Assembly: GCA_963807045.1 (NCBI GenBank)
Contig: CAWDZL010000002.1
Location: 1,664,118-1,728,117 of the forward strand
Source: an uncultured Actinomycetota bacterium
Lineage (GTDB): Bacteria; Actinomycetota; Actinomycetes; Actinomycetales; Cellulomonadaceae
Direction of reading: 5' to 3'
Length of the DNA: 64,000 nt
In this document: piece after piece, positions 1 to 64,000 of the stretch
How the letters are laid out: each line of letters opens with the position of its first letter
How positions within the stretch are numbered: the first letter of the stretch is position 1
Notes under the pieces: generated by a model
Told to the model about the DNA's origin: nothing
The model's database searches: none
What the model saw: the letters and a program-made list of their open reading frames with translations, nothing else
Translations under genes and position numbers: made by a program

Positions 1-568
1 GGGCTTCTCAGGCGGAGTGCTCGTCGTCGCCACGCCACCCAGCGTCTGGGCGGAGGCGCACGCCCTGCTCTGCGCGGTCGAGTGGCGCGGCGCGGACGGC
101 CACCCGGCCGGCGTGACGTCGGACGACGAGCGTCCCGCGATCGCGAGCTTCACGCAGGCCGAGCCGCCGGAGCGCCGCGTGTGCCGCACCGTGGACGCCA
201 GCGGCGCCTACCGGACGGCCGACTGCGCGAGACCGCACGACGCCGAGTTCCTGTTCTCCTACGACGCTGCGGTGCACGGGCCGGACTTCGTCACACGCGT
301 GACGCCCGGCGCGCTCACGCCCGAGGACTGGGCGGTGCTCGACGCGGCGTGCTGGGCGGCGGCGCCAGGCGTCTTCGGCGCCGACCGGACGCTGACCGAC
401 GTGGTGATCATCGCGGACGTCGACGAGCGGACCTGGGGGGCCGGCCCCTTGGGCACCGACTCGCACCGCGTCGCGTGCATGGCGATGTCGAGTCAGCCCG
501 GCCAGCGGCTCGACGGGCCGGTCTGGGGGCTGGGCGACGAGCCGGCGGCGCTCGTGTCGGTGTCGTGA
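1..568 (+). CDS. conserved Cys-containing secreted/septum-formation-family-like protein; 5' end outside window
   Basis: The frame is open from the window edge to TGA at 566-568. Amino-acid composition is protein-like, unlike the overlapping frames. The stop overlaps the GTG of the next gene. Confidence 0.5.
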   Translation, partial: GFSGGVLVVATPPSVWAEAHALLCAVEWRGADGHPAGVTSDDERPAIASFTQAEPPERRVCRTVDASGAYRTADCARPHDAEFLFSYDAAVHGPDFVTRVTPGALTPEDWAVLDAACWAAAPGVFGADRTLTDVVIIADVDERTWGAGPLGTDSHRVACMAMSSQPGQRLDGPVWGLGDEPAALVSVS

Positions 569-1215
569 GCGGCGAGCCCGCCGAGGCGGCCGTCCCCGAG
601 CCGGTGATCCCGCCGCGGCGCCTGCGGCGCACGCTGCTGGTCGTGGCGGGCCTCAACGCCGCGTACTTCGGGGTGGAGGCGACGGTCGCGCTCGCCATCG
701 GCTCCGTGTCGCTGCTGGCCGACAGCGTGGACTTCATCGAGGACACGGCGGTCAACCTGCTCGTGGTCCTCGCGCTCGGCTGGTCGCTGCGGGCGCGCGC
801 GCGGACCGGCAAGGTGCTCGCCGTCGTCATCCTGCTGCCCGCGCTGGCCGCCGCGTGGGAGGCGTTCGTCAAGGCGGGTGACCCCGCGCCGCCCGAGCCG
901 CTGGCACTCGCCCTCACGGCCGGCGGCGCCGCGGTGGTCAACGGCACGTGCGCGCTCATCCTGCTCCGCGTCCGCAGGCACGGCGGCTCCCTGACCCACG
1001 GCGCCTGGCTGGCGGCCCGCAACGACGTGCTGGTGAACCTGGCGATCATCGCCGTCGGCGGCGTCACGGCCTGGACGGCCAGCGGCTGGCCGGACATCCT
1101 GCTCGGCGTCGGCATCATCGTGCTCAACGCGACCGCCGCGCGCGAGGTCTGGGAGCTGGCGGAGTCCGAGACGGTCGCCGCCCGGGCGCTCGCCGGCGAG
1201 GACGTGGACGACTGA
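565..1215 (+). CDS. cation diffusion facilitator (CDF) family metal efflux transporter
   Basis: GTG at 565 overlaps the upstream stop (GTGA). Multiple TM helices are present, with conserved CDF motifs (LLADSVDFIEDT, HGAWLAARNDVL). The N-terminal part of the track ORF starting at 82 is R-rich junk. Confidence 0.8.
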   Translation: MSGEPAEAAVPEPVIPPRRLRRTLLVVAGLNAAYFGVEATVALAIGSVSLLADSVDFIEDTAVNLLVVLALGWSLRARARTGKVLAVVILLPALAAAWEAFVKAGDPAPPEPLALALTAGGAAVVNGTCALILLRVRRHGGSLTHGAWLAARNDVLVNLAIIAVGGVTAWTASGWPDILLGVGIIVLNATAAREVWELAESETVAARALAGEDVDD

Positions 1216-1297
1216 CACCGCCCGCGGGACGCACGTCCCGGCTGTCGAGGCCGGACGCGCGCGATCGTGACAGCTACCCCCTGGAAGGAGGCCGGCG

Positions 1298-1690
1298 ATG
1301 ACCGCCGCCCCATCGCCCGTCCCACCCGTCGAGCCGTGGCTGCTGCAGCTCGGTGAGATCGGCGTCTCACCCAGCTGGGTCGTGATGCCGAGCGGGACCG
1401 CGCCGCTGGCCGGCTCTCAGTGGTGGGCCGCGCAGCGCAGCGCCTACACCCAGCACATCCCGGTGTGGGCGATCGTGCTGGCCGTGGTGCTGTTCCCGAT
1501 CGGGCTGCTGTTCCTCCTGGCCAAGGAGACACGGGTGTCGACGTGGGTCGAGGTCACGGTGCGCTCCGGCGGCCTCACGCACGTGACGACCGTGCCCGCC
1601 CACCCCGCGCAGGTCCCGTACGTGTTCGGGCAGGTCGAGTACGTGCGCGGCCTGGCCAGCCGCCCGGCGGAGGGACACGCATGGACCTGA
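1298..1690 (+). CDS. hypothetical membrane protein
   Basis: A 130-aa ORF with one clear TM segment. Its stop overlaps the ATG of the downstream LLM oxidoreductase (ATGGACCTGA). Confidence 0.45.
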   Translation: MTAAPSPVPPVEPWLLQLGEIGVSPSWVVMPSGTAPLAGSQWWAAQRSAYTQHIPVWAIVLAVVLFPIGLLFLLAKETRVSTWVEVTVRSGGLTHVTTVPAHPAQVPYVFGQVEYVRGLASRPAEGHAWT

Positions 1691-2625
1691 GGATCTTCAC
1701 CGAGCCGCAGCAGGGCGCGACCTACGACGACCTCCTCGCCCTCGCGCAGGCCACCGAGCGGCTGGGCTTCGACGCGTTCTTCCGGTCTGACCACTACCTC
1801 GCCATGGGCTCGGGGGACGGCTTGCCCGGCCCGACCGACGCCTGGGTCACCCTGGCGGGCCTCGCCCGCGAGACCGAGCGGGTCCGCCTGGGCACCCTCG
1901 TCACGTCGGCGACCTTCCGGTTGCCGGGCGTGCTCGCGATCCAGGCCGCGCAGGTCGACCAGATGTCCGGCGGGCGGCTCGAGATGGGCCTCGGCGCCGG
2001 CTGGTTCGCGGCCGAGCACGCCGCATACGGCATCCCGTTCCCCGACCGGCGGTTCGGGCTGCTCACCGAGCAGCTGGAGATCCTCACCGGCCTGTGGGGC
2101 ACCCCCGTCGGCAAGCGCTTCGCGTACGACGGCGAGCACTACCGCCTCGCGGACTCGCCCGCCCTGCCCAAGCCGGTCCAGGAGCGGGCCGCGGCGCCCG
2201 GCGTCCCGGGGGTCCCGCTGATCGTCGGCGGCACCGGTGCCACGCGGACCCCGGCCCTGGCCGCGCGGTTTGCCGATGAGTTCAACCTCCCCTTCCCGGA
2301 TCTCGCGACGATCCCGACGGCGTTCGGCCGCGTCCGGGACGCGTGCGCGGCGATCGGGCGCTCGCCGGAGAGCCTCGTGTGGTCCGTCGCACTGGTGATG
2401 GCCGTCGGGGCCGACGACGCCGAGGCCCGGCGTCGCTCGGAGGCCATCGGGCGGGACGCCGCGGAGGTGCGGACGGTCGGCGTCGCCGGCACGGTTGCCG
2501 AGGCCGTCGACCGGCTCGGCGCGCTCGCCGAGCTCGGCATCCAGCGCGTCTACCTGCAGACGCTGGACGTGCGTGACCTCGACCATCTCGAGCTTGTCGC
2601 GGCGGAGGTCGCGCCCCGGCTCTGA
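1681..2625 (+). CDS. LLM-class (luciferase-like) F420-dependent oxidoreductase
   Basis: The N-terminus MDLRIFTEPQQGATYDDLLALAQATERLGFDAFFRSDHY is typical of the LLM/F420 family. The ATG at 1681 is in frame within track ORF 1420..2625. Confidence 0.8.
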   Translation: MDLRIFTEPQQGATYDDLLALAQATERLGFDAFFRSDHYLAMGSGDGLPGPTDAWVTLAGLARETERVRLGTLVTSATFRLPGVLAIQAAQVDQMSGGRLEMGLGAGWFAAEHAAYGIPFPDRRFGLLTEQLEILTGLWGTPVGKRFAYDGEHYRLADSPALPKPVQERAAAPGVPGVPLIVGGTGATRTPALAARFADEFNLPFPDLATIPTAFGRVRDACAAIGRSPESLVWSVALVMAVGADDAEARRRSEAIGRDAAEVRTVGVAGTVAEAVDRLGALAELGIQRVYLQTLDVRDLDHLELVAAEVAPRL

Positions 2626-2628
2626 GCG

Positions 2629-3987
2629 CTACGCCCCGACGTCGGACAGGTCGTCGTCGCGCTCGGCTGACGACCCTGCCGGCACGGCCCGCCCGGCGCG
2701 CACGACACCGGCTGCGGCCAACCCGAGCACCACCACGAGCAGGACGTTGCGGACGGCCAGCCCGATGCTCACCGCGTTCGCCCCGGCCAGCATCTGCTGG
2801 TAGGCCCACGGGAACACCCACTGCGTCAGGCCCGCGACCACGAGCAGCGCCCCGGCCGACGCCGGGAGCCAGCGCGGCAGCCCGCTGCCCTCGCCGGGTG
2901 CGTCGGCCCCGTCACTCGCGCCACGCCCCGCCGCGAGGGCCACCGCCACCGGCGCGGCCAGCCAGCTGAGGTACTGCGGCGAGAGCACCTTGTCGAACGC
3001 GATGAGCACGGTGAGGACGAGCAGCGCGCCGGGCGCCAGGACGGCGGTCGCATCGCCGCGTCGCGAGGCCCACCACAGCAGAGCGGCCGTCACGCCGGCC
3101 GCCAGAGCCAGCGCGACGTTCAGCGCCCGGGCTGCCCCGGCCGTGCCGGGCCCTGCGATCTCCCAGGTCACGAGCTGCTGGTTGAGGAACACGGTGACGT
3201 CGGGGTTCCCCGCCGCGTGCTGGAGCACCCACGGGGTCGCGGCGACCGCCTCGACCTGCAGGCCGCGGCCCTCCTGTGCCGAGAGGAACGAGAGGAGGTT
3301 CGGCAGGCCCCCGAGCGCCGTCGTCACCGCCGCGACCGCCGCACACACGGCCGCGGCCGGCACGACGACGTCCCGCACGGGCCGCCGGACCGCCGTCAGC
3401 AAGGGCAGCACGAGGGCGCCGGGCGCGACCTTGACCCAGGCGCCGGCCGTGAGGATCACCGCTGCGACGCGGGGCCGGCGGACCGCCGCGAGCAGCCCCA
3501 CCACCATGACCGGCGCTGCGACGGCGTCGAGCCGGCCCATCGCGACGGGTCCGAGCGCCGCGAGGTAGGCCATCCACCACAGCGCGCCGAGCGCACCGGG
3601 GCGGCCCCGGCGCAGCAGCCAGGCGACCGCGACGGCGTCGAGCACCGTGACGAGGGCGCACCAGGCAGCGGCGTAGGCGGCGGTGTCGACCGTCGTGACC
3701 AGGGCGGGAACCAGCATCGGCACGATCGCGCCGACCGGGTAGACCCACGGCCCCTCGAGTACGGGCCACTGGCCGTCGTGCGCACCGAGGTGCATCCACC
3801 AGCGGTACAGGTCGACGTCCCAGAAGGACTCCTGCGGTGCGATGACGACGCCCACCAGGGCGAGCCAGGCGTGGACGACGGCGAAGACGACCCACACGGT
3901 GACGCGCGTGCGCCGATCCGCCGGGCCGGGCGCGACGAGGGCGCGCGCGACCCCGAGGGGTCGAAGGGTGCTGAGCTGGGTGCGCAT
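2629..3987 (-). CDS. polytopic membrane glycosyltransferase, DUF2029/GT87-like (mannosyltransferase-like)
   Basis: A 452-aa protein with about 10 TM helices and a DxDxYRWW-type motif (DVDLYRWW) near the N-terminus, as in GT87/PimE-like enzymes. Confidence 0.65.
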   Translation of the reverse strand: MRTQLSTLRPLGVARALVAPGPADRRTRVTVWVVFAVVHAWLALVGVVIAPQESFWDVDLYRWWMHLGAHDGQWPVLEGPWVYPVGAIVPMLVPALVTTVDTAAYAAAWCALVTVLDAVAVAWLLRRGRPGALGALWWMAYLAALGPVAMGRLDAVAAPVMVVGLLAAVRRPRVAAVILTAGAWVKVAPGALVLPLLTAVRRPVRDVVVPAAAVCAAVAAVTTALGGLPNLLSFLSAQEGRGLQVEAVAATPWVLQHAAGNPDVTVFLNQQLVTWEIAGPGTAGAARALNVALALAAGVTAALLWWASRRGDATAVLAPGALLVLTVLIAFDKVLSPQYLSWLAAPVAVALAAGRGASDGADAPGEGSGLPRWLPASAGALLVVAGLTQWVFPWAYQQMLAGANAVSIGLAVRNVLLVVVLGLAAAGVVRAGRAVPAGSSAERDDDLSDVGA

Positions 3988-4001
3988 GCTGGGCCTGCTG
4001 A

Positions 4002-4436
4002 TCAGCTCGCCCCTCCCGCCGCGAACCCGAAGACGGCGACGCCGGCGAGCATGAGCACGACGAGGACGATGCCGATCGCGGCGATCCCGACGCCGACCCA
4101 GCCGACGACGACGCCGGCGAGGGCCATGCCGTCGCCCCCTTCACCGGTCGCGCGGATCTGGCGCCGCGCCATGGTGCCCGTGATCACACCGGTGATCGAC
4201 GCGACGACCGGCAGGACGGTGACACCCGCGATGGAGGCGATCAGCGACACCACGGCGAGGGTGTTGGTCGGTCGGCCCGCGTAGCCGTACGCGGGGTACG
4301 GCTGCTGGTACTGGCCCGGCGAGGGCTGCGGGTACGGCTGCTGGTAGGGCTGCTGATCGGACTGACCCGCGGCTGCGGGGCTCTCCTCGGTCACGACGGC
4401 TCCAGGTGGCTCGACACGCGTTGTCCAGCATCCCAT
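4002..4436 (-). CDS. DUF4190-like membrane protein with Pro/Gln/Tyr-rich N-terminal region
   Basis: It has QQPYPQPSPGQYQQPYPAYGY repeats followed by two TM helices. Start was chosen at the internal Met (MGCWTT), so the 5' end is uncertain. Confidence 0.55.
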   Translation of the reverse strand: MGCWTTRVEPPGAVVTEESPAAAGQSDQQPYQQPYPQPSPGQYQQPYPAYGYAGRPTNTLAVVSLIASIAGVTVLPVVASITGVITGTMARRQIRATGEGGDGMALAGVVVGWVGVGIAAIGIVLVVLMLAGVAVFGFAAGGAS

Positions 4437-4542
4437 ACGGTCCTCGCGGCGCCGGGGTCGATCGCTACAGTTGGCCGGGCCGCGCGGCGGTGTCCCCTCC
4501 AGCACCGTCGGACAGTGACCCCTTGACCGAGGGAGTCAGTGC

Positions 4543-5934
4543 ATGAGCAGCATCGGGTGGCGGGTCCACGGCGACGGGCGGCGGGTCTTGCCGGGCGCGG
4601 TCGTGAACCCCGACGAGCGGCTGAGCTGGCCGCGCACCATCGGCATCGGCATGCAGCACGTCGTGGCCATGTTCGGCGCGACGATCCTCGTCCCGGCGAT
4701 CACGGGCTTCCCCGCCTCGACCACCCTGTTCTTCTCCGCCGTCGGCACGGTGACGTTCCTGATCCTCACCGGCAACCGCCTGCCCAGCTATCTCGGCTCC
4801 TCGTTCGCGTTCATCGCGCCGGTGGGCGCAGCGATGGCCGACGGCGGGATGTCGGTCGCGCTCGGCGGCATCATGACCGCGGGCCTCGTCCTGGCGGCGG
4901 TCGGCCTGGTCGTGCACCTGTGGGGCGCGCGCTGGATCGACGCCGTGATGCCCCCGATCGTCACAGGCACGATCGTCGCGCTCATCGGCATCAACCTCGC
5001 GCCCGCCGCCTGGAACAGCGTGAAGCTGGCGCCGTGGACGGCGATCATCACCATCGCCGCGATCGCGTTCGTCACCGTGTTCTTCCGCGGGATGCTCGGG
5101 CGGCTCGCGATCCTCGTGGGCGTCGTCGTCGGCTACGTCGCGGCGGTGCTGCAGGACCAGGTGAGCTTCGACGCCGTCAAGGAGGCCGCGTGGGTCGGCC
5201 TGCCCGACTTCACGACGCCGACGTTCGACGCCGGCAAGCTCGGCATCTTCCTGCCCGTCGTGTTCGTCCTCATCGCCGAGAACGTCGGCCACGTGAAGTC
5301 GGTCGCCGCGATGACCGGCAAGAGCTACGACGACCTCACCGGCCGCGCGTTGCTGTCCGACGGCATCGCGACGACCCTCGCGGGCCTCGGCGGCGGCTCC
5401 GGCACGACGACGTACGCCGAGAACATCGGCGTCATGGCGGCGACCAAGGTGTACTCGACGGCCGCCTACTGGGTCGCCGCGGCGACGGCGCTGCTGCTGA
5501 GCCTCTCCCCGAAGTTCGGCGCGCTGGTCGCGACCGTCCCGGCCGGCGTCCTCGGCGGTGCCGGCACGGTCCTGTACGGGATGATCTGCATCCTCGGCGC
5601 CCGCATCTGGGTGCAGAACCGCGTGAGCTTTGCCGACCCCGTGAACCTGACGACGGCCGGCGTCGGCCTGATCATCGCCGCGGCGGACTTCCAGTTCGTC
5701 ACCGACGGCGGCCTGGAGTTCAAGGGCATCGCGATCGCCACTGCTGCGGTCCTCGTGATGTACCACGGCATGCGAGCCGTCGCGAAGTGGCGGGGCACGC
5801 ACATCGAGGCGGCCACGCCTGCGTCCGTGCCGGGCGGCACGGAGCTCGAGGCCGCCGACGACGCCGCGAAGCCCGCTGCTGCCGACGCGGCGACGCCGGC
5901 CGCCGACGACGTCGCGGAGCCGGTCGCGGACTGA
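4543..5934 (+). CDS. NCS2 family uracil/xanthine permease
   Basis: A 463-aa polytopic protein with NCS2 signature regions. GAGGGAG lies 8 nt upstream of ATG 4543. Confidence 0.85.
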   Translation: MSSIGWRVHGDGRRVLPGAVVNPDERLSWPRTIGIGMQHVVAMFGATILVPAITGFPASTTLFFSAVGTVTFLILTGNRLPSYLGSSFAFIAPVGAAMADGGMSVALGGIMTAGLVLAAVGLVVHLWGARWIDAVMPPIVTGTIVALIGINLAPAAWNSVKLAPWTAIITIAAIAFVTVFFRGMLGRLAILVGVVVGYVAAVLQDQVSFDAVKEAAWVGLPDFTTPTFDAGKLGIFLPVVFVLIAENVGHVKSVAAMTGKSYDDLTGRALLSDGIATTLAGLGGGSGTTTYAENIGVMAATKVYSTAAYWVAAATALLLSLSPKFGALVATVPAGVLGGAGTVLYGMICILGARIWVQNRVSFADPVNLTTAGVGLIIAAADFQFVTDGGLEFKGIAIATAAVLVMYHGMRAVAKWRGTHIEAATPASVPGGTELEAADDAAKPAAADAATPAADDVAEPVAD

Positions 5935-6039
5935 TCCCGCGCAGACGAACGTGAGGCGCCGACCCTGCGGGGTCGGCGCCTCACGGCGTTACGGGGCCGG
6001 TCGGTCCGGAGGTGTGGTCGGTCAGGCGGGGCCGGTCGG

Positions 6040-6708
6040 TCAGGCGCTCGGCGCCGTCGGCGTGGGCTCGGGCTTGGGCGCCGGGCCCGGCGGGGCGATC
6101 TCGATCGCCTGCTCGTAGGGGACGCAGCTCGGGGCGCCCTCGAGCGGTGCCCCGATGGCGAGCGTGACCTGCTCGGCGGGCAGGAGGCCCTTCCACTGGT
6201 CGCCGAGGATCAGGTCGACCGAGGCGTCGGTGCGCTGGTCGAGAGCGAGGACGGCGCCGTCGATCTGGGCTGCGAGGGTGTAGGCGGCGGGCAGGCCGGC
6301 GGCGCCGAAGTGGAGCTCGGCGGTGCCGGCGACGATCGCGCCCGTGTAGTTGCCGGTGGTCAGCACGCCGAGGCCGCGGGCGGCCAGCTCGCTCGCGGCG
6401 GTTGCCGCGAGGCCGGACTGCTTGGTGGAGTTCAGCACGTTCGTCCCGATCTCCCCGCCGGTGACGGAGATGGCGCCGTCGGGCGGGCAGGGCACGACCA
6501 GCGCGGACCCGGTGGGCTCCGGCGACGGCGTCGTGAACTGGCGGTCGAGGAACGGTGCGTCCATCGCACCCGTGTAGACGGCCGTGGCCGCGAAGCCGGC
6601 GAGGGCGAGGCCCGCGACCAACGACCCGAAGATGACGGCCTGGCGCTCGTGCTTGTGGCGACGGCGGATGGCGCGCTGATGCTGGGCGTCAAGCTGGGAC
6701 CGGTCCAT
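6040..6708 (-). CDS. LytR C-terminal (LytR_C) domain-containing membrane-anchored protein
   Basis: N-terminal TM anchor followed by a LytR_C-like domain. Start ATG 6708 overlaps the upstream stop (ATGA). The long 582-aa track ORF is junk upstream of this Met. Confidence 0.6.
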   Translation of the reverse strand: MDRSQLDAQHQRAIRRRHKHERQAVIFGSLVAGLALAGFAATAVYTGAMDAPFLDRQFTTPSPEPTGSALVVPCPPDGAISVTGGEIGTNVLNSTKQSGLAATAASELAARGLGVLTTGNYTGAIVAGTAELHFGAAGLPAAYTLAAQIDGAVLALDQRTDASVDLILGDQWKGLLPAEQVTLAIGAPLEGAPSCVPYEQAIEIAPPGPAPKPEPTPTAPSA

Positions 6709-7019
6709 CACTGCGCCGTCAGCTCCTCCATCACGAGGACGCGTGCGTGGAGCACCGGTCGCTGCTGGAGGGCCGCGCGCACCGCGCGGTGCAGGCCGTC
6801 CTCGAGGTACATGACGCCTCTGAACTGGACCACGTGCGCGAACAGGTCCCCGTAGAACGTCGAGTCCTCCGAGAGCAGCGCGTCGAGGTTGAGGGTGCGC
6901 TTCGTCGTCACGAGCTCGTCCAGGCGCACCTGTCGCGGCGGCACCTCTGCCCACTGCTTGGGCGTGGTGTAGCCGTGGTCTGGATACGGGCGACCGTCGC
7001 CGACCCCCTTGAAGATCAC
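6708..7019 (-). CDS. hypothetical protein (103 aa), translationally coupled to LytR_C gene
   Basis: Protein-like composition. Its stop overlaps the ATG of the downstream gene. Confidence 0.5.
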   Translation of the reverse strand: MIFKGVGDGRPYPDHGYTTPKQWAEVPPRQVRLDELVTTKRTLNLDALLSEDSTFYGDLFAHVVQFRGVMYLEDGLHRAVRAALQQRPVLHARVLVMEELTAQ

Positions 7020-7146
7020 GGGTGGAGTCTACTGGGCGGGCGCTGCGGGGGCCGTCCACCCTGAGACTGAGCTGTCGACGCCCGACGTCGGGTCGCGCGC
7101 GGCGGCGTCGGGGCGCGAGAGTGGGCCCGTGGCTGAGGTGACGCAT

Positions 7147-7668
7147 GTGGTGGTCATGGGGGTGGCCGGGTCCGGCAAGACGACCCTCGCGCTGGAGCTG
7201 CGCCGTCGGCTCGGTTGGCCGTACGCCGAGGCGGACGAGTTCCACCCGCGGGCGAACATCGACAAGATGTCGGCCGGCACGCCACTCACGGACGAGGACC
7301 GCCGGCCGTGGCTCGCCGCGATCCGCGACTGGCTGACGGAGCAGGCGCGCGCGGGGCGCAGCACCATCGTCACGTGCTCGGCGCTGCGGCTGGCCTACCG
7401 GGACGTGCTGCGCTCCGCCGAGGGGCGCGTGGTGTTCGTGCACCTGACCGCCGACGCCGGGCTGCTGGCGGAGCGGATGGCGCACCGGAGCGGCCACTTC
7501 ATGCCGCCCGCGCTCCTGCCGTCGCAGCTGGCGACTCTCGAGCCGCTCGTGGCGGGCGAGGACGGGATCGCGATCGAGGTCGACGTCGCGCCGGCGGAGG
7601 TCGCCGAGCGGGCGATCGGGGTGCTCGGCCTGGCGGCGGTGCCCGGCGGGGTGCCTCCGACGCCGTAG
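7147..7668 (+). CDS. gntK: gluconokinase
   Basis: P-loop VVVMGVAGSGKTT followed by gluconate-kinase-like sequence (EADEFHP...NIDKMSAG, IVTCSALRLAYRD). Start is ambiguous between GTG 7147/7150 and ATG 7156. Confidence 0.75.
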   Translation: MVVMGVAGSGKTTLALELRRRLGWPYAEADEFHPRANIDKMSAGTPLTDEDRRPWLAAIRDWLTEQARAGRSTIVTCSALRLAYRDVLRSAEGRVVFVHLTADAGLLAERMAHRSGHFMPPALLPSQLATLEPLVAGEDGIAIEVDVAPAEVAERAIGVLGLAAVPGGVPPTP

Positions 7669-7702
7669 CCCGGCACCGGAGGCACCGCCCGGGCGCGGCC
7701 TG

Positions 7703-8098
7703 TCAGTGGCTGTGGTCGTGCCCGCTGTGGCTGTGGCTGTGGTCGTCGTCCGCGATCTGTCGGCGGACGTCGTCCATGTCGAGGGCACGCGCCTGGGCGA
7801 TCAGGTCGTCGAGGGCCGGCGCCGGGAGTGCGCCCGGCTGGCCGAACAGCAGGATCCCGTCGCGGAAGATCATCAGGGTCGGGATCGAGGTGATGCCGGC
7901 CTGGGCGGCGAGCGCCTGCTCGGCCTCCGTGTCGACCTTGCCGAAGACGACGTCCGGGTTGGCCGCCGCCGCCTTCTCGTAGACCGGCGCGAACTGACGG
8001 CACGGGCCGCACCACGACGCCCAGAAGTCGACGAGCACGATGTCGTTCTCGGTGACGGTCGGCTCGAAGCTGTCGATGGTCAGCTCGATGGTGGACAT
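7703..8098 (-). CDS. trxA: thioredoxin with His-rich C-terminal tail
   Basis: WCGPC active site. C-terminus DDDHSHSHSGHDHSH. Start was set at the internal MSTIEL Met of track ORF 7703..8149. Confidence 0.8.
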   Translation of the reverse strand: MSTIELTIDSFEPTVTENDIVLVDFWASWCGPCRQFAPVYEKAAAANPDVVFGKVDTEAEQALAAQAGITSIPTLMIFRDGILLFGQPGALPAPALDDLIAQARALDMDDVRRQIADDDHSHSHSGHDHSH

Positions 8099-8130
8099 GT
8101 GGCTCCTCGCTGGTCGGGACGGTCGGGAGA

Positions 8131-8146
8131 ATACCCCACGGGGTAT
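8131..8146. promoter_or_regulatory. 16-bp palindrome ATACCCCACGGGGTAT (CsoR/RicR-type operator-like) about 35 bp upstream of the thioredoxin start
   Basis: Perfect inverted repeat ATACCCC-AC-GGGGTAT seen in the sequence. It resembles the published CsoR operator core TACCC-N-GGGTA. Confidence 0.4.
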
Positions 8147-8224
8147 CAACCATGCGCTTGCCGGAGTATTCCACGATGCTCCTGCGCGCGGCCCGGTGCC
8201 AACGGGTCGCCTCCTCTGGTCCCG

Positions 8225-9034
8225 TCAGCGTGGCGGCCCTGCGGCGATGCGGGCCAGCAGCTCCTCGTGTGAGCCGCGCAGCCCGAACACCGACTCGAAC
8301 CACCATGTCGCCCCGGCCTCGGCGTACTCGGGGGCGAGGCCCCGCTCGCCGGCGTCGGTCGTGCCGTTGACGGCCACGTCCCGCGGACCGTCGGCGTGCT
8401 CAGTCAGGTAGGCGACGGACTCGGCGAGGCGCTCGGGTCCGAACCACACCTTCTGCTCCTCGTCGATCGCTGCCATCAGCCAGCCGTCCCAGCGAGCGGC
8501 CCTGCGCAGCGCGGGCCGGCTCCAGCCGCCCACCCAGACGGGCACCCGGGGCGACTGGGTGGGCCGCCCGGCCACCTGCGCGCCGTCGGACCGGTAGTAG
8601 GTGCCGGTGTGCTGCACGACCTCGCCGTTGCACCAGCGCGTCACCAGATCGAGGGCCTCGTCCGTCATGGCTGCGCGCGTGCGGTCGTCGTGGTGGTCGC
8701 CGAGGGGCGTCAGGTCCTCCGCGACGCCCAGCCCGACCCCGAGCGTCACCCGTCCGCCGCTGAAGGCGTCGAGCGCGTGGACGGACCGGGCGAGCAGGTG
8801 CGGGCGGTAGCGCGGGACGGGAGTGACGTCGGTGACGAGCCGAAGCCGCGAGGTGGTGGCGGCCACCGCGGTGAGGGTGACCCACGGGTCCCCGACGCCG
8901 CCCCAGAAGTGGCAGTGGTCCCAGACGGCCAGCGCGTCCCAGCCGGCGTCCTCCGCGGCTCGTGCCAGCTCGACCACCGGCCCGGGCTCCGCGTACAGCC
9001 CGAACGGGACCACCTCGATGCCGTACCTCACCAC
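8225..9034 (-). CDS. LLM-class F420-dependent oxidoreductase
   Basis: A 269-aa luciferase-like fold sequence. GTG start with GAGGAGG RBS on the minus strand. Confidence 0.8.
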   Translation of the reverse strand: MVRYGIEVVPFGLYAEPGPVVELARAAEDAGWDALAVWDHCHFWGGVGDPWVTLTAVAATTSRLRLVTDVTPVPRYRPHLLARSVHALDAFSGGRVTLGVGLGVAEDLTPLGDHHDDRTRAAMTDEALDLVTRWCNGEVVQHTGTYYRSDGAQVAGRPTQSPRVPVWVGGWSRPALRRAARWDGWLMAAIDEEQKVWFGPERLAESVAYLTEHADGPRDVAVNGTTDAGERGLAPEYAEAGATWWFESVFGLRGSHEELLARIAAGPPR

Positions 9035-9341
9035 AGCCTCCTCGCCGGCGGCGGGCGCCGCTCCACTTGCACGCTAGGACCGACGTCCGACACGGATGAT
9101 CAAGGCCTGCCCGACACTGCCGGGCGATCTGGGACTTAAGTCCCTTCTCGGTTGTCGGGTGTCCCGGAGACCCTCGGAATGAGGGGCCGCACCCAAGGCT
9201 CCCCATGCCAGTGCTCGGGGGCGCCGCGACGACGCGGGTACGTCGCGGCGCGAGGCTACGTCGCCGGCCCCACCACCCGTTCTGGTCCGACTCCCGCGGC
9301 GTCCGCACGACGGGCCCCGGGATCCGCGACGGGAGACGCCG

Positions 9342-9953
9342 ATGTCGGCGCGTGTGCTGGTCGCCTACGCGAGCAAGCACGGTTCCACGCGGGCGCTCGC
9401 CCAGGCCGTGGGCGGGGCGCTGCACGCGTGCGGCTGCCACGTGCGCGTGCTCCCGGCCGGCCTCGTGCACTCGGTCATCGGGTTCGACGCCGTCGTCCTC
9501 GGCAGCGCGATCTACCACGACCAGTGGCTGTGGGAGGGCCGCCGGTGCCTCAAGCGGCTCCGTCTCGAGCTCGACGAGCGGCCGCTCTGGCTGTTCAGCA
9601 GCGGTCCCGTCGGAGGCACGCCCGAGAGCGAGGAGCTCATCGCGCGCGGCTGCGGCGGGGGTGCGGTCCTGCCGGAGTCCCTGGCCCCGGCCGTCCAGGG
9701 CGTCCGCATGATCGACTACGCGGTCTTCGCCGGAAAGGTCGACGAGACCGCCGGGGGTCTGTTCGAGCGAGACGTGGCCCGTGGTGACTGGCGCGACTTC
9801 CGGCAGGTCTCGGACTGGGGGCACGCCGTCGGGGTGCGCCTGCGCCCGCCCCGCCCGGTGCGCACCGGCTTGCCCGTGGTGCACGTGTGCGGCGGGCTGA
9901 CGGTCCCCGCCGGCCACGTCGACCGGAGGACCGGGGCGTGGTCGCCCGCCTAG
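9342..9953 (+). CDS. flavodoxin-like fold protein (flavodoxin/HemG-like)
   Basis: The N-terminus MSARVLVAYASKHGSTRALAQ is a classic flavodoxin-like start. GGGAGA RBS. Confidence 0.7.
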   Translation: MSARVLVAYASKHGSTRALAQAVGGALHACGCHVRVLPAGLVHSVIGFDAVVLGSAIYHDQWLWEGRRCLKRLRLELDERPLWLFSSGPVGGTPESEELIARGCGGGAVLPESLAPAVQGVRMIDYAVFAGKVDETAGGLFERDVARGDWRDFRQVSDWGHAVGVRLRPPRPVRTGLPVVHVCGGLTVPAGHVDRRTGAWSPA

Positions 9954-9972
9954 GGCTCCTGCGCGGATCCCG

Positions 9973-10560
9973 TCAGTCGGTGGCGATGTAGGGCGCGATG
10001 AGCGCGCCCAGGAGTCGCTCGGCGTCGGCTGGTGTCGGCTGCCCGCCGACCTCCACGGAGGCGTACCAGGTTTCTGTGAGAAGCCACAGGGCGCGCGCGA
10101 GGTCGACGACGTGCGCCTCGTCGAGCCGGACGAGCCCCTCGGCGCGCCAGGTGCGTACCACCGCAACGACGAGGGCGGTCCTGCGGTCGCGGTCGGTCAG
10201 GTAGGCGTCTCGCAGCAGCGGGTCGGCGTGCACGAGCGCGGGCAGCTCGCGCGGGAGGAACCGGTACGCCGCTGTCAGCTCCGTGGCCTCGGCGAGCCGG
10301 TGGATGAGCGCGTCGGGCGTCGCGACGTCGTCGGCCTCCCACAGGGCGCCGTGCGCGGCGGCGTAGCGCTGCCACAGCGCTCGGACGATCTCCTGCTTGT
10401 CGGAGTACCAGTAGTAGAGGTTGCCGGGGCTGATCCCCAGGTGGTCGGCGATGTGGTTGGTGGTTGTGCGCCCGGTTCCTCGCTCGTTGAAGAGCTCGAG
10501 GGCGGCGTCCAGGATGCGCGCGCTGGTGCGTCGACCTGCGGCTCCGCGACGACCCGTCAT
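9973..10560 (-). CDS. TetR/AcrR family transcriptional regulator
   Basis: N-terminal HTH (ILDAALELFNERGTGRTTTNHIADHLGISPGNLYYWY). Confidence 0.8.
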   Translation of the reverse strand: MTGRRGAAGRRTSARILDAALELFNERGTGRTTTNHIADHLGISPGNLYYWYSDKQEIVRALWQRYAAAHGALWEADDVATPDALIHRLAEATELTAAYRFLPRELPALVHADPLLRDAYLTDRDRRTALVVAVVRTWRAEGLVRLDEAHVVDLARALWLLTETWYASVEVGGQPTPADAERLLGALIAPYIATD

Positions 10561-10716
10561 GGCTCTAGAGCATAAGCTCTAGGGCGATCCATCGATCGGC
10601 ACCACGACCGCGTGGCGCCGATCGGCACCCCTGTGGAGAACTGCGGACGGCTCACGGGCCGTGCGCTAGCGTCCTCGCCGTATCCGGCGACGCCGGCGTG
10701 AGGGGGAGCGGACGAG

Positions 10717-11352
10717 ATGATCATCTTCGGCCTGCGGGTGCTGAGGAAGCTTCTGGGCACCGGCGTGTTCCACTGCCCGCGGTGCGGGCGCGACTGCGCG
10801 TTCAAGCACCTGCGTGCGCGGCGGTGGTTCCACATCTTCTTCATCCCCCTGATCCCGCTGGACGACGTCGGCACCTACGTCGAGTGCCAGGCGTGCCGCG
10901 GCACGTTCGTCGACGCGGTGCTGAGCGCGCCGACGAACGCGCAGCTCGAGGAGGCCCTGGCCGTCGCCGCCCGGGCCGCCGTCGCGCACCTCGTGTCCCT
11001 GGCGCCCGGCCCGGAGGTCGAGGCGCGGGCGATCGCCCGCCTCGCAGGCGCGGCGCGCGTGGCGCCGGGGTACGACGCCGCAGCCCTGGCCGCAGACGTC
11101 GCCGCCTATGCCGCGCCGGACGCCGTCATGGCGCGGGTGCGGGCCCTTGGCCCCGTCCTCACCGCTGTCGGGCAGGAGGCGTTCCTGCGGCGCGTCGTCG
11201 TCGTGGCGGCGGCTCTGCCGGAGCGCGCCACTGCCAGCGCAACGCAGGCGGTGGACGCGTACGCCGAGGCGATCGGGGCGAGCCCGACCCTCGTCACCGG
11301 GCTGCGCGTCGCGGCCGCCCGCGACGAGGCGGGGCTGCCCGGGGAGCGTTGA
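10717..11352 (+). CDS. zinc-ribbon domain-containing hypothetical protein
   Basis: CPRCG...CQAC zinc-ribbon at the N-terminus followed by an Ala-rich domain. RBS GAGGGGGAG. Confidence 0.55.
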   Translation: MIIFGLRVLRKLLGTGVFHCPRCGRDCAFKHLRARRWFHIFFIPLIPLDDVGTYVECQACRGTFVDAVLSAPTNAQLEEALAVAARAAVAHLVSLAPGPEVEARAIARLAGAARVAPGYDAAALAADVAAYAAPDAVMARVRALGPVLTAVGQEAFLRRVVVVAAALPERATASATQAVDAYAEAIGASPTLVTGLRVAAARDEAGLPGER

Positions 11353-11370
11353 GCGGGGCCGGCGGGGCCC

Positions 11371-11871
11371 TCAGTCGTCGCCGCCGGAGGCCATGAGCTC
11401 GCGCAACGCCTCGACCACCAGGGCGTGGTCGTCCTCCTGGGCCAGTCCGGAGACGGTCACGGTGGCGACCATCCCGACGTCGCGCACGCGCACCGGGAAG
11501 CAGCCCCCGTGCGCGGCGAACCTGCGCTCGTCGAACCATGCCTCGTCCTCGATCCGGCGGCCCGCCAGCTGCGGGCGGAGGCCGATGAGGAAGGACGGCA
11601 CCCCGAACCGCTGCACGGCGCGGGTCTTGCGGCGCACCCAGTCGTCGTTGCTCTCGGCGGTGCCCTCCATGGCCAGGTGGAAGATCACCTGCATGCCCCG
11701 GGTGACGTCGATCGTCACGGGCAGGCCGCGGTCGACCGCGTAGCGGTGCAGGATCAGGCCCAGGCGGTGCGCGTCGCCGTTGGTGAACCGCTCGAGCTGC
11801 AGCTCCTCGAGCTCTGCCTCGATCTCGCGGACCTTCGCCTCGAGCTCCGGCGCCGGTGTCTGCTCGGTCAT
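11371..11871 (-). CDS. heme-degrading/UPF0303 (DUF336-like) domain protein
   Basis: 166 aa, similar to the UPF0303/GlcG-like family. Confidence 0.65.
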   Translation of the reverse strand: MTEQTPAPELEAKVREIEAELEELQLERFTNGDAHRLGLILHRYAVDRGLPVTIDVTRGMQVIFHLAMEGTAESNDDWVRRKTRAVQRFGVPSFLIGLRPQLAGRRIEDEAWFDERRFAAHGGCFPVRVRDVGMVATVTVSGLAQEDDHALVVEALRELMASGGDD

Positions 11872-12073
11872 CGACGTCCTCTCCGTCCGGGCGCTGCCGT
11901 CGCGTTCCTACCGGCAGCGCTGTCCTCGCCAGTATCGCGCTCGGACCCCGACGCTCCGCTGCAGCGAAACGTGCGTATGGCGACGGGTTCGCGAGAGGCC
12001 GCCCCCGGTCCGCACGAACATGCACCCGCTGTGCGCGCGACAGTTGTGCGCACAGCGGGTGGACGCGCGCAGG

Positions 12074-12198
12074 GCGCGGCGTGGCGTGGCGGGGCGTGGC
12101 GTGGCGGGGCGTGGCGTGGCGGGGCGGGGCGTGGCGTGGCGGGGCGTGGCGCGGCGTGGCAGGGCGGGGCGGGGCGCGGCGGGGCGCGGCGTGGCAGG
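12074..12198. repeat. 15-bp tandem repeat GGCGTGGCGTGGCGG: about 4.5 near-perfect copies followed by degenerate copies
   Basis: Read directly in the sequence. The repeat is intergenic, between the heme-degrading gene and the small membrane protein. It translates as GVAWR repeats in one frame. Confidence 0.85.
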
Positions 12199-12218
12199 AT
12201 CCAGGCAGGAGGTGGGCG

Positions 12219-12584
12219 ATGCAGGTGCGGCGGCTGTGGATCCCGGTGGTCTTCGTCGGGGCGTGCGTCCTCGTGGGCTGGTTGTGCGTGGCGGCACCCC
12301 AGCTGATCGCGGTGCTGCTCGGGGCGGCGCTCCTGGCGCTCGTCGTCGGCTTCGCGGTCCGCTTCGCCCGCGCCCCCGAGCACAAGCTGCGGGCCGCGCT
12401 GGCACCTGCCGGCGATGCGACGGAGGGCGTTCAGGACATCTACCTGGGCCGGCCGCGGCACCCCGTCACCTACGGGGGCGACACCCCGGACCCCGACCAG
12501 ACGCTGTTCGTCGACGCCCAGGAGCCCGAACCGGGCGACCTCCGTGGTCAGCGCCCCGCACCGGTCCCGCCGACGGCGCCCTGA
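12219..12584 (+). CDS. small hypothetical membrane protein
   Basis: ATG at 12219 immediately after the tandem repeat. Two TM helices, then an acidic tail. Confidence 0.4.
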   Translation: MQVRRLWIPVVFVGACVLVGWLCVAAPQLIAVLLGAALLALVVGFAVRFARAPEHKLRAALAPAGDATEGVQDIYLGRPRHPVTYGGDTPDPDQTLFVDAQEPEPGDLRGQRPAPVPPTAP

Positions 12585-12641
12585 GGGCCGGACGGTCGCG
12601 GCTCGTGGGCCGCAACCCGCGGGCTGCAGGTCGCGACAGCG

Positions 12642-13349
12642 CTACGCCTGCTCGCGCGTGATCGGCGGGATGAGCGCCGTCGTACGTCCCCGGCGGTAGA
12701 GCGTGGCGGGCCTGCCGGGCCCGTCGATGAGGGTGTGTCCGGTGTTCTCGAGCAGGCCCGGCGTCGAGGTCACCTTGCGGTGGAAGTTGCGCGGGTCGAG
12801 CGTGACGCCCCACACCGCCTCGTAGACGCGCCGCAGCTCGGAGACGGTGAACTCCGGCGGGCAGAACGCTGTCCCGAGCGAGGTGTACTCGAGCTTCGCG
12901 CGCGCCCGCTCGACGCCGTCGCGCAGGATGGCGGGGTGGTCGAAGGCGAGGTCGTCCGCCAACGCCTCCGCCACGGGGACCCAGTGCGCGGCGGCGGCGT
13001 CGCCACCGGCGTGTGGGTCCGGCAGCCGCGGGGCCATGACCAGGTACGCGACCGAGACGACGCGCATGCGGGGGTCGCGGTCCGGGCCGCCGTAGGTGCC
13101 GAGCTGCTCGAGGTGGGCGGGGATGCGGCGGACGCCGGTCTCCTCGGTCAGCTCGCGCGATGCCGCCCGCGCGAGGTCCTCGTCCGGCCGGACGAACCCG
13201 CCCGGTAGCGCGCGGCGTCCGGCGAACGGCTCCTCGCCGCGCGTCACGAGAAGAACCTGCAGGGCGTCGTCGCGCACGGTCAGCACGACGAGGTCCACGG
13301 TGACCGCGAACGGGGGGAAGGCGCCGGCGTCGTAGGCGGGTGTCGTCAC
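12642..13349 (-). CDS. nrtR: NrtR-type Nudix hydrolase/winged-helix transcriptional regulator
   Basis: Nudix box (GGFVRPDEDLARAASRELTEETG) plus the NrtR-type C-terminal domain (EFTVSELRRVYEAVWGVTLDPRNFHRKV). Confidence 0.75.
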   Translation of the reverse strand: MTTPAYDAGAFPPFAVTVDLVVLTVRDDALQVLLVTRGEEPFAGRRALPGGFVRPDEDLARAASRELTEETGVRRIPAHLEQLGTYGGPDRDPRMRVVSVAYLVMAPRLPDPHAGGDAAAAHWVPVAEALADDLAFDHPAILRDGVERARAKLEYTSLGTAFCPPEFTVSELRRVYEAVWGVTLDPRNFHRKVTSTPGLLENTGHTLIDGPGRPATLYRRGRTTALIPPITREQA

Positions 13350-13362
13350 GACTGGAGGCTAT

Positions 13363-13413
13363 CTCGTCAACTTGACGAGAACAAGCCGTGCCGGATATCG
13401 TCATGGCGACGAG
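13363..13413. promoter_or_regulatory. two palindromic candidate operator sites sharing the half-site TCGTCA (cTCGTCAAcTTGACGAg and aTCGTCAtggcGACGAg) in the nrtR/SPFH divergent intergenic region
   Basis: Inverted repeats read directly in the 91-bp intergenic region. The second one overlaps the SPFH RBS region. Confidence 0.45.
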
Positions 13414-13440
13414 AAAAGATCCGACCCCCAGGAGGCGGTC

Positions 13441-14472
13441 ATGGCCACCATCACGCGCTACCCGTTCCTGCGGCACCTGCGTGCCGCCCCCACGTCGCAC
13501 ATCCTGCACCTGCGGGCCGGGACGGTCCGGCACGACGGCGCGGGGCAGGCCTTCTGGTTCCGGCCTCTCACGGCCGTCATCAGCGAGGTCCCGGTCGACG
13601 ACCGCGAGCTGCCGCTCGTCGCTCATGCGCGCACGGCAGACTTCCAGACCGTCACCGCGCAGCTCACCGTCAGCTACCGGTTCGACGACCCGACGCTCGT
13701 CGCCCGGCGTCTCGACTTCGCGATCGACCCCGGCACCGGGGCCTGGACGGGCACACCGCTCGAGCAGGTCGCCCACCTGCTCGGCGAGCTCGCCACCGGG
13801 CAGGTGATCGACGCCGTCGCGCGCCTGACCCTCGTCGAGGCGGTCGTCGCCGGGCCGGAGCTGCGGCGCGCCGTGACCGCCGGGCTCCAGGACGACCAGC
13901 GCCTCGCCGCCACCGGGATTACGGTGCTCGGCGCACGCGTCGGCAGCGTGCGCGCGGAGGCCGACATGGAGCGGTACCTCCAGACGCCGGCGCGCGAGGC
14001 CGCGCAGGGCGAGGCCGACAAGTCGACCTTCGAGCGGCGGGCGCTCGCCGTCGAGCGGGAGCGCGCCATCGCCGAGAACGAGCTCGCCAACCGCATCGAG
14101 CTCGCCGGCCGCGAGGCCGAGCTCGTGACCCAGGAAGGTGCCAACGCCCGCACGCGGGCCGACGAGGCGGCCGCAGCGGCGCTCATCGAGGCCCGGGCGG
14201 AGGCCGAGCGGGCCGAGCTGCAGGCCCAGGCGACGGCCAACGGTCGGCGCGTGGTGGGCGCGGCCGAGGCCGAGGCCGAGGCGGCCCGGCTCGCCGCCTA
14301 CGGAACCGTCGATCGTGGCGTCCTGCTCGCGCTCGCGCTGCGCGACCTGGCCGAGAACCTGCCGGCCGTGGGCAGCCTGACCGTCACCCCGGACCTCCTG
14401 ACGGGCGCGCTCGCCGGGCTCCTCGGAACGGGCGCGGGGCCGGCCGCCGACGCCGCAGCAAGGGGACGCTGA
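13441..14472 (+). CDS. SPFH/band-7 domain protein with coiled-coil C-terminus
   Basis: AGGAGG RBS before ATG 13441. SPFH core followed by an ERRA/EAE-rich coiled coil. Confidence 0.75.
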   Translation: MATITRYPFLRHLRAAPTSHILHLRAGTVRHDGAGQAFWFRPLTAVISEVPVDDRELPLVAHARTADFQTVTAQLTVSYRFDDPTLVARRLDFAIDPGTGAWTGTPLEQVAHLLGELATGQVIDAVARLTLVEAVVAGPELRRAVTAGLQDDQRLAATGITVLGARVGSVRAEADMERYLQTPAREAAQGEADKSTFERRALAVERERAIAENELANRIELAGREAELVTQEGANARTRADEAAAAALIEARAEAERAELQAQATANGRRVVGAAEAEAEAARLAAYGTVDRGVLLALALRDLAENLPAVGSLTVTPDLLTGALAGLLGTGAGPAADAAARGR

Positions 14473-14473
14473 T

Positions 14474-15385
14474 ATGGCCACCCCCCGGGTCGTCGTCGTG
14501 CACCGCCGCACCGAGTTGGAGGAGCTGCTGGACCGGCACGGCACGCGCGGGCAGGCCGAGTTCTTCCTGCGCACGCGGGGTCGCACCCTGGCCGCGGCGC
14601 AGGAGCGGCACGATGCGCAGGTCGCGGCGCTCGCGGACGTGCGGGCGGCGATCCCGGGGGACTGGCGGCGCGGTGATGTCGAGCGCGGCGACCTGCACCG
14701 GTTCGCCTTCGAGCCCGGGGACGTGTGCGTCGCCGTCGGGCAGGACGGGCTTGTCGCGAACCTCGCGAAGTACCTGGTGGGGCAGCCGGTCATCGGCGTC
14801 GACCCGGAGCCCGGTCAGAACCCGGGCGTGCTGGTGCGCCACCATGCCGGGGCGGCCGCGCGGCTCCTGCGCGCGGCCGGGGCCGGGCCGATGGCGGTCG
14901 ACGAGCTTGCGATGGTGACCGCGGCGCTCGACGACGGCCCCCGGCTCGAGGCGCTGAACGAGGTCTTCGTCGGGCACGTCAGTCACCAGTCGGCCCGGTA
15001 CCGGCTGCTGGCGCCCGGGGGTGCCGGCGAGGCGCGTGGGGAGGGGGAGCGGCAGTCGTCGTCGGGCCTCATCGTCGCCACGGGAACGGGCTCGACCGGC
15101 TGGGCGGCCTCCATCGCCCGCGACCGCGGTGCCCCGGCGACCGCCCTACCGCGCCCGACGGATCGCCGTCTGGCGTGGTTCGTCCGGGAGGCGTGGCCGT
15201 CGCCCGCCACGGGCGTCACGCTGACCGGCGGCGCGCTCGCCGAGGGTGAGGCGCTGACCATCGTCGTGGAGTCGGACGCGCTGGTCGTGTTCGGCGACGG
15301 CCTCGAGGCGGACCGGCTCACGGCGACCTGGGGTCAGACCGTGACCGTCGCGCTGGCCGAGCGCACCTTGCGCCTGGTGAGGTGA
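14474..15385 (+). CDS. divergent NAD kinase (PpnK/ATP-NAD kinase) family protein
   Basis: NADK motifs are present in altered form: GQDG in place of GGDG, NEVFV, and SSGLIVATGTGSTGW. The ATG lies 2 nt after the SPFH stop. Confidence 0.7.
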   Translation: MATPRVVVVHRRTELEELLDRHGTRGQAEFFLRTRGRTLAAAQERHDAQVAALADVRAAIPGDWRRGDVERGDLHRFAFEPGDVCVAVGQDGLVANLAKYLVGQPVIGVDPEPGQNPGVLVRHHAGAAARLLRAAGAGPMAVDELAMVTAALDDGPRLEALNEVFVGHVSHQSARYRLLAPGGAGEARGEGERQSSSGLIVATGTGSTGWAASIARDRGAPATALPRPTDRRLAWFVREAWPSPATGVTLTGGALAEGEALTIVVESDALVVFGDGLEADRLTATWGQTVTVALAERTLRLVR

Positions 15386-15467
15386 CCCGGGCGCGCCGTG
15401 CGGGCCGCCCGGCCGGTCGGGACCTTGGGCCGATGCGGGATGAATCCAGATTCACAAAACTTGAACC

Positions 15468-16196
15468 GTGACTCAGACGATGGCGGAACTTCTCGCGTGG
15501 CAGCGGCAGGTCGCGTTGCTCGAGGCGGACGGCACGGTGACCCGCGCCTTCCGCAGGCTCGACCCGGAGCGCCAGCGCGCCGTCGTCGGGGCCATCGTCG
15601 CGGAGGTCGCCGCGCGCGGTGTGCACGGCGTCCAGGTGAAGCCGGTCGCTGAGCGCAGCGGCGTCGCGGTCGGCTCCCTCTACCAGTACTTCCCGAAGCG
15701 GGACGGCATGGTTGCGGCAGCGGTCGGGGTCGCCGTCGGCTACCTCACGGCAGGGCTGGACGACGCGGCGCCCGCCATGGCCCAGCTGCCGCTGCGGGAC
15801 GGCCTCCTCGCCTACCTCGGGGTGGGCGTCGAGTGGAGCGCGGAGAACAGCGACCTGCTCAGGCTCTTCGCGCACGCCGCGTACGGTGGGTCGGCCGAGC
15901 ACGCCGCCACCGTCGTGCGGCCCGTCGCCGAGGCGATGCGCCGCGTGCTCCGTGCCCTCCTCGAAGGCGCCCGTGAACGCGGTGAGCTGCGCACCGACGT
16001 CGACGTCGAGACGGCGCTGCGGCTCGTGCACGTGGTCACGGTCGCCGCCGGCGACGCGCAGCTGCTGCCCCACCTCGACGAGTACTACCGGCTCTTCGAG
16101 CCCGACCGCGGGCCGTCCGTCGTGGTGCCGCAGCTCGTCGACCTGCTGATCCGCGCCATCGGCACTGACCACCAGGGCGGCGGGGAGTCCGCATGA
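15468..16196 (+). CDS. TetR family transcriptional regulator
   Basis: TetR-like N-terminal region. Alternative start ATG 15480. The stop overlaps the ATG of the ABC ATPase. Confidence 0.7.
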   Translation: MTQTMAELLAWQRQVALLEADGTVTRAFRRLDPERQRAVVGAIVAEVAARGVHGVQVKPVAERSGVAVGSLYQYFPKRDGMVAAAVGVAVGYLTAGLDDAAPAMAQLPLRDGLLAYLGVGVEWSAENSDLLRLFAHAAYGGSAEHAATVVRPVAEAMRRVLRALLEGARERGELRTDVDVETALRLVHVVTVAAGDAQLLPHLDEYYRLFEPDRGPSVVVPQLVDLLIRAIGTDHQGGGESA

Positions 16197-17194
16197 GCGA
16201 CCGAACCGCTGCGGCAGGCGTCGCCGACCCCATCGACCGCGCAGCGCACGTCGTCGCGGCCGACACCGTGCTCGCGCTCGAAGGCCTCACCAAGGCGTTC
16301 GGTGGCGTCGTCGCGGTGGACGGCCTCGATGTCGAGGTGCGCCGCGGCGAGGTCTTCGGACTGCTCGGGCCCAACGGGGCGGGGAAGACCACGACGATCC
16401 GGATGATCTGCGGCGAGCTCGTGCCCGACGCCGGTCGCGTCCTCCTTGGCGGCCGGCCCGTCACCGCCAAGCCGGACGACCGTGCGCGCATCGGCATCTG
16501 CCCCCAGGAGCTCGTGGTGTGGCCCAAGCTCACCTGCGTGGAGCAGCTGCGGCTCGTCGGCGGCCTGTACGGCCTGCCTGCCGCGACCGCCGGTGCGCGC
16601 GCCGAGGCCCTGCTGGACGACCTCGCGCTGACAGCGAAGGCCCGCGCGCTCGCCGGCACGCTCTCGGGCGGACAGCAGCGGCGGCTGAGCATCGCGCTGG
16701 CGCTGATCCACGAACCGGAGCTCGTGGTGCTCGACGAGCCGTCGGCCGGCTTGGACCCGCAGAGCCGCTCCCTCGTGCGTGACGTCATCCGCGCTCGAGC
16801 CCGCACCGCGACCGTGGTGCTCACCACGCACGACATGGACGAGGCGGACCGTCTGAGCGACCGTGTCGCGATCGTCGACCGAGGCCACGTGCTCGTGTGC
16901 GACACGCCGGCGGCACTGCGGCGCGCGCAAGGCGACGGTGTCATCGAGCTGCGCTTCGTCGGCGACGGCTCGGCCCAGGACGTCGCCGCGGCGGCCCTCG
17001 CCGGCGTCCGGGGGCTCACCGTCCGGCCCGCCCCAGGGCTGCTCACCGTGCGCGCCGATGACCCGACCGCTGCCCTGCCCGCCGTGCTGACGGCGCTGGC
17101 GGCCGCCGGCGCGCAGCCGGACGAGGTCCGCCTGCGGGCCCCGTCACTCGAAGACGTGTTCCTCGACCTGACCGGACGGAGCCTGCGCTCATGA
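16193..17194 (+). CDS. ABC transporter ATP-binding protein
   Basis: Walker A GPNGAGKTT, signature LSGGQQRR, Walker B LDEPSAGLD. Confidence 0.85.
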   Translation: MSDRTAAAGVADPIDRAAHVVAADTVLALEGLTKAFGGVVAVDGLDVEVRRGEVFGLLGPNGAGKTTTIRMICGELVPDAGRVLLGGRPVTAKPDDRARIGICPQELVVWPKLTCVEQLRLVGGLYGLPAATAGARAEALLDDLALTAKARALAGTLSGGQQRRLSIALALIHEPELVVLDEPSAGLDPQSRSLVRDVIRARARTATVVLTTHDMDEADRLSDRVAIVDRGHVLVCDTPAALRRAQGDGVIELRFVGDGSAQDVAAAALAGVRGLTVRPAPGLLTVRADDPTAALPAVLTALAAAGAQPDEVRLRAPSLEDVFLDLTGRSLRS

Positions 17195-18336
17195 GAGCCC
17201 GGATCATTGCGCGCAAGACCCTGCGTGAGGTGTGGCGCGAACCCGTGATGGTGGTCCTCACGCTCGTGTTCGCCCCCGCCATCGTGCTGCTGTACCTGAT
17301 GGTCTTCCCCGAGACCGCGCCCACCTACGGCGTCGTGGTGGTCGACCAGGACGGTGGGCCGGCCGCCGCCGAGGTCCGCACCGCTCTGCACGGGTTGCGC
17401 GGCGCGGAGGGCAACGCCGCCCTCGAGGTGAGCGACGCGGCCACCGTCGCGGACGCCCGCGAGGCAGTCGCTGATCACGAGGCGTCCGTGGTCGTGGTGC
17501 TGCCCGAGGGGTTCTCGGCGCGCGTGGCGGCGCTCGCCTCGGAGGCCGACGCGCAGCCCGTGCCCTACACGGTGTCCGGCGACCTGACGTCACCGACGTA
17601 CCTGGTCGCGGCGGTGCTCACCGACGCAGCCGTCCAGCAGGAGGTGACCGCACTGACCGGTCGGAGCCCGCTCGTGGACGTCACCGAGGAGGCGCTCGGC
17701 GGTTCAGCCACCCGGAGCGAGTTCGAGGTCTACGTGCCCGGGCTCATGGTGTTCGCCGTGATCATGCTCGTGTTCCTGTCGGCCATGGTGGTGGCGCGTG
17801 AGTTCGAGTCCGGGGGCATGCGCCGCCTGCGCCTGACCAGGATGAGCGGCGCCGACTACGTCATCGGGACGAGCGTCGTGCTGGCCGTCCTCGGCGCCGC
17901 AGCGGTCGCGTTGACGTTCGTCACCGCGTGGGCCTGCGGGTTCCGCAGCCAGGGCCCGATGTGGGTCGCCGGGCTTCTCCTGGCGCTCGCCACCCTCTCC
18001 GTGATCGGCGTCGGGCTGGTCACCGCCGCGGTGACGCGCACGGTCGTCAAGGCGTTCGTGGTGGCGAACTTCCCGCTCGCCGTCCTGATGTTCTTCTCCG
18101 GCGCGATGTTCCCGATGCCGCGCATCACCTGGTTCACGATCGCCGGGCACCCGATGGGACCCTTCGAGCTGCTCCCGCCGACCCACGCGGTGACCGGGCT
18201 GTCGAAGGTCGTCACCATGGGCGCCGGCCTCGGTGAAGTGCTGGTCGAGCTGGTGGCGCTCCTCGTGCTGACGGCGGCATCCCTCGGAACGGGCGTGTGG
18301 CTGCTGCGGCGGGCCGCGAGCCGACCTCAGGCCTGA
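17191..18336 (+). CDS. ABC-2 type transporter permease
   Basis: ATGA overlap with the ATPase. Six TM segments with ABC-2 topology, including a large extracytoplasmic loop. Confidence 0.8.
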   Translation: MRARIIARKTLREVWREPVMVVLTLVFAPAIVLLYLMVFPETAPTYGVVVVDQDGGPAAAEVRTALHGLRGAEGNAALEVSDAATVADAREAVADHEASVVVVLPEGFSARVAALASEADAQPVPYTVSGDLTSPTYLVAAVLTDAAVQQEVTALTGRSPLVDVTEEALGGSATRSEFEVYVPGLMVFAVIMLVFLSAMVVAREFESGGMRRLRLTRMSGADYVIGTSVVLAVLGAAAVALTFVTAWACGFRSQGPMWVAGLLLALATLSVIGVGLVTAAVTRTVVKAFVVANFPLAVLMFFSGAMFPMPRITWFTIAGHPMGPFELLPPTHAVTGLSKVVTMGAGLGEVLVELVALLVLTAASLGTGVWLLRRAASRPQA

Positions 18337-18502
18337 GCCGGCGCGCCGGTCCAGAGCTTCCCCACCCCTCACACGGGGGGAATCCTGCGAACCGGGACGA
18401 CGGACCCGCATCACGGGTGTCGCGCGGAACGTAGGCTCGACGCGTCCGGCGTCGGGCGGCGTCCCTGCCGACCGAACCGGCCCCTCCGGCTGAGGAGCCC
18501 GC

Positions 18503-19399
18503 ATGTCCCGCACCTTCCGCCCGCGCCAGCGGGCTGAGATCTCCGTGGTCGACGTCGAGACGGGCGAGGTGAGCGTCGTCCACACGACCAAGCAGATCCT
18601 CGTCGAGGCGCCCAACTGGTCGCGGGACGGGGCGTGGCTGGTCGTGAACGGCGACGGCCGGCTCTTCCGCGTCGCCGTCGACGGCTCGACGGGACTGGAA
18701 GAGATCCCGATGACCGGGGTGCCGGCCGTCGACACGAACCACGTGCTGAGTCCCGACGGTGCCACCGTCTACGTCTCGGCCGACGACGGTCACGTGTACG
18801 CCGTCCCGTTCGAGGGCGGTGCGGGCCGGCGCGTCACCAACGACCACGGACCCCGCTTCGCCCACTACGTGCACGGCGTCTCGCCCGACGGCGCCACGCT
18901 CAGCTACATCGGCGCGAAGACGAAGAAGGACGGGCGCGTCCGCACGGACGTCTTCACCGTCCCGGTGGCCGGCGGCGAGGACCTGCGCATCACGGACGAC
19001 CAGATCCCCGACGACGGCGCCGAGCTCGGCCCGGACGGGGAGTGGATCTACTTCTGCTCCGAGCGGGCCGCCCGCAAGCCGGGCCAGTCCCAGATCTTCC
19101 GCATCGCGCTCGACTGCGTCGTGTGCGAGCAGCTCACGGACGACAAGCGGGTCAACTGGTTCCCGCACCCGTCACCGGACGGCAAGCGAGTCGCCTACGT
19201 CAGCTATCCGAAGGGCACGAAGGGGAACCGGGCCGACGTCGTCGGCGTCGTCGTCCGACTCCGTGAGCCGGACGGCTCCATCCGGGACCTCGCGACCCTC
19301 ACCGGTGGCCAGGGCACCATGAACGTGCCGAGCTGGTCGCCCGACGGCGGTCGCCTCGCCTTCGTCGCCTACCCGATCGAAGAGAAAAAGCCGCACTGA
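18503..19399 (+). CDS. TolB-like/PD40 beta-propeller repeat protein
   Basis: Repeated SPDG/DG motifs typical of WD40-like beta-propeller (PD40) proteins. Confidence 0.65.
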   Translation: MSRTFRPRQRAEISVVDVETGEVSVVHTTKQILVEAPNWSRDGAWLVVNGDGRLFRVAVDGSTGLEEIPMTGVPAVDTNHVLSPDGATVYVSADDGHVYAVPFEGGAGRRVTNDHGPRFAHYVHGVSPDGATLSYIGAKTKKDGRVRTDVFTVPVAGGEDLRITDDQIPDDGAELGPDGEWIYFCSERAARKPGQSQIFRIALDCVVCEQLTDDKRVNWFPHPSPDGKRVAYVSYPKGTKGNRADVVGVVVRLREPDGSIRDLATLTGGQGTMNVPSWSPDGGRLAFVAYPIEEKKPH

Positions 19400-19440
19400 C
19401 CCGCGCCCCCAGCGCGCCCCCAAGCACACGCTGAGGCGAA

Positions 19441-19469
19441 GACTTCGTCACGAAATGCGTGACGAAGTC
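19441..19469. terminator. 12-bp perfect inverted repeat GACTTCGTCACG-aaatg-CGTGACGAAGTC downstream of the TolB-like gene
   Basis: Hairpin read in the sequence in a locally AT-richer patch. There is no U-tract, as is common in high-GC actinobacteria. It could also act as an operator. Confidence 0.35.
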
Positions 19470-19592
19470 TCCTTCGTACCTCGGGCTCGGCCCGGCCGTT
19501 GTGGCGTTCCGGGCGCTCCGAACCCGCCGCCGGACTACCGTCCGAAGAGCGGGAGTCGACGCGCCGGCGTGCGTGCTCGCCGGCCAGGCGGA

Positions 19593-20366
19593 GGGAACAC
19601 CATGCGTGATGTCGCCTTCATCCCCGACCGCTTCAGGGGGAAGACCGTCATCGTCACCGGGGCGGGCTCGGGCATCGGGCGCGCGACCGCCCTGCGCCTC
19701 GGCCTCGAGGGGGCCCGGGTGATCGCGTCCGACATCGTCGGCGAGCGCCTCGACGAGGTCGCCGTCGAGCACCTGGAGCTGCGCCTGGTGACCGTTGCGG
19801 GCGACGTGTCGCGGGAGGAGACCGTCGACCGCCTGGTGGCGGCGGCGGAGGGCCGCGTCGACGGGCTGGTCAACAACGCCGGGATCATGGACACCTTCCT
19901 CCCACCCGCCGAGGTCGACGACGCGACCTGGGAGCGGGTCTTCGCCGTCAACGTCACGGCCCTCATGCGCACCACGCGGGCCGTGCTGCCCCTCATGCTC
20001 GAGGCCGGTGCGGGCGCCATCGTCAACGTGACATCGGTAGCGAGCCTGCGCGCGTCGGCGGCGGGCTGCGCGTACACCGCGTCCAAGCACGCGGCGAACG
20101 GCTACACGAAGTCGACGGCGATGTTCTACAAGGCCCAGGGCGTCCGCGCGAACGTCGTGGCGCCGGGCGCGGTGATGACGGACATCGAGGTGCCGTGGCA
20201 CTCGGCGCACGCCCAGTCCGTGCTGAGCCCGCTCATGGGCGTGATGGTCCCGAGCGTCGCCACGTCCGAGCAGGTGGCCGCGACGATCACCTGGCTCCTC
20301 TCCGACGACGCCAGCAACGTCAATGGCGCCATCGTCACGTGCGACGGCGGCTGGTCCGCGATCTGA
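19593..20366 (+). CDS. SDR family oxidoreductase
   Basis: TGAGSGIGRA Rossmann motif and catalytic YTASK. GGAGGGAAC RBS before ATG 19593. Confidence 0.85.
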   Translation, partial: GNTMRDVAFIPDRFRGKTVIVTGAGSGIGRATALRLGLEGARVIASDIVGERLDEVAVEHLELRLVTVAGDVSREETVDRLVAAAEGRVDGLVNNAGIMDTFLPPAEVDDATWERVFAVNVTALMRTTRAVLPLMLEAGAGAIVNVTSVASLRASAAGCAYTASKHAANGYTKSTAMFYKAQGVRANVVAPGAVMTDIEVPWHSAHAQSVLSPLMGVMVPSVATSEQVAATITWLLSDDASNVNGAIVTCDGGWSAI

Positions 20367-20378
20367 CCGGGTGCGGGG

Positions 20379-20855
20379 TCACCGGCGCAGCGACTTGGCC
20401 AGGTGCACGACCGCGTGGGTCACCATGTCGGTCTCCGCGCCGCGTACGTACCCGAGTCGCTCGTAGAGGCGGATCGTCGGCTCGCTGAGCGAGCCCGTGA
20501 ACAGGCGGATCTCGCGGACGCCGGCGGGCAGCGCCGTCTCGCCGGCCTGCAGCAGGGTCGTGCCGAGGCCCTCGCCCTGCCGGTCGGGGACGACCGCCAG
20601 CCGCCCGAGGTGCGCGACGTCGTCGGCCACGCGCAGCCGCACCGAACCCAGCAGCCGGCCGCCCTCACGCAGGCCCAGCCCGACGACGTCGGGCGAGCTG
20701 AGCGCGGCCCGCACCTCGTCCAGGGTCTCGACGAGCGGCGGCAGCGCGGGGTCCCCGTAGTGCTGAGCCTCCGGCACGTAGGCCGCCCGCTGCACGGTGA
20801 GGACCTCGCCGGCGTCGGCAACGGTCAGGCGCACGACGCTGCTCGGGAGGGTCAC
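20379..20855 (-). CDS. GNAT family N-acetyltransferase
   Basis: GNAT motif A region (RQGEGLGTTLL). Confidence 0.8.
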   Translation of the reverse strand: MTLPSSVVRLTVADAGEVLTVQRAAYVPEAQHYGDPALPPLVETLDEVRAALSSPDVVGLGLREGGRLLGSVRLRVADDVAHLGRLAVVPDRQGEGLGTTLLQAGETALPAGVREIRLFTGSLSEPTIRLYERLGYVRGAETDMVTHAVVHLAKSLRR

Positions 20856-20879
20856 GCCGTCATCCTTGCAGGGCGGCGC

Positions 20880-21419
20880 TCAGCCGACGGCGGGTGCCCA
20901 GATGGCGCTGTAGGGCCCGACGGCGCGCGCGGGCGCGAGCGGCTGGTGGCCGGTCGTCGTCTGGAGACGTGCCGACGCTGCCTCGGTGGCCACCGCCGAC
21001 AGCACCCACCCCCAGACGGAGGCCGCCTGCGGCGACCGCAGCGGGACCTCGACCTCGGCGACCCGCAGGACGGCGCCCTGGGGGGTCGGCACGAGCGTCA
21101 GGTACAGGACGCCGTCGCAGCCGACCTCCCAGGCGGGTGTCGGCCCCGTGGTCGGTGCGACGAGCGGATGCTGGGCGAGCGCGCGGCCGACGACCGAGGC
21201 GGCGAGCTCGTACGGCGCGTGGAGCGTGAGGAAGCGGCCCAGCGTCGCCAGGTCGGCGTCGGGCGTCGCGCCGCTCGGACCTGGAGCGCCCGCGGCGCGT
21301 CGGGCGCGGTCGCGGCGGCCGCGGACCGCGAGCCAGATCAGGACGGCGAGGAGCGCGGCGACCATGGTGATCTGCCCGACGGCCTCGCCCAGGGCGTAGT
21401 ACGGGCTTGAGTCGTCCAT
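20880..21419 (-). CDS. hypothetical membrane-anchored protein
   Basis: N-terminal TM helix. Protein-like composition. Confidence 0.45.
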   Translation of the reverse strand: MDDSSPYYALGEAVGQITMVAALLAVLIWLAVRGRRDRARRAAGAPGPSGATPDADLATLGRFLTLHAPYELAASVVGRALAQHPLVAPTTGPTPAWEVGCDGVLYLTLVPTPQGAVLRVAEVEVPLRSPQAASVWGWVLSAVATEAASARLQTTTGHQPLAPARAVGPYSAIWAPAVG

Positions 21420-21507
21420 GGCTGGGTCCCTTCGCGGCGCGGGGTCAGCCGCAGACCGCGCCGACCCTCGGGCGCGAGGGTAGCGGCCGGACGTCGGACG
21501 CGGAGGG

Positions 21508-22239
21508 CTATTGGCCGGTGGTCAGCCGGATGGTCTGCAGGCGCCGCACGGCGATCACCGCGCCTGCGACGACGACGGCCGCCAGCAGGCCCAGCCCGGC
21601 CCCGAAGCTCACCTGCGAGGCGACCTCCAGGCGCGTGGCGCGGTCGTAGCCGAGCACCTGCTCGCCGGCGGCGAGCGCCCACTGGCGGATGCTGGCGTTC
21701 TTCACGCCGGGCACGTAGCCCCCGAGGATCGTCTCCCAGACCAGGGCGTACAGGAGGCCGATGATGACGGCGCTGCGGGACGCGACGGACAGTGCGACGA
21801 AGACGGTGGTGTAGGCGAGGGCGGCGAGCGTCGCCGTCACGGCGAACGCGCCGGTGATCTCGCCGGGGTCGCCCGCGGTGATGAGGCACGCCAGCACGAG
21901 CGGGAGCACCGCGAGGACGAGGGCGGCCGCCCAGGCGACGGCGAGCTTCGACAGCAGGATGGTGCGGCGGGGCATCGGCTTGGCGAGGAGGTAGACGATC
22001 GAGCCGTCGTCGATCTCCGTCCCGACCACGCCGACGCCGATGAGCAGGCACGTCAGGGGCAGGAGGGTGCCGAGGCCGAAGTCGTTGACGAGCTTGACGG
22101 CCTGGAAGGTGTCGCCACCGGAGGCCCAGCGCACGAGGGCGGCCAGGGTCAGCAGGGCGGCCGGGAGGAGCACGAGCAGCAGGCCGCGCTTGCGCCCGGT
22201 GAGGCCGCGGATGGTCAACTGCATGACGACGGGGTTCAT
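21508..22239 (-). CDS. ABC-2 transporter permease
   Basis: A 244-aa protein with 6 TM helices. Its ATG overlaps the upstream ATPase stop (ATGA). Confidence 0.75.
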   Translation of the reverse strand: MNPVVMQLTIRGLTGRKRGLLLVLLPAALLTLAALVRWASGGDTFQAVKLVNDFGLGTLLPLTCLLIGVGVVGTEIDDGSIVYLLAKPMPRRTILLSKLAVAWAAALVLAVLPLVLACLITAGDPGEITGAFAVTATLAALAYTTVFVALSVASRSAVIIGLLYALVWETILGGYVPGVKNASIRQWALAAGEQVLGYDRATRLEVASQVSFGAGLGLLAAVVVAGAVIAVRRLQTIRLTTGQ

Positions 22240-23147
22240 CGGGCCACCAGGTACGCGAACACGCTCTCCAGCGACTCGTCCGCCGGGGAGACCTCGAGGA
22301 GCCGGACCCCGCTGCTGCGGGCCAGCCGGGGCAGGGCCTGCACGAAGCGGCCGAAGTCCGGGGCCTGGGCGGCGACTGTGCCGCCGGACAGGTCGACCGC
22401 CGTCGCGCAGCCGTCCGCGACGAGCGCGGCGGCGAGTGCGCGGTCGTCCGTCGACCGGAGCGTGTACTGGTGCGGACGCTCGGTCATGAGCCGCCGGATG
22501 CGCCGGAAGTCGCCCGACGCCGCGTGCCGCCCGGCCACGAGCACCTCGATGGTGCCCGCGATCTCCTCGACCTCCTCGAGGATGTGGCTGCTGAACAGCA
22601 CCGTGCGACCTTCGTCGGCGAGCCGCCGCAGGAGGTCCATGAGGTGCAGCCGCTGGCGCGGGTCCATGCCGTTGAACGGCTCGTCGAGCAGCAGGACCGA
22701 CGGGTCGTGGACCAGGGCGGTCGCCATCTTGACGCGCTGCTTCATGCCCTTGGAGTAGGTGGAGATCTCGCGGTCCTTGGCGTCCCACATCTCCACCAGG
22801 TCGAGCGCGAGACGGCTGGCTGCCTCCGGCTCGGGCACCTTGTGCAGGCGGGCGTTCGCGAGGACGAACTGCCAGCCGGTCACCATGTCGTACATCGCCT
22901 CGGTCTCGGGGACCAGGCCGATGGACCGGTAGACCTGCGGGTTGCGCCAGACGGCGACGCCGTCGAGCGTGACGGACCCGGCTGACGGGGCGAGGAAGCC
23001 GCCCATCATCGCGATGAGGGTGGACTTGCCGGCGCCGTTGGGCCCGAGGAGGCCGGTGACGCCCGGCCCGATCGTCATCGAGACGTCGTTCGCGGCCACC
23101 ACGTTGCCGTACCAGCGGGACACGCGGTCCAGGACGAGGGTGCTCAC
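22236..23147 (-). CDS. ABC transporter ATP-binding protein
   Basis: GPNGAGKST, signature SKGMKQR, LDEPFNGMD. GTG start overlaps the upstream permease stop (GTGA). Confidence 0.85.
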   Translation of the reverse strand: MSTLVLDRVSRWYGNVVAANDVSMTIGPGVTGLLGPNGAGKSTLIAMMGGFLAPSAGSVTLDGVAVWRNPQVYRSIGLVPETEAMYDMVTGWQFVLANARLHKVPEPEAASRLALDLVEMWDAKDREISTYSKGMKQRVKMATALVHDPSVLLLDEPFNGMDPRQRLHLMDLLRRLADEGRTVLFSSHILEEVEEIAGTIEVLVAGRHAASGDFRRIRRLMTERPHQYTLRSTDDRALAAALVADGCATAVDLSGGTVAAQAPDFGRFVQALPRLARSSGVRLLEVSPADESLESVFAYLVAR

Positions 23148-24076
23148 ACGCCACCGACCTTCCGGTACCGCCGGCCGAGCAGCCACAGGGAGCCACTCAC
23201 GACGGCGGCCCACACCACCAGGTAGGTGACTGCGGCGCCCGCGCCGGTCGGGAAGTCGTAGGGACGGAACGACTTCTCGCCGAGCACGTTCGTCGCGAGG
23301 CCGTCCACGAGGCTGAAGGGGTCGAGCGCCGGCAGGAAGCGGGACAGCAGCGTCAGGTCCTTCTGCTGCGCGATGTCGACGAGTGCCGCGACCATCCCGC
23401 TGCCCATGATCAGGCCGGTCATGATGATGCCGACGCCGAGCCCCCGGCGCGGGGTGAATGCGGCGACCAGCAGCGCGAGCCCGCTGAGCTCGACCGCGAG
23501 CAGCGCGCACATCGCGAGCCCGCCGAACCAGCCCTGGAACTGGTCACCCGGCGGTAGCTGGGCCAGGAGCGCGCCGATCAGCAGCATCGTCTCGCCCAGT
23601 GCCAGCACGCCGAACAGCGCGAACGCCAGCCCGGTGAACTTGGCGAGGACGTAGTCGAAGCGCTCCATCGGCCGGGACAGGTAGAGCGGCATCACGCCGT
23701 GGCGCAGGTCCCGCGAGACGCAGTAGGGCGCGGCCCCGCCGACGAAGAGCGCGATGACCGTCCAGAAGGACGTCGGGTACTGGGAGTAGCTGGTGGGCAG
23801 CGTGGCCTGCTTCGTCAGCACCACGACCAGGGCCATCACGAGCGCGGGGATGGTGAGGAACGAGACCAGCGTCCACGGCATGGCCTTGGCCAGCGCGGGG
23901 CGGCCGAGGCCGAAGATGCCGCGGACGGTCTCGCTGAGCAGCGACTTGCGCACCCAGGCGCGGCCGTACCGCTCGCCGTCGTAGTGCCGGAAGCCGATGT
24001 CGTGGATGACGTCGTCGGGCGTGGTTGCTGGGGGCTCCGCCGCCGTGGGCGCGCCCTGGGGCTCAGGAACGGTCAC
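23144..24076 (-). CDS. ABC transporter permease (multi-TM, family unassigned)
   Basis: A 311-aa polytopic protein. Its GTG overlaps the upstream ATPase stop. Confidence 0.65.
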   Translation of the reverse strand: MTVPEPQGAPTAAEPPATTPDDVIHDIGFRHYDGERYGRAWVRKSLLSETVRGIFGLGRPALAKAMPWTLVSFLTIPALVMALVVVLTKQATLPTSYSQYPTSFWTVIALFVGGAAPYCVSRDLRHGVMPLYLSRPMERFDYVLAKFTGLAFALFGVLALGETMLLIGALLAQLPPGDQFQGWFGGLAMCALLAVELSGLALLVAAFTPRRGLGVGIIMTGLIMGSGMVAALVDIAQQKDLTLLSRFLPALDPFSLVDGLATNVLGEKSFRPYDFPTGAGAAVTYLVVWAAVVSGSLWLLGRRYRKVGGV

Positions 24077-25017
24077 CGTCGCCTCCCTCCGGTCGGAAGA
24101 TCTCGGTGAGGTGGTGGCGGCGCGGCTGCATCCGGACGAGCCCGACCTCGAGGCTCGGCGGCGCCTTCCGTGACGGCGTCGAACACCCAGTCGCCCGCGA
24201 TCTCGACCGTGAACCCGTGCGGGGCCTCGGCCACTGCCGCGCCCGCGGTGCGCAGGCGCGCCACCAGCTCGGCGGTGCGGTCCGTCACCTCGACGAGAAG
24301 GACCCCGCTCAGCTGGGTCGCGTCGGCGGTGGAGGTGGAGCGCTGGAGCACGCCACCCTCGATGACGACGACGTGGTCGGAGATCCGCTCGAGCTCGCCC
24401 AGCAGGTGCGAGGTCACGACGACGGAAATCCCGAAGTCGGTGCTCACGCGCTGGATGAGGCCCAGCATCTCGTCGCGGCCGGCCGGGTCGAGGCCGTTGG
24501 TGGGCTCGTCGAGGAAGACGAGCTTCGGGTCGTGCACCAGGGCCTGCGCGAGCTTGACCCGCTGCTTCATGCCCGTGGAGTAGCCGCCGATCGAGCGGTA
24601 CCGCTCCTCGTACAGGCCGACGTGCCGCAGCGTGTCTGCCGTGCGCTCGCGCGCCACGTCGGAGGGCAGGCCGGACATCCGCGCCATGTGCACCACGAAC
24701 TCGGTCGCCGACACGTCCGGCGGCAGGCAGTCGCTCTCGGGCATGTAGCCGACGGCCTGGCGGATGGCCAGGCCCTGCGTCACCGGGTCCATGCCGAGCA
24801 CCTCGGCGCGGCCGGAGCTGGGCGGGAGCAGACCGAGCAGCACCTTGATCAGCGTCGACTTGCCCGCGCCGTTGGCGCCCACGAGGCCGACGACGCCGCC
24901 CGGCATCTCGACGGTGAGGCTGGAGAGGGCGGTGATCGGACCGAAGGTGCGCGTGAGCCCGTGGGTGGCGACGGACACCGGGGCGCCGAGGGGCGCGGTG
25001 GTGTCGACGGGATCCAT
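24073..25017 (-). CDS. ABC transporter ATP-binding protein
   Basis: GANGAGKSTL, signature STGMKQR, LDEPTNGLD. It is the first gene of a 4-gene translationally coupled operon. Confidence 0.85.
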   Translation of the reverse strand: MDPVDTTAPLGAPVSVATHGLTRTFGPITALSSLTVEMPGGVVGLVGANGAGKSTLIKVLLGLLPPSSGRAEVLGMDPVTQGLAIRQAVGYMPESDCLPPDVSATEFVVHMARMSGLPSDVARERTADTLRHVGLYEERYRSIGGYSTGMKQRVKLAQALVHDPKLVFLDEPTNGLDPAGRDEMLGLIQRVSTDFGISVVVTSHLLGELERISDHVVVIEGGVLQRSTSTADATQLSGVLLVEVTDRTAELVARLRTAGAAVAEAPHGFTVEIAGDWVFDAVTEGAAEPRGRARPDAAAPPPPHRDLPTGGRRR

Positions 25018-25179
25018 GGGAGCGATCCTGCCGTGTGGCGCCGACAGGGGCCATCGGTTGTCACCCTGAGCGCACCCTGAGCGGGGGTCAGCCCTGGGTC
25101 GTACGCGTCAGGCGGCGTCGGAGCGCGATCAGGCCGCTCGCGGTGATGGTGATGCGTGGCGCAGGCGGTCCGTCACCGA

Positions 25180-25692
25180 TCAGCCGCCGGAGACAAGCTG
25201 TGGCGAGTCGGCGTAAGGCTCGCAGGGATCCGACCCGGGGGGCACGGTTGCCGGGTAGTCGGGTTCTCGTGCCTCGAAGTCGTCGAGGTACGCCTGCCAC
25301 TCGGCGTCGGTGTCGAAGTACAGCGAGATGCCCTGGCACGCCAGCTCGCGGTTGTTGGCGCTGATCGTCGCCAGGCCCTGATCTTGCAGGTCGGCAAGCT
25401 CGTCGGCCGTCAGGTAGCGCCCGTGGTAGGCGGGTCGTAGGGAGCCGCCGTCGATGGCCACGGAGCCGTCATCCTGTCGCCAGATCGACGGACCACCGAG
25501 CACATGGCTCGCAAGGGCCGCGCCCCCTGTCAGCAGCACGGCGCCGACTGTGATGGACGCCAGCATGCCGACGCGTGGTGCAGGCTTACGACCCGTCTGC
25601 TCGTGGCGGGTGATCTCGTCCATGAGGTGGTCCTTCCGACGACGCAGGCGGCGCTCGTCCAGGAACACCCGATCGACCTTCAGCGGGTCCAT
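25180..25692 (-). CDS. putative anti-sigma factor (single-TM)
   Basis: Lies immediately downstream of the ECF sigma gene and overlaps it by 13 nt. It has one TM helix and an extracytoplasmic domain. Confidence 0.5.
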   Translation of the reverse strand: MDPLKVDRVFLDERRLRRRKDHLMDEITRHEQTGRKPAPRVGMLASITVGAVLLTGGAALASHVLGGPSIWRQDDGSVAIDGGSLRPAYHGRYLTADELADLQDQGLATISANNRELACQGISLYFDTDAEWQAYLDDFEAREPDYPATVPPGSDPCEPYADSPQLVSGG

Positions 25693-26348
25693 CCGTGACC
25701 TCCCAGCGCCGGAGCGCGGCGTTCACGCTCGTCCCGTTCGTGTCCGCACCGAGGGGTCGGGTCGGTCGGTTCACCCATATGGCCCATGGATCTCAGCCGA
25801 GCGCGCGCCCTGGCCAGCCGCGACTTGACCGTGCCCTCCGGCACGCCGAGGACCTGGGCCACAACTGCCGTACTCAGGCCCTCGAAGGCGCACAGCTCGA
25901 CGACCTGCCGTTCCTTCGTGCTCAACCTCTCGACAGCCGCCAGAACGCTGCCCAGCTCGGCCACGTCGTCGAGCCGCTCGCCGACGAGCTCAGCCTCGTC
26001 AAGGCTCACGTCCAGCGCCGGCAACCGCCGCATTGCTGCCCGATGGCGGCGGAGCGAGCGGCGTTGGTTGCGGACCACGTTCGCGGCGACACCGAGCAAC
26101 CAGGGACGCAGCGTGCCGTCCACGACGACGAGTCGAGAACGCGTTCGCCATGCCTCCAGGAAGACCACCGACATCAGGTCCTCGGCGTCAACGCCCAATG
26201 TCGGCACGGCACCGTGCCGCCAGCAGTATCGGTATACGTCCTGGGCATACCTGTCGAAGACGACGCCGAAGGCCCCCGTATCCCCTTCCGCCGCCTTCAC
26301 GGCAAGCTCTGCGTCGCACCGTGGCGATGCTCGATCGTCGTCCCCCAT
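25680..26348 (-). CDS. RNA polymerase ECF-type sigma-70 factor
   Basis: Region 2 (DAEDLMSVVFLEAWR) and region 4 HTH (STKERQVVELCAFEGLSTAVVAQVLGVPEGTVKSRL). Confidence 0.8.
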   Translation of the reverse strand: MGDDDRASPRCDAELAVKAAEGDTGAFGVVFDRYAQDVYRYCWRHGAVPTLGVDAEDLMSVVFLEAWRTRSRLVVVDGTLRPWLLGVAANVVRNQRRSLRRHRAAMRRLPALDVSLDEAELVGERLDDVAELGSVLAAVERLSTKERQVVELCAFEGLSTAVVAQVLGVPEGTVKSRLARARARLRSMGHMGEPTDPTPRCGHERDERERRAPALGGHGWTR

Positions 26349-26423
26349 GTCCCCCCATCGACCCAGGCGACGGCCAACTCAAGGTGGCTGCCCCTCGCGG
26401 CCCGGACTCGAGCTCGCACTGCC

Positions 26424-27329
26424 TCACTGGGCGGCGTCGGGGAGGGCCAGGGTGATGCGGTTGCGCCAGGGGTCCCACGTCACGAGGGAGCGACCGTCGT
26501 CCTCCACGGGCAGCGCGCGGTGGTGCAGGCGCGCGGCTGCGGCGTCGAGCTCCGTGCGGTCCGCGACCGTGACGGTCACCCCGCCGAGGCCCAGCGTGGA
26601 CGCGCGCGGGCCGGCGCCGCGGCTCTGCCACGTGTTGACCGCGAGGTGGTGGTGGTAGCCGCCCGCGCTGAGGAACAGGGCACCCGGTACCTCGAACGTC
26701 GTCGCGAACCCCAGGGCGTCGGCGTAGAACTCGCGCGCCGGGGCGATCTCGCCCACCTGGAGGTGCACGTGCCCGACCTTCGCGGCGGCGTCGTGCAGCG
26801 CGCTCGCGGCCGCCTCGGTGAGGTGGGTGCGCAGGAAGTCCTGAGGGTCGAGAGCGAGCGTGTCCATGAGCACCTGGCCGTCGCGGTGCGCCCACTGTGC
26901 TCGCGGCCGGTCGACGTACAGCTCGATGCCGTTGCCGTCCGGGTCCGTGAAGTAGAACGCCTGGCTGACCAGGTGGTCCGCGCTGCCGACGAACTGTGAG
27001 CGGGGGTGCCGGGCCGTGGCCAGGACGCTGGCGGCCAGGTCCGCCTCGGTGTCGAACAGGATCGCCGTGTGGAAGAGGCCGGCCTCGCCCCGGCGCGCGG
27101 CGGGGAGGCCGGGCGTGTGCTGCAGGGTGAGTACCGGCGTCGTGCCCCGGCCCAGGACGGCGAGCCCGTCGCCCTCCGCGAGCGGCGTGAGCCCGACGGC
27201 GTCGCGGTAGTAGGCGGCGAGCCCGGCCAGGTCGTCGGTATGGAGGGTGACGGCGCTGACGTCGGTCGCGTCACCGAGGAGGTCGCGGGGCGCGCTCATC
27301 GCACGCCGCCGGGCGGTCACCGTGGTCAT
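26424..27329 (-). CDS. VOC family (glyoxalase/extradiol dioxygenase-like) two-domain protein
   Basis: Two glyoxalase-like modules. AGGAGG RBS precedes ATG 27329. The track ORF extends further 5' as non-coding read-through. Confidence 0.75.
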   Translation of the reverse strand: MTTVTARRRAMSAPRDLLGDATDVSAVTLHTDDLAGLAAYYRDAVGLTPLAEGDGLAVLGRGTTPVLTLQHTPGLPAARRGEAGLFHTAILFDTEADLAASVLATARHPRSQFVGSADHLVSQAFYFTDPDGNGIELYVDRPRAQWAHRDGQVLMDTLALDPQDFLRTHLTEAAASALHDAAAKVGHVHLQVGEIAPAREFYADALGFATTFEVPGALFLSAGGYHHHLAVNTWQSRGAGPRASTLGLGGVTVTVADRTELDAAAARLHHRALPVEDDGRSLVTWDPWRNRITLALPDAAQ

Positions 27330-27450
27330 GCGGTCCTCCTGGTGCTCGGGGGCGGTGGCCTGGTGGGCCGACGCCCGCGGTGGTTGAAGCGACAAGCATC
27401 ACTGTAGGGCCGAGTGGTTGTAGCGTCAACTAATCGGCTAGGCTCGCCGC

Positions 27451-27951
27451 ATGAGCACCGAGACCCCCTGGCTGGACGACGAGCAGCTCGACGCCTGGAT
27501 CCGGCTGATCGCCGTGGTCGAGCTGCTGCCCGGCGTCCTCGACGCCCAGCTCCGGCGCGACTCGGACCTCTCGCACTTCGAGTACCTCGTCCTCGCGATG
27601 CTGTCCGAGGCGCCCGACCGGAGCCTGCGGATGACGGCGCTCGCCGCGCGCACCAACGCGACGCTCGCGCGGCTCTCGCACGTCGTCAGCCGGCTCGAGA
27701 ACCGTGGCCTCGTCGCGCGCCGTCCGTGCCCGGGGGACCGCCGCGCCACCAACGCGACGCTCACCGACGCCGGCTGGGACGCCGTCGTCACGGCCGCGCC
27801 CGGGCACGTCGCGACCGTGCGCGCGAACGTCGTCGACGCCCTCACGCGCGAGCAGGTGGCCCAGCTGGGCGGGATCGCCGCGGCGATCCTGGAACGCCTC
27901 GACCCGACCGGCGCGATGACCGAGCCCTACCGGCGGCCCGCGGGGCGCTGA
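27451..27951 (+). CDS. MarR family transcriptional regulator
   Basis: Winged-HTH (TALAARTNATLARLSHVVSRLENRGLVARRPCPGDRR). GTTG-N6-CAAC palindromes lie upstream. Confidence 0.8.
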   Translation: MSTETPWLDDEQLDAWIRLIAVVELLPGVLDAQLRRDSDLSHFEYLVLAMLSEAPDRSLRMTALAARTNATLARLSHVVSRLENRGLVARRPCPGDRRATNATLTDAGWDAVVTAAPGHVATVRANVVDALTREQVAQLGGIAAAILERLDPTGAMTEPYRRPAGR

Positions 27952-28026
27952 GGGCCGGCCGGGACGGCGACGGCCCGCCACCCGCCGGAGCGGGGGACGG
28001 GCCGTCGGCCGGCCGGGCGGGACGCG

Positions 28027-29635
28027 TCAGGCGCCCGGCAGCGACCACCGCTGGGCGGTGTTGTCGTAGCAGTCCCAGATCTGGGTGCGCTGGCTGTTGA
28101 CGGCCTTGCCGTCCGGGTTGTCGATGCACTTGCCGGACTCGGGGTTCTTGTAGGAGTTCCCCGAGCGGACCCACGTCTGGTTCGACTGGCCCGGGTGGCA
28201 CTCCCAGATCTGCAGCTTCGAGCCGTTGCTGGTGCCCCAGTCCTTCACGTCGAGGCACTTGCCGAGCGCGCGGAGCGTTCCGTCGGAGCCGAAGGTCCAG
28301 CGCTGCGCGTTCGTACCGTTGCAGTCGTAGAGCTGCACGGCAGTCCCGTTGGCGTCCTTCGCCGCGGCGACGTCGAGGCACTTGCCGTCCGAGCCGGAAC
28401 GGATCGCGCCCGTCCCGGTGGTCGGCGTCGGCGTCGGCGTCGTGCCCCCACCGCCCGTGAACGAGGTGCAGCTCGATGCGGGCGCTGCGCGGGTCGCCGT
28501 CGTGCACGAGCGACTCGTGAGCGCCGACGTCGTCGAACGGGAAGGCGTAGGCGCGGCCGTCGGCCATCGCCGCGTGGATCACGCGCCCGTACAGGTTGGG
28601 CGGCGTGCTGCGGTAGTACTGCCCGGCGTCGGACACGGGCTCGGTGGTGCTCGCACCGAGCGTCCCGCGGAACAGCGCGGAGCACAGCGTCCGGGCGATC
28701 GGCCCGACCACCTGGTCGTTCGGGGCGTGCAGGGCGCCGTCACAGCCCCAGACGTCCGCCGACGACGGCCGGTTGAACGAGGCGACCTCACGGCCCGACG
28801 AGTCGGTGAACCGCATGGTGGTGCCGGACGTGCGGCCGGTGTAGCGGACCTCCGGCCGGTCGCCGAACGGCTGCACGGTGAGGTTCCGGCTCGAGTAGGC
28901 GTTCCACGCGGAGGCGATGTAGCTGTCCAGGAAGCCGGCGCTCAGCAGCCCGGCGCTCGCCGCCTTGCCCGGCGCGAGCACGCGCAGCACGGTGCCGTCG
29001 GAGCGGGTGACGACGCTGCGCGCCCACGCCGCGTCGCCCTTCAGTGCGTCGATGATCTGCTGGCGACCGCCCGCGACCAGGCGGCCGGTGGTGCGCGTCG
29101 TACCCGAGGCGCCCGTGACGCTCACGGCGTGCGGGACGGCGAACATGTCGACCTGCGAGCTGTTGAGCCACAGGCCGCCGTTGTCGTAGGTGAGCTCGCT
29201 CCAGTCGAAGAGGATGTCGCGCGACGGGTCGTTGCCCGCCCACGGGGCCGGCTGGACGAGCCCGCCGGGCGTGAGCGAGAACGGCAGCTTCTGCCCGAAC
29301 GAGAAGTAGATGCGGCCGGAGAACCCGCGCGGGACCTGCACGGTCACCGAGCCTCCGTTGGTGGGCCCGGCGATGGCGCTGTCGGGTGCGGGCGACGGCG
29401 GGTTGGCGCCCGCCGGCCACTGGTGGAACGTCCCGCCGGCATCCACCCAGCCGAGCTTGCCCGTCGACAGGTTCGTGCCCTGCACGTAGACGAACACCTG
29501 CTCGCCCCGGCCGGACTGGTTCGCGATCGTGATCGGCAGGCGGTCCGGCCCAGCCGCTGTCGCCGGTGTGGCGGCCCCTGTGATGCCGAGCACCCCCACG
29601 ATCAGCGCGGCGAGCACTATCCGTAGTTTTCGCAT
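28027..29635 (-). CDS. GH64 beta-1,3-glucanase with PT-linker and C-terminal ricin-B lectin (CBM13) domain; the two parts are in different frames with an apparent frameshift near 28450-28470
   Basis: Signal peptide (MRKLRIVLAALIVGVLGITGAATPATA), then a GH64-like catalytic region down to about 28460. In the -1 frame comes the linker GGGGTTPTPTPTTTGTG and a ricin-B domain (QxW repeats, track ORF 28027..28338). Confidence 0.7.
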
Positions 29636-29902
29636 CTTCGTTCCCTTCCCCCCAGGCGGGCCCGCGGGCAGCTCTGCCTGCGGGCGCGAGCGCACGGCAC
29701 CGCGCGCCCCCGAGGTGGCAGCGCGCGATGCCACGGCGCCGCAGAACAATTGGTATCAAACTCTGGCAATTCGTGCATCTGCACGTGTCACCTCGTGGCG
29801 GTGATTCTGCTCCGGGCTACCCGCGGCGCGCCACCAGCCGCCCGGCGACGCCGACGCCGTTCCGCCGTCGGGACCTGCACCTGCCGGCGTGAGACCGGAC
29901 GG

Positions 29903-30886
29903 TCAGTCGGCAGTGGCGCCGCAGCCGGCGGCCGCCGGCTCGGTCCCGGCCTCCGCCGCGACCACGGCGAGGCCCTCCGGCGTCGGCGGCTCGGACTCGA
30001 CGGCCGGTGCGCGGCGCGAGGCGAGGGCGGATCCCGCGAGGACGAGCACGAACCCGGCCGCGGTGAGCCAGGTGATCGGCTCGTCGAGCACGATCGCGCC
30101 GGCCGCGACCGCCACCGCCGGGTTCAGGTAGGTGACGAGCGTGCTCCGCAGGGCGCCGACCTCGGCGACCAGGGCGAAGAAGAGCATGAGCGCCGCGGCG
30201 GTGCAGATCAGACCCAGCCCGACAGCGGACGCCGTGACGCTCGCCGACGGCCATCGGTCCGGAGCGTGGGCCACGCCCGGGACCGCGTAGATCGCGGTGG
30301 CCGTGAGCAGGCTGAGCGCGATGACGCCCGTGGCGGGCGCGTCGGCGAGGTGGCGCGCCATGATCACCGGCCCGATGGCGTAGCAGAGGATCACGACGGC
30401 GAGCTCCCCGACGGCCTGCGCCTCGCCGCCGCCGCTCGTCGCGCCGCTCTCGAAGCCGACCAGCAGCGCCACGCCCGCGAAGCCGATGCCCAGCCCGAGC
30501 GCCCCGCGCGCGCCGAGGTGCTCGCTGCGGCGGGTGACCAGGGCGATCACGACCCCGACGATCGGCACCCCGGCGATGAGCAGGCCGGTCAGCGAGCTGG
30601 GCAGGTGCCGCTCGGCGTCGGTCAGGAAGAACCACGGCAGCACGATCTCGATCACGGCGTAGACGACCACCGCGCGCCAGTGCCGCAGTGCCCCGGCGAG
30701 CGCGCCCCGGGAGACCGCGAGCGGCACCATGACGAGGGAGGCGATGACGACGCGCGACAGGACGAGCGTCGTCGGGTGCAGCTCGTCGACGGCGATCTTG
30801 ATCAGCAGGTAGGGGATGCCCCACGCGACGCCGAGCCCCGCGAACAGAAGGAACGCGCGGCTCGAGCGGTGGTCGGCAGAGGTCAC
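29903..30886 (-). CDS. EamA/DMT superfamily transporter
   Basis: Ten TM helices with two EamA repeats. GTG start at 30886. The upstream extension of the track ORF runs through palindromic element 1. Confidence 0.75.
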   Translation of the reverse strand: MTSADHRSSRAFLLFAGLGVAWGIPYLLIKIAVDELHPTTLVLSRVVIASLVMVPLAVSRGALAGALRHWRAVVVYAVIEIVLPWFFLTDAERHLPSSLTGLLIAGVPIVGVVIALVTRRSEHLGARGALGLGIGFAGVALLVGFESGATSGGGEAQAVGELAVVILCYAIGPVIMARHLADAPATGVIALSLLTATAIYAVPGVAHAPDRWPSASVTASAVGLGLICTAAALMLFFALVAEVGALRSTLVTYLNPAVAVAAGAIVLDEPITWLTAAGFVLVLAGSALASRRAPAVESEPPTPEGLAVVAAEAGTEPAAAGCGATAD

Positions 30887-30906
30887 CGGGCAACCCTGCG
30901 GACGTG

Positions 30907-31060
30907 CCCCCACCCCCGTCAACCCCGCCGTCCCCCCCGCCCCCCCGCGCGCAAAGTGGAGCGAACGGCACGCGACACGCTGGCGTGTCGGTGCCGTTCG
31001 CTCCACTTTGCGGATGGAGAGGGGGTCAGGTGAGGGTGGGGGGTGACGTGGGGGTCCAGT
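30907..31060. repeat. nested palindromic element, copy 1 (C-rich arm, then 30-bp stem hairpin GCAAAGTGGAGCGAACGGCACGCGACACGC/revcomp, then G-rich arm)
   Basis: Read in the sequence. The core is 30951-31011. The right arm overlaps the 3' end of the flotillin CDS. Confidence 0.85.
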
Positions 31061-32975
31061 TGCGGAGAGCACCCGTGAGGGTTGCGGCCAGGCCCGTGAT
31101 GGCGCCCGTGTCGTTCCCGCCCACCATCACGTCCGGCACGATCTTGACGTGCCCGTCCGCGACGGCCGCAGCGATCGCGACCGCCGACGTCGCCTGCTGC
31201 CCGATGGCGGCCACCTGGGCCTCGTAGCCCGCCGCCTTCGCGAGCCCGAGCGCCTCCGTCGCCTTCGCCTCGGCCAGACCGATCGCCCGACGGCGGTCCG
31301 CCTCGGCCTCACCGGTCTTGCGGACGAACGCCGCCTCGCCGTCGGCCTGCGCGGTGCGGGCCGAGGCCTCCGCCTTCTGGATCTCGACGTTGACGTTCGC
31401 CTTCGCGAGGTCCGTCTGCATGTCGGCGGTGCCGCGGACGCGCTCGAGGTCGACACGCACCTCCTGGGCGCGCTTCTGCTCCTCGTACGTGACCCGTTCC
31501 TGGTTCGCGATCTCACGCTGGGTGAGGACGGCGACCAGCTCCGGCGGGAAGATCACGTCCTGCACGTAGACGCCGCGTGTCTCCACCTCGTACCCGCTGA
31601 GGTACCCGGTGATGTACTGCTGCGCCTGCGCCTGCACGGTGTCGCGGGTCTCGATGAACTGCACGGCCGGCAGCTGCTGGAGGGCGTTGCGGAAGTAGTT
31701 GCCCACCGCGGACTGCAGCACCTCGTTGACCAGGTTCTGCATGGTGCCGACCATCGAGATGACCTTCGGTGCTCGGCTGTCCGAGACGTGGATCTGCACC
31801 TGCAGGTCGATGCCGAAGACGAAGCCCTCACGCGACTTGCCGTCGATCGGGCTCAGCGCTTCGTCGAGGTTGTGCGCCGCCGAGGTCGTGTTCGCCCAGT
31901 TCAGCGTGATGATCGACGTCGGGACGAGCTCCGCCGCGTAGACGCGCGGGTTGATCGCGAACTTGCCGGTGCGCAGCGGCTCGTTCCAGATGCCGCGGTG
32001 GCCGGGCCGCACGATGGAGCCGAACTTGAAGTCCGCCCCGGACGTGTCGACGGTCGGGAGACCGACGTACGCCTTGATGACGGCGACCTCGCCCTGCCGG
32101 ACGACGAGCATCGGCACCAGCTCGACACGCACCAGGAACGGGTTGAGCAGGTACGAGCCGTACAGCAGCGGGTCGTGCTGGAGGCCGATGCGGCCGCCGT
32201 TGTCCAGGAACGCCTGGTAGTCCTGGTAGTTGTTGTGGACCCCGTTCTTGCTGGACAGGATCGCCTCGATCTTCTCGCTCTCCGTCGCACCGGCGGCCTC
32301 GAGCGCGGCGACGTCCTCGAACCCGCCGAGACGGCTGGCGATGTCGCTGCCCTCGGGCGCCTCGCCCTCGAGCGTGGTCACGACGCCGATGACGTCCTGA
32401 CCCTGCTGGGGCGCGATCACCGTCACGCGGAGCTGCTGGGGGAGCAGGCCGAGCGACTCGGGCGACGTGACCTGGTGGCCGCCGGCCTGCTGGATGGGCA
32501 CGCCGTACAGGCGGCTGGCCGTGAGCACGACGAACGCCAGGGGGTGCAGCGGCAGCAGCGTGCCCGGGGGCAGCACGGGCCGCTGGATGCCCTTCTGGCC
32601 ACCCTCCGCGAGGAACCCTGCGAGGTCCGTGAAGTTGCCGAACGACGGCTTGTACGCGGCGCTCTTGGCGCCGATGGGCAGGGGAGCGCCGAGCTGGGCG
32701 ATGACGACGCCGATCTCGCCCGGGTTGACCTGCACCCACGGGTGCTTCGTCACCGAGAAGACGGGCCACAGCTTGAAGCGCAGGCCGGGCATGAGGAGGC
32801 GGGCCTGGTAGCCGGCTTCCCCGTTGAACGCGATGGCCTGGTCGCCCTTGAGGCGCCGGCCGAGCCGCTTGTTGACGAGACCGACCTCACTCGCGCCGAT
32901 GAAGCGGAATGACGCCAGGAGGACGAGGAGCACGACGGCTCCGGCAACGATCCCGGCGATGACGCCAGGTGTCAT
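31026..32975 (-). CDS. flotillin-like SPFH/band-7 protein (YqiK-like)
   Basis: A 649-aa protein with an N-terminal TM, an SPFH domain, and a long EA-rich coiled coil (flotillin region). The C-terminal PT-rich tail is encoded by the repeat arm. Confidence 0.8.
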   Translation of the reverse strand: MTPGVIAGIVAGAVVLLVLLASFRFIGASEVGLVNKRLGRRLKGDQAIAFNGEAGYQARLLMPGLRFKLWPVFSVTKHPWVQVNPGEIGVVIAQLGAPLPIGAKSAAYKPSFGNFTDLAGFLAEGGQKGIQRPVLPPGTLLPLHPLAFVVLTASRLYGVPIQQAGGHQVTSPESLGLLPQQLRVTVIAPQQGQDVIGVVTTLEGEAPEGSDIASRLGGFEDVAALEAAGATESEKIEAILSSKNGVHNNYQDYQAFLDNGGRIGLQHDPLLYGSYLLNPFLVRVELVPMLVVRQGEVAVIKAYVGLPTVDTSGADFKFGSIVRPGHRGIWNEPLRTGKFAINPRVYAAELVPTSIITLNWANTTSAAHNLDEALSPIDGKSREGFVFGIDLQVQIHVSDSRAPKVISMVGTMQNLVNEVLQSAVGNYFRNALQQLPAVQFIETRDTVQAQAQQYITGYLSGYEVETRGVYVQDVIFPPELVAVLTQREIANQERVTYEEQKRAQEVRVDLERVRGTADMQTDLAKANVNVEIQKAEASARTAQADGEAAFVRKTGEAEADRRRAIGLAEAKATEALGLAKAAGYEAQVAAIGQQATSAVAIAAAVADGHVKIVPDVMVGGNDTGAITGLAATLTGALRNWTPTSPPTLT

Positions 32976-33140
32976 GGTGATGCACCGATCCTTCAGTCAG
33001 GTGTGCGCCTCGTGGCGCGCCCCGAGAGTGTGGCACCGAGATCATCCGCCGCGCGGGCCTTTCCGGGAGCCGGCGGACACCCTCCCGGGAGCCGGACGCC
33101 GCCCTTCCGGGAGCCGGACAAGCCCGATCCGTGAGCCGGA

Positions 33141-33268
33141 CGGGGGAGTCCCTCCTCTCCCCGCGGTTCCTCACGCAAAGTGGAGCGAAGTGCACCGACA
33201 CGCCAGGCGTGTCGGTGCACTTCGCTCCACTTTGCGGACGAAGGGGGGTGGGGGGCTAGGGGTGGGGG
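33141..33268. repeat. nested palindromic element, copy 2 (perfect 30-bp stem GCAAAGTGGAGCGAAGTGCACCGACACGCC/revcomp)
   Basis: Core at 33175-33235. The G-rich arm encodes the C-terminal HVPHP of the ABC ATPase. Confidence 0.85.
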
Positions 33269-33834
33269 ACGTGGACGAGCGGGGCGGCCAGGGCGTCGGC
33301 GTCGGCGCGTTCGTGGGTGACCAGCAGCATCGTGCGGCCGCCGTGGGCCTCGCGCAGGTGCGCCACCGCAAGCTCGCGCGAGGCGACATCGAGCCCCGCG
33401 AACGGCTCGTCGAGCACCGTGAGCTCGGCGCGGACCAGCAGTGCGCGGGCCAGCGCCACCTTGCGCCGCTGCCCGCCGGACAGCTCCCGCACGGGCTTGC
33501 GCAGCGCGTCGTCGTCCAGGCCGAGCGCCCGCAGCTCGGCGACCACGGCCTCGGCGTCGGCGGCCCGACCCAGCACCAGGCGCACGTTGCGCACGGCGCT
33601 GAGCTGACCGCACAGCCGGTCCTCCTGGAACGCCGCCGCCCGTCGCCGCGGAACCCCGCGCACCTCGCCGGCGTCGGGCGTCTCGAGGCCCAGCAGGAGC
33701 CGGCCGATCGTCGTCTTGCCGCTGCCGTTGGGACCCATCAGGGCCGTCACGACGCCGTCGGGCAGCGTCAGGTCCAGCCCGTCGAGGACCACCTGGTCGC
33801 CGTAGCGCTTCGTCACCCCGCGCAGCTCGATCAC
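33256..33834 (-). CDS. ABC transporter ATP-binding protein (NitT/TauT-like)
   Basis: GPNGSGKTT, LSGGQRRK, LDEPFAGLD. Its GTG start overlaps the permease stop (GTGA). Confidence 0.8.
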   Translation of the reverse strand: MIELRGVTKRYGDQVVLDGLDLTLPDGVVTALMGPNGSGKTTIGRLLLGLETPDAGEVRGVPRRRAAAFQEDRLCGQLSAVRNVRLVLGRAADAEAVVAELRALGLDDDALRKPVRELSGGQRRKVALARALLVRAELTVLDEPFAGLDVASRELAVAHLREAHGGRTMLLVTHERADADALAAPLVHVPHP

Positions 33835-34664
33835 GCCGCCGCCTCCGTCCCGGAGGGGGGCGCGACCGGCGTCGGGCGCCCAACGGCCAGTCGTCGCTCG
33901 GCGCGGCCCAGCAGCGCGACCAGGCCCTTCTCGAACCCGTAGCTCGCGGCGATGATCACGGCGGTCCAGGCGAACAGGTCGGCGCTGGAGAGGAAGAGCT
34001 TCGCCTCGTAGAGGCGTTCGCCGATGCTCCCGTCGGGCAGCCCGATCACCTCCGCCGCGACGCCGCTCTTCCAGGCGAGCCCGACGCCGAGGCGGCACGC
34101 GGCGAGGAAGAAGGGCAGCACGGCGGGCACGTCCACGGCGGTGACCCGCCGCACGAGCGGCACCTCGAAGACCGTCGCCATCTCCAGGAGCGCGCGATCG
34201 CGGTGCCGGATGCCCTCCAGCACGGTGACGTACGCGACCGGCAGCACCATCAGGAACGAGGTGATCGCGGCGAGCTTGCCGCTGTCGGCCACGAGCAGCA
34301 CCAGGATGATGAAGCTGACGACGGGCGCCGCGCGCACCGCGACGAGGAACGGCGTCAGCAGGGCGTCGGCGACCCGCGACCAGGCGGCGAGGGCCGCGAG
34401 CACGACGCCGACCGCCACGGCGAGCGCGAAGCCCACCGTGATGCGCGCGAACGAGAACCACACCGTGGACCAGAAGTCCGCCGTCGGCACGAGGTCGACG
34501 AGCCGCTCCGCGACGTCAGCAGGCGGGGCGAAGAGGAAGTCGTGCCCCACCCAGGCCGCGACGAGCTGCCAGACGGCCAGCCAGAACACGACGACCCCCA
34601 GGAGGCGCAGTGCCCCCCGGGGGTCGCGACGTGTGCGACGGTCAGCCGGCGAAGTAGAAGTCAT
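33831..34664 (-). CDS. ABC transporter permease (NitT/TauT-like)
   Basis: Six TM helices. The start (Met 34664 versus 34682) is uncertain. Confidence 0.7.
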   Translation of the reverse strand: MTSTSPADRRTRRDPRGALRLLGVVVFWLAVWQLVAAWVGHDFLFAPPADVAERLVDLVPTADFWSTVWFSFARITVGFALAVAVGVVLAALAAWSRVADALLTPFLVAVRAAPVVSFIILVLLVADSGKLAAITSFLMVLPVAYVTVLEGIRHRDRALLEMATVFEVPLVRRVTAVDVPAVLPFFLAACRLGVGLAWKSGVAAEVIGLPDGSIGERLYEAKLFLSSADLFAWTAVIIAASYGFEKGLVALLGRAERRLAVGRPTPVAPPSGTEAAA

Positions 34665-35685
34665 CGCCCGGCATCGTCCCACCGACCGAGGCGGGGTCGG
34701 CGTCGAACAGCACCTTCAGGTACCCACCGAGCGTCGTCTTCAGCTCCGCGCCGCCGATGAACGTGATGTGCGAGCCCGGGATCGCCTTCTCGGCGACCGG
34801 GGCCGCGGGCACGATGCCGGCGTCGGCGATGAGCTTCGCCGCCTCGGCGGGGTTGTCGTTCGTGAACTCCGTGGAGGCCTCGTAGTCGGTGAGGAACTGC
34901 GCGAAGGCCTCCGGGTTCTCCTCGATGAACTGCGTGCGGGCGACGACGACGCCGGTCACCAGCGCGGAGTCCTTGGCGACCGCGTCCCACTCGTCGGTGA
35001 GGCTGAGGGCCGTGCGGACCGCGGGGTTCTGCGTCTGCACGACCGTGGCGAACGGCTGGGGCAGCATCGCGATGGTCCCGGGTGCGCTGGCCAGGACGGA
35101 GGCGACCTCGGTGTGCTCGCTGCGGTAGTCGACGGTCACGTCGACGCCCGGCTCGAGGCCGTTGCTGCGCAGGATGTAGTCGAGGACGTACTCCGGCGAG
35201 GCGCCCTTGCCGGACGCGACGATCGTCTTGCCCCTGAGGTCGGCGACGCTCTGCACGGTGTCGCCCGACTCGAGGATGTCCATGACGCCGAGGGTGTTGA
35301 TCGCGGCGACCTGCACCGCGGCGCCGTCGTCGGTGAGCGTCTTGTTGTAGAGGACGGCGGCGAGGTTGGCGGGGACCATCGCGACGTCGGCCTTGCCCTG
35401 CACGACGAGCGGGACGATCTCGTCCGGGCTGCCGTACATCGTGACCTGGTAGTCCTCGGCGGCCTGGCCCGTCGTCGCCTGGTCCATGAGGTGGACGAGC
35501 CCCATCGTCGTCGGGCCCTTGAGGGACGCGATGCGGATGGTGGTGGGCTCCGCGGGCGTGGTGGCCGCGGCCTCGGCGTCGGGGGTGGTGCTCGGCGTTG
35601 CGGCGGGCTCGGTCGCGGAGCTGCAGCCGGCGAGCAGGGCTGCGACGGCGACGACGCCGGTCAGGACGCGAGAGATGCGCTTCAC
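34642..35685 (-). CDS. ABC transporter substrate-binding lipoprotein (NMT1/THI5-like)
   Basis: Signal peptide with lipobox LAGC. A periplasmic binding fold. Confidence 0.8.
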   Translation of the reverse strand: MKRISRVLTGVVAVAALLAGCSSATEPAATPSTTPDAEAAATTPAEPTTIRIASLKGPTTMGLVHLMDQATTGQAAEDYQVTMYGSPDEIVPLVVQGKADVAMVPANLAAVLYNKTLTDDGAAVQVAAINTLGVMDILESGDTVQSVADLRGKTIVASGKGASPEYVLDYILRSNGLEPGVDVTVDYRSEHTEVASVLASAPGTIAMLPQPFATVVQTQNPAVRTALSLTDEWDAVAKDSALVTGVVVARTQFIEENPEAFAQFLTDYEASTEFTNDNPAEAAKLIADAGIVPAAPVAEKAIPGSHITFIGGAELKTTLGGYLKVLFDADPASVGGTMPGDDFYFAG

Positions 35686-35833
35686 TGGGTCCTCGTTTCT
35701 CGGCGACCGACCGCCGGTCGGCGCCGGCGGTGGCGGGGTGGCTGCGCCGCCGCGAATTGGCCCGACGCGCGCCGCCGAAACCGACGTTACGGGCGTAGTC
35801 GTCCCATCACCGCGGACTTCCGACCCACCCGCT

Positions 35834-36012
35834 GCCCGCCCCTCTCTCCCCCCGCCCCGCCCCTCTCCCCACCCCAGCCGCGAGCGCTGCCACGGCGCGC
35901 GAGAACTGCCGTCTGGACGGCAGCGTTCGCGTGCCGTAGCAGCGCTCGCGGCTGGGGTGGGGCGGGGGGGAGGGGCGGGGGGTTACGGGGTGGGTGCGGG
36001 TCGGGGGCGGCG
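35834..36012. repeat. nested palindromic element, copy 3 (about 180 bp; C-rich arm, CGCGAGCGCTGCC...GGCAGCGCTCGCG core, G-rich arm)
   Basis: Read in the sequence. The arms are imperfect inverted copies of each other. The right arm supplies the C-terminal codons of the F420 reductase. Confidence 0.8.
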
Positions 36013-36639
36013 GGCGGACGCGAGGTCGGTGCGCAGCTCCTCGGCGGTGCGGCGCGGACCGTAGCCGGGGGTGTCCGGCTGGATGCGCCAGCCCTCCGCG
36101 AGGCCGTCGAGCTCCACGGTGTCGAACCCGAGCGCGTCGATCAGCTCGGCGACGGCCCGGCGCGCGTCGGCGTCGTCGGCGGCCACCACGAGCGCGCGGC
36201 GCCCCGGCGTGCCCGACGGCGTCGCGTGCTCGGTGAGGTCGGCCGCGGTGATGTGGTTGAACGCCTTCACGACGACGGAGCCCGTCAGGCGCTGCTGGAG
36301 CAGCTCGGCGGAGGTGATGCTCTCTTCGTCGAGCTCCGGGATGTGCCCGTCGCGCTGCCAGTAGTAGTTGTTCGTGTCGATCACGATCTTGCCGGCGAGG
36401 GGCTCGACCGGGACGGTGCCGATGGCGTGCAGGGGGATGGTCACGACGGCGAGGTCCGCGGCCTCGGCTGCCTCCCGTGGTGTCCCGGCCCGCGCGTGGT
36501 CGCCCAGCTCGTCGACGAGGTCCACCAGGGTGTGTGGTCCGCGGGAGTTGCTCAGGACGACGTCGTAGCCGTTCGCGACGGCCAGGCGCGCGAGCTGGGA
36601 GCCGATGTGGCCGGAGCCGATGAGTCCGATTGTGGTCAT
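35983..36639 (-). CDS. NADPH-dependent F420 reductase (Npd-like)
   Basis: N-terminal Rossmann motif (MTTIGLIGSGHIGSQLARLAVANGYDV) and F420 reductase-like overall sequence. Confidence 0.7.
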   Translation of the reverse strand: MTTIGLIGSGHIGSQLARLAVANGYDVVLSNSRGPHTLVDLVDELGDHARAGTPREAAEAADLAVVTIPLHAIGTVPVEPLAGKIVIDTNNYYWQRDGHIPELDEESITSAELLQQRLTGSVVVKAFNHITAADLTEHATPSGTPGRRALVVAADDADARRAVAELIDALGFDTVELDGLAEGWRIQPDTPGYGPRRTAEELRTDLASARRPRPAPTP

Positions 36640-36705
36640 GAGGACGTCAACCGCTGCCGCCGCGACCCATTCCCGCCCGACGCCGTGACGCCCGACACGC
36701 GACTA

Positions 36706-36806
36706 GCCCCTCCCGCGAGCGCTGCCGTCTCACGCGAGCGCTGCCGGGTGGATGGCAGCGCTCGCGTGAGACGGCAGCGCTCGGCGGAGGGGGGCGGGGG
36801 CGCGGG
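36706..36806. repeat. nested palindromic element, copy 4 (about 40-bp stem; shares CGCGAGCGCTGCC with copy 3)
   Basis: Lies in the divergent intergenic region between the F420 reductase and the alpha/beta hydrolase. Confidence 0.8.
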
Positions 36807-36832
36807 GTGTCGGTGGTGGCGGATAGCGTCCT

Positions 36833-37630
36833 GTGGTGACCTTCAGAGTGCCGTCTCGTGTTGTGCCCTGGACCCTCGTCGCCTACGGCGCGCTGCCCGA
36901 CCAGGTCGCCGAGGTGACCGTGCCCGACGGCGCTCGCGGACCCCTGCCGCTCGTCCTGCTGCTGCACGGCGGGGTGTGGCGTGAGCCGCACGACCGCGTG
37001 CACGTGCGGCCGCTCGCCTCGGCGCTCGCGCGGCTCGGGGCGATCGTGGCGAACGTCGACTATCGGCGCGTGGACGGTGCGGGCGGGTGGCCGGCGACCT
37101 TCGAGGACGCCGCGGCCGCGACCGACCTGCTCCCCGATCTGATCGAGACGGCGGGGCTCGCCCGGGTGGACCGCGGCGCCGTCGTGCTGGTCGGCCACTC
37201 GGCCGGCGGGCACCTCGCGCTCTGGTCGGCGCTGCGGGACCGGTTGCCGGAGGGTGCACCGGGGTGGCGGGCGACGGCGCCCGCGGTGACCGGCGTCGTC
37301 CCGATGGGTGCGGTCGTCGCGCTGACGGAGTTCCACGCGGGCCGCGAGGCACCGACGGTCGAGCGGCTGATGGGCGGCTCGCCGGCGCAGGTGCCGGACC
37401 GTTACCGAGCGGCGGACCCGGCGGGGCTCGGGGCGCCGGACTGCCGGACGATCCTCGTGCACGGCGGCGAGGACGAGGAGGTGCCGGTCGCGACGGCCCG
37501 CGCCTACGCGACGGCGCACCCCGAGGTCGAGCTGGTGGAGATACCGGCGACGGGCCACTTCCCGCTCATCGATCCGGCGTCCGACGCCTGGCCGGCGGTC
37601 CGCGACGCGGTCCTGAGCGCCCTGACCTGA
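36833..37630 (+). CDS. alpha/beta hydrolase (esterase/lipase-like)
   Basis: HGGVW oxyanion-hole region, GHSAGG nucleophile elbow, and a C-terminal His. Confidence 0.75.
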   Translation: MVTFRVPSRVVPWTLVAYGALPDQVAEVTVPDGARGPLPLVLLLHGGVWREPHDRVHVRPLASALARLGAIVANVDYRRVDGAGGWPATFEDAAAATDLLPDLIETAGLARVDRGAVVLVGHSAGGHLALWSALRDRLPEGAPGWRATAPAVTGVVPMGAVVALTEFHAGREAPTVERLMGGSPAQVPDRYRAADPAGLGAPDCRTILVHGGEDEEVPVATARAYATAHPEVELVEIPATGHFPLIDPASDAWPAVRDAVLSALT

Positions 37631-37647
37631 GCGCGCCTGGGCGCCGA

Positions 37648-37797
37648 CTACTTCGCAGAGCTGGTCTTGACCCTGGAGATCGACGCGGGCGGGGGCCGCA
37701 GGCCGCCCTTCGGGGACTTGCCCGCCGGGTATCCACCGCGGAAGGTGTCGCCGCTCGACTTCTCGGTGGTCGACGACCGCCGCTTCTTGTCGCTCAT
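37648..37797 (-). CDS. small basic Ser/Thr/Lys-rich protein (49 aa)
   Basis: ATG 37797 preceded by GGAAGGGAG. The sequence is low-complexity, so this is a weak call. Confidence 0.3.
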   Translation of the reverse strand: MSDKKRRSSTTEKSSGDTFRGGYPAGKSPKGGLRPPPASISRVKTSSAK

Positions 37798-37817
37798 GGT
37801 TCGGCCGCTCCCTTCCA

Positions 37818-38480
37818 TCACGGGTCGATGAACGCAGCGTAGGCGACCTGGTCCCAGTTGACGAGCACGGCGATGCCGCGACGGAGGACCGCACCGTCCT
37901 CGTCGACGAGGAAGTCCCCGCTGTCCGGGTCCAGCTCGCAGGTGTCCACCAGGTAGAGGTCCTGCGTGTGGGGAAAACCGGCCGCATAGCTGCCCGGACG
38001 CGCGCCCCCGTCGTCGCTCGGGTCCTCCCACGCACCGGCCAGCCAGGTGCCGCTCTTGAGTCGCAGACGCAGCCAGCCCGTGAGCGCGGGGGACCGGAAC
38101 AGTGCATCCCAGCCCCTCGGTGCGGGCGACGGCCCCGTGAAGTAGCGGGCCCACCGCTTCCGCTGCTTCGCCGCGACCCCGACGGCGCTGCCGAGCGCGA
38201 TGGGGAAGACGACGTATGCGGCGTAGATCAGCCAGACCCACCAGGGCACCCGCAGGCCGTCCTCGGAGCTCCACGCGCTCGTGTACCGGCAGTAGAGCCA
38301 GTAGACGAGGGGCGCGGTGAGGACCGAGAACGCCGCTGAGACGCCGACGAAGCGGGCGATGCGGTCGCTCAGCGCGACCTCCCACGCGCCGTCTTCCCGC
38401 TCGTAGGCCCAGGTGTAGAGCGCGCCGGGCAGCACCGCGAGGACGAACACCGCTATCGCCTGGAATGTGCTCGGCGCCAT
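37818..38480 (-). CDS. hypothetical polytopic membrane protein
   Basis: 220 aa with 4-5 TM helices. Protein-like composition. Confidence 0.5.
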   Translation of the reverse strand: MAPSTFQAIAVFVLAVLPGALYTWAYEREDGAWEVALSDRIARFVGVSAAFSVLTAPLVYWLYCRYTSAWSSEDGLRVPWWVWLIYAAYVVFPIALGSAVGVAAKQRKRWARYFTGPSPAPRGWDALFRSPALTGWLRLRLKSGTWLAGAWEDPSDDGGARPGSYAAGFPHTQDLYLVDTCELDPDSGDFLVDEDGAVLRRGIAVLVNWDQVAYAAFIDP

Positions 38481-38564
38481 CGGGTCATCGTGCCGCAGCC
38501 GTCGGGCCGCGTGTGGGCGGTTGTGGACGACGACGCCGGGGCCGGCGGGGGTGACGACGCTCGC

Positions 38565-39758
38565 TCAGCCCTGGGCGAGCCGGTCCAGCGCCAGGCCGGC
38601 GAGCACCGCTGCCGACAGCGGCAGCGCCGACTCGTCGAACCGGGCCTGCGCCGAGTGGTTGTACGGCGCCGTGGCGGGATCCGAGCCGGCGGGCGTTGCG
38701 CCGACGAAGACGTACGCCCCCGGCACCTGCTCCAGCACGTAGGAGAAGTCCTCGGCGCCGGCCAGTGGCTGCGCCAGCTCGGCGTAGTGCCCCGGCCCGG
38801 CGAGCTCGCCGACCACGCGCTCCACGCGCGCCACCTCCGCGGCGTCGTTCACCGTCACCGGGTAGCCGCGTACGTACTCGACGTCGGCGGTCATCCCGTG
38901 CGCGGCGGCGACATGCTCGAACAGTCGCGCGAGCCGCTCCGGCACGGCCGCGTGCGACGCCGGTGAGAACGTCCGCACGGTCGCGGCGAGCTCCGCGGTC
39001 GCCGGGATGACGTTGTCGGTGGTCCCGGCGGCGATCCGCCCGACGGACACCACCACGGGGTCGTGCGCGTCGAACTGCCTGGTCACCGCGGTCTGTAGCG
39101 CGAGCACCATCTCCGCCGCCACCGGTACCGGGTCGGCCGCGAGGTGCGGCATGGACCCGTGCCCGCCCCGGCCCCGCACGGTGACGAACACCTGGTCGGC
39201 GGCCGCCATGAGGGTTCCGGGCCGACCGGTGACCTGACCCGACGGGAACAGCCCCGACGCCACGTGCACCCCGTACGCCGCGACCACGCGGTCGCCGGCG
39301 GCGTCGAGCACGCCCTCCTCGATCATCACGCGCGCGCCGTGCGGCCCCTCCTCGCCCGGCTGGAACATGAAGACGACCGAGCCCGCGATCTTGTCCCGGC
39401 GTGCAAGCAGTAGCCGCGCCGCGCCCACCAACCCGGCCACGTGCAGGTCATGCCCGCACGCGTGCATGACGCCGGGGTGCTCGCTCGTGAACGGCTCGCC
39501 GGTGTCCTCGGTGACGGGCAGGGCGTCCATGTCGCCGCGCAGCAGCACGGCCGGTCCGGGCCGCGCGCCGCGCAGCACGGCGGTCACTGAGCTCAGCCTC
39601 GTGCCCGTCGACACCTCCAGGTCCAGCCCGGCCAGTGCTTCGAGGAGCCGCGCCTGCGTCTTCGGCAGGTCCAGCCCGATCTCTGGGATGCGGTGCAGGT
39701 CGCGGCGCAGCGCCGACAGCTCCGGGGCGAGGGCCCGCGCCTGCGCGAGGAGGGTCAT
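38565..39758 (-). CDS. M20D family amidohydrolase (hippurate hydrolase/N-acyl-amino acid amidohydrolase-like)
   Basis: Metal-binding motifs (MHACGHD, GEEG). ATG 39758 is in frame within the track ORF. Confidence 0.8.
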   Translation of the reverse strand: MTLLAQARALAPELSALRRDLHRIPEIGLDLPKTQARLLEALAGLDLEVSTGTRLSSVTAVLRGARPGPAVLLRGDMDALPVTEDTGEPFTSEHPGVMHACGHDLHVAGLVGAARLLLARRDKIAGSVVFMFQPGEEGPHGARVMIEEGVLDAAGDRVVAAYGVHVASGLFPSGQVTGRPGTLMAAADQVFVTVRGRGGHGSMPHLAADPVPVAAEMVLALQTAVTRQFDAHDPVVVSVGRIAAGTTDNVIPATAELAATVRTFSPASHAAVPERLARLFEHVAAAHGMTADVEYVRGYPVTVNDAAEVARVERVVGELAGPGHYAELAQPLAGAEDFSYVLEQVPGAYVFVGATPAGSDPATAPYNHSAQARFDESALPLSAAVLAGLALDRLAQG

Positions 39759-39773
39759 GGCCCGAGTATGTCG

Positions 39774-39883
39774 CCCCGGCAGATCCCCGCCGCACAGTGG
39801 AGCGTTGCGTGGCCCGTTCGTTCCATCGCGGCGGTTCGACGGAGCGCAACGTTCCACTGTGCGGGTGTGCGGGGATTACTGGT
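39774..39883. repeat. nested palindromic element, copy 5 (stem CACAGTGGAGCGTTGCG / CGCAACGTTCCACTGTG with a 35-nt loop)
   Basis: Lies between the carbamate kinase 3' end and the amidohydrolase start. It shares the AGTGGAGCG core with copies 1 and 2. Confidence 0.75.
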
Positions 39884-40814
39884 GGATCGCGGTGCCGCTC
39901 TCGCCGCGCATGGCGAGCGGCGCCTTCTCCAGGGAGCAGATGACGGCGCGCCGCCCGGGCCCGCTCGCGGCGAACGTCATCGCGGCCTGCACCTTCGGCA
40001 GCATCGACCCGGAGCCGAGCTGCCCGGAGTCGATCAGCTGCTGCGCGGCGGCGAGGTCGAGATCGTCGAGGTCCCGCTGCTGCGGGGTTCCGAAGTCGAC
40101 CGCCACGCGGTCCACCGCGGTGAGGATGAACAGGTAGTCCGCCCCGACGGCCTCGGCGAGCGCCGCGGACGCGAAGTCCTTGTCGATCACCGCGGCCACC
40201 CCCCGGTGGTCGCCCTCCGGCGTCCGGACCACGGGGATCCCGCCCCCGCCGCACGCGACCACGATGAACTCGTGGTCGAGCAGGTTGAGGATCGAGTCCC
40301 GCTCGACGATCCGCACGGGACGCGGCGAGGCGACGACCTGCCGCCAGCCGCGACCGGCGTCGTCCACCATGACCAGGCCGGGCTCCGCCGCCATCATGTC
40401 GCGGGCCGTGGCCTCGTCGTAGAAGGCGCCGATCGGCTTCGTCGGGTGCGCGAACGCCGGGTCGTCCGGATCCACCTCCACCTGCGTGACCACGGATGCC
40501 ACGTGCCACGGCATATCCACCCGGCGCAGCTCGCGGGCGATGCCCTGCTGCAGGTGGTAGCCGATGTAGCCCTGGCTCATGGCGGTGCACTCGGGCAACG
40601 CCATCGGCGTGACCCGATCCGTGTGCCGGGCGGCGACGTCGAACGCGAGGTTGATCGCCCCCACCTGCGGCCCGTTGCCGTGGGACACGATGATCTCGTG
40701 CCCCTGGGCGATGAGCCCGACCAGGGCGGGCGCGGCGGCGTCGATCCGCTCGCGCTGCTCGGCAGCCGTGGTGCCCAGGGCGTTGCCGCCGAGGGCGATG
40801 ACGATGCGCGACAT
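39876..40814 (-). CDS. arcC: carbamate kinase
   Basis: MSRIVIALGGNALG N-terminus. ATG 40814 overlaps the upstream stop (ATGTCA). Confidence 0.85.
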   Translation of the reverse strand: MSRIVIALGGNALGTTAAEQRERIDAAAPALVGLIAQGHEIIVSHGNGPQVGAINLAFDVAARHTDRVTPMALPECTAMSQGYIGYHLQQGIARELRRVDMPWHVASVVTQVEVDPDDPAFAHPTKPIGAFYDEATARDMMAAEPGLVMVDDAGRGWRQVVASPRPVRIVERDSILNLLDHEFIVVACGGGGIPVVRTPEGDHRGVAAVIDKDFASAALAEAVGADYLFILTAVDRVAVDFGTPQQRDLDDLDLAAAQQLIDSGQLGSGSMLPKVQAAMTFAASGPGRRAVICSLEKAPLAMRGESGTAIHQ

Positions 40815-40815
40815 G

Positions 40816-41823
40816 TCAGAGGATCCCGGCGAGCAGCGCGTCGAGCTCGGCCTTGGCGGCGGCGACCTTGTGCGGGTTCGGCGTCTCCGGGCGCAGGAAG
40901 TACGCGAGGAGCGCGCGCTGGGCGGTGAGCCGGTTGCCGGCCTCGATGAAGGCGAGCGAGTAGTCCGAGTCGAGCACCTCGTCGGTGACCTCCTCGCCGC
41001 GCGTGGCGGGCAGGCAGTGCATGAACTGCGCACCCGGGCCGGCCGCGGCCATGAGCTCGGCGTTCACCTGGTAGGTCGGCATGAACGCCGCGAGCCGCTC
41101 GGCCTCGCCGAGCTCGGCCTCGTAGTCGCCGTACCAGACGTCCGTGTAGACGAAGTCGGCACCTTCGATCGCGGCGCGGTCGTCCGTCACGGTCATCGAG
41201 CCGCCGGAGACGGCGCAGTTGGCGCGCCCGATCTCCTGCATGGCGGGCTTGAGCTGGAAGGCCTTCGGTCCGTACTGCACGAAGCTCATGCCCATCTTGG
41301 TGGTGATCATCATGAGCGAGGCGCAGACCTGGGTGGCGTCGCCGACGAACACGACCTTGCAGTCCTCGAGCCGCTTCCCGGCGGGCAGGTTCTCGACCAT
41401 CGTGATGAGGTCGCCGATCTCCTGCGTGGGGTGGTTGTAGTCGGACATGCCGTTGAGCACCGGGATGGTCGCGTGCTTGGCCAGGTCCACGACGGTGTGG
41501 TGGCGGGCGACGCGCGCCATGACGACGTCGACGAGTCGCGACAGGACGCGTGCGGTGTCCTCCATGGACTCGTGGCCGCCGAGCTGGATCTGGCCGGGCG
41601 CGAGGTACTGCGCGTGCCCGCCGAGCTGCGACATCGCCGTCTCGAAGGAGACGCGCGTGCGGGTCGAGGACTGCTCGAAGATCATGCCGAGCGTGCGGCC
41701 CTGCAGCAGCGGCGGGAAGTAGCCCACTGCCACGCACTTCTTCAGCGTGATGCCGAGGTTGACGATGTCGAGCACCTCGGCCTTCGTGAGGTCCTGGGTG
41801 TCGATGAAGTGGCGGACGGTCAT
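40816..41823 (-). CDS. ptcA: putrescine/ornithine carbamoyltransferase
   Basis: STRTR carbamoyl-phosphate motif and HCLP motif. AAGGAG RBS. The genomic context (agmatine deiminase) favours putrescine carbamoyltransferase. Confidence 0.8.
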
Positions 41824-41966
41824 CGTCGGCTCCTTGGGTTCGTTCGTCTGGTTGAGGGCAGGGCGCATCGGCCGGACCGCTGGCGGGCGGCACGACTGCG
41901 CGGGAGGGGGAGTGCGTGGAGGCCCGTCCCGCCGGGCGGGGGGTGCCCGGCGGGACGGACGGTCGG

Positions 41967-43064
41967 TCAGCGCCCGGAGGGCTGCTGCTGGGTGATGCAG
42001 TGCACGTTGCCGCCGCCGAGGAGGATCTCCCGGCCGGGGACCGTGACGACGCGCCGCGGCGCGAACAGCTCCGTGTACGCGACGACGGCGTCGGCGTCGT
42101 GCGGGTCGTCGAAGACCGGCAGGACGACGATGTCGTTGCCGATGTAGGAGTTCACGTACGAGCCGGCGAGCCGGTCGCCGGCCTCGCGGGGCAGCGTGCC
42201 CTCGATGGAGTCGACACCGGCCGACTCCTCCTCGGTGATGAAGATCGGCCCGGGCTGGTGGATCTTCACGACCTGCAGCGCGCGGCCGTGCGCGTCGCGC
42301 GTCGCCTCGAGCACCTGCAGCGCGGCCAGGGACCGCTCGTACTGCGGGTCGCTCTCGTCGTCGGTCCAGGTCAGCATGACGACACCCGGCCGCACGAAGC
42401 GGCAGAAGTTGTCGACGTGGCCGTTGGTCTCGTCGAGGTAGACGCCGTACGGCAGCCAGACGACGACGTCGGCCCCCAGGTAGTCGCGCAGGTGCTGCTC
42501 GATCTCCTCGCGCGTCAGGTCGGGGTTGCGGCCGGCGGAGAGCAGGCACTCCTCGGTGACGAGGACCGTGCCCTCGCCGTCGACGTCGATCGAGCCGCCC
42601 TCGAGGACCAGCGGTGCCTTGTAGCGGTCGGTGCCCTCGATCTCGCAGACCTTGCGCGCGACGGCGTCGTCGGCGGCCCACGGGAAGTAGAGGCCGTCCA
42701 CGAGCCCGCCCCAGGCGTTGAAGTCCCAGTCGACACCCCGGACGTCGCCGGCGTCGTTCACGACGAACGTGGGACCGATGTCGCGCATCCAGGAGTCGTC
42801 GTTGGACATCTCGACGACGCGCACGACGTCGGGGAGCTCGCTGCGTGCGTTGTCGAACTGCCGGGCGGACACGGCGACCGTGACGCGCTCGGTCTGGGCG
42901 ATCGCCGTCGCGACGGCGGTGAAGGCGGCCTGGGCGGGCTTGGCGCCGAGGCGCCAGTTGTCGGGGCGCTCGGGCCAGACGAGCCAGCAGCCGCTGTGGT
43001 GCGCCCACTCGGCCGGCATGCGGTAGCCGTCCGCCGCGGGGGTGGAGTCGACGGTGTGGACCAT
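41967..43064 (-). CDS. aguA: agmatine deiminase
   Basis: Porphyromonas-type peptidyl-arginine deiminase family signatures (MPAEWAHH, catalytic Cys near C-terminal [13 protein letters not shown]). Confidence 0.85.
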
Positions 43065-43122
43065 GGTGAGCCTTTCTTGGGTCGGGGCGTCAGGCCGGGT
43101 CTCGGCCGCGCCCGGGGGAGTG

Positions 43123-44616
43123 TCAGTCGGTGGGGGCGTCGGCGAACTGCCGTGCGGTGTCCGGGTCCTCGCCGCGCTCGATGGCGCGCTGGCGGGTCCA
43201 GGCCGGGGACTTGAAGCAGAACCACTCCTGCAGGGCGACCGTCACGGCGAGGCCCAGGAGGATCGAGCCGGTGGTGCTCCACGAGTAGTCGTACGGGTTC
43301 CAGACGAAGAACACCGCGGCGAGCCCGAGCAGGACGGTCGGCACCCACGTGATCAGCGACGTCATGGTGCGGCCGCCGGGCACGCGGTAGGGCCGCGGGC
43401 GCTCGGGGTCGATGCGGCGCAGCTTGGCGAACGCCAGCATCATCACGATGTACGGCAGCAGGAAGATCACCGACGAGAACGCGAACAGGTTCCAGAAGAC
43501 GTCGTCGATCGCGCCGTCGGTCAGGGAGAACAGGCCGGCGTAGCCGACGGTGAAGACGGTGCCGACGATCGAGCAGAGCATCGCCGCGCCGACGGGGGTG
43601 CCGCGATCCGGGTGGACCCGGGCGAACACCTTGGGCAGGTCGCCCTGCTGGGCGGACTCCGCAGCGGCGAGGTTGGCGCCGATGGTCCACGGCACGAGGC
43701 ACGCGAAGAAGCAGAACAGCGCGCCGATGCCGAGGGCGGTCACGATGACGTGGGCGATGGTCGAGTCGCCGAAGCCGTGCTGGAGCGCGTCGATCAGGCC
43801 GGTGGTCTCGGAGATCTCGTCGGCGGGGTAGATGAGCTGCATGCCGACGGTGGCGATGAGGTAGAAGCCGCCGATGAGGACGCCCGCGATCGCGATGGTG
43901 CGGGGGACGTCGCGCTTCGGGTTCTCCATCTGCGTGGAGGCCGAGGACATGAGCTCGAAGCCGAGGAAGTTGTAGATGACGATCGGCAGGGCCGCGGCGA
44001 AGGCCGGCAGCGCGTCGGTCGGGAGCATGGTGCTCCAGGTCCAGTCGGTCGCGGAGCCGTTCTTGGTGGCGAAGATCCCGCCTGCGACGGCGAGCGCCAC
44101 GATCACGGCGATCGTGATGCCGGCGCCGACGTTGGAGACCCAGGTGCCGGTCTCGAGGCTGCGCGCGTTGACCCAGTAGTTGATCCAGATGAGCGCGACG
44201 GTGATGGCGATCTGGACCCAGAAGTTGAGGTCGCCGTCGAAGAACATCGACGAGATCGCGCCGGAGAACATCAGGTACACGCTGGGCACCCACAGCCCGA
44301 CGTTCACCCAGTACCACCAGGAGACGCGGCTGCCCCAACGGTTCCCGAAGGCCCGGACGACCCAGGCGTAGATGCCGCCGGCGTCGGGGTAGGCCGAGCC
44401 GAGCTCGGCGGTGACGAGCCCGTAGGGGACGAAGAAGGCAAGGATGATCAGGACGGTCCAGAAGATGGCCGTCGGTCCGACGGCGGCCGTGACCGTGAGC
44501 TGCGAGAGCAGCAGCATGGCGGCGACGGAGAACAGGACCATGTCGAACATGCGGAACGCCGGGCGGGCGGGGGTGGTGCCGCCGGGCGCCTGGGGGGAGT
44601 CGGTCTGAGCGGCCAT
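43123..44616 (-). CDS. APC family amino acid permease (putative agmatine:putrescine antiporter)
   Basis: Twelve TM helices with APC signature regions. ATG 44616 is in frame within the track ORF. Confidence 0.8.
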
Positions 44617-44697
44617 CGGTGCTCCTTTGCGTGTGCCGCTGGGTGGTGCATGCGCCCGAAGGGGGGCTGTGCGCGGCGGGTGCCCTCGGCATCCGTG

Positions 44698-44735
44698 TGT
44701 ACAGACGTACAACTTCGGTATGTACAAACGTACAA
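44698..44735. promoter_or_regulatory. two direct copies of TGTACA-N-ACGTACAA (TGTACAGACGTACAA and TGTACAAACGTACAA) upstream of the antiporter gene; candidate TetR (AguR-like) operator
   Basis: Read in the sequence. Each copy contains the TGTACA palindrome. Confidence 0.45.
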
Positions 44736-44801
44736 GTGGGGGCGATGGTGCCTAGGGACCAACGTCCCTCAGTGCTCTGGTGAGCGGGTGACTTCCGGCT
44801 C

Positions 44802-45457
44802 AGGCGCTCGCGGTGCCTGTCGCGCACGTGCCCGGGCAGCACAGCCGCCCGACGACGACGCGCAGCCGCGCGGCGAGGTCCGGCACCTCGAGCCTCGGCG
44901 TTCGAGACGGCCTCGAGCATCAGCCCGTCCACGAGGCAGGCCACGATCTGCACGACCTGCTGGCGGGGGATCGCCGGGTCGCTCGGCGGCAGGACGCGGT
45001 CCACGAGCGAGCCGATCATCTCCGACCATGCGCGCGTCACCGGGCGCAACGAGACGCTGCGCGTCGCCTCCATGAACATCTCGAACAGCGCCAGGTCGTA
45101 CAGCGGGTCGGCCGTGGTCTTGTCGAAGAACATCTCCGTGAGGATCTCGACCGACCGGTCCACGTCGACCGGGCCCTCGACCGCCTCGACGATCGCGACC
45201 AGGCGGTCCGACTCGGCCGCGCGCGCGTGCCCCATCGTCTGCAGCAGCAGGTCGTCGCGGTCGGTGAAGTAGTACGTCGTCGAGCCGAGCGGCACCTCGG
45301 CGGCCTTGGCCACCGCCCGGTGCGTGACGCCGACGGAGCCGCCGGTGCCGAAGACCCGCACCGCGGCGTCGAGGATCTGCTCGCGCTTGCGCTGGCCGCT
45401 CGTCGTCGTGGCGCGCTCGCGCGGGCGGCGGCTGATCCGGTGCTCTGCCCCGGCCAT
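44802..45457 (-). CDS. TetR family transcriptional regulator (AguR-like); 3' end undefined because there is no in-frame stop
   Basis: GAGGAG RBS and ATG 45457. HTH QILDAAVRVFGTGGSVGVTHRAVAKAAEVPLGSTTYYF. The frame runs on for more than 2 kb without a stop. The end given here is a guess at the first stop in an adjacent frame. Confidence 0.6.
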
Positions 45458-45613
45458 GGGTCTCCTCTCGCCTGCCCGGCGTCTCTCACCCTGCCTGGCG
45501 TCGTCCACGTGGCACCGTACCGCCCGACGTCGGGCGCCTCCGCGGCCAGGCATCCGCGCGACCGGGGGCAAAAGCCGTGCGGCCGCGTCGTCCGGGCGGC
45601 CATTCTGGCGATC

Positions 45614-46391
45614 GTGATCACGCTGCGCCGCGAGGAACCCTCCGACCACCGAGCCGTCGAGCTCCTGACCCGCGACGCGTTCTGGGGCAGCGAGATCCCG
45701 CGCTGTGTGGAGCCCCTGCTGGTCCGGCGCCTGCGGGGAGCCGCGTCGCTCGTCCCGGAGCTGAACCTGGTGGCCGAGGACGACGGCGTCATCGTCGGGC
45801 ACGTCATCTACACGCGGGCGCGGGTGGTCGGGCCGGACGGCGAGGCCGAGGTGCTGACCTTCGGCCCGCTGAGCGTGCAGCCGGCGGCGCAGGGAACCGG
45901 CGTCGGCTCCGCGCTGATGCGGCACACGCTCGGTGGGGCCACGGAAGCTCGGGCACCGCGCCGTCGTCGTCTACGGCCACCCGGGCTACTACCCGCGGTT
46001 CGGATTCGTCCGCGGCGCCGACGTGGGGGTCACCGCGCCCGGCGGCGCGACGTTCGACGGGCTGATGGCGCTCGCTCTGGTGCCGGGCGGGCTCGACGGC
46101 GTCCGTGGCGAGTTCCACGAGGACCCGGTGTTCCAGGTCGACCCGGCCGAGGCGGATGCCTTCGACCTCGCCGAGTACCCGCCCAAGGAGCCGGCCGAGC
46201 TGACGCCACTGGAGGCGCTCGCGGGCACGGTGCCCGACGACGTCGTCGCGGCCCTGGGTGCGGCGGGCTTCCCGAACGTGCAGATGGTGCGGCGGACGAG
46301 CCACCGCGAGCTCGCGGCGGTGCCGGGGGTGGGTGAGTCGGGGCGCGACGCCATCGCAGCCTTCCTGCACGCCCGCGGCCTGGCGTGGTGA
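45614..46391 (+). CDS. YhbS-like GNAT acetyltransferase with C-terminal HhH-like extension; apparent +1 frameshift near 45930
   Basis: The N-terminal part is in the frame of track ORF 44813 (ITLRREEPSDHRAVELL...QGTGVGSALMRHTLGG). It continues in the frame of track ORF 45933 (RKLGHRAVVVYGHPGYYPRFGF). Confidence 0.55.
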
Positions 46392-46419
46392 CGGGCTTCT
46401 GCGGCGTTAGCGTCGGTGC

Positions 46420-47244
46420 ATGCCAGTCCTGAACGACGGATCGACCCTGCCCGACGTCGGCTTCGGCACCTACCCGCTGCGCGGTGACGCGGGGACCGAC
46501 GCCGTGCTCAGCGCCCTCGACGCCGGCTACCGGCTCGTCGACACGGCCGTGAACTACCGCAACGAGGACGCCGTCGGGCGGGCGATCGCCGGGACCGATG
46601 TGCCGCGCGAGGAGATCGTCGTCACGACGAAGCTGCCCGGCCGCGACCACGGCTACGACGAGACGCTGGCCTCATTCGACCGCTCGAGCGTCGCGCTGGG
46701 CCTGGACGTGATCGACCTCTACCTCATCCACTGGCCCAACCCGAGCGTCGGCAAGTACGTGGACGCCTACCGCGCGATGGTCCGGCTGCAGGCGGAGGGG
46801 CGGGTGCGGTCCGTCGGCGTCTCGAACTTCACGCCCGAGTTCCTGATGCGCGTGGCCGACGCCACCGGTGTGCTGCCCGCCGTCAACCAGGTGGAGCTGC
46901 ACCCGTTCTTCCCGCAGGTCGAGCTGCGGGCGTTCCACGCAGCGAACGGCATCGTGACCGAGGCGTGGAGCCCGCTCGGCAAGGCTGCGCCGGTCAAGGA
47001 GGCCGCGCCCGTCGTCGCGGCGGCCGGGGCGCACGGCGTGACGCCCGCACAGGTGGTACTCCGCTGGCACCTGCAGCTCGGCGTCGTGCCCATCCCGAAG
47101 TCCGGCGACCCGGGCCGCCAGCGGGAGAACCTCGACCTGGGGGGCTTCGCGCTGTCCGACGACGAGATGGCGGCGATCACGGGGCTCGGCCGGCCCGACG
47201 GACGGCTCTTCGGCGGCGACCCGACCACGCACGAGGAGATGTAA
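46420..47244 (+). CDS. aldo/keto reductase (2,5-diketo-D-gluconate reductase-like)
   Basis: AKR motifs (LVDTAVNYRNE, IHWP, GVSNF). Confidence 0.85.
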   Translation: MPVLNDGSTLPDVGFGTYPLRGDAGTDAVLSALDAGYRLVDTAVNYRNEDAVGRAIAGTDVPREEIVVTTKLPGRDHGYDETLASFDRSSVALGLDVIDLYLIHWPNPSVGKYVDAYRAMVRLQAEGRVRSVGVSNFTPEFLMRVADATGVLPAVNQVELHPFFPQVELRAFHAANGIVTEAWSPLGKAAPVKEAAPVVAAAGAHGVTPAQVVLRWHLQLGVVPIPKSGDPGRQRENLDLGGFALSDDEMAAITGLGRPDGRLFGGDPTTHEEM

Positions 47245-47301
47245 CGGCAGAGCGAGTGGGCGGCCGCAGCCACCCACCCGCTCCCGTCTCGTCCGCTCGC
47301 G

Positions 47302-49410
47302 TCAGACCCCGACCGGCACCCGCTCCAGCACCGGCTCGTCCTCCGGCTCCTCCGACCGACGCGCGAGCTTCGACGGCCACCACATGACGCGGCCGACGTC
47401 GAGGTTCAGCGCCGTGACCAGCACGGACCGCACGATGATCGTGTCGAGCAGCACGCCGAAGGCGACCGCGAACCCGATCTCGACGAACGTCGTCAGCGGC
47501 AGGGTGGTCATCACCGCGAACGTGCCGGCGAGCACGAGGCCGGCCGACGTGATAACGCCGCCCGTGGCCGCGAGGCCGATGAGCGAGCCGCGGCGGTGCC
47601 CGACGCGCTCGGCCTCCTCCCGCACGCGGGTCATGAGGAAGATGTTGTAGTCGATGCCGAGCGCGACGAGGAACGTGAAGACGAACAGCGGGAGCTGGGC
47701 GTCCGCACCCTCGAAGCCGAACCCGTGCCGGAAGATCAGTGCCGAAGCGCCGAGCGCCGCGCCGAACGACAGCACCACGGTGCCGATGAGGATCAGCGGG
47801 GCGACGACCGCCCGCAGCAGCACCATGAGGATCAGGAAGACCGCGAGGAGCATCAGCGGGATGACCACCTGGCTGTCCTGCCACGCGGCCCGCTCCATGT
47901 CGAGGGTGATCGCGGTGCTGCCGCCCACCAGGGCGTTCGAGTCCGGGACGGCGTGCACGGCGTCCCGCACGCGGTCGATCGTGTCGAACGCCGCCTCGCT
48001 GTCCGGCGACGACGTCAGCGTGCCTTCCAGGTAGGCGTGCCCGGCCATGACCGCGGGCTCCGTGACCGACCCCGGGTCGATGCCCTCCGTGCCGGCGAAG
48101 GCGTCGCGCACCGCCTGCGCGGCGTCGGCGTCCGCGATCACCACGACCGGCTGGCCGGCGCCGCCGTCGAAGTGCGCAGCGAGCACCTTGCCGCCCTCGA
48201 TCGCGGGCTGCGTCTCGGTGTAGGAGCCCTCGGTGGAGAGGCCGGTGGCGTTGAGCTGCGTGATGCCGAGCGCTGCGACCGCCAGGACGAGTGCAGTACC
48301 GATCCAGGTGCGTCGCGGGTGCTTCGCGATCCGGGTGCCGACCCGGGCCCAGAACCCCTCGGTGGTGGGCTCGGGGTCGCCGACGTGCGGGACGCGCGGC
48401 CAGAACACCCACCGGCCGACCAGCACGAGCAGGGCGGGCAGCAGCGTCAGCATGACCAGCAGGCCGACGATGATGCCGACGGCCGCGACGGGGCCAAGGC
48501 CGGAGCTGGACCGGATGGTGGCGAACAGCAGGCACAGCATGCCGATCGCGACCGTGGCGCCCGACGCGATGATCGCCGGGCTGGCGCGGTGCAGGGCGAC
48601 GGCCATGGCCGCGTGCCGGTCGGAGTGGCGGCGCAGCTCCTCCCGGTAGCGCGCGACGAGCAGCAGGGCGTAGTCGGTGCCCGCGCCGAAGACGAGCACG
48701 GTGAGGATGCCGGAGCTCTGCGCGTTCACCGTCAGGCCCATGTGGTCCACGAGCAGGTACACGACCGCCTGTGCGACCGTCAGCGCGACACCGGCGGAGA
48801 TCACCGGCAGCAGCCACAGCACCGGGCTGCGGTAGGTCAGCAGCAGGATGACGATGACGACCCCGGCCGCCGCGTAGAGCAGCGTGGACTCGATGCCGTC
48901 GAAGGCGCCCGACGAGTCCGCCGCGTAACCCGCGGGCCCGGTGACGTACACGTCCATGCCGTTCGCGCCGTCCTCCGCCGTCGAGCGCATGTCCGCGACC
49001 TTGTCCTTGGCCAGCTTCCAGCCGTCGGGTCCCAGGTTCAGGGGGACGAGCACCTGGACGGCCTCGCCGTCCTTCGACGGCACCGGCCCGACGACGTCGC
49101 CGTCCAGCGCCGGGATCGTGGCGAACTGCGCGACGTCGGCGGCGACCTTCGCGGTGTCGGCCTCGGTCAGGCCGCCCTTGCGCTCGTAGACGAGCACCGC
49201 GGGGATCGTGTCCGAGGAGACGAACGTCGAGGCGACGTCCAGCACCTGGGTGGACTCGGCGTCGGTGGGGAGCCAGCTCTTGGCCTCGTTGTTCTGGACG
49301 CCGGTCAGCTTGCCCGCGAGCGGGCCCAGCAGAGCGACGACGATGAGCCAGAACGCGATGACCGCGAACTTGGCATAGCGGTGCGTGATCCAGCCTGCGA
49401 CGGAAGACAT
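47302..49410 (-). CDS. MMPL family (RND superfamily) transporter
   Basis: 702 aa with two 6-TM bundles and periplasmic domains, typical of MMPL proteins. Confidence 0.85.
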   Translation of the reverse strand: MSSVAGWITHRYAKFAVIAFWLIVVALLGPLAGKLTGVQNNEAKSWLPTDAESTQVLDVASTFVSSDTIPAVLVYERKGGLTEADTAKVAADVAQFATIPALDGDVVGPVPSKDGEAVQVLVPLNLGPDGWKLAKDKVADMRSTAEDGANGMDVYVTGPAGYAADSSGAFDGIESTLLYAAAGVVIVILLLTYRSPVLWLLPVISAGVALTVAQAVVYLLVDHMGLTVNAQSSGILTVLVFGAGTDYALLLVARYREELRRHSDRHAAMAVALHRASPAIIASGATVAIGMLCLLFATIRSSSGLGPVAAVGIIVGLLVMLTLLPALLVLVGRWVFWPRVPHVGDPEPTTEGFWARVGTRIAKHPRRTWIGTALVLAVAALGITQLNATGLSTEGSYTETQPAIEGGKVLAAHFDGGAGQPVVVIADADAAQAVRDAFAGTEGIDPGSVTEPAVMAGHAYLEGTLTSSPDSEAAFDTIDRVRDAVHAVPDSNALVGGSTAITLDMERAAWQDSQVVIPLMLLAVFLILMVLLRAVVAPLILIGTVVLSFGAALGASALIFRHGFGFEGADAQLPLFVFTFLVALGIDYNIFLMTRVREEAERVGHRRGSLIGLAATGGVITSAGLVLAGTFAVMTTLPLTTFVEIGFAVAFGVLLDTIIVRSVLVTALNLDVGRVMWWPSKLARRSEEPEDEPVLERVPVGV

Positions 49411-49590
49411 GGGGGTCCCTGGGAGAAGGCGACGGTGGCGGTGTGGGCCGGGGCGTCGTGGGAGATTCGTCCGGCGTGACCAGTGTTCCGTCGCCGGGGG
49501 AATGCGCCCATGGGGGAGGCCCCGGAGCGCACCCTGAACGCCGGGCCGGGTCTCTCGGGGGTGGGCCGGGGTGGGCGTGGGGGGCGTGGG

Positions 49591-49998
49591 TCAGTCGCGG
49601 CCGACGACGCCGTCCACGTACAGCCAGGCGCCGCGCTCGCGCACGAACCGGCTGACCTCGTGCAGCGCGCCCCGGCCGCTCGGTGAGCGGTAGTGGGCCC
49701 GGAACTCGACCACGCCGTCGTCGTCCGCGAGGCCGCCGCGCTCGGTGCGCACGACATCGAGGCGGTACCAGCGCAGGTCAGGGTCGAGATCGAGGTCGTG
49801 CGGGCGTGTGCGCGGGTGCCAGGTGCGTGTCAGGTACTCGGCGTCGCCGCGCGCGAACGCGCTGAACCGGGCGCGCATGAGGGCCTCGGCGGTGACGGCG
49901 CGGCCGCCGTCGTGCAGCGGGCCGCAGCACTCCACGTAGGTGAGGCCGGTGCCGCACGGGCAGCGCTCGGGGCGGGGGTCGGTCGGGGCCGGGGTCAT
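49591..49998 (-). CDS. YchJ family (UPF0225, SEC-C motif) protein
   Basis: CPCGTG...YVECCGP metal-binding motif. ATG 49998 overlaps the upstream stop. Confidence 0.7.
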   Translation of the reverse strand: MTPAPTDPRPERCPCGTGLTYVECCGPLHDGGRAVTAEALMRARFSAFARGDAEYLTRTWHPRTRPHDLDLDPDLRWYRLDVVRTERGGLADDDGVVEFRAHYRSPSGRGALHEVSRFVRERGAWLYVDGVVGRD

Positions 49999-50384
49999 GC
50001 GCCCTCGATCGCACGCAGGATGTCGGCACCCGTCGCGACGACCACCACGTCGTCCCCGAGCGGGTCTGGCAGGTGCGCGATCGCGCTCTTGTCGAAGACG
50101 AGGGTCGGGCAGCCGACCGGCATGATCGTCAGCCCGGCCCGTCCGCCGATGTCGGCGAGCACGTCCCACGCCTCGCGCCCCGCGATGTGGGTCAGCATGA
50201 AGCCCGTTGTGAGGTCGTCGGTGCCGTAGATCTCAGCGTCGCCGTCGGCGAACCGGAGGTTCCCCCGCCGAGGGTCGCCGTCGCGCGGCTCGAGGTAGGG
50301 CTGGAGGAGCTCCGTCAGGAGCGCCGCGTCGGCGGGAGCAGCGTCGCGGTCACGGAAGCGCTGCACGTAGACGTCGAAGCTCAT
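49995..50384 (-). CDS. hypothetical protein (129 aa)
   Basis: Protein-like composition. Translationally coupled to the YchJ gene. Confidence 0.5.
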   Translation of the reverse strand: MSFDVYVQRFRDRDAAPADAALLTELLQPYLEPRDGDPRRGNLRFADGDAEIYGTDDLTTGFMLTHIAGREAWDVLADIGGRAGLTIMPVGCPTLVFDKSAIAHLPDPLGDDVVVVATGADILRAIEGA

Positions 50385-50542
50385 GGCGGCAGCCTCGCAG
50401 CGCCGTCGATCTTGCCTCCAACCCGCTCACCTGTCGGCCGCCGTCGTGTCACGGGCTTCCGCTTCCTTGGCCTCCTCGACCTCGAGCGGGCCTGCGACAT
50501 CGCGCGCATCCCTGATCTGGCTTTGTAGGCGAGGATCGGGGC

Positions 50543-51163
50543 GTGGAACTGTCGGAGGTCGTGCGCCGTCGGCGGATGGTGCGCCGCTACCTGCCTGAGC
50601 CGGTGGACCGGGCTGTCGTCGACCGGATGCTCGCCGCGGCGGTGCGCGCGCCGAGCGCCGGGTTCACGCAGGGCTGGGCGTTCCTCGTGCTCGACCGGCC
50701 CGACGACGTCGACCGGTTCTGGGTGGCGACGACGCCTCCCGAGCGCGCGACCGAGCCGGACGCGTGGCTCCGCGGGATGCGGACCGCGCCCGTCGTCATC
50801 GTGCCGCTGTCCAGCGAGGCCGCCTACGTCGGCCGTTACGCCGAGCCCGACAAGGGCTGGACCGACGCCGACGCGGTGCGCTGGCCGGTGCCGTACTGGT
50901 ACGTCGACGCTGGGATGGCGTCGCTGCTCGCGCTGCTCACCGCCGTGGACGAGGGCCTCGGCGCGGCGTTCTTCGGCGTGCCCGCTGCGGGCGTCGCGCC
51001 GCTGCGGGAGGCGTTCGGGATCCCCGAGGAGTACGCGCCGGTCGGGGCGATCGTCGTCGGGCATCCCGCGCCGCCCACCGAGCCGGGCGCCGCGGGATCG
51101 CCGTCCCGGCGACGCCGTCGACCGCTCGACGAGGTGGTGCACCGGGGCCGCTGGTCCACCTGA
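50543..51163 (+). CDS. nitroreductase family protein (FbiB C-terminal-domain-like, stand-alone)
   Basis: Nitroreductase fold signatures (RRMVRRY, RAPSAGFTQGW). It is convergent with cofC. Confidence 0.65.
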   Translation: MELSEVVRRRRMVRRYLPEPVDRAVVDRMLAAAVRAPSAGFTQGWAFLVLDRPDDVDRFWVATTPPERATEPDAWLRGMRTAPVVIVPLSSEAAYVGRYAEPDKGWTDADAVRWPVPYWYVDAGMASLLALLTAVDEGLGAAFFGVPAAGVAPLREAFGIPEEYAPVGAIVVGHPAPPTEPGAAGSPSRRRRRPLDEVVHRGRWST

Positions 51164-51165
51164 GG

Positions 51166-51831
51166 TCAGCCGCCCAGGCGCGCGCGCACGGCGTCGGGCA
51201 GGGCGAGCCAGTCCGCCGGGGTGTCGAGGTCGGTCGCCGTCCCCGAGCGCTGCACGACGGCGGTCGCCAGCCCGAGCGCGGCGGCCTCCGCGTAGTGCGC
51301 GGCGCAGCTGCCGACACCGAACCGGAACACGAAGTCGTGCACGTCCGCGCCCAGGACCAGGGCGTTCGTCCCCGAGCCGGCGCCGTCCGGTGCGATGACC
51401 ACCGGGGCGTCGGGGGCGAGGAGCGCGGCGACGTCGTCGGGCGTGAGCAGCGGCAGGTCCGCGTGGATCACGAGCACCCGAGCGGCGCCGTCGGCCACCG
51501 CGGCCTCCTGGCCGAGCGCGACCGCCTCGTTGAGTCCCCGGCGGTCGGGGGCCTGTGCCAGCACGCGCAGGCGCGGGTCCGTGGGGAGGGCGTCCGCCGC
51601 GAACTCCGGGTCGCCCGTGACGACCAGCACGCCCGCCACGGCCGGAGCGTCGAGCAGCGTGCCGACCACATGCCGCGCGAGCAGCGTCACGAGCCGGGCG
51701 CGCTCGGCGTCGTCGAAGCGCTCGGCCAGGCGCGTCTTGCCGCTCGACCCGTCGCGCAGCGGTACGACGGCGAGCACCGGACCGCGCGCGTGGCCTCCCG
51801 GGGCGACGCCGCCGACGTCGTCCCTGCTCAC
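51166..51831 (-). CDS. cofC: 2-phospho-L-lactate guanylyltransferase (CofC/FbiD)
   Basis: AVVPLRDGSSGKTRL N-terminal motif. GTG 51831 overlaps the cofD stop. Confidence 0.8.
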   Translation of the reverse strand: MSRDDVGGVAPGGHARGPVLAVVPLRDGSSGKTRLAERFDDAERARLVTLLARHVVGTLLDAPAVAGVLVVTGDPEFAADALPTDPRLRVLAQAPDRRGLNEAVALGQEAAVADGAARVLVIHADLPLLTPDDVAALLAPDAPVVIAPDGAGSGTNALVLGADVHDFVFRFGVGSCAAHYAEAAALGLATAVVQRSGTATDLDTPADWLALPDAVRARLGG

Positions 51832-52772
51832 CGGGCGTTCTCGGCCGCGGCGAGGATCTCCCGCGCCAGCCGCGCACGGTCCTCGCCCTGGCCCATGACG
51901 GTGTGCGCGGTCGCGACGCGCATGCCCAGGTCGGCGATCGCGGGCGCCAGGGCGGTGTCCTCCTTGTCCATGACGAACACGTCCACGAGCCCGGCGTAGA
52001 GGCGCGCGACGCCGAGCGCCGACACGTCGTGGCCGAGGCTCGCGAGCATCGCGGCGGCCGGCCCCTTCAGCGCCCGCCCGCCGACCACCGGGCTCACGGC
52101 CACGCGCCGGGCCGCCGACCCGGCCAGCGCCTCGCGCGCCCCCGGCACCGCGAGGATCGGCCCGATGCTCACGAACGGGTTGGACGGCCCCAGCACGACG
52201 ACGTCCGACGATGTCAGTGCCGCCAGCACCCCGGGCGCCGGGCGGGCCGCGTCGATCCCGTCGAGCTCGACGCCCAGCACCGTGTCCGCGTGCCGCCGTC
52301 CGACGAAGTACTCCTGGAAGCCGAGCCGGCCGGCTGCGGTGAGCAGCGTCGTCGCCACCCGGTCGTCGCTCATGGGCAGCACCCGCGCGCCGACGCCGAG
52401 CGCCGCGCACAGCTGTGCGGTGACCTCGGTGAGGGTCGCGCCGGCGCGTAGGCGGGCGGTGCGGACGACGTGCGTGGCGAGGTCCTTGTCCCCGAGCAGG
52501 AACCAGGTGTCCGCCCCGAGCTCGCCCATGGCGGTGTGCGCGACGGACGTGTCGCCCGCGACGCCCCAGCCCTTGGCCGGGTCGATGCGTCCCGCGAGCG
52601 TGTACATGACGGTGTCGACGTCGGGGCTGATCCACAGGCCGTGGAGCTCGGTGTCGTCGGCCGTGTTCGCGACGACGGTCAGCTCGACGGGCAGCTGGGC
52701 GAACCCGTGCGCGAGCTTGGCGCCGCCGCCACCGCCGGAGAGGACCGTGACGGACGGGCTGGAGGCGGGCAC
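51828..52772 (-). CDS. cofD: 2-phospho-L-lactate transferase (CofD/FbiA)
   Basis: VTVLSGGGGGAKL N-terminal glycine-rich motif and CofD family length. Confidence 0.85.
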   Translation of the reverse strand: MPASSPSVTVLSGGGGGAKLAHGFAQLPVELTVVANTADDTELHGLWISPDVDTVMYTLAGRIDPAKGWGVAGDTSVAHTAMGELGADTWFLLGDKDLATHVVRTARLRAGATLTEVTAQLCAALGVGARVLPMSDDRVATTLLTAAGRLGFQEYFVGRRHADTVLGVELDGIDAARPAPGVLAALTSSDVVVLGPSNPFVSIGPILAVPGAREALAGSAARRVAVSPVVGGRALKGPAAAMLASLGHDVSALGVARLYAGLVDVFVMDKEDTALAPAIADLGMRVATAHTVMGQGEDRARLAREILAAAENAR

Positions 52773-52795
52773 CCGCCCACGATAAGCGCCTGGCG

Positions 52796-53287
52796 TCAGC
52801 CGCAGGCGTCGCAGACGCCGGTGCCGGGCAGCGCCGTGAAGCAGGTCGGGCAGATCACCATGCGCTCCTCGCGCACCACGTCGGCGCGGGCCGAGTTCGC
52901 CCGTGTCGGCGGGCGGGGTGCGGCGGGGGCGGCGCTGCGGGGTGCGCGGGGAGCGCGAGGGGTGCGGGCAGCGCGGGTGGCCGGCTTCGCTAGGCCGCTG
53001 GACGGCGTCGTCGGCTCGGTCACGTCGAAGCCCCGGCGGCGCAGGATCCCGAGCGCGCCGGGCATCTCGTTCCCCACCTCGTCCGGCGTCGCGAGGCGCC
53101 CGGTGGCGAAGCGGTGCGCGACGCCGAGGATCGCCTGAGCGTCGTAGCTGCGACCGTCGTGCACGAGGGTGAAGGCGGGCGAGGGCTCGAACCCGTAGAG
53201 CTCGAGGAACTGCTCGCAGCCCCGCTCGTCGTACTCCGCGATCGCCTGGAACACGTGCTGAGAAGTCACCGAGCTGAGGGTTGCCAC
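52796..53287 (-). CDS. hypothetical protein with C-terminal zinc-ribbon (CPTC...CDAC)
   Basis: 163 aa with a conserved-looking N-terminal domain, an Ala/Pro-rich linker, and a terminal C4 zinc ribbon. Confidence 0.5.
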   Translation of the reverse strand: MATLSSVTSQHVFQAIAEYDERGCEQFLELYGFEPSPAFTLVHDGRSYDAQAILGVAHRFATGRLATPDEVGNEMPGALGILRRRGFDVTEPTTPSSGLAKPATRAARTPRAPRAPRSAAPAAPRPPTRANSARADVVREERMVICPTCFTALPGTGVCDACG

Positions 53288-53345
53288 GCCCTTGAGCCTA
53301 CGTCGGTGCGTCTAGGACTTCCGCCGCCGGACCGTCCGCGGGCGG

Positions 53346-53633
53346 TCAGCGGAGGGCGGCGGCCGCGCGGTCGAGCAGGTCGTCGACGGGCCGCTGCACG
53401 TATCCGCGGCGGAACTTCGTGGCCCCGAACTTGGCATTCATCACCTGGTCGGCGGTCATGGTCGGGGCGTGGCCGCGCTCGCGGGCCTCCAGCGCCTGAG
53501 CGATGGCGGCCAGCAGCCCGTTGACCGCCTCGATCTCGTAGCCCTCGCCCCAGCGGGTCACCGGGAGCGTCGTCGCGCGCAGCTCGGCGACGGTGATGGG
53601 CGTCTGGAAGGAACCGGAACCGGACCATGTCAT
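53346..53633 (-). CDS. DivIVA domain-containing protein
   Basis: DivIVA-like N-terminal region (VTRWGEGYEIEAVNGLLAAIAQALE). Confidence 0.6.
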   Translation of the reverse strand: MTWSGSGSFQTPITVAELRATTLPVTRWGEGYEIEAVNGLLAAIAQALEARERGHAPTMTADQVMNAKFGATKFRRGYVQRPVDDLLDRAAAALR

Positions 53634-53784
53634 GGACGGATGGTGCCACGGCAGGGTCCGGCGTCGTGCGCGTTCTGTCCGGGGGCCTCGAGGCCGTGCG
53701 GGCCACCGCGCTCAGCAAGGCCGAGGGCCTGAGCCGGCCCGTCGGGACTGTCGGCTTCTTCGCGCTGAACATCACCCCCCCGCG

Positions 53785-53838
53785 CCCGAGGCTGGGAGGG
53801 TTAGGTGCCTCCTGGCGCGACAACCCTCCCAACCTCGG
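53785..53838. repeat. 52-bp direct repeat copy A containing hairpin TGGGAGGGTT-N19-AACCCTCCCA
   Basis: Near-identical to 54314-54365 (2 mismatches). It lies downstream of lipoprotein gene 53854-54168. Confidence 0.8.
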
Positions 53839-53853
53839 GCGCAGGCGTCCGCC

Positions 53854-54168
53854 TCAGCCGGCCGGCGTCACCCGCGCGGTCCCGTCGCGCACGACGATCT
53901 GCTGGTCGGGGCACACCGGCCCCGGTACGGTCACCCGGCGCCCCGAGGGGAACGTGACGACGACGTCGCCGGGCGAGCAGCCGTAGTCCAGGAGCACGGC
54001 GCCGCCGTCGGCGTCCACGGTGAACGGGTCCTCGTCGCCGGGATCGATCACGACGTCGTCCGGGCCTCGGTTCTCGATCGACAGGTCGCCGGCGTCGGCG
54101 CACCCGGTCAGTACCGCTGCCGCGACGACGAGCAGCACGCTCGCGGCGATCCTCGTCCGGCCGCTCAT
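53854..54168 (-). CDS. small lipoprotein
   Basis: Signal peptide with lipobox LTGC. ATG 54168 is in frame within track ORF 53854..54291. Confidence 0.5.
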   Translation of the reverse strand: MSGRTRIAASVLLVVAAAVLTGCADAGDLSIENRGPDDVVIDPGDEDPFTVDADGGAVLLDYGCSPGDVVVTFPSGRRVTVPGPVCPDQQIVVRDGTARVTPAG

Positions 54169-54313
54169 CCGTGCCCCCGTCCCGCCGCCCGTCCCGTGCT
54201 CGCGACCGCTTCGCGCTCCGGCCCATCCCGTGCTCCCGACCATAGCCAGGCCCGCTCGGCGCCACGGGCACCACCACACCCTCGCCACCATCCCTCCACG
54301 CCGACGACGCGGC

Positions 54314-54365
54314 GCCGAGGCTGGGAGGGTTAGGTGCCTCCCGGCGCGACAACCCTCCCAGCCTC
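54314..54365. repeat. 52-bp direct repeat copy B (same hairpin-containing unit)
   Basis: Read in the sequence. It lies downstream of lipoprotein gene 54403-55099. Confidence 0.8.
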
Positions 54366-54402
54366 GCCCCAGGCGGGCTGGGGCCGGGGGCGGGCGTTCG
54401 GC

Positions 54403-55099
54403 TCAGTCGCTCATGGACGCGCAGGTCAGCGACGTCGGGTCCAGGTCCACGAGGGCGGTCGCGTCCGCGTTCGGGCCCCACGCCGCCTGCACGGGGATGG
54501 TCTCGCCGGTCGAGACGCCGGACCCGGGGTAGATCGCGGCCGCGGGCGCGCCGTCGCAGAGCCTCGAGCAGCGCAGGGGTGCCGTCCGGCGGGCGCACGA
54601 CGACGGCGTCGATCACCACCCAGGTCGGGGTGCCGTCCGCCATCGCCCCTGTCGAGCGGAAGAGCGCGAGGAGCGCGGCGTCCGTGGGCCCAGGTGTGCC
54701 GCCGGGGCCGACGACGGCCGCCCCGCCGATCGAGTACCCGCACGTCTCGCCGCTCCCACCGTCGAAGCACGAGCCGAACGTCGTGACCAGAGTCAGGGGC
54801 GTCCCGCCGACCACCCAGTGCCACGCACCGTCCGCGCCGCTCTCGTCGTAGGAGTCCTGGCCGATGAGCGACGCCGGGTCGGGGAACCCCGGCGGGAGGG
54901 CGTCGGCGTCGGGCGTGGGGGTGGGTGCTGACGTGGGCGTCGGGGTGGCCTTCGGAGCCGACGTCTTCGCGGGCGCCGATGTCGAGGGCGTGGCCGACGG
55001 CGTCGGGCCGGGCTCGCTGCCACCCGAGCCGCAGGCGGTGACTGCCCAGGTCAGCACCAGTGCGCCTACCAGGACCGCGGTGCCGCGCCTCGCCGTCAT
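54403..55099 (-). CDS. PT-linker lipoprotein; apparent frameshift near 54553-54565
   Basis: MTARRGTAVLVGALVLTWAVTAC lipobox, then a PT-rich linker and a domain. The reading frame switches after ...DGTPALLEAL, then reaches TGA at 54403 in the +1 frame. Confidence 0.45.
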
Positions 55100-55215
55100 G
55101 CCGCCTCCATCGCCGGTACGGCCAGCGTAGTGATCATGGCCTGCGCCGGCAGGTGGGAGCGCCTGGTCCGACGTTGGGCTCAAGGATGCGGCCCTCCGCC
55201 CCGAGGTCTTGAGGT

Positions 55216-55764
55216 GTGAGGGACGAACCGACAGCGAACGGTCGTGGGCGCTGGGCCGACGTCGCCGACACGGCGCGCGCCCTGGTGGTCGGTGAGCCGC
55301 CGAAGGTGGCGCGGGCGAGGTGGCCTCGCGCGCGGAGGGTCGCCTGGCACCGCGTGCGCGTCGAGGTCGACCGGCTCGTCTGGCCGTCGCGCACGGGGGC
55401 CTCGGGTGCGATCCTGCTGGGTCAGATCGCGCGGATAGCCCTCGTGGAGGTGGCGTACCCGAAGGGGGCGGTCGTGCTCTACGCCCTGGTGATCGACACT
55501 GAGGGTGCCGTTCGCGTGCGCATCGCAGCAAGCGGGAGCCGGACGGCGCGCGGGGTCGTCGGCAAGCGTCGGCTGCGCGAGATGTGCGAGGGGCTCAGGG
55601 TGCCGGTGACGCGCGAGAACCTCGTGCTCGGCCGGCCGAAGGACTACCGGCAGCAGTGGCCTGAGGCGTTCTCGTTCCTGCGCGCATACCCGTGCTCCAC
55701 CGCCGTGGCGGCATTCGTGGCCTGGATGGTCGTGGTGCCGGTGCTCGACCGGGTGCTGGGCTGA
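55216..55764 (+). CDS. hypothetical protein
   Basis: The C-terminal half is protein-like. Start is uncertain. Confidence 0.35.
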   Translation: MRDEPTANGRGRWADVADTARALVVGEPPKVARARWPRARRVAWHRVRVEVDRLVWPSRTGASGAILLGQIARIALVEVAYPKGAVVLYALVIDTEGAVRVRIAASGSRTARGVVGKRRLREMCEGLRVPVTRENLVLGRPKDYRQQWPEAFSFLRAYPCSTAVAAFVAWMVVVPVLDRVLG

Positions 55765-55797
55765 CCGCGGGGCCGGTGGCCCTGCGGGAGGCGGGCG

Positions 55798-56112
55798 TCA
55801 CGCCGTCGGCGGCGCCGCCAGGTCGAAGACGAGGACGGCGTCGGCGTTGTCGCCGATCAGGCGCGCGAGCGGCTGGTGCGTGGGGTGCGGCAGGTACGCG
55901 TCGCGAGCCGCGGCGTCGACGAAGCGCATGTACAGGCCGTACTCGAAGCCCTGCTCGAGCCCCTCGGGGCTCACGCCCGGACCATGGGTGGTCTCGACGA
56001 CGCCCGGGATCTCCGCCCGCACCGCCGCCACCAGCCGCTCGATGCGCGCCGCGACGTCGGGCGCCGCCGTGGACGACCACCGCATCAGCACCACGTGGAT
56101 GACCTCGGCCAC
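55798..56112 (-). CDS. Dabb family (stress-responsive alpha/beta-barrel) protein
   Basis: About 104 aa with a Dabb-like sequence. GTG 56112 was chosen. Confidence 0.6.
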   Translation of the reverse strand: MAEVIHVVLMRWSSTAAPDVAARIERLVAAVRAEIPGVVETTHGPGVSPEGLEQGFEYGLYMRFVDAAARDAYLPHPTHQPLARLIGDNADAVLVFDLAAPPTA

Positions 56113-56239
56113 TGCGACTCCTCCCGGCAGGACGCGTCCCATGATGCCGGTCGCGGCGGATGCCGGCCGGCCGACGGCACCCACCTGGTGCGCTCCGCCT
56201 GCATCCGGGTCACCGACCGAACCCTCGGCGACCCGCGCT

Positions 56240-58847
56240 TCAGAGCCGCGGGTCGACGGCCTCGGACTCCAGTGCCAGCACCGCGAACACGGCCTCGTGG
56301 ACGCGCCACAGTGGCTCGCCCGCGCAGAGCCGCGTGAGCGCCTCCAGCCCGAGCGCGTACTCCCGCAGCGCGAGGCTGCGCTTGCGCCCGAGGTGCCGCG
56401 CCCTCAGCCGTGTCAGGTGCTCCGGCTCGGTGTAGTCGGGGCCGTAGATGATCCGGAGGTACTCCCGCCCGCGCACCTTGATGCCCGGCTGCACGAGGCC
56501 GCGGCGTCCCCGGACCTCGTTGGCGAGCGGCTTGACCACCATGCCCTCGCCGCCCGCACCGGTGAGCTCGGTCCACCAGGCGACGCCGGCGGCCCAGGAC
56601 GCCTCGTCCGAAAGGTCGACGACCGCCCGCCGCGTCGCGGCGAGGATCCCGGACCGGTCGGCGTCGACCAGGGCGTCCGCGACGCCGAGGTGCCACAGGT
56701 GGTCGCGCTTCTCGAACGTCCCGGCGTCGGTGGCGAGCAGCTGGAACGGGGCCAGCCGCACGCCGTCGAGCCCGTCGGTGGGCCACACGTAGCGGCGGTA
56801 CGCGGCGCAGAACGCCTCCGCGTTCGCGCCCCGGGCCTGCGTCCGCGCCAGCAGCTCGTCGACCGGCAGCCCGGCCGCCGCCGCCGATTCCAGCGCGGCG
56901 GTCGCGGGCGGCAGCGCGGTGCGGGCTGCGGCGCCGACGGCGGCGTACTGGGAGCGCAGGAGGTCCTCCGCCTTCACCGACCACGGCATGCAGCTCGCAG
57001 TCCAGGAGCAGCCAGTCGGCGGGTGCGCCGTCGCGGCCGACCTGCCCCCACAGCCCGGCCTCCCGCGCGGACGTCCGGACGACGTCGAGCAGCCGCTCGG
57101 TCCGCACGTCGTCGAAGAACGGCCGCCCGGTGCGGGTGTGGACGACGCCGGACGTCCCGGCGGGCATGCCGAAGCGGGCCGCGGCGACGTCGGCGTCGCG
57201 GCACACGAGCGCCACGGCGCGCGACCCCATGTGCTTCTCCTCGCACACGACGCGGTCGACGCCGTCGTCCCGGAAGGCGCGGAAGGCCTGGTCGGGGTGC
57301 TCGAGGAGCTCGCCGTCGGCGGCCGTGGCGCACGGGCTCATGGTGGGCGGCAGGTAGATGAGCCAGCGCGGGTCGACCGCGAACCGGCTCATCACCTCCA
57401 GCGCACCGGCGGCGTTCTCCTCCGCGATCGTCACGCGCCCGTGGCGGCTGGTCTCGACGACCCGCTTGCCCAGGACGTCGGTGACGTCCAGCACGTCGGG
57501 GTCGCGTCGGGCCGCGCCGGCCGCGCCGGAAGCGCCCGCTGCGCCGTCGTCGGCAGCGTCGTCCCCGGTGGGGAACGGCCGCGCCGGCTCGTACCAGACG
57601 CGCTCGGCCGGGACCTGCACGACCTCCTTCTCGGGGTACCGCAGGGCGGTGAGGTGCCCGCCGAAGACGCACCCGGTGTCCAGGCACATCGTGCCGTTGA
57701 CCCAGGTGGGGACGGGCGTGGGCGTGTGGCCGTAGAGGACCGTCGCGCGACCGCGGTAGTCGTCGGCCCACGGCAGGCGCACGGGCAGGCCGAACTCGTC
57801 GGTCTCGCCGGTGGTGTCGCCGTACAGCGCGAACGACCGGACGCGCCCCGAGGCCCGGTTGTGGAACGCCTCCTTCAGGCCGGCGTGCGCGACGACGAGG
57901 TTGCCGTCGTCGAGGACGAGGTGCGCGACGAGGCCGTCGCAGAACGTGCGCACCTCGGTCCGGAACTCCGCCGGCTCGTCCGCGAGCTGGGCGAGCGTCG
58001 TCTCGAGGCCGTGCGACACCTGGACCTGGCGCCCGTCGAGCGCGCGCACCAGCTTGTTCTCGTGGTTGCCGGGCACGGCGAGCGCGTGACCCGCCGCGAC
58101 CATGCCCATGACCAGGCGCAGGACGCCGGCGCTGTCCGGCCCGCGGTCCACGAGGTCGCCGACGAACACCGCCCGCCGCCCGTCCGGGTGCGCGGCGTCC
58201 ATGGGCCGGCCCTCGGCGTCGCGCACGATCGCGTATCCGAGCGCGCCGAGCAGCGCCTCCAGCTCGGAGCGGCACCCGTGCACGTCGCCGACGACGTCGA
58301 ACGGCCCGTGGTCGGCGCGCCGGTCGCTGCGGAGCGGGGCGCGTTCGATCACCGCGGCGTCGACCTCCTCGGTGCCCGAGAGCACGTGGACGGTGCGGAA
58401 GCCCTCGCGGCCGAGGCTGCGCAGCGAGCGCCGCAGCTGCTCGCGCTGACGCCGGACGACGTGCGTGGCGAGCTGCCGGTCCGGTCGCCCGGAGTTGCGG
58501 TCCAGGCAGACCTGCTCCGGCACGTCGAGCACGATCGCGACCGGCAGGACGTCGTGGGCCCGGGCCAGCTCGACGAGACTCTGCCGCGCGGACTTCTGCA
58601 CGTTCGTGGCGTCGACGACGGTCAGCAGCCCGGCGTCGAGGCGCTTCCCGGCGATGTGGTGCAGGACGTCGAACGCCGCGGTCGTGGCCTCCTGCGAGTT
58701 CACGTCGTTGGAGACGAGGCCGCGGCAGAAGTCCGACGAGAGCGTTTCGAAGGGACCGAAGTGGCGGGCGGCGAACGTCGACTTGCCGGAGCCGGACGCC
58801 CCGACGAGGACGACGAGCGACAGGGCGGGGACGGTGAAGGTGCTCAT
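56240..58847 (-). CDS. pnkp: bacterial polynucleotide kinase-phosphatase Pnkp (kinase, metallophosphatase and ligase-like domains); apparent frameshift near 56985-56995
   Basis: P-loop LVGASGSGKST. Calcineurin-like phosphatase motifs (GDVHG, GDLVDRG, GNHE). The C-terminal adenylyltransferase-like domain continues in track ORF 56240..56989 (MPWSVKAEDLL...GMVVKP). GAAGGAGG RBS. The ATG overlaps the hen1 stop. Confidence 0.8.
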
Positions 58848-60358
58848 CGGGCGCCTCCTTCGTCGGTCGTCGTGGGCGTCGTGCGGGTCGTGCTGGCCGC
58901 GCCGGCCGCGCCGGCCGTGCGGCGGAAGACCGCCATCTGCGTCGGCGGCCCGACGTCGGGGTCCTCCGGCCCTACCGGGAGCAGCTCGACGTCGTACTCG
59001 TGGCGGTGCGCGGCCGCCTCGGCCCAGGTGCGGAACTCGGCGCGTGTCCACTCGAAGCGGTGGTCGTGGTGGCGCATCGTGCCGGCGTCGAGCGTGGGGT
59101 AGCGGACGTTGTGCTCGGCGTTCGGCGTGGTGACGATCAGGGTGGCCGGTGCCGCGCCGCCCAGGACGGCTCGCTCGAGCGCGGCGAGGCGCGGCGGGTC
59201 GACGTGCTCGATGACCTCCATGAGCACAGCTGCGTCGAACCCGGCGACGCGCGCGTCGGTGTACGTGACGGAGGACTGGGCAAGCTCGATGCGCTGCCGC
59301 AGGCGGTCGGGGAGCGTGTCGAGGTGCAGGCGGCGGGCCGCGGCGGACAGGGCCCGGGCCGAGACGTCGACGCCGAGGAGCCGCTCGTACCGCGCGTCCG
59401 CGAGGAGCTCGCTGAGCAGGGTTCCCTCGCCGCAGCCGAGGTCGACGACGCTGCGCGCCCCGGCGTCGTGCAGCTGGGCGGTGACCGCGTCGAGACGCTG
59501 GCGTGCCAGGGCGACGGGCGCCGCCGTCGGCGTCTCGGTGGGCGTCTCGGCGCTCGCGGCCGCGTCCTCGGCCTCGGGGTCGACGGCGTCGTCCAGGGTC
59601 TCCGGGCGGGCGTCGTCGACCTCGGCGAGGCGCGCGACGGCGGACGCGGCGAGGCTGTGCCGGTTGGCGAGGTAGCGGCGGGCGATCTCGTCACGTGCGG
59701 GGTGGCCGGCGAGCCAGCCCTCGCCGGCGCGGACCAGCTTCTCGACCTCGTCGGAGCCGACCCAGTAGTGCTTGGCGGCGTCGAGGGTGGGCAGCAGGAC
59801 GTACAGGTGGCTGAGTGCGTCGGCGACCGTCTGCGCGCCCGTGAGGCGCAGGTCGACGTAGCGGGAGTCGCCCCAGGCGGGGATGGTCGGGTCGAGCGCG
59901 ACCGGGCGCGCGTCGACCTCCCACCCGAGTGGCGCGAAGAGCCGGACGGCGGCGTCGGCCCCACCGCGGCAGGGCACCGCGGGGACGTGGACGGTCAGGT
60001 CCCAGCGGCGTGCGGGCAGGTCGGGGCGGGCGTCGCACCGGCCGGACGCGGCGGTCCGGAAGACCTTGCCGAGCGCGACGGCGAGCATCGAGGAGGCCGC
60101 GTAGGGGCGGTCGTTGACGTACTGCGCCAGGCTGAAGGCGACGTCGCGTGGGGCGCTCCGGCCCTTCTGGCGCACCAGACCGACGGGGTCGACCTCGAGG
60201 AGCAGCGCAACGGTGCAGCGCTCTGCGGTCGCCTCCGGGTAGAACACGTGCGCGACGCCGAACGACTGCTCGAACGCCTGCACGCGGCCGGGGTGCTTGT
60301 GCAGGAGGTAGCCGAGGTCGGTGGCGTCAGGGCCGGTGGCGGTCAGAGTCAGGAACAC
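58844..60358 (-). CDS. hen1: bacterial Hen1 3'-terminal RNA ribose 2'-O-methyltransferase
   Basis: C-terminal SAM-MTase motifs (VVDLGCGEG, FDAAVLMEVIEH) and a Hen1-type N-terminal domain. Translationally coupled to pnkp. Confidence 0.85.
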   Translation of the reverse strand: MFLTLTATGPDATDLGYLLHKHPGRVQAFEQSFGVAHVFYPEATAERCTVALLLEVDPVGLVRQKGRSAPRDVAFSLAQYVNDRPYAASSMLAVALGKVFRTAASGRCDARPDLPARRWDLTVHVPAVPCRGGADAAVRLFAPLGWEVDARPVALDPTIPAWGDSRYVDLRLTGAQTVADALSHLYVLLPTLDAAKHYWVGSDEVEKLVRAGEGWLAGHPARDEIARRYLANRHSLAASAVARLAEVDDARPETLDDAVDPEAEDAAASAETPTETPTAAPVALARQRLDAVTAQLHDAGARSVVDLGCGEGTLLSELLADARYERLLGVDVSARALSAAARRLHLDTLPDRLRQRIELAQSSVTYTDARVAGFDAAVLMEVIEHVDPPRLAALERAVLGGAAPATLIVTTPNAEHNVRYPTLDAGTMRHHDHRFEWTRAEFRTWAEAAAHRHEYDVELLPVGPEDPDVGPPTQMAVFRRTAGAAGAASTTRTTPTTTDEGGAR

Positions 60359-60429
60359 CGGGGGATCGTCGCACGGGGTGGGTGGTCAAGTCCGGGGGTT
60401 TGTCGCCACCGGCCCGGAGGTGGCGCGAC

Positions 60430-61077
60430 CTACGCGCTCGCCGTGATGTTGATGATCAGCGCGATGATCACGGTGCCGAACAGGTACGACAGCAGGGCGT
60501 GCCGCAACGCGTGGCGCCGCATCCGCCACGAGGCGAGGTCGGTGTCGGAGATCGCGAAGCTCATCCCGACGGTGAACGCGACGTACGCGAAGTCGCTGTA
60601 GCGGGGCGGCGCGTCCTGGTGGAAGTCGATGCCGCCGGCCTCGTCGAAGTACAGGCGCGCGTACCGCAGGGCATACGCCGTGTGGATCGCCGCCCACGAC
60701 GTCAGCACGGCGGCGAGCGTCGCGCTCATCGCCAGGACGTCGTGCGAGGACCCGCCGAACAGCACACCGGCCACCCCGCCGAGGCTGAGCAGGGCGGCGG
60801 CCACCAGCACGACTTCGGAGCCGGGGCGGGTGGGCTCCTCGCGGGTGGCGTGCGCGAGGGTCTCCTCGGCGTCCATCGTGCCGATCGCGGCCCACGTCCA
60901 CCCGACGAACACCAGCGCGGTGCACGCCCACCCCGCGAGCAGGGCGGACAGGTACGACGGCCACACGACCGCCAGCGCGACCACCAGCCCGACGGCGGCC
61001 CCGCACCCGAGCCGAACAAGGGGCGCGACATCGAGCAGACGGTCCGAGCGGGCGAGGCGGGCCATGCCCTCAGTCAA
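60430..61077 (-). CDS. DUF1345-like membrane protein
   Basis: Four TM helices. Protein-like composition. Confidence 0.55.
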   Translation of the reverse strand: MTEGMARLARSDRLLDVAPLVRLGCGAAVGLVVALAVVWPSYLSALLAGWACTALVFVGWTWAAIGTMDAEETLAHATREEPTRPGSEVVLVAAALLSLGGVAGVLFGGSSHDVLAMSATLAAVLTSWAAIHTAYALRYARLYFDEAGGIDFHQDAPPRYSDFAYVAFTVGMSFAISDTDLASWRMRRHALRHALLSYLFGTVIIALIINITASA

Positions 61078-61928
61078 CTCCCGACGGCGACCGGCCGTGC
61101 CGGGTCGCGTACCCAGTGCGACCAGGAGCCCGGGTACAGGGCGATCGACAGCCCGGCATCGTGACCGGCGAGGATGAGCTGGCTGGCCGTCACGCCCGAC
61201 CCGCAGTAGGCGGTGACGGCCGGGGCGTCGTCGTCGGGCTTGGCGTGGCTGCCGACGAGGAGCCGGCGCACCTGGTCAGGCGGCAGGTAGTGCCCGTCGG
61301 GGCCCTGGAGCGACGTCGTCGGGCAGCTCAGGGCGCCGGGGATGTGCCCGGCCACCGGGTCCACCGGCTCGATCTCGCCGCGGAAGCGCTCGGCCGCTCG
61401 GGCGTCCAGCAGCCGGCCGACCTGCCCGGCAAGCACCTGCTCGACGTCGACCACCGGCATCGACCCCTCCCGCACGACGACGTCGTCCGTCGCCGCCGGG
61501 GGCACGTCGCCCGCCTCGACCGGACCGCCGACCGCGACCCAGGCGGCGAGACCGCCGTCGAGCACGCGGGTGTTCTCGTGCCCCACCCAGCGCAGGCACC
61601 ACCAGGCGCGCGCCGCGGCACCGCCGGCCCCGCCGTCGTACACGACGACGGCGCGACCGGGCGAGATCCCGAGCCGGCGCATCATCGCGGCGAGCTGCTC
61701 CGGCGTCGGGAGCGGGTGCCGCCCGCCGTCGCCGGGCGGCGCGGCGAGCTCGGTGTCGAGGTCGCAGAAGACCGCGCCGGGCAGGTGTCCCGCGGCGTAG
61801 GCGACGCGGTCGGCCCCGGCCAGGGCCCACCGGACGTCGATCAGCAGCGGGCGGGATGCGTCCGGGCTGGCGGTGAGCAGGGCGAGCAGCTCGTCGGGCT
61901 GGATCAAGGCGCGTGGCGATGCGGGCAC
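61074..61928 (-). CDS. thiosulfate/3-mercaptopyruvate sulfurtransferase (tandem rhodanese)
   Basis: Two rhodanese domains with active-site CGSGVTA. GTG 61928 was chosen as start. Confidence 0.75.
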   Translation of the reverse strand: MPASPRALIQPDELLALLTASPDASRPLLIDVRWALAGADRVAYAAGHLPGAVFCDLDTELAAPPGDGGRHPLPTPEQLAAMMRRLGISPGRAVVVYDGGAGGAAARAWWCLRWVGHENTRVLDGGLAAWVAVGGPVEAGDVPPAATDDVVVREGSMPVVDVEQVLAGQVGRLLDARAAERFRGEIEPVDPVAGHIPGALSCPTTSLQGPDGHYLPPDQVRRLLVGSHAKPDDDAPAVTAYCGSGVTASQLILAGHDAGLSIALYPGSWSHWVRDPARPVAVGS

Positions 61929-62065
61929 GCCCCCACTCTGCTGCACCGGGCGCCCGCTGTGGGCGGACGACGACGTCGCCCGGGCCTGCACCTGCTCTCG
62001 TGCCACCCGAACGCGGTCATGACGAAGGGCCCGCCACCCACGTCACCGCAGGTCACGGGCCCTTC

Positions 62066-62110
62066 TTGCGCGGAGGATGGGGGATTCGAACCCCCGAGGG
62101 CTTTCACCCA
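62066..62110 (-). other. tRNA 3' fragment (T-arm GGGGGTTCGAATCCCCC plus acceptor 3' strand), not a complete tRNA; candidate att site remnant
   Basis: The T-loop/T-stem and 7-nt acceptor strand read perfectly. No complementary 5' acceptor strand or D/anticodon arms were found within 100 nt. Confidence 0.55.
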
Positions 62111-62272
62111 ACACGCTTTCCAAGTGGCCTGGCGGGGTGGTGGGTGGGTGCGGGTGGACGTGTTTGGGCTGGTCAGGACGCTGCGCGGACGGTGGCGGAC
62201 TGGCGCGGCGGGTTTGGTCTGGAGACAGACTGCTACCAAGACTGCTACCGGCACGGACTCGCGACTCTGGGC

Positions 62273-63991
62273 TCAGGCGCCGTGCCAGCCGAGCTTCCCA
62301 AGTGCCGTGTCTGGGTCGATGAAGCCCCAGTCGAGTGCGGCCTTGCGTAGGGCTTCAAGGACGACGGAGCGCTCGGCGCCCTGTGTGAGCCAGCTTCGCT
62401 CCCACGCGGAGGACGCAGCCTGCAGTGGCATGTCTCTCCCGGCCCCGAGCGCGGTGAGGTCGAGTAACTCGCGGAGGTCGGCTGTGCCTGCCGGCCTCGC
62501 CTCCATGTGTAGCTCAGCCGAGACGATTCGGTCTTCGCCCCGCGCGATGGCTCGGACGGCCGGCGAAGTTGTTGCTAGAGCAGCACGGAGGAGCGCCACC
62601 CAGCAGTCCACGACGTCCGACAGCGGGAGGGGTGCCTTGACCTCTAGAACCCGGTCCGCGAGGACGTACAGTCCTGGCGTCATCGTCCCCATCGAGACGA
62701 CAAGGCGCTCCTCGTCGCCCCGAGTAAAGACGGCGTTCCCGCTCGACTGCCACTCTGATCCAGGCTGCTGCCAGGCGCCACCTCCATCTGAGGCGAGCGC
62801 AGCCGACAGCAGCTTCCTATGCCGGGGTTCGATCTGGACTAGAAGGTGACCCGGCAAGCTCCTGATGATCGCCGCTCGGATGACGAGAGTGCAGCGGGCG
62901 CCGTCACTCCTGGTTGGGTCGGCGTACGTGCCGGGGCGAAGAGTCGGAACAAGGGGGAGAGGATGCGTTGAGCCCATCGCCTCGGGAGTCCGCTGCTTTG
63001 GCGCGGGGTCATGAAGAAGACGACCCGCTAGGAGGGCGTGCACTTGCGCGGCAATGACGGGGACGCTGTCGTCGTCCCGGCGCGCCACGATTGAGAAGAA
63101 GGACCCCTCGATGCGGTTCGCTGCTAGCGCGCCGTGGACCAGGAAGGGCCGAAGGACCGGATCCTGCCTCGGCACGTGGACAGCGATGACACCACCGTCC
63201 GTGCCGATGACGGGGTGGAAGGCGACGCGGAGGCCCGGCACTGGCGGATAGACACGGGCATCGAGGAGATGACGGAGTCTCCGGGTCTCAGCTCTCGAAC
63301 TTGGAATCGGGGCCACCGAGGTGACGATCTCGCCCCGCGGGCCGGTCTTCGTCCGGTAGCCGAGCAGCAGCAAGCCTCCCTGCCCATTCGCCAGTCGGGC
63401 CACGTCCTGGGCAGCTTCGATCGCCTGCCCTGCCTCGGACAACCGGTAGGGGGCCGACTTGACCTCGAGCCAGTCGCTCTCCCGTTGACCAGCCAGCAGG
63501 TCCCCTCTTCCTGCTGCGACGAGAGCCAGGGCGCTCTCGGTGTCGAGCGGCCCGGCCTGCAGCAACGCGGAGAGCCCGTCACCTGCAAGGACGAACTGGC
63601 TGATAGTGGCCGCTGAGCGTGGCCGGAGTTGCGCGCGGATCTCCACCCAGTCGGCGCGACTTGTGGCCCGCCCGAGGTCGACCTCGGGGTAGCGAAATGC
63701 AGGTGAGAGCTGCCTTGAAGCAATCGTGCCGATCTCGGTATCGGTTAGTTGTGCATCACGCCGCGCGGTAGTCCGGACGACGACGGAGATGCTCCGGCCG
63801 ACGACCATCGAGGTCAGTTGGGTTGGGGCGAGCTCCTCCTCCCGCGCTTCTGCGAGCTTCCCGGAACTCCTCGCCGGGGATTGTGGTGAAGTAGACCTCG
63901 AACTCGTCGTCCCTTGAGCCACCCAGCCTCGCGTTGGCGCGCCTGAGAACGGCGGCGACGTCGCGCACGCGCTCGTCTCGGATCCAGTCAA
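62273..63991 (-). CDS. AlbA_2 (Schlafen-like putative DNA-binding) domain protein, large uncharacterized C-terminal region
   Basis: SDWLEVKS...LANGQGGLLLLG matches the AlbA_2 core pattern. GC is lower than the flanking chromosome. Confidence 0.55.
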   Translation of the reverse strand: MTGSETSACATSPPFSGAPTRGWVAQGTTSSRSTSPQSPARSSGKLAEAREEELAPTQLTSMVVGRSISVVVRTTARRDAQLTDTEIGTIASRQLSPAFRYPEVDLGRATSRADWVEIRAQLRPRSAATISQFVLAGDGLSALLQAGPLDTESALALVAAGRGDLLAGQRESDWLEVKSAPYRLSEAGQAIEAAQDVARLANGQGGLLLLGYRTKTGPRGEIVTSVAPIPSSRAETRRLRHLLDARVYPPVPGLRVAFHPVIGTDGGVIAVHVPRQDPVLRPFLVHGALAANRIEGSFFSIVARRDDDSVPVIAAQVHALLAGRLLHDPAPKQRTPEAMGSTHPLPLVPTLRPGTYADPTRSDGARCTLVIRAAIIRSLPGHLLVQIEPRHRKLLSAALASDGGGAWQQPGSEWQSSGNAVFTRGDEERLVVSMGTMTPGLYVLADRVLEVKAPLPLSDVVDCWVALLRAALATTSPAVRAIARGEDRIVSAELHMEARPAGTADLRELLDLTALGAGRDMPLQAASSAWERSWLTQGAERSVVLEALRKAALDWGFIDPDTALGKLGWHGA

Positions 63992-64000
63992 CGGGGAGGG

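Follow-up and report, generated by a model that had tools for sequence, protein, structure and literature searches.

The closest described counterparts of the elements reported here are the REPINs of Pseudomonas and E. coli, known also as REP-BIMEs, and the Tuberculosis Rho-independent terminator (TRIT). REPINs combine conserved ends with a less conserved spacer in which compensatory changes are common (PMC3116915), and they number tens to hundreds per genome. One end of the REP sequence bears a tetranucleotide tag, GTAG or CGTC (PMC3733652). In TRIT, a palindrome located at gene ends within a single actinobacterial genus, sequence and structure are both conserved, and the conservation of sequence hints that some factor binds it (PMC3152330). 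One genome holds 147 TRITs, most of which overlap the end of a coding sequence (around −8), and none have been reported outside Mycobacterium.

The window (the whole stretch of DNA that was analysed, 64 kb) contains two palindromic cores of 63 bp, W1 (30950..31012) and W2 (33174..33236). An earlier note on this DNA had located two 61-bp cores at 30951-31011 and 33175-33235, which correspond to W1 and W2 minus one closing C:G pair. As that note proposed, the second copy is a perfect palindrome (31+1+31, a 100% complementary inverted repeat) and the first nearly so. The fold of the first has a stem of 22 bp, a single bulged G, and an apical stem of 8 bp. By sequence, W1 comprises an outer box (30950-30965), the variable segment CGGCAC (30966-30971), the bulged G (30972, also seen in the folds), and the inner box CGACACGC (30973-30980), followed after a TG loop by the second inner box (30983-30990), the complementary variable segment GTGCCG (30991-30996), and the second outer box (30997-31012). 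In W2, the outer box (33174-33189), the variable segment GTGCAC (33190-33195), and the inner box (33196-33204) are separated by a single A (33205) from the mirror arm (33206-33236). Covariance models recovered both cores (E about 1e-15 to 1e-17 for W1 with models R1 and R2). These structures are beyond chance: a 15-mer of the arm occurs exactly four times against 0.71 expected, the RNA folds (z = −9 to −11) reach −57 and −62 kcal/mol for the cores and −86 to −98 kcal/mol once the flanks are included, and the DNA folds give z = −12 and −15.

W1 and W2 bracket a flotillin/SPFH gene (31026..32975, minus strand; Pfam Band_7, homologs, and C-termini) whose stop codon is 13 nt from the W1 core. The encoded protein has 649 amino acids, compared with 664 to 666 in close relatives. 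Replacement of the flotillin C-terminus by W1 was considered and proved only partly right, as the protein is 15 residues shorter but its Pro/Thr-rich tail is native; the C-rich flank on that side is thus partly coding sequence. Downstream of W1, on the same strand, is an EamA-family transporter gene (29903..30886, minus strand; Pfam EamA and GC3 frame analysis). A C-rich tract 5' of W1 on the plus strand (30904..30949, with two C7 runs) pairs with a G-rich tract 3' of the core, extending the hairpin to −95.6 to −97.6 kcal/mol. On the other side of the flotillin gene, W2 lies 19 nt from the stop codon of an ABC transporter ATPase. The corresponding open reading frame (33256..34461, minus strand; Pfam ABC_tran and gene calls at the orthologous loci L024 and L028) overlaps a permease reading frame in its upstream part. 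Between this stop codon and the W2 core is a G-rich tract (33237..33255), while the opposite flank (33143..33173, from alignment A4) is pyrimidine-rich on the plus strand and G/A-rich on the sense strand. Both flanks belong to a segment of ∼114 nt missing in L028, and 25 nt of the latter flank are missing in L024. Tandem repeats of 22 bp upstream of flotillin (33057..33142; direct-repeat search and alignment) are native to the locus, since relatives without W2 have them too, and the W2 insertion has its edge there.

The earlier note had read two coordinated differences between the cores as compensatory, stem-preserving substitutions. The first is genuine. CG (30966-30967) pairs with CG (30995-30996) in W1, GT (33190-33191) pairs with AC (33219-33220) in W2, and two adjacent base pairs have therefore changed on both sides (C:G to G:C and G:C to T:A). 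The right arms differ at only 2 of 30 positions, and these two pair with the very left-arm bases that changed, a coincidence for which a combinatorial estimate gives a chance of about 1/435 × 1/9. The second, given as GC.G/CG.GC versus C.G/C.G, is no covariation; the left arm of W1 has an extra unpaired G and the loops differ (TG versus CAG), and by coincidence the two effects jointly leave both elements 63 long. The matching differences between W1 and W2 are real, but they look like whole stem segments exchanged between copies and so do not prove selection on an RNA fold.

Further copies place both cores in a family. A diverged member, W3 (39791..39863; E = 3.7e-6 with model R1, E = 5e-5 with model R2, and its fold), lies 12 nt past the arcC stop codon, and its arms (GCACAGTGGAGCGTTGCG and CGCAACGTTCCACTGTGC) flank a non-palindromic centre of 35 nt. 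One actinomycete metagenome-assembled genome (MAG), a pair of metagenome contigs, and close relatives of the present genome supplied other members, which brings the family to only about 11. Because several of these lie on contigs that are related, the estimates of allele frequency are weak. The elements are built as inverted doublets of a unit of ∼30 nt, usually set within a C-rich/G-rich extension. The arm consists of two conserved boxes, GCAAAGTGGAGCG(A/G)A on the outside and CGACACGC on the inside, with a variable segment of 6 to 9 nt between them. This plan of invariant boxes around a variable middle emerged from an alignment of seven full copies, to which members found later were added, and across genomes the boxes are essentially invariant while only the 6 to 9 nt between them vary. 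The word AGTGGAGC, considered as over-represented genome-wide, hardly occurs outside the elements. In the GTDB species genomes, the strict two-arm pattern matched in only one MAG, and copies number three in the 64 kb (W1 to W3) and at least four in one fragmented MAG. A scan of metagenomes with a one-arm pattern yielded only two real members, the remaining matches (9/11) being chance occurrences inside coding sequence. Searches of viral contigs, plasmids, and phages returned no family members, and Rfam gave nothing at gathering thresholds and, at relaxed thresholds, only spurious miRNA-precursor matches typical of any long hairpin. A literature search with the arm sequence retrieved only unrelated primer sequences. 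W1 to W3 belong to a small, apparently undescribed intergenic repeat family of Micrococcales-type actinomycetes.

Most copies sit close behind genes. The distance from stop codon to element is 6 to 26 nt for W1, W2, W3, and three other copies (L024, L027, and L015) and 56 to 82 nt for L002, L004, and L006. Two copies, L001 and L003, are instead upstream of genes, so a 3'-end role is not universal. By analogy with TRIT and REP/REPIN, the element probably acts as an RNA hairpin at gene 3' ends. Transcribed, as copies 12 to 26 nt past a stop codon would be, it would form a 30-bp hairpin of about −60 kcal/mol with no U-tract, which might serve as a 3'-end barrier, a processing site, or an aid to termination; such a function would add some selection for retention of the stem. 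A terminator scan at W1, W2, and W3 found no canonical terminator and no T-run, the flanks being G-rich or C-rich. Mycobacterial RNA polymerase does not terminate in vitro at hairpins lacking U-tracts (PMC3993855); this result and the missing T-run in the W elements count against a termination role.

The W family is best read, by analogy, as a dispersed palindromic repeat of the REPIN/TRIT kind. Like a REPIN, each W element is a symmetric inverted doublet with two highly conserved regions and a less conserved spacer that carries compensatory changes, and it would form a long hairpin in single-stranded DNA or mRNA (PMC3116915). W elements are likewise extragenic and dispersed, and relatives carry singlet, direct, and clustered units (L030). 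Unlike REP sequences, W arms begin with (C)GCAAAGTGG and show no GTAG or CGTC tag at either end of any copy, and the outer box does not make a small GC-rich REP hairpin of its own. W elements have an additional conserved inner box at the apex, an apparently low copy number, and a high-GC actinomycete rather than a proteobacterium as host, and no RAYT (Y1 transposase) gene was present among the genes examined in the window or the loci. TRIT, compared by its published description, resembles W in being a bidirectional palindrome conserved in sequence and structure and restricted to one actinobacterial lineage. It is tightly associated with gene termini, near which most W copies also lie, and the sequence conservation that points to a binding factor for TRIT is found in W as well. 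The two differ in sequence, again by description, and in number (147 in a genome versus only 3 seen in 64 kb). Whereas TRITs mostly overlap the coding sequence, W cores start beyond the stop codon, and chimeric arms and a hypervariable segment inside the stem set W apart.

Across copies, arm pairing was kept far above controls. Paired cells made up 95.6% of all cells, compared with 82.5% after shuffling and 28 to 52% with slid partners; 15 of 31 pairs had changed on both sides, and none of 500 shuffles reached the observed covariation score. Arms are more alike within a copy than between copies (p = 0.00035 by permutation). For the variable columns, the ratio of compensated to unpaired cells is about 3:1 (42 versus 15), far from the equal frequencies that the earlier note had named as evidence against its proposal. 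The variable segment is drawn from a few alleles, and identical half-sites recur in different genomes; for example, L024 has on its left arm exactly the sequence that L003 has on its right. Four of the eight full copies (L002, L003, L004, and L024) are chimeric, with different variable alleles on their two arms and 3 to 5 mismatches left between them. The earlier note had concluded that structure, and not primary sequence alone, is under selection. Pairing beyond chance survives the addition of copies, but the primary sequence of the boxes is strongly conserved too. Neither that conclusion nor stepwise compensatory substitution is supported, since the variable segments behave as shared alleles recombined between arms and can differ entirely between copies at one site. 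At the W2 site of L024, which is 88.8% identical over 4.8 kb, the boxes differ at just 1 of 48 positions compared, yet none of the variable segment is retained and its pairing is imperfect. This copy may have inserted independently, at a site that is preferred, instead of being a converted ortholog.

A classical structured RNA, such as a U-tract-less ("I-shaped") terminator, an RNase III site, or a 3' stabiliser whose stem is kept through ordinary compensatory point substitutions, would account for the strong family-wide covariation, the very stable hairpins, and the location of most copies a few nucleotides past the stop codons of co-directional or convergent genes. Ordinary orthologous terminators of the clade also show a compensated T:A to C:G change (L019 versus L020), a number of the mismatches (in L024 and L002) are sense-strand G:U pairs, and I-shaped actinobacterial terminators share with W a long GC-rich stem right after stop codons and no T-run. 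However, ordinary terminators are locus-specific sequences, whereas W is a repeated family common to several genomes, and invariant boxes are not explained by a constraint on structure only. The adjacent changes between W1 and W2 are transversion pairs, for which G:U intermediates are impossible. Same-site copies with a wholesale-replaced variable segment between retained boxes, the arm mismatches tolerated in half of the full copies, the two copies upstream of genes, and the missing U-tract likewise argue against this explanation, as does the orientation of wobble pairs. The last, counted from folds and alignment, shows no significant sense-strand bias (about 5 versus 3), too few cases to serve as a test for RNA-level selection. 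We consider a purely RNA-selected stem rather unlikely.

Comparison with relatives has shown that elements are gained or lost at otherwise orthologous intergenic sites. L028 retains the gene order around W2 and lacks the element. The L003 element, upstream of dcd, is absent from L022 and L023 (dcd 92 to 95% identical); orthologous conservation at that site was accordingly rejected, the closest dcd loci being without it. At sites equivalent to those of W elements, L027 and L030 have related short hairpins that keep GTGGAGC, L030 with two direct units and one inverted unit, and other hairpins found in relatives at such sites are unrelated. Presence and absence of this kind would be expected of a MITE-type mobile element with insertion-sequence-like inverted-repeat ends, as would half-sites shared unchanged by separate genomes, placement in intergenic regions of all three kinds (convergent, co-directional, and divergent), and between-copy similarity that runs 15 to 35 nt into the flanks. 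W elements are also short, noncoding, dispersed hairpins with insertion polymorphism between relatives, like the hairpin MITEs Correia, ERIC, and RUP. Their inverted repeats, however, lack flanking duplicated bases, no target-site duplication being evident at any copy; they have no internal nonrepeat segment, and neither the window and loci nor the plasmids and phages contained a parent insertion sequence whose ends match. Copy number looks low, and the direct-repeat units of L030 fit REP/BIME better than cut-and-paste inverted-repeat ends. A MITE origin therefore appears improbable.

On balance, though without great confidence, we favor low-copy, lineage-restricted dispersed palindromic repeats of Micrococcales or Cellulomonas-like bacteria, whose arms are kept alike by DNA-level templating and block exchange and which probably act as 3'-end hairpins. 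Events in DNA would be the main source of arm complementarity: copies that are new or under repair may be templated from the opposite arm by template switching within the palindrome, or from another family member by ectopic conversion that uses the conserved boxes as anchors and might follow breakage of the hairpin. There is precedent for such steps: template switching is reported to perfect quasipalindromes, and one-step switches or conversion in DNA palindromes to produce "compensated" changes without RNA selection (PMC7202029 and PMC8794818). If complementarity is mainly of this origin, then the dinucleotide distinguishing W1 from W2 is a difference between two symmetric alleles, AACGGCAC and AAGTGCAC, and not two independent pairs of point mutations, as we infer here. 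The near-invariance of the boxes across genomes goes beyond what templating alone would give and points to recent spread or a sequence-specific partner. The present data fit RNA-level as well as DNA-level causes, which cannot be separated on them.

Chimeric arms raise the question of site-specific or hairpin-directed recombination sites (attC/pdif-like) that delimit exchangeable gene modules, central crossovers yielding the chimeras. All five large palindromes between 30.9 and 39.9 kb stand at boundaries where relatives differ in gene content, and same-family pairs bracket single genes: W1/W2 the flotillin gene, X1/X2 an F420-oxidoreductase-like gene, and Y1/Y2 a 145-amino-acid open reading frame. 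Hetero-allelic arms resemble reciprocal half-site exchange, and conserved boxes around a variable spacer recall a recombinase-site layout. As in attC and pdif sites, the palindromes can be imperfect, with conserved outer parts and a variable middle in which pairing is kept, and they lie between co-oriented genes in a variable region. Nearly every intergenic gap in the interval, however, is a breakpoint in some relative (a plasticity zone), so the co-location of palindromes and boundaries may be trivial. By inspection, W lacks the R''/R' cores (RYYYAAC/GTTRRRY) of attC as well as its characteristic extrahelical bases and unpaired central spacer; a lone G in W1 and in L002 is the only base of that kind. 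No integron integrase or other integrase, recombinase, or transposase (RAYT or other) was found in the 6.7-kb block between W3 and W2 or beside any copy examined. W1 and W2 are homo-allelic rather than reciprocal chimeras, and no hybrid site is left in L016, with its short arcC-flotillin arrangement. Relatives without palindromes have flotillin and the F420 gene in the same neighborhood, and hence these genes are not cassettes carried with the sites. The 6.7-kb block was also considered as a palindrome-borne insertion and rejected, because the more distant L028 and L030 share the arcC...M20...ABC...flotillin order; the L016 arrangement is therefore a derived deletion. Dedicated recombination sites thus merit little credence. 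A bolder reading, which we regard as doubtful, is that W and the similarly built X and Y palindromes are active recombination substrates whose centres are repeatedly broken, re-templated, or exchanged. They would drive gene-by-gene turnover in the arcC-flotillin plasticity zone while a putative protein reads GCAAAGTGGAGCG and CGACACGC.

Recognition of the boxes by a protein could also take the form of a double-stranded DNA operator, in which a dimeric regulator or nucleoid protein reads the outer boxes, the inner palindrome of 19 bp (CGACACGCC-A-GGCGTGTCG), or both, and the symmetry mirrors that of the protein. Conserved boxes around a free spacer fit this proposal, as do the copies upstream of genes (L001 and L003). 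Spacers that are not read, however, need no mutual complementarity, yet most are complementary. Moreover, the neighboring genes have no common function, 3' ends house most copies, and no candidate regulator gene is linked, all of which make an operator highly improbable.

These observations carry a caution: a single templated or recombinational step in a DNA palindrome can mimic textbook compensatory changes. Covariation between repeat copies thus does not by itself establish selection on an RNA fold. Should the doubtful reading with active recombination substrates be true, high-GC actinomycetes would possess a hairpin-based module-shuffling system in which palindromes are drivers, not passengers. 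To our knowledge, Micrococcales-type lineages lack canonical U-tract terminators. High-GC members of these lineages carry sequence-conserved hairpin repeats at gene boundaries that are comparable to TRIT and REPINs, and the invariant boxes around a swappable stem segment offer a handle for finding the putative recognition factor and for testing genome rearrangement.

In the window, the 63-bp palindromes W1 (30950-31012) and W2 (33174-33236) were both found at the positions claimed by the earlier note. W1 reads CGCAAAGTGGAGCGAA-CGGCAC-G-CGACACGC-TG-GCGTGTCG-GTGCCG-TTCGCTCCACTTTGCG, and W2 reads CGCAAAGTGGAGCGAA-GTGCAC-CGACACGCC-A-GGCGTGTCG-GTGCAC-TTCGCTCCACTTTGCG. The W2 palindrome is perfect (31+1+31), and W1 has one unpaired G, at 30972. 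The first of two covariations proposed for this pair holds: CG/CG in W1 corresponds to GT/AC in W2, so both members of two neighbouring base pairs differ, and the right arms have no differences other than these. The second proved to be a bulge and a loop difference. Because the pair changes are transversions (C:G>G:C and G:C>T:A), there is no route between them via G:U intermediates. Folded as RNA, the W1 and W2 cores reach -57 and -62 kcal/mol, respectively (-86 to -98 with flanks; z = -9 to -11 versus shuffled sequence), and z for the DNA folds is -12 and -15. The pairing is lengthened by tracts around the cores that are C-rich on the 5' side and G-rich on the 3' side and are in part native coding sequence for Pro/Thr-rich protein tails. 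The 15-nt arm occurs exactly four times, against 0.71 expected. C7/C7 homopolymer runs and G4-type motifs (e.g., GGGGGGTGGGGGGCTAGGGGTGGGGG) lie beside the palindromes at 30918-30947 and 33243-33275 and may confer quadruplex or slippage potential.

Every gene between ~29.9 and 41 kb is encoded on the minus strand, and the elements often lie just past stop codons. W1, which is upstream of an EamA transporter gene, is 13 nt past that of a flotillin/SPFH gene (31026-32975), W2 is 19 nt past that of an ABC-transporter ATPase, and W3 (39791-39863; arms GCACAGTGGAGCGTTGCG / CGCAACGTTCCACTGTGC), a diverged third member, is 12 nt past that of arcC. None of the three has a T-run, the terminator scan made no call there, and no Rfam family matched W elements. 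The flotillin itself has 649 aa, versus 664-666 aa in all relatives at 93-97% identity (31026-31070); it lacks the last ~16 residues (PTTPDVPLTPPDAATLS), and 13 nt separate its stop codon from the W1 core. The flotillin gene is preceded by three to four 22-bp units in tandem (GTCCGGCTCCCGGAAGGGCGNC; 33057-33142); these are conserved in number and position in L016, L019, L020, L021, L024, and L028 (loci of other genomes are given L-numbers) and may be a regulator binding array. The hairpin after arcC in L019 consists of one such unit and an inverted copy. At the far end of the window (62001-64000), GC content falls from ~0.73-0.77 to 0.67, and the only match of a 572-aa ORF (62273-63991, minus strand), to Schlafen AlbA_2, is weak and falls below the Pfam cutoff; this stretch may be acquired DNA.

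A strict two-arm pattern retrieved matches from the GTDB species genomes in four contigs of one MAG only, "Actinomycetes bacterium OH_SFB_160" (L001-L004), the dcd gene of which is 87-88% identical to Cellulomonas and Actinotalea dcd. A one-arm pattern retrieved two real members from metagenomes, L006 and the degenerate L015, the remaining hits being chance coding matches; viral contigs, plasmids, and phages yielded no matches to W elements. The closest named homologue of the flotillin of the window's clade is from Pengzhenrongella (order Micrococcales; 83% identity). All full copies share a palindromic architecture in which an invariant outer box is followed by a variable segment of 6-9 nt and then by an inner box (CGACACGC) that is again invariant. 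The occupied gaps are co-directional (W1-W3, L015, and L024), convergent (L002), or upstream or divergent (L001, ahead of a GH9 cellulase gene, and L003, 20 nt before the dcd start codon). In L006 (480-560), three 20-nt repeats in tandem (CCACTTTGAGGGCTGGGCGA) come after the W copy, each duplicating the right-arm end and flank. A conserved, structured-looking region of ~330-440 nt with repeated GGCAAC-type motifs lies upstream of dcd (L003 1210-1650, L022 9474-9915, and L023 1747-2050), outside the window; it ends in a hairpin (GAGGCCCCTCGGACGCTTACTCCGAGGGGCCTC) that also adjoins the W copy in L004 (2061-2093). This region matched no Rfam family at the gathering score and may be an unannotated small RNA.

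Arm matching extends across the family. In a model-based alignment with 21 rows, covering 11 elements on both strands, standard pairs filled 95.6% of cells, whereas shuffles gave 82.5% and slid partners 28-52%. Changes on both sides affected 15 of 31 pairs, and no shuffle reached the observed covariation score. This alignment, having been fitted to the structure and counting each element on both strands, favours pairing. An independent comparison of each left arm with the reverse complement of each right arm gave 2.5 differences within copies versus 5.5 between copies (permutation p = 0.00035). As a statistical statement, therefore, the pairing persists as copies are added. In variable columns, compensated cells outnumber unpaired ones by ~3:1, not the parity that the earlier note had named as counting against it. 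Its structural inference, that selection acts on secondary structure and not on primary sequence alone, is correct in one half: the arms stay paired, but primary sequence is kept as well. Among ordinary orthologous hairpins after the flotillin gene, those of L019 and L020 (both 12022-12065) differ by one compensated pair (T:A versus C:G), and the L020 stem is three pairs longer; compensated change is thus a common feature of the clade's 3' hairpins in general.

Read from the variable segments, the covariation is a matter of a few alleles and not of stepwise compensatory substitution. Allele AAGTGCAC occupies both arms of W2 and the right arm of L002; GAGTGCGC/T, the left arms of L002 and L004; AACGGCAC, both arms of W1; AACCTGCTG, both arms of L001, the right arm of L024, and approximately that of L004; AACCTGTCG, the right arm of L003 and the left arm of L024; AAGGTGCCG, the left arm of L003; and TTTCGGCAA, both arms of L006. 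Half of the full copies (4/8) have one allele on both arms and are almost perfect palindromes, and half (4/8) are chimeric, with different alleles and three to five arm differences. In L024, the left arm (31 nt) matches exactly the right arm of L003, from a different organism. The L024 contig is 88.8% identical to window positions 35832-31069, and its element occupies precisely the position of W2, with the ATPase stop codon on one side and the first 22-bp repeat on the other. Only 1 of 48 compared box positions differs from W2, whereas the variable segments (CCTGTCG / CAGCAGG) have nothing in common with GTGCAC / GTGCAC of W2 and pair imperfectly (one U:G and one C:A). With ~11% background divergence, 13/13 variable positions replaced, and all boxes but one position intact, point mutation does not account for the difference; on this comparison, either the segment was exchanged in one block or the site was hit on two occasions. 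Selection purely on RNA structure is a possible contributor, consistent with the maintained pairing, but it leaves the invariant boxes, the wholesale replacement of variable segments, and the tolerated chimeras unexplained. Complementary spacers would not be expected of an operator.

Elements are also present or absent at individual sites. L028 (flotillin 90% identical, same ABC-flotillin order) has no element, with 7 nt in place of ~114 nt of the window, and the L003 element upstream of dcd is missing from the L022 and L023 dcd loci (dcd 92-95% identical). At the W1 position, L027 has a shorter W1 relative (CGCGCGGTGGAGCGAACGTG...CACGTTCGCTCCACCGCGCG); at the W2 position, L030 has three units of (A/G)AGTGGAGCACCGTGGCG, two of them direct and one inverted. 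GTGGAGC is the most persistent part of the family. With gains and losses at sites and with inverted, direct, and clustered units, the W family behaves like REP/BIME-type repeats. A MITE reading finds neither target-site duplications at the copies nor, in the window, the loci, or the plasmid and phage collections, a parent insertion sequence.

The arcC-flotillin interval (33142-39875), compared with L016, L019-L021, L024, L027, L028, and L030, is a plasticity zone that differs in gene content in every relative examined. It holds M20, DUF6338, abhydrolase, F420, and ABC genes in the window; a two-component system and an ABC transporter in L024; M20, AbiE, F420, sigma factor, DUF3303, and ABC genes in L028; and GH3, M20, abhydrolase, GHL10, and ABC genes in L030. 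L016-type contigs have zero genes there; arcC adjoins flotillin (93-97% identical) in L016, L019, L020, L021, and L027, and the hairpins after these two genes are unrelated.

Palindromes at synteny breaks, some chimeric arms, and single genes bracketed by same-family pairs (W1/W2, X1/X2, and Y1/Y2) suggest recombination sites or cassette boundaries. However, no recombinase was found among the genes examined, bracketed genes occur in relatives without palindromes (e.g., the F420 gene in L028), and the region is so plastic that nearly every intergenic gap holds a breakpoint in one relative or another. X1 (35835-35994; RNA fold, -130.7 kcal/mol) and X2 (36707-36806) are very large; their arms are made of 19-nt units starting GCGAGCGCTGCC, and their flanks are C-rich and G-rich. 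The F420-oxidoreductase-like gene that they bracket (35983-36639, minus strand) is covered by L028 homology, which stops short of X1 and X2; X2 sits between divergent gene starts. X-like direct and inverted units form an array after the dcd stop codon in L003 (2353-2500). Y1 (53779-53845) and Y2 (54310-54370), a third family with core CCGAGGCTGGGAGGGTT...AACCCTCCCAGCCTCGG, lie ~530 bp apart around a 145-aa ORF (53854-54291, minus strand) without a Pfam match; Y2 is perfect, and Y1 has one uncompensated C:A mismatch.

The closest descriptions in the literature are those of REPINs, in which a symmetric doublet with highly conserved ends and a less conserved spacer forms a long hairpin and compensatory changes are frequent (PMC3116915), and of the mycobacterial TRIT motif, which is palindromic, confined to one lineage, located at gene termini, and conserved in structure as well as sequence; its authors suspected that a factor binds the double-stranded RNA motif (PMC3152330). 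We read W1-W3 as probable members of a new repeat family of this general kind. Arm matching would arise mainly by DNA-level templating, and block templating is a more likely mechanism than selected compensatory mutation. One route would be template switching within the palindrome, which is documented to perfect quasipalindromes and by which a single event can create or maintain hairpin pairing (PMC7202029 and PMC8794818). The other would be box-anchored ectopic conversion between copies; tracts of conversion ending in the central box would leave chimeric arms. In transcripts, the 30-bp stem could serve as a 3'-end barrier, processing site, or termination aid. This functional role is the weakest step of the explanation, because the elements have no U-tract, mycobacterial RNA polymerase does not terminate in vitro at hairpins of that type (PMC3993855), and two copies are upstream of genes. 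The W family seems to be undescribed and narrowly distributed, yet it belongs to a known kind of bacterial repeat.

Follow-up and report, generated by a model that had tools for sequence, protein, structure and literature searches.

Palindromic repeats at gene-order junctions and the C-terminal codons of neighbouring genes in an actinobacterial genome

Genes and palindromic elements in the window

The window, i.e., the whole 64-kb stretch of DNA that was analysed, comes from a high-GC actinobacterial genome and carries five palindromic elements, E1 to E5, and three genes read on the minus strand that end beside them (Table 1). The original prediction was that the last codons of these three genes are encoded by the G-rich arms of the adjacent palindromes, which would have inserted into or replaced the native 3' ends and so created low-complexity, P/T-rich tails. 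The open reading frames do end exactly as it quoted, with ...NWTPTSPPTLT for the flotillin, ...LVHVPHP for the ABC ATPase and ...ASARRPRPAPTP for the F420-type reductase, each followed by its stop codon. The three stops also lie inside a tract, G-rich on the plus strand, that continues from the core of the element.

Table 1. Positions of the genes and elements discussed in the text, numbered from the first nucleotide of the window
Feature	Position	Strand	Description and basis
Flotillin/SPFH (Band_7), 649 aa	31026..32975	-	Pfam, orthologue tails, DNA alignment
NitT/TauT-type ABC ATPase, 192 aa	33256..33834	-	...PHP end, judged native
NADPH-dependent F420 reductase-like, 218 aa	35983..36639	-	last 6 codons and TAA non-homologous
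E1 (~146 nt)	30904..31049	.	C-rich tract 30904-30949, core 30950-31012 (GCAAAGTGGAGCGAA... family), G-rich tract 31013-31049
E2 (~115 nt)	33141..33255	.	weakly C-rich side 33141-33173, core 33174-33236, G-rich tract 33237-33255
E3 (~177 nt)	35827..36003	.	C-rich tract 35827-35867, core ~35868-35962 (GCGAGCGCTGCC family), G-rich tract 35963-36003
E4	36707..36806	.	core family shared with E3
E5	39790..39864	.	diverged E1/E2-family member (CCGCACAGTGGAGCG...); covariance-model match 34.8 bits, E 7.7e-6

The palindromes E1 to E3 are beyond chance structures. E1 to E4 are the four most stably folding 120-nt windows in the whole 64 kb, with predicted folds of -126 kcal/mol (z -7.7) for E1 and -183 kcal/mol (z -12.7) for E3 and a z of -8.6 for E2, whose core is a perfect palindrome of 31+31 nt. 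A 15-mer of the E1/E2 core occurs four times against an expectation of 0.04, and E3 and E4 have a common core.

E1 occupies the entire spacer from the flotillin gene to the ribosome-binding region of the EamA gene. Its left boundary was set by homology of the EamA leader with relative L128 and its right boundary by alignment of the flotillin DNA (A5); the 3' boundary of E3 was set by an alignment (A3) of the conserved leader of the SBP gene. The outermost GGAC...GTCC and CCGACCC...GGGTCGG matches had been taken as palindrome ends, but were rejected because their distal partners are the conserved native leaders of the EamA and SBP genes. E4 is not located at any gene 3' end: GC3 frame analysis and Pfam place it between two divergently oriented genes, the F420 reductase gene, which starts at 36639 (-), and an alpha/beta-hydrolase gene starting at 36833 (+). 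E5 begins 11 nt past the native TAA of a carbamate kinase gene that can be aligned end to end with its orthologue in L001. With tblastn the M20 peptidase seemed to extend into E5, but this gapped alignment proved to be spurious, the true start being MTLLAQ at ~39759.

Gene ends beside the elements

The tracts flanking the cores had been described as arms of the palindromes, which our controls do not bear out for the part that overlaps codons. Compared with composition-matched shuffles, the E1 arms pair no better and are no more alike (duplex energy z -0.5; arm identity p 0.42), and between the E2 arms there is no pairing (z +1.5), the C-rich tract being single-stranded in the E2 fold. The whole arms of E3 are borderline, with 6 of 1000 shuffles reaching the duplex energy and an identity p of 0.08, while their coding part is not significant. 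The flanks are compositional tracts rather than sequence-specific inverted repeats, with the whole arms of E3 as the borderline case. An alignment of E1 and E2, which share CCACGTC..CCCCCACCC in different frames, was first taken as proof of an element-derived arm in both open reading frames. This was rejected, since L127 shows the native ATPase codons and the shuffles show that arm similarity is compositional.

For the ABC ATPase the comparison with relatives goes against the original prediction. In L127, which has no element downstream, the gene carries an ...LPHP ending (CTCCCCCACCCCTGA); the protein ends ...RLPHP and its last codons and stop, CTC CCC CAC CCC TGA, are identical to those of the element-bearing L125. 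The stop codon is TAG in the window and TGA in the relatives, at a position conserved across three lineages, and the length of the protein is normal for its family. As judged from these sequences, the ATPase ending is native, E2 having been inserted after the native stop codon, and the tail was not made by the element.

The flotillin gene behaves differently. Homology to the orthologues runs out at W-T-P(-T), and the last six or seven codons with the TGA (31026-31046/49, encoding (T)SPPTLT and stop) lie inside the E1 flank and have no counterpart in the orthologues. As WTPT resembles the native WGPT/WTPG, the breakpoint can be placed only to within one or two codons. After the conserved W the tail is 9 aa long, the shortest among 42 homologues that keep this residue (median 25), and therefore the protein has been shortened; net of the new codons it is at least 15 aa shorter than its closest orthologues. 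The native tail is P/T/A-rich and longer in all close orthologues, which leaves standing the claim that the 3' end was replaced but not the claim that this created a P/T-rich tail: on the alignments, the event is one that truncated a low-complexity tail and did not create one. A purely mutational origin of the short tail is conceivable but less likely.

The reductase supports the prediction in a small way. Homology to its relatives ends after ARRP, and the last six codons with the TAA (35983-36003, RPAPTP and stop) lie in the E3 flank, where the relatives have NET or NDG and stop, a net gain of 3 aa. Two of these six codons end in A, as does the TAA, while A-ending codons make up 2.3% genome-wide. 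The lengths of the reductase and ATPase tails are within the normal range. In both the flotillin and the reductase, the point at which the tail parts from all orthologues is exactly the start of the element tract.

Orthologues at element-free loci thus give a split answer: the ATPase tail is the same without an element, the reductase tail was modestly altered, and the flotillin tail was replaced but made shorter. The peptides quoted as arm-encoded also overlap the tracts less than proposed, by six or seven new codons in the flotillin, six in the reductase and none in the ATPase.

Distribution among relatives

The genes that follow these two altered ends have changed as well. In L122 and L127 the flotillin gene is followed by PQQ-like and 5'-nucleotidase genes and the reductase gene by sigma-70 and DUF3303 genes; all of these are absent from the window, and E3 occupies the place of the latter pair. 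The flotillin gene is found in at least three different contexts among relatives. At the E2 site, the spacer between the ATPase and flotillin genes is empty in L122 and the 3' flank of the ATPase gene is empty in L127, while the site is filled in L125/L126 and in the window.

A covariance model (R1) picks out E1, E2, E5, L125/L126 and L110, and searching ~200 kb of other relatives with it gave no match. The cores are dispersed families, present also in two other actinobacterial assemblies, with five copies counted in the window and three elsewhere. All five window copies lie inside 9 kb, a clustering that would be unexpected if the repeat were dispersed at random. A scan of genome contigs with the 15-mer GCAAAGTGGAGCGAA returned 116 loci, nearly all of them chance single matches in unrelated phyla, and the only real one was L110, an Actinomycetes MAG. 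A scan of metagenome contigs with a 21-base gapped pattern gave one chance match in a low-GC coding region. The E1 and E3 cores had no BLAST match among plasmids, and Rfam had nothing at the gathering threshold and, at E<=1, only sub-threshold generic miRNA-hairpin matches. Among ~20 annotated open reading frames of the window we saw no transposase, RAYT or integrase. Nor was there an unambiguous target-site duplication; CGGT possibly stands at both ends of the element in L125, while the empty site used for comparison is diverged.

Interpretation

We favour, with a probability of about 0.6, the explanation that E1 to E5 belong to two lineage-restricted families of non-coding palindromic repeats, REP/MITE/TRIT-like in kind, which sit at rearrangement junctions and are read into by open reading frames whose breakpoint fell within the tail. 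It builds on what is observed directly, i.e., the anatomy of the elements, the empty and filled sites, which tails are native and which were replaced, and the neighbouring genes missing at E1 and E3. Each copy consists of a conserved hairpin core of 62-95 nt with a C-rich tract 5' and a G-rich tract 3' of it, and the elements would fill the whole spacer at junctions of gene modules whose order differs among relatives. A copy landing just past a stop codon would leave the protein unchanged, as for the ABC ATPase and the carbamate kinase. Where the breakpoint of an insertion or deletion falls in a dispensable, poorly conserved C-terminal tail, the reading frame would instead continue into the C-rich flank up to the first in-frame stop, as for the flotillin and the F420 reductase. 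The C-rich strand spells only CCN, ACC, CAC and CTC (Pro, Thr, His and Leu) and few stops, and reading into it would therefore give a short P/T-rich tail. The copies may owe their spread to transposition or recombination, and once transcribed into mRNA the hairpins could act as 3' stabilisers or as termination or attenuation signals.

The first alternative is a coincidence of composition, where all three tails are native and Pro/Thr-rich, their CCN and ACC codons by chance adjoin and pair with a G-rich spacer, and no coding sequence is derived from an element. This holds for the ATPase, given the element-free L127, and for the 5'-nucleotidase beside the hairpins of L127 and L122, which ends ...TP (ACC CCG TAA) at both loci. 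The shuffle controls, with E3 as their borderline case, the P/T-rich native flotillin tails and the normal tail lengths of the ATPase and reductase fit it too. It does not explain why homology of the flotillin and reductase tails to their nearest relatives disappears altogether, in DNA as in protein, exactly at the tract, nor the extreme shortness of the flotillin tail, the rare codons in the reductase tail and the missing downstream neighbours at both junctions. As an account of all three genes we consider it unlikely.

A functional coupling, as the original prediction had suggested, would place the hairpins at or over stops such that the terminating ribosome meets a stable stem, putatively tuning the upstream gene by stalling and trans-translation or gating transcription termination. 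Four of the five window copies, together with those of L110, L125 and L127, do lie 0-45 nt downstream of a stop codon, the cores of E1 and E5 begin only 14 and 11 nt past it, and the TRIT hairpins of Mycobacterium begin at about -8 relative to the stop (Gardner et al. 2011, PMC3152330). However, the distance from stop to core varies among the copies (11, 14, 19, ~20, 26 and 45 nt), E4 lies in a divergent promoter region, and the same genes in relatives manage without elements. There is no T-tract after any of E1 to E5, the single terminator-like match of the scan (37764-37782) being elsewhere, and with no U-tract and with E4 away from gene 3' ends we rejected an intrinsic (Rho-independent) terminator. 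We consider such coupling rather improbable.

The palindromes could also be the sites or footprints of a module-shuffling system such as integron attC cassettes, with the altered tails as by-products of imprecise joining. A copy stands at every module boundary from 30.9 to 39.9 kb; E5 and E2, of the same family, enclose 6.9 kb of DNA that L001/L004 lack between their carbamate kinase and flotillin genes; and E2 and E1 bracket the flotillin gene, the varied contexts of which fit such shuffling, while in L128 the EamA gene directly follows the ATPase gene. Against this, the inner stems of E1 and E2 are each self-complementary but differ from one another (CGGCAC and GTGCAC), without the hybrid arms expected from exchange at the apex, and L122 keeps the ATPase-flotillin junction without any element. 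The attC reading was rejected on these missing hybrids, on the lack of GTTRRRY/RYYYAAC core sites and on finding no integrase or recombinase among the annotated open reading frames of the window. We would give little weight to the broader idea that the palindromes are working sites or scars of a so far undescribed recombination process, one by which single genes and small operons change places within this Cellulomonadaceae-like lineage and of which two junctions would have cut into coding tails; its mechanism could involve the C-rich/G-rich flanks, which are prone to form i-motifs or G-quadruplexes.

Finally, fold-back chimeras or G/C homopolymer errors might have produced the palindromes or the internal stops, and long G and C runs are indeed error-prone while the contigs of L110 and L126 break inside the palindrome, but an artefact is hardly credible when another organism, assembled twice independently (L125 from ENA, L126 from Logan), has the same element at the same locus, when the database proteins recorded for the source assembly are identical in length, and when the ATPase stop position is conserved in three lineages.

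Returning to the repeat families, two genes had their final six or seven codons rewritten by the repeats while the third was left untouched, an ordinary consequence of such repeats that is already known from TRIT, REP, ERIC/RU and RPE elements. The element families themselves, with their long palindromic core, C- and G-rich flanks, restricted lineage and position at variable gene-order junctions, appear to be undescribed. On a small scale, the locus shows cleanly how a dispensable protein tail can be rewritten by a repeat or a rearrangement breakpoint, the new tail being P/T-rich by necessity, and the empty-site control identifies one of three look-alike cases, the ATPase, as purely native. 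Because the C/G-rich flanks are nearly free of stops, open reading frames run into or through the elements; the EamA and SBP reading frames are open across E1 and E3, and so the C-termini and start sites annotated near such repeats deserve checking.

Comparison with known repeat systems

The REP/BIME sequences of Escherichia coli are extragenic palindromes just past stop codons in operons, associated with RAYT, that stabilise the upstream mRNA; they are 20-40 nt long with a conserved GTAG head and number hundreds per genome. According to Liang, Rudd and Deutscher (2015), REPs within ~15 nt of a stop reportedly lower translation through ribosome stalling and tmRNA. The position just downstream of stops is shared with our elements and makes REP a plausible model for the proposed coupling, but the cores described here are 62-95 nt long, begin with GCAAAGTGG.. 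or GCGAGCGCTGCC.. and not with GTAG, and the scanned open reading frames revealed no RAYT.

Rickettsia palindromic elements (RPE) and the Correia elements of Neisseria are tolerated in or at the ends of coding genes, where they give peptide segments or stops, and the supply of a peptide segment or stop by a palindromic repeat is common to these and our case. RPE insert in frame internally and the reading frame continues, whereas both affected frames here stop inside the flank, six or seven codons past the breakpoint. Defined TIRs and a TA duplication, which characterise Correia elements, were not seen here. The empty and filled E2 sites among related genomes are MITE-like; here the whole element is palindromic, with outer flanks no more complementary than shuffles (E3 being borderline).

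The closest actinobacterial parallel in description is TRIT, the 'Tuberculosis Rho-independent terminator' motif, reported only in Mycobacterium: a conserved palindromic hairpin with many copies at gene termini and no classical U-tract, which typically begins within the coding sequence and, being a palindrome, is bidirectional (Gardner et al. 2011, PMC3152330). Our elements are likewise actinobacterial, lineage-restricted and sequence-conserved hairpins at several dispersed loci, with no U-tract. Compared by description, they differ from TRIT in that the cores start +11 to +45 nt past the stop with only the low-complexity C-rich flank overlapping codons, in the longer cores and C-rich/G-rich flanks, and in the position of E4 between divergent genes (PMC3152330).

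The enterobacterial MITE-like repeats ERIC/RU-1, RU-2 and RU-3 are fused to the 3' ends of conserved genes, where the normal stop is removed and repeat-encoded residues are added past the conserved domain (Delihas 2007, PMC2759123). As in those fusions, a conserved gene here loses its native stop and reads into an intergenic repeat at its 3' end. The RU repeats add tens of residues forming a recognisable peptide, while the present elements, of another taxon and sequence, contribute six or seven low-complexity residues and leave one protein, the flotillin, with a net loss in length relative to its closest orthologues (PMC2759123).

Palindromic elements at the three stop codons

The window has a G+C content of 73%, its nearest protein relatives are actinobacteria of the Actinotalea, Cellulomonas and Pengzhenrongella type, and all genes between 29.9 and 36.6 kb lie on the minus strand. 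Translation gave exactly the C-termini reported before, ...NWTPTSPPTLT for flotillin, ...LVHVPHP for the ABC importer ATPase and ...ASARRPRPAPTP for the F420 reductase, each ending at its stop codon. A strong palindrome adjoins each of these stops (elements E1, E2 and E3, respectively). On the plus strand each hairpin core is bordered by a C-rich tract on the left and a G-rich one on the right, and the G-rich tracts contain the stop codons TGA, TAG and TAA. The physical observation behind the original prediction is therefore real.

Genes and palindromic elements of the region, in window coordinates
Feature	Position	Strand
EamA transporter gene	29903..30886	-
E1 core	30950-31012	
Flotillin/SPFH gene	31026..32975	-
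E2 core, perfect, 31+31 nt	33174-33236	
ABC importer ATPase gene	33256..33834	-
ABC importer permease gene	33831..34682	-
ABC importer NMT1/THI5-like binding protein gene	34642..35685	-
E3 arms	35835-35913 and 35916-35994	
F420-type NADP oxidoreductase (F420 reductase) gene	35983..36639	-
E4, further copy	36707-36806	
E5, further copy	39790-39864	

When the whole window was folded in sliding segments, the four most stable 120-nt segments were E1 to E4. The coding-strand RNAs of E1, E2 and E3 fold at -126, -91 and -183 kcal/mol (z = -7.7, -8.6 and -12.7), and a 15-mer of the E1/E2 core occurs four times, against 0.04 expected. Trained on E1, E2 and the copy at locus L125 of a relative, a covariance model (R1) recovers E5 (34.8 bits) as well as half-copies at the contig ends of L110 and L126, and gives no further match in some 200 kb of related DNA; a second core family unites E3 and E4. 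The inner stems vary yet keep pairing: CGGCAC in E1, GTGCAC in E2, CCTGTCG in L125. Rfam holds no family for the elements even at E ≤ 1, a plasmid search with the element cores gave no match, the ORFs that were scanned revealed neither a transposase nor an integrase, and there is no U-tract at the elements. E4 occupies the spacer between the start of the F420 reductase gene and that of the divergent alpha/beta-hydrolase gene, so that the elements are more than plain terminators; each E4 arm carries two tandem GCGAGCGCTGCC units.

Two independent metagenome contigs stop exactly halfway through the core palindrome (L110, 1-45; L126, 4057-4091), as would be expected if the element were multi-copy or assembly-blocking in those genomes. 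A third palindrome with C-rich flank, core and G-rich flank is found in L127 (11890-12010), where it separates convergent genes, and in L122 (14160-14215). Its L127 apex, CCGTCTGAACGGCAG, is nearly identical to the E3 apex, CCGTCTGGACGGCAG, and the 5'-nucleotidase end there, ACC CCG TAA CCCC, resembles ACC CCG TAA CCCCCC of the window reductase, a likeness that may stem from shared ancestry or from chance. In L128, which lacks flotillin, a short hairpin, GGAGCGAAA...TTTCGCT, occurs in the ATPase-EamA spacer (5470-5530). It is similar to the outer core stem of E1/E2 and could be a decayed copy; the covariance model gave it no score.

Flanking tracts against shuffled controls

Because C-rich RNA pairs with G-rich RNA in any base order, the real flanks were compared with composition-matched shuffles for duplex energy and arm identity. 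The E1 flanks do not stand out (z = -0.5, with 298 of 1000 shuffles equally good; identity p = 0.42), and the E2 flanks do not pair (z = +1.5), the C-rich tract being single-stranded in the E2 fold. For E3 the whole flanks reach z = -2.8 in duplex energy and p = 0.08 in identity, and the coding part alone has no significance. The outermost apparent arm matches were discarded, since the one by EamA is a native leader common to L128 and the one by the binding-protein gene is a native upstream leader conserved in five loci. The flanks are compositional tracts rather than specific inverted repeats, so whether a codon came from element or gene is decidable only through orthologues.

The EamA (29903-31126, minus strand) and binding-protein (34642-35982, minus strand) frames stay open upstream across E1 and E3, as the C/G-rich tracts have almost no stop codons, and the TAA of the reductase falls in phase with the latter frame. 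Start codons called from the longest ORF would be badly over-extended at both genes.

Orthologous 3' ends

For the F420 reductase the predicted change of the 3' end is supported, on a small scale. The relatives' proteins have 213-216 residues and end in ...AARRPNET, ...AARHPNDG or ...AAVRPQP; homology of the window protein to them is lost after ARRP, and the new end in the E3 flank, CGA CCC GCA CCC ACC CCG TAA (35983-36003), has no counterpart there. Two of the six codons in the new tail end in A, against 2.3% in ten confident genes, and TAA is the rare stop (p ≈ 0.008, a binomial estimate). The net change is +3 residues, inside the natural length range. In L122 and L127 the order is reductase, sigma-70, DUF3303 and the conserved leader that precedes the binding-protein gene; the sigma-70 and DUF3303 genes were not found in the window, where E3 exactly fills the gap.

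The flotillin end has also been replaced, but its tail was shortened, not created. The closest homologues (93-94% identity) have 664-666 residues, except one 650-residue sequence with the same long tail, and end in ...LRTWGPTPPAIAPTTPDVPLTPPDAATLS; a P/T/A-rich tail is present in all orthologues. In the alignment DNA homology is kept to TGG ACC CC; W-T-P is common to L132, the next ACG (Thr) to L001, and beyond this homology is gone. Past the conserved W the window tail has 9 residues, the shortest among 42 homologues keeping W (median 25). The low-complexity tail was thus truncated and its end replaced by (T)SPPTLT. E1 spans from this breakpoint to at most 17 nt from the EamA start, and the PQQ-like and 5'-nucleotidase genes that follow flotillin in L122 were not found in the window.

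The ATPase has the normal length of its family (190-198 residues throughout). In L125, an independent ENA assembly confirmed by the Logan contig L126, the ATPase is 85% identical, has an E2-type element at the same site and ends in ...QLPHP (CTC CCC CAC CCC TGA). The L127 ATPase (71% identical) has no downstream element and ends in ...RLPHP with the same fifteen bases, and in L122 (78% identical) the site is empty, the ATPase-flotillin spacer consisting only of flotillin operator repeats. The ATPase thus keeps its native ending, the element having inserted past the stop codon; the same tail in an element-free orthologue, named beforehand as the contrary outcome, is what was found. The first 600 or so bases of the L125 scaffold have a G+C content far below the remainder, which suggests a chimeric scaffold end.

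Gene order and neighbouring motifs

Gene order at these loci differs from relative to relative: carbamate kinase to flotillin in L001 and L004, ATPase to flotillin to PQQ-like gene in L122, ATPase to PQQ-like gene in L127, and ATPase to EamA in L128. Each variable boundary is occupied by an element copy in the window. The agmatine deiminase cluster at 39876-44751 (amino-acid permease, PAD_porph, OTCase, carbamate kinase) keeps synteny with L001/L004 (L001 5010-9762), where flotillin follows it directly; in the window the two are separated by a 6.9 kb segment that has E5 and E2 at its ends.

Upstream of flotillin the inverted-repeat motif TCCGGGAGCCGGA occurs four times at a spacing of exactly 22 nt (33062-33140). 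Such an array precedes flotillin in every relative (L001 9826-9905, L122 10590-10680, L125 6700-6770, L004 9817-9860) whatever the neighbouring gene, and is thus probably an operator array travelling with flotillin. A leader of about 150 nt (GGGTCGGAAGTCCG...CGTCGGTTTCGGCGGCG...) upstream of the binding-protein gene (35686-35826) shows conservation across five loci whose upstream neighbours differ (L122 8023-8176, L127 8026-8179, L125 4030-4174, L128 2783-2959). It has no Rfam match, its RNAalifold consensus fold has compensatory changes in 8 of 43 pairs, and we regard it as a candidate cis-regulatory RNA. Elsewhere in the window, about eight copies of GGCGGGGCGTGGCGT form a tandem repeat (12073-12195, 87% matches), with more G-run clusters nearby at 11331-11367.

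Origin of the altered ends

Taken together, the observation is partly confirmed and its interpretation partly supported: two of the three genes are altered, one of these truncated rather than extended. Cassette-type exchange at the apex is argued against by E1 and E2, which are without hybrid arms. The elements are most probably palindromic repeats of a REP/MITE/TRIT-like kind, specific to this lineage, which either were acquired at sites of local rearrangement or took part in such rearrangements. A breakpoint inside a dispensable tail would let the ORF run on into the C-rich flank, which would code for little besides Pro, Thr, His and Leu and offer few stop codons, so that a short P/T-rich tail would result. 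By analogy with comparable systems, the hairpins may have a role in mRNA 3'-end formation or stability; they might also be coupled to translation termination, a link for which the variable spacing from stop to core (11-45 nt) gives no support.

Known systems for comparison include REPs, with their effects on translation, as well as RPE and Correia elements. Events of this kind are known already and the present one adds a further case, with element families that are apparently undescribed. The TRIT hairpin of Mycobacterium, a genus-restricted palindrome conserved in sequence, has 147 copies at gene termini and typically begins within the coding sequence, around -8 (PMC3152330). In enterobacteria there are documented cases of RU-1/ERIC repeats joined to the 3' end of a gene, which thereby loses its own stop codon (PMC2759123).

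Follow-up and report, generated by a model that had tools for sequence, protein, structure and literature searches.

Organization of the hen1–pnkp locus

The window, that is, the whole 64,000-nucleotide stretch of DNA analyzed here, derives from an actinobacterium of high GC content in the Cellulomonas/Actinotalea group and contains two adjacent, co-oriented genes, hen1 and pnkp, in an operon-like arrangement on the minus strand. The hen1 gene (58844..60358) has a GTG start and encodes a predicted RNA 3′-terminal ribose 2′-O-methyltransferase of 504 aa. The pnkp gene runs from an ATG at 58847 to a stop codon ending at 56240 and lies in two frames: a 5′ segment (56991..58847, minus strand; codons 1–619) extends through the kinase and phosphatase domains into the ligase domain, and a 3′ segment (56240..56989, minus strand; codons 620–868 plus the stop) covers the rest of the ligase domain.

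Reading of the sequence placed the junction of the two genes in a 4-bp ATGA overlap (58844..58847, minus strand), in which the pnkp ATG (58847..58845) lies over the hen1 TGA (58846..58844). A Shine–Dalgarno-like GGAGG (58854..58858, minus strand), which could function as such for pnkp, is located 6 nt 5′ of the pnkp ATG, within the 3′ end of hen1. An ATGA overlap is typical of translational coupling, and in the best explanation hen1 and pnkp would be coupled in this way. Related loci show the same order: of 80 such loci, 79 have hen1 directly 5′ of pnkp, and the remaining one ends at a contig edge; the 4-bp overlap was the commonest arrangement, being present in 33 of the ~64 relative loci that could be scored. 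An earlier note on this DNA had described hen1 followed by pnkp with a 4-bp overlap, and both this description and its outer coordinates were borne out. Consensus scans of the locus found no promoter or terminator, and the fold of the intergenic region upstream of hen1 was no better than that of shuffled sequence (z = 0.17).

Domain content of Hen1 and Pnkp

Hen1 matched the bacterial Hen1 model TIGR04074 (bacter_Hen1) end to end, over profile positions 1–462 of 462, with 675.8 bits against a cut-off of 340. Its N-terminal part (aa 1–245, ~59624..60358, minus strand) is predicted to bind the Pnkp ligase and activate it, as it matched Hen1_L (PF12623) in the Pfam search over positions 1–242 of 242 with 381 bits, and the structure of a Hen1 N-domain (PDB 4dqz) over Hen1 residues 1–231 with 266 bits. 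The C-terminal part (aa ~276–480, ~58919..59533, minus strand) is a predicted SAM-dependent, Mn2+-dependent 2′-O-methyltransferase domain, with matches of ~205–210 bits to the Hen1 methyltransferase structures PDB 3jwh/3jwg and with the motifs DLGCGEG, EVIEH, and HHDHRFEW kept in the alignment to them.

After the removal of one base, Pnkp comprises 868 aa with all catalytic residues intact, and it matched the Pnkp equivalog model TIGR04075 over positions 3–851 of 851 with 1377 bits (cut-off 750). The N-terminal domain (aa 4–171; AAA_33) is predicted to be a P-loop 5′-OH polynucleotide kinase, which aligned without gaps to PDB 4gp6 over residues 4–171 (210 bits) and kept GxSGSGKST and SSDFCRG. 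The central domain (aa 174–422; Metallophos) is a putative binuclear metallophosphoesterase with an Asp/His/Asp/Arg/Asn/His/His/His active site; it matched PDB 4j6o with 342 bits, with GDVHG, GDLVDRG, GNHE, AHAG, and GHTP all aligned. The ligase domain of the repaired protein matched PNKP_ligase (PF16542) over positions 2–376 of 377 with 592 bits. Its lysine nucleophile motif EEKHMGSR (aa 536–543) and motif III LDCEL (aa 615–619) belong to the 5′ segment, the latter at its very end, and motif IV EGMVVK (aa 767–772), motif V IKVRG (aa 789–793), the helical insert that binds the Hen1 N-domain, and the C-terminal helical module belong to the 3′ segment (56240..56989, minus strand). Thus all ligase motifs are present at the sequence level, but the written ORF is broken after motif III by one additional base.

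Since the Hen1 N-terminal domain and, in the repaired protein, the Pnkp ligase domain were both recovered by the HMM searches, the call of a Hen1–Pnkp healing-and-sealing cassette made in the earlier note holds, with Pfam, TIGR, and PDB matches in agreement. Its description of Pnkp as a three-domain protein needs qualification: all three domains are there in the repaired protein, but in this sequence they do not form one continuous ORF.

A +1 frameshift in the ligase domain of pnkp

The pnkp gene between 56240 and 58847 has 2608 nt, one more than a multiple of 3. The extra base is G 56991 or C 56990 (56990..56991, minus strand) and lies in the context GAGCT[G]CATG, a GAGCTC site plus one base, just 3′ of ligase motif III (LDCEL|MPWS). 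The minus strand reads GAG CTG C ATG CCG TGG at this point, and the closest relative among those listed (locus L001) reads GAGCT-CATGCCGTGG (gapped alignment, GAGCT-CATGCC). The frame that opens at 58847 ends at a stop at 56085, and the last 249 codons sit in another frame (56240..56989). As written, the ORF would encode the kinase, the phosphatase, and about one third of the ligase domain followed by 301 out-of-frame residues, so that, with one extra base after codon 619, neither ligase motifs IV and V nor the insert that binds Hen1 would be part of its product.

Independently, the plot of GC at the third codon position switched phase at ~56980–57000, and the alignment of the repaired Pnkp to PDB 4drf/3ty5 passed straight across LDCELMPWSaKA. 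In 79 of the 80 relatives, the gene is in frame and stop-free across the lesion site. The frameshift is present in the public assembly, where the 249-aa fragment is annotated as a protein on an NCBI/ENA contig of 2,928,518 bp. Protein and cluster look-ups found no second assembly of the same species, and Hen1, the 249-aa Pnkp fragment, and the Dabb protein encoded downstream (55798..56184) each formed a single-member cluster, all three on that one contig; a metagenome scan for the frameshift site that allowed either state returned no match.

Genomic neighborhood

The cassette is surrounded by genes for DUF1345, rhodanese, Dabb, and DivIVA-domain proteins, CofC/CofD, a nitroreductase, an MMPL protein, an aldo-keto reductase, and lipoproteins. 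Among the genes checked between ~42.8 and 64 kb, no ribotoxin annotation was found with Pfam or NCBIfam, and PADLOC gave no defense-system match for the seven ORFs around the cassette. The earlier suggestion that the cassette indicates exposure to RNA-targeting toxins is an extrapolation from the presence of the genes, to which these searches of the surroundings lend nothing. An AlbA_2/Schlafen-like ORF (62273..63991) was considered as a nuclease, and this is not claimed, as its match was below the Pfam threshold (20.7 vs 25.3 bits), it had no PADLOC or PDB match, and it had only 7 homologues. No non-coding RNA partner was found by Rfam at gathering thresholds. Elsewhere in the window, one dubious tRNA-like call was made at 3512..3585.

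Comparison with related loci and known RNA repair systems

Many Cellulomonas and Actinotalea species among the matches listed have an intact Pnkp orthologue with 75–86% identity, and the matching stretches in species-representative genomes number more than 593 as a lower bound among those listed. The sporadic distribution previously ascribed to the system is accordingly a weak description for this clade. The top relatives of Pnkp among the matches listed are at most 86% identical, and those of C. xiejunii, C. bogoriensis, and C. flavigena (NCBI "polynucleotide kinase-phosphatase") share 83–86% identity over 100% of the repaired protein. These Cellulomonas/Actinotalea orthologues are continuous ORFs of ~855–865 aa, whereas pnkp of the window is interrupted. 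At L001, Hen1 is 82% identical and the genes have the same 4-bp overlap.

The Clostridium thermocellum system (CthPnkp/CthHen1; PDB 4gp6, 4j6o, 3ty5, 4drf/4e6n, 4dqz, 3jwg) has the same co-oriented two-gene cassette and the same domain order, with the Hen1 N-domain and methyltransferase followed by kinase, phosphatase, and ligase. The CthPnkp active-site residues are all kept in the window, including the P-loop Lys/Ser, the Asp general base, the lysine of ligase KHMGS, and the phosphatase residues Asp187/His189/Asp233/Arg237/Asn263/His264/His323/His376 (PMC3675462). The window differs in that its host is a 75% GC actinobacterium, its Pnkp is a diverged orthologue of the solved enzyme, the acidic/Thr-Pro linker of its Hen1 is longer and the C-terminal tail is of low complexity, and its pnkp ORF is interrupted by one additional nucleotide in this assembly. 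The cyanobacterial AvaHen1 methyltransferase of Anabaena variabilis (PDB 3jwh/3jwj) aligned over ~200 residues with 210 bits and with its SAM-binding and metal-binding motifs kept. Pnkp–Hen1 of A. variabilis has been used to reconstitute RNA repair with 2′-O-methylation in vitro.

By analogy with the biochemistry of the C. thermocellum and Anabaena enzymes, the Pnkp kinase would phosphorylate the 5′-OH end of a broken RNA, the Mn2+ phosphoesterase would strip the 2′,3′-cyclic phosphate, and the C-terminal domain of Hen1 would methylate the 2′-OH of the terminal ribose. [quoted passage not shown] The in vivo substrates of Pnkp–Hen1 have been stated to be still unknown (PMC4411300).

The Pnkp1–Rnl–Hen1 heterohexamer of Capnocytophaga (PDB 4xru/4xrp) unites the same four chemistries and has an evolutionarily related ligase and Hen1 (PMC4411300). 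In that system, however, the ligase is a separate protein, Pnkp1 is T4-like, the phosphatase comes from another superfamily, and hen1 is unlinked. Matches to the 4xru chains were weak (Rnl 25 bits, Hen1 35 bits), and this three-protein type was ruled out for the window, where hen1 is the neighboring gene and the ligase is fused to the kinase and a phosphoesterase of lambda-phosphatase type.

Origin of the extra base

Motif-blind composition scans, followed by translation and repair, revealed four further +1 frameshifts in the window, in genes for a GH64–RicinB glucanase, a TetR regulator, a GNAT protein, and a lipoprotein. The four sites fall within 28440–28490, 44870–44915, 45925–45965, and 54540–54585. 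After the removal of one base, Pfam domains spanned the junctions in three of them: Ricin_B over positions 2–126 of 126, TetR_C_31 over 2–103 of 107, and Acetyltransf_9 over 3–124 of 127. All five lesions, including that in pnkp, consist of a GAGCTC site plus one base. This association emerged by inspection after the motif-blind detection, and a +1 control on other palindromic hexamers was too noisy because of contamination by gene boundaries. As 53 further GAGCTC sites in the window are intact, any error process would strike only ~9% of sites, and no extended motif was seen to separate the broken sites from the intact ones.

Since five unrelated genes carry the same +1 lesion in the same GAGCTC context, these lesions probably reflect a motif-specific consensus error instead of five real pseudogenes. 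Methylation (5mC) of a GRGCYC motif, of which GAGCTC is one form, is on record for a high-GC actinobacterium, and nanopore indels have been documented to raise CDS counts by introducing frameshifts (PMC11649196). We therefore consider it likely that the locus is a canonical Hen1–Pnkp RNA repair cassette whose extra base arose in the deposited assembly through a consensus error tied to this motif, with the gene intact in the organism.

Alternatively, the +1 could be a real and very recent mutation, with pnkp newly turned into a pseudogene or reduced to a kinase-phosphatase that has no ligase activity and ends in 301 nonsense residues, hen1 left without its sealing partner, and the cassette being lost in this lineage. 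The frameshift does stand in the deposited assembly, pnkp of one relative (L044) also has a stop codon, and the genes flanking the cassette in Cellulomonas/Actinotalea loci are wholly unlike those of the window, even at L001, which suggests that the locus is dispensable or mobile. Nevertheless, five +1 lesions among ~60 genes, all in one hexamer context and in unrelated genes, would translate into more than 200 inactivated genes per ~3 Mb genome. Moreover, the 249 codons downstream of the lesion contain no second lesion and show no relaxation, with dN/dS against L001 of 0.179 upstream and 0.180 downstream and GC3 of 0.95–1.0 in the 3′ segment, although an equal dN/dS on both sides is equally expected from a very recent real frameshift. 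On balance, such a mutation is unlikely, though it is the most serious competitor of the consensus error.

A real origin could also be coupled to the hexamer itself. That the extra bases are real and that a GAGCTC-specific process, for example self-restriction at GAGCT^C with error-prone end joining, recently hit at least five genes in 64 kb, leaving this strain with a newly formed pnkp pseudogene and an orphan hen1, appears quite improbable. In a related reading, the five lesions would be genuine scars of a site-specific mutational process such as SacI-type self-cleavage (GAGCT^C) followed by error-prone end joining, and pnkp would be one casualty; we give this very little credence. SacI and SstI originate from actinomycetes, and Ku/LigD end joining occurs in actinobacteria. 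All five frameshifts fit as GAGCTC plus one base, and three of them (pnkp, GH64, and GNAT) allow the extra base to be put precisely where SacI cuts. The insertions in the TetR and lipoprotein genes (GAG[G]CTC), however, are off the cut position, the load of inactivated genes would be implausibly high, and the simpler account of this pattern is a technical cause.

Expression of pnkp despite the extra base, whether by a programmed +1 shift of the ribosome or by re-initiation at ATG 56989 to give two polypeptides, is hardly credible and was rejected. This ATG does coincide with the conserved Met of ELMPWS, and a 249-aa C-terminal fragment could in principle start there. However, GAG CUG C AUG contains no slippery or stall sequence, no Shine–Dalgarno lies 5′ of ATG 56989, the break interrupts the adenylyltransferase fold after motif III and before motif IV, 79 of the 80 relatives have one continuous protein, and the same lesion recurs in four functionally unrelated genes.

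Implications

The Hen1–Pnkp system was characterized biochemically and structurally from 2005 to 2015 onward, and NCBI annotates it automatically via equivalog models. The cassette described here is another actinobacterial member of this already known RNA repair system, and nothing new on RNA repair follows from it. With the consensus error as the favored explanation, its main message is one of caution, because pnkp in this assembly would be called a pseudogene or two fragments, and at least four more genes of the window are broken likewise at GAGCTC-like sites. Until these sites have been compared with reads, neither the gene content nor the number of "pseudogenes" reported for this genome should be relied on. 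Real lesions would instead suggest a site-specific mutational process.

Identity and layout of the cassette

The hen1 gene (58844..60358, minus strand) has a GTG start and encodes 504 aa, and its TGA (58846..58844) shares bases with the pnkp start ATG (58847..58845) in an ATGA junction, GGAGG lying 6 nt upstream of the pnkp ATG by sequence reading. The frame encoding the Pnkp C-terminus stops at position 56240, so that the outer coordinates, strand, gene order and 4-bp overlap of the Hen1–Pnkp RNA repair cassette that the earlier note had placed at 56240-60358 are all borne out by ORF and sequence reading. The GC content of the window is ~73-75% throughout, and long spurious ORFs are therefore common.

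Hen1 covered the whole Pfam Hen1_L profile (381 bits), matched class-I methyltransferase models as well, and aligned along the full length of the NCBIfam equivalog model TIGR04074 with 676 bits (cut-off 340 bits). With one base deleted, the repaired Pnkp (868 aa) matched TIGR04075 end to end with 1377 bits (cut-off 750 bits), together with Pfam PNKP_ligase (592 bits), AAA_33 and Metallophos; the Hen1_L and ligase domains for which a search had been proposed were thus both recovered, the latter after repair. Each domain has a counterpart of known structure from C. thermocellum or Anabaena, namely kinase (PDB 4gp6), phosphatase (4j6o), ligase (3ty5, 4drf), Hen1-N (4dqz) and Hen1 methyltransferase (3jwh, 3jwg). 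The active-site-defining residues listed in PMC3675462 are present in all domains: P-loop GASGSGKST and SSDFCRG in the kinase; GDVHG, GDLVDRG, GNHE, AHAG and GHTP in the phosphatase; EEKHMGSR, LDCEL, EGMVVK and IKVRG in the ligase; and DLGCGEG, EVIEH and HHDHRFEW in Hen1.

Interruption of pnkp

The three Pnkp domains described earlier are all present at the sequence level, but not in one continuous ORF, a frame shift having been overlooked: 56240..58847 is 2608 nt, no multiple of 3. The frame from 58847 runs to ...ADWLLLDCEL and continues as Arg/Ala/Gly/Pro-rich nonsense to a stop at 56085, while the conserved continuation MPWSVKAEDLL... is found in another frame (ORF 56240..56989). The minus strand at the break (56990/56991) reads GAG CTG C ATG CCG TGG, where Cellulomonas sp. 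N5CT, the closest relative among the matches listed, reads GAGCT-CATGCCGTGG. A homology-free plot of GC at the third codon position changed phase sharply at ~56980-57000, with values of 0.95-1.0 on either side, and the alignment to CthPnkp was unbroken through ...LDCELMPWSaKA..., confirming the join of the two frames. Extraction of the window did not create the lesion, since a single NCBI/ENA contig of 2,928,518 bp carries called proteins for the 249-aa Pnkp fragment, for Hen1 and for Dabb downstream.

The break, after codon 619, lies downstream of ligase motifs I and III; 3′ of it are the helical insert bound by Hen1-N, motifs IV and V, and the C-terminal module (architecture in PMC3675462). 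As written, the ORF would yield a kinase-phosphatase whose ligase is cut short and inactive and which ends in 301 residues of nonsense.

Comparison with relatives

Scanning species-representative genomes gave >593 matching stretches, from which 80 loci were kept. Hen1 is immediately upstream of Pnkp in 79 of the 80, the remaining locus being cut by a contig end, and the ATGA/GTGA overlap is the commonest arrangement (33 of ~64 scorable loci). The best protein matches are orthologues from Cellulomonas and Actinotalea, all intact, with 855-865 aa and 83-86% identity. None of the genes that flank the cassette in the window was present within 10 kb of it in any of the 80 loci, that of Cellulomonas sp. 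N5CT included; the hen1–pnkp two-gene module is conserved and its neighbourhood is not. The only in-frame pnkp stop among the 80 loci occurs in a MAG (Actinomycetota bacterium SMAG_U4702, Pnkp region 6360..8891).

Further frameshifts in the window

To gauge assembly quality, the whole window was scanned, blind to motif, for same-strand phase changes without a stop codon, and four genes beside pnkp were flagged. These are a GH64 β-1,3-glucanase (28027..29749, minus strand; extra base ~28469) whose Ricin-B (CBM13) domain is in a different frame; a TetR regulator (~44800..45457, minus strand; ~44893) with 2.2 kb without a stop in its frame; a GNAT acetyltransferase (~45614..46391, plus strand; ~45946) divided between two frames; and a lipoprotein (54403..55099, minus strand; ~54562) with a +1 frameshift. 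Removal of a single base mended each: Ricin_B then aligned over 2-126/126 (81 to 103 bits), and TetR_C_31 (2-103/107) and Acetyltransf_9 (3-124/127) spanned their junctions, while the lipoprotein repair is based on composition and translation only.

This lipoprotein gene and its neighbour (53854..54174, minus strand) are small and adjacent, each with a signal peptide and lipobox Cys and neither with a Pfam or NCBIfam family; the larger has a Pro/Thr-rich linker coded by a GGGCGT-type tandem repeat (54898..54948), and coding-phase signals are unstable across 53854..55099.

All five lesions in the 64 kb are +1 insertions in unrelated genes, at a Glu-Leu codon pair, and read as GAGCTC plus one base: GAGCT[G]C in pnkp and GH64, GAG[G]CTC in TetR and the lipoprotein, and GA[A]GCTC in GNAT. 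Such 7-mers number 149 per 64 kb, and the 53 intact GAGCTC sites are at a density normal relative to relatives. The chance of such a 7-mer is roughly 7% at a junction localised to ~±15 nt and <1% at the pnkp site, pinned to 2 nt, so that five of five appears far beyond chance by a post hoc estimate of ours.

Artefact or mutation

A free-living bacterium would hardly be expected to have five genes among ~60 inactivated in the same way, and the pattern has the look of a motif-specific consensus error. Another high-GC actinobacterium is known to carry 5mC at GRGCYC motifs, GAGCTC included, and frameshifts caused by nanopore indels are known to inflate CDS counts (PMC11649196). Given the shared motif, the implausible load and these documented precedents, we consider the pnkp frameshift likely to be an artefact, the five lesions probably representing motif-specific consensus error, possibly tied to a methylated site. 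A real, recent mutation of pnkp is distinctly less probable; Nei-Gojobori dN/dS against Cellulomonas sp. N5CT was 0.179 (codons 1-619) and 0.180 (codons 620-868), with no sign of relaxed constraint 3′ of the lesion. That a real site-specific mutational process produced the GAGCTC insertions is very improbable. A recoded or split pnkp is hardly credible, the segments matching the two fragments being in frame in 80/80 loci and stop-free between them in 79/80.

Genomic neighbourhood

Upstream of hen1, on the minus strand, are genes for a DUF1345 membrane protein (60430..61077) and a rhodanese/3-mercaptopyruvate sulfurtransferase-like protein (61074..62006), followed, 2 kb from hen1, by a rare AlbA_2-like ORF (62273..63991). 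The latter lies within a lower-GC stretch (62001..64000; 0.67 vs ~0.75), and its Schlafen/AlbA_2 Pfam match (20.7 bits) is below the 25.3 cut-off. It had no PADLOC or PDB match and only 7 homologues in a 5.8-billion-protein database (Kribbella, metagenomes), all annotated hypothetical; as these are 628-673 aa long, the window end may truncate the ORF. A stress-responsive alpha/beta barrel (Dabb) gene (55798..56184, minus strand), 55 nt past the pnkp stop, may be co-transcribed with the cassette and was beside it in none of the 80 loci. PADLOC found no defence system near the cassette, and nothing in the window supports the idea of a linked toxin; no RNA family was found by Rfam, nor any promoter or terminator consensus.

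Elsewhere, an ARAGORN tRNA-like call (3512..3585, minus strand), with a 4-nt anticodon loop assignment (cgga) within strong coding signal, is most likely a false positive. The coenzyme F420 biosynthesis genes CofD (51828..52772, minus strand) and CofC (~51166..51800, minus strand), with an adjoining nitroreductase-family gene (50516..51163, plus strand), are ordinary actinobacterial content.

Proposed mechanism and standing

The Pnkp–Hen1 family mechanism is established (PMC3675462, PMC4411300), and by analogy we infer it for this cassette. The kinase would put a phosphate on the 5′-OH end, the Mn2+ phosphoesterase would open and then remove the 2′,3′-cyclic phosphate, Hen1 would methylate the terminal 2′-OH, and the ligase, unlocked by Hen1-N, would then seal the break, leaving a junction predicted to resist re-cleavage. 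The earlier wording that the pair repairs ribotoxin-cleaved tRNAs holds as an in vitro statement, because the in vivo substrates of Pnkp–Hen1 are not established (PMC4411300). Apart from the recurrent GAGCTC insertions, which bear mostly on assembly quality, nothing unusual was seen. The cassette, correctly recognised from the start, is an ordinary new member of an already well known system, with a pnkp ORF that is broken in the assembly, probably through a technical error.
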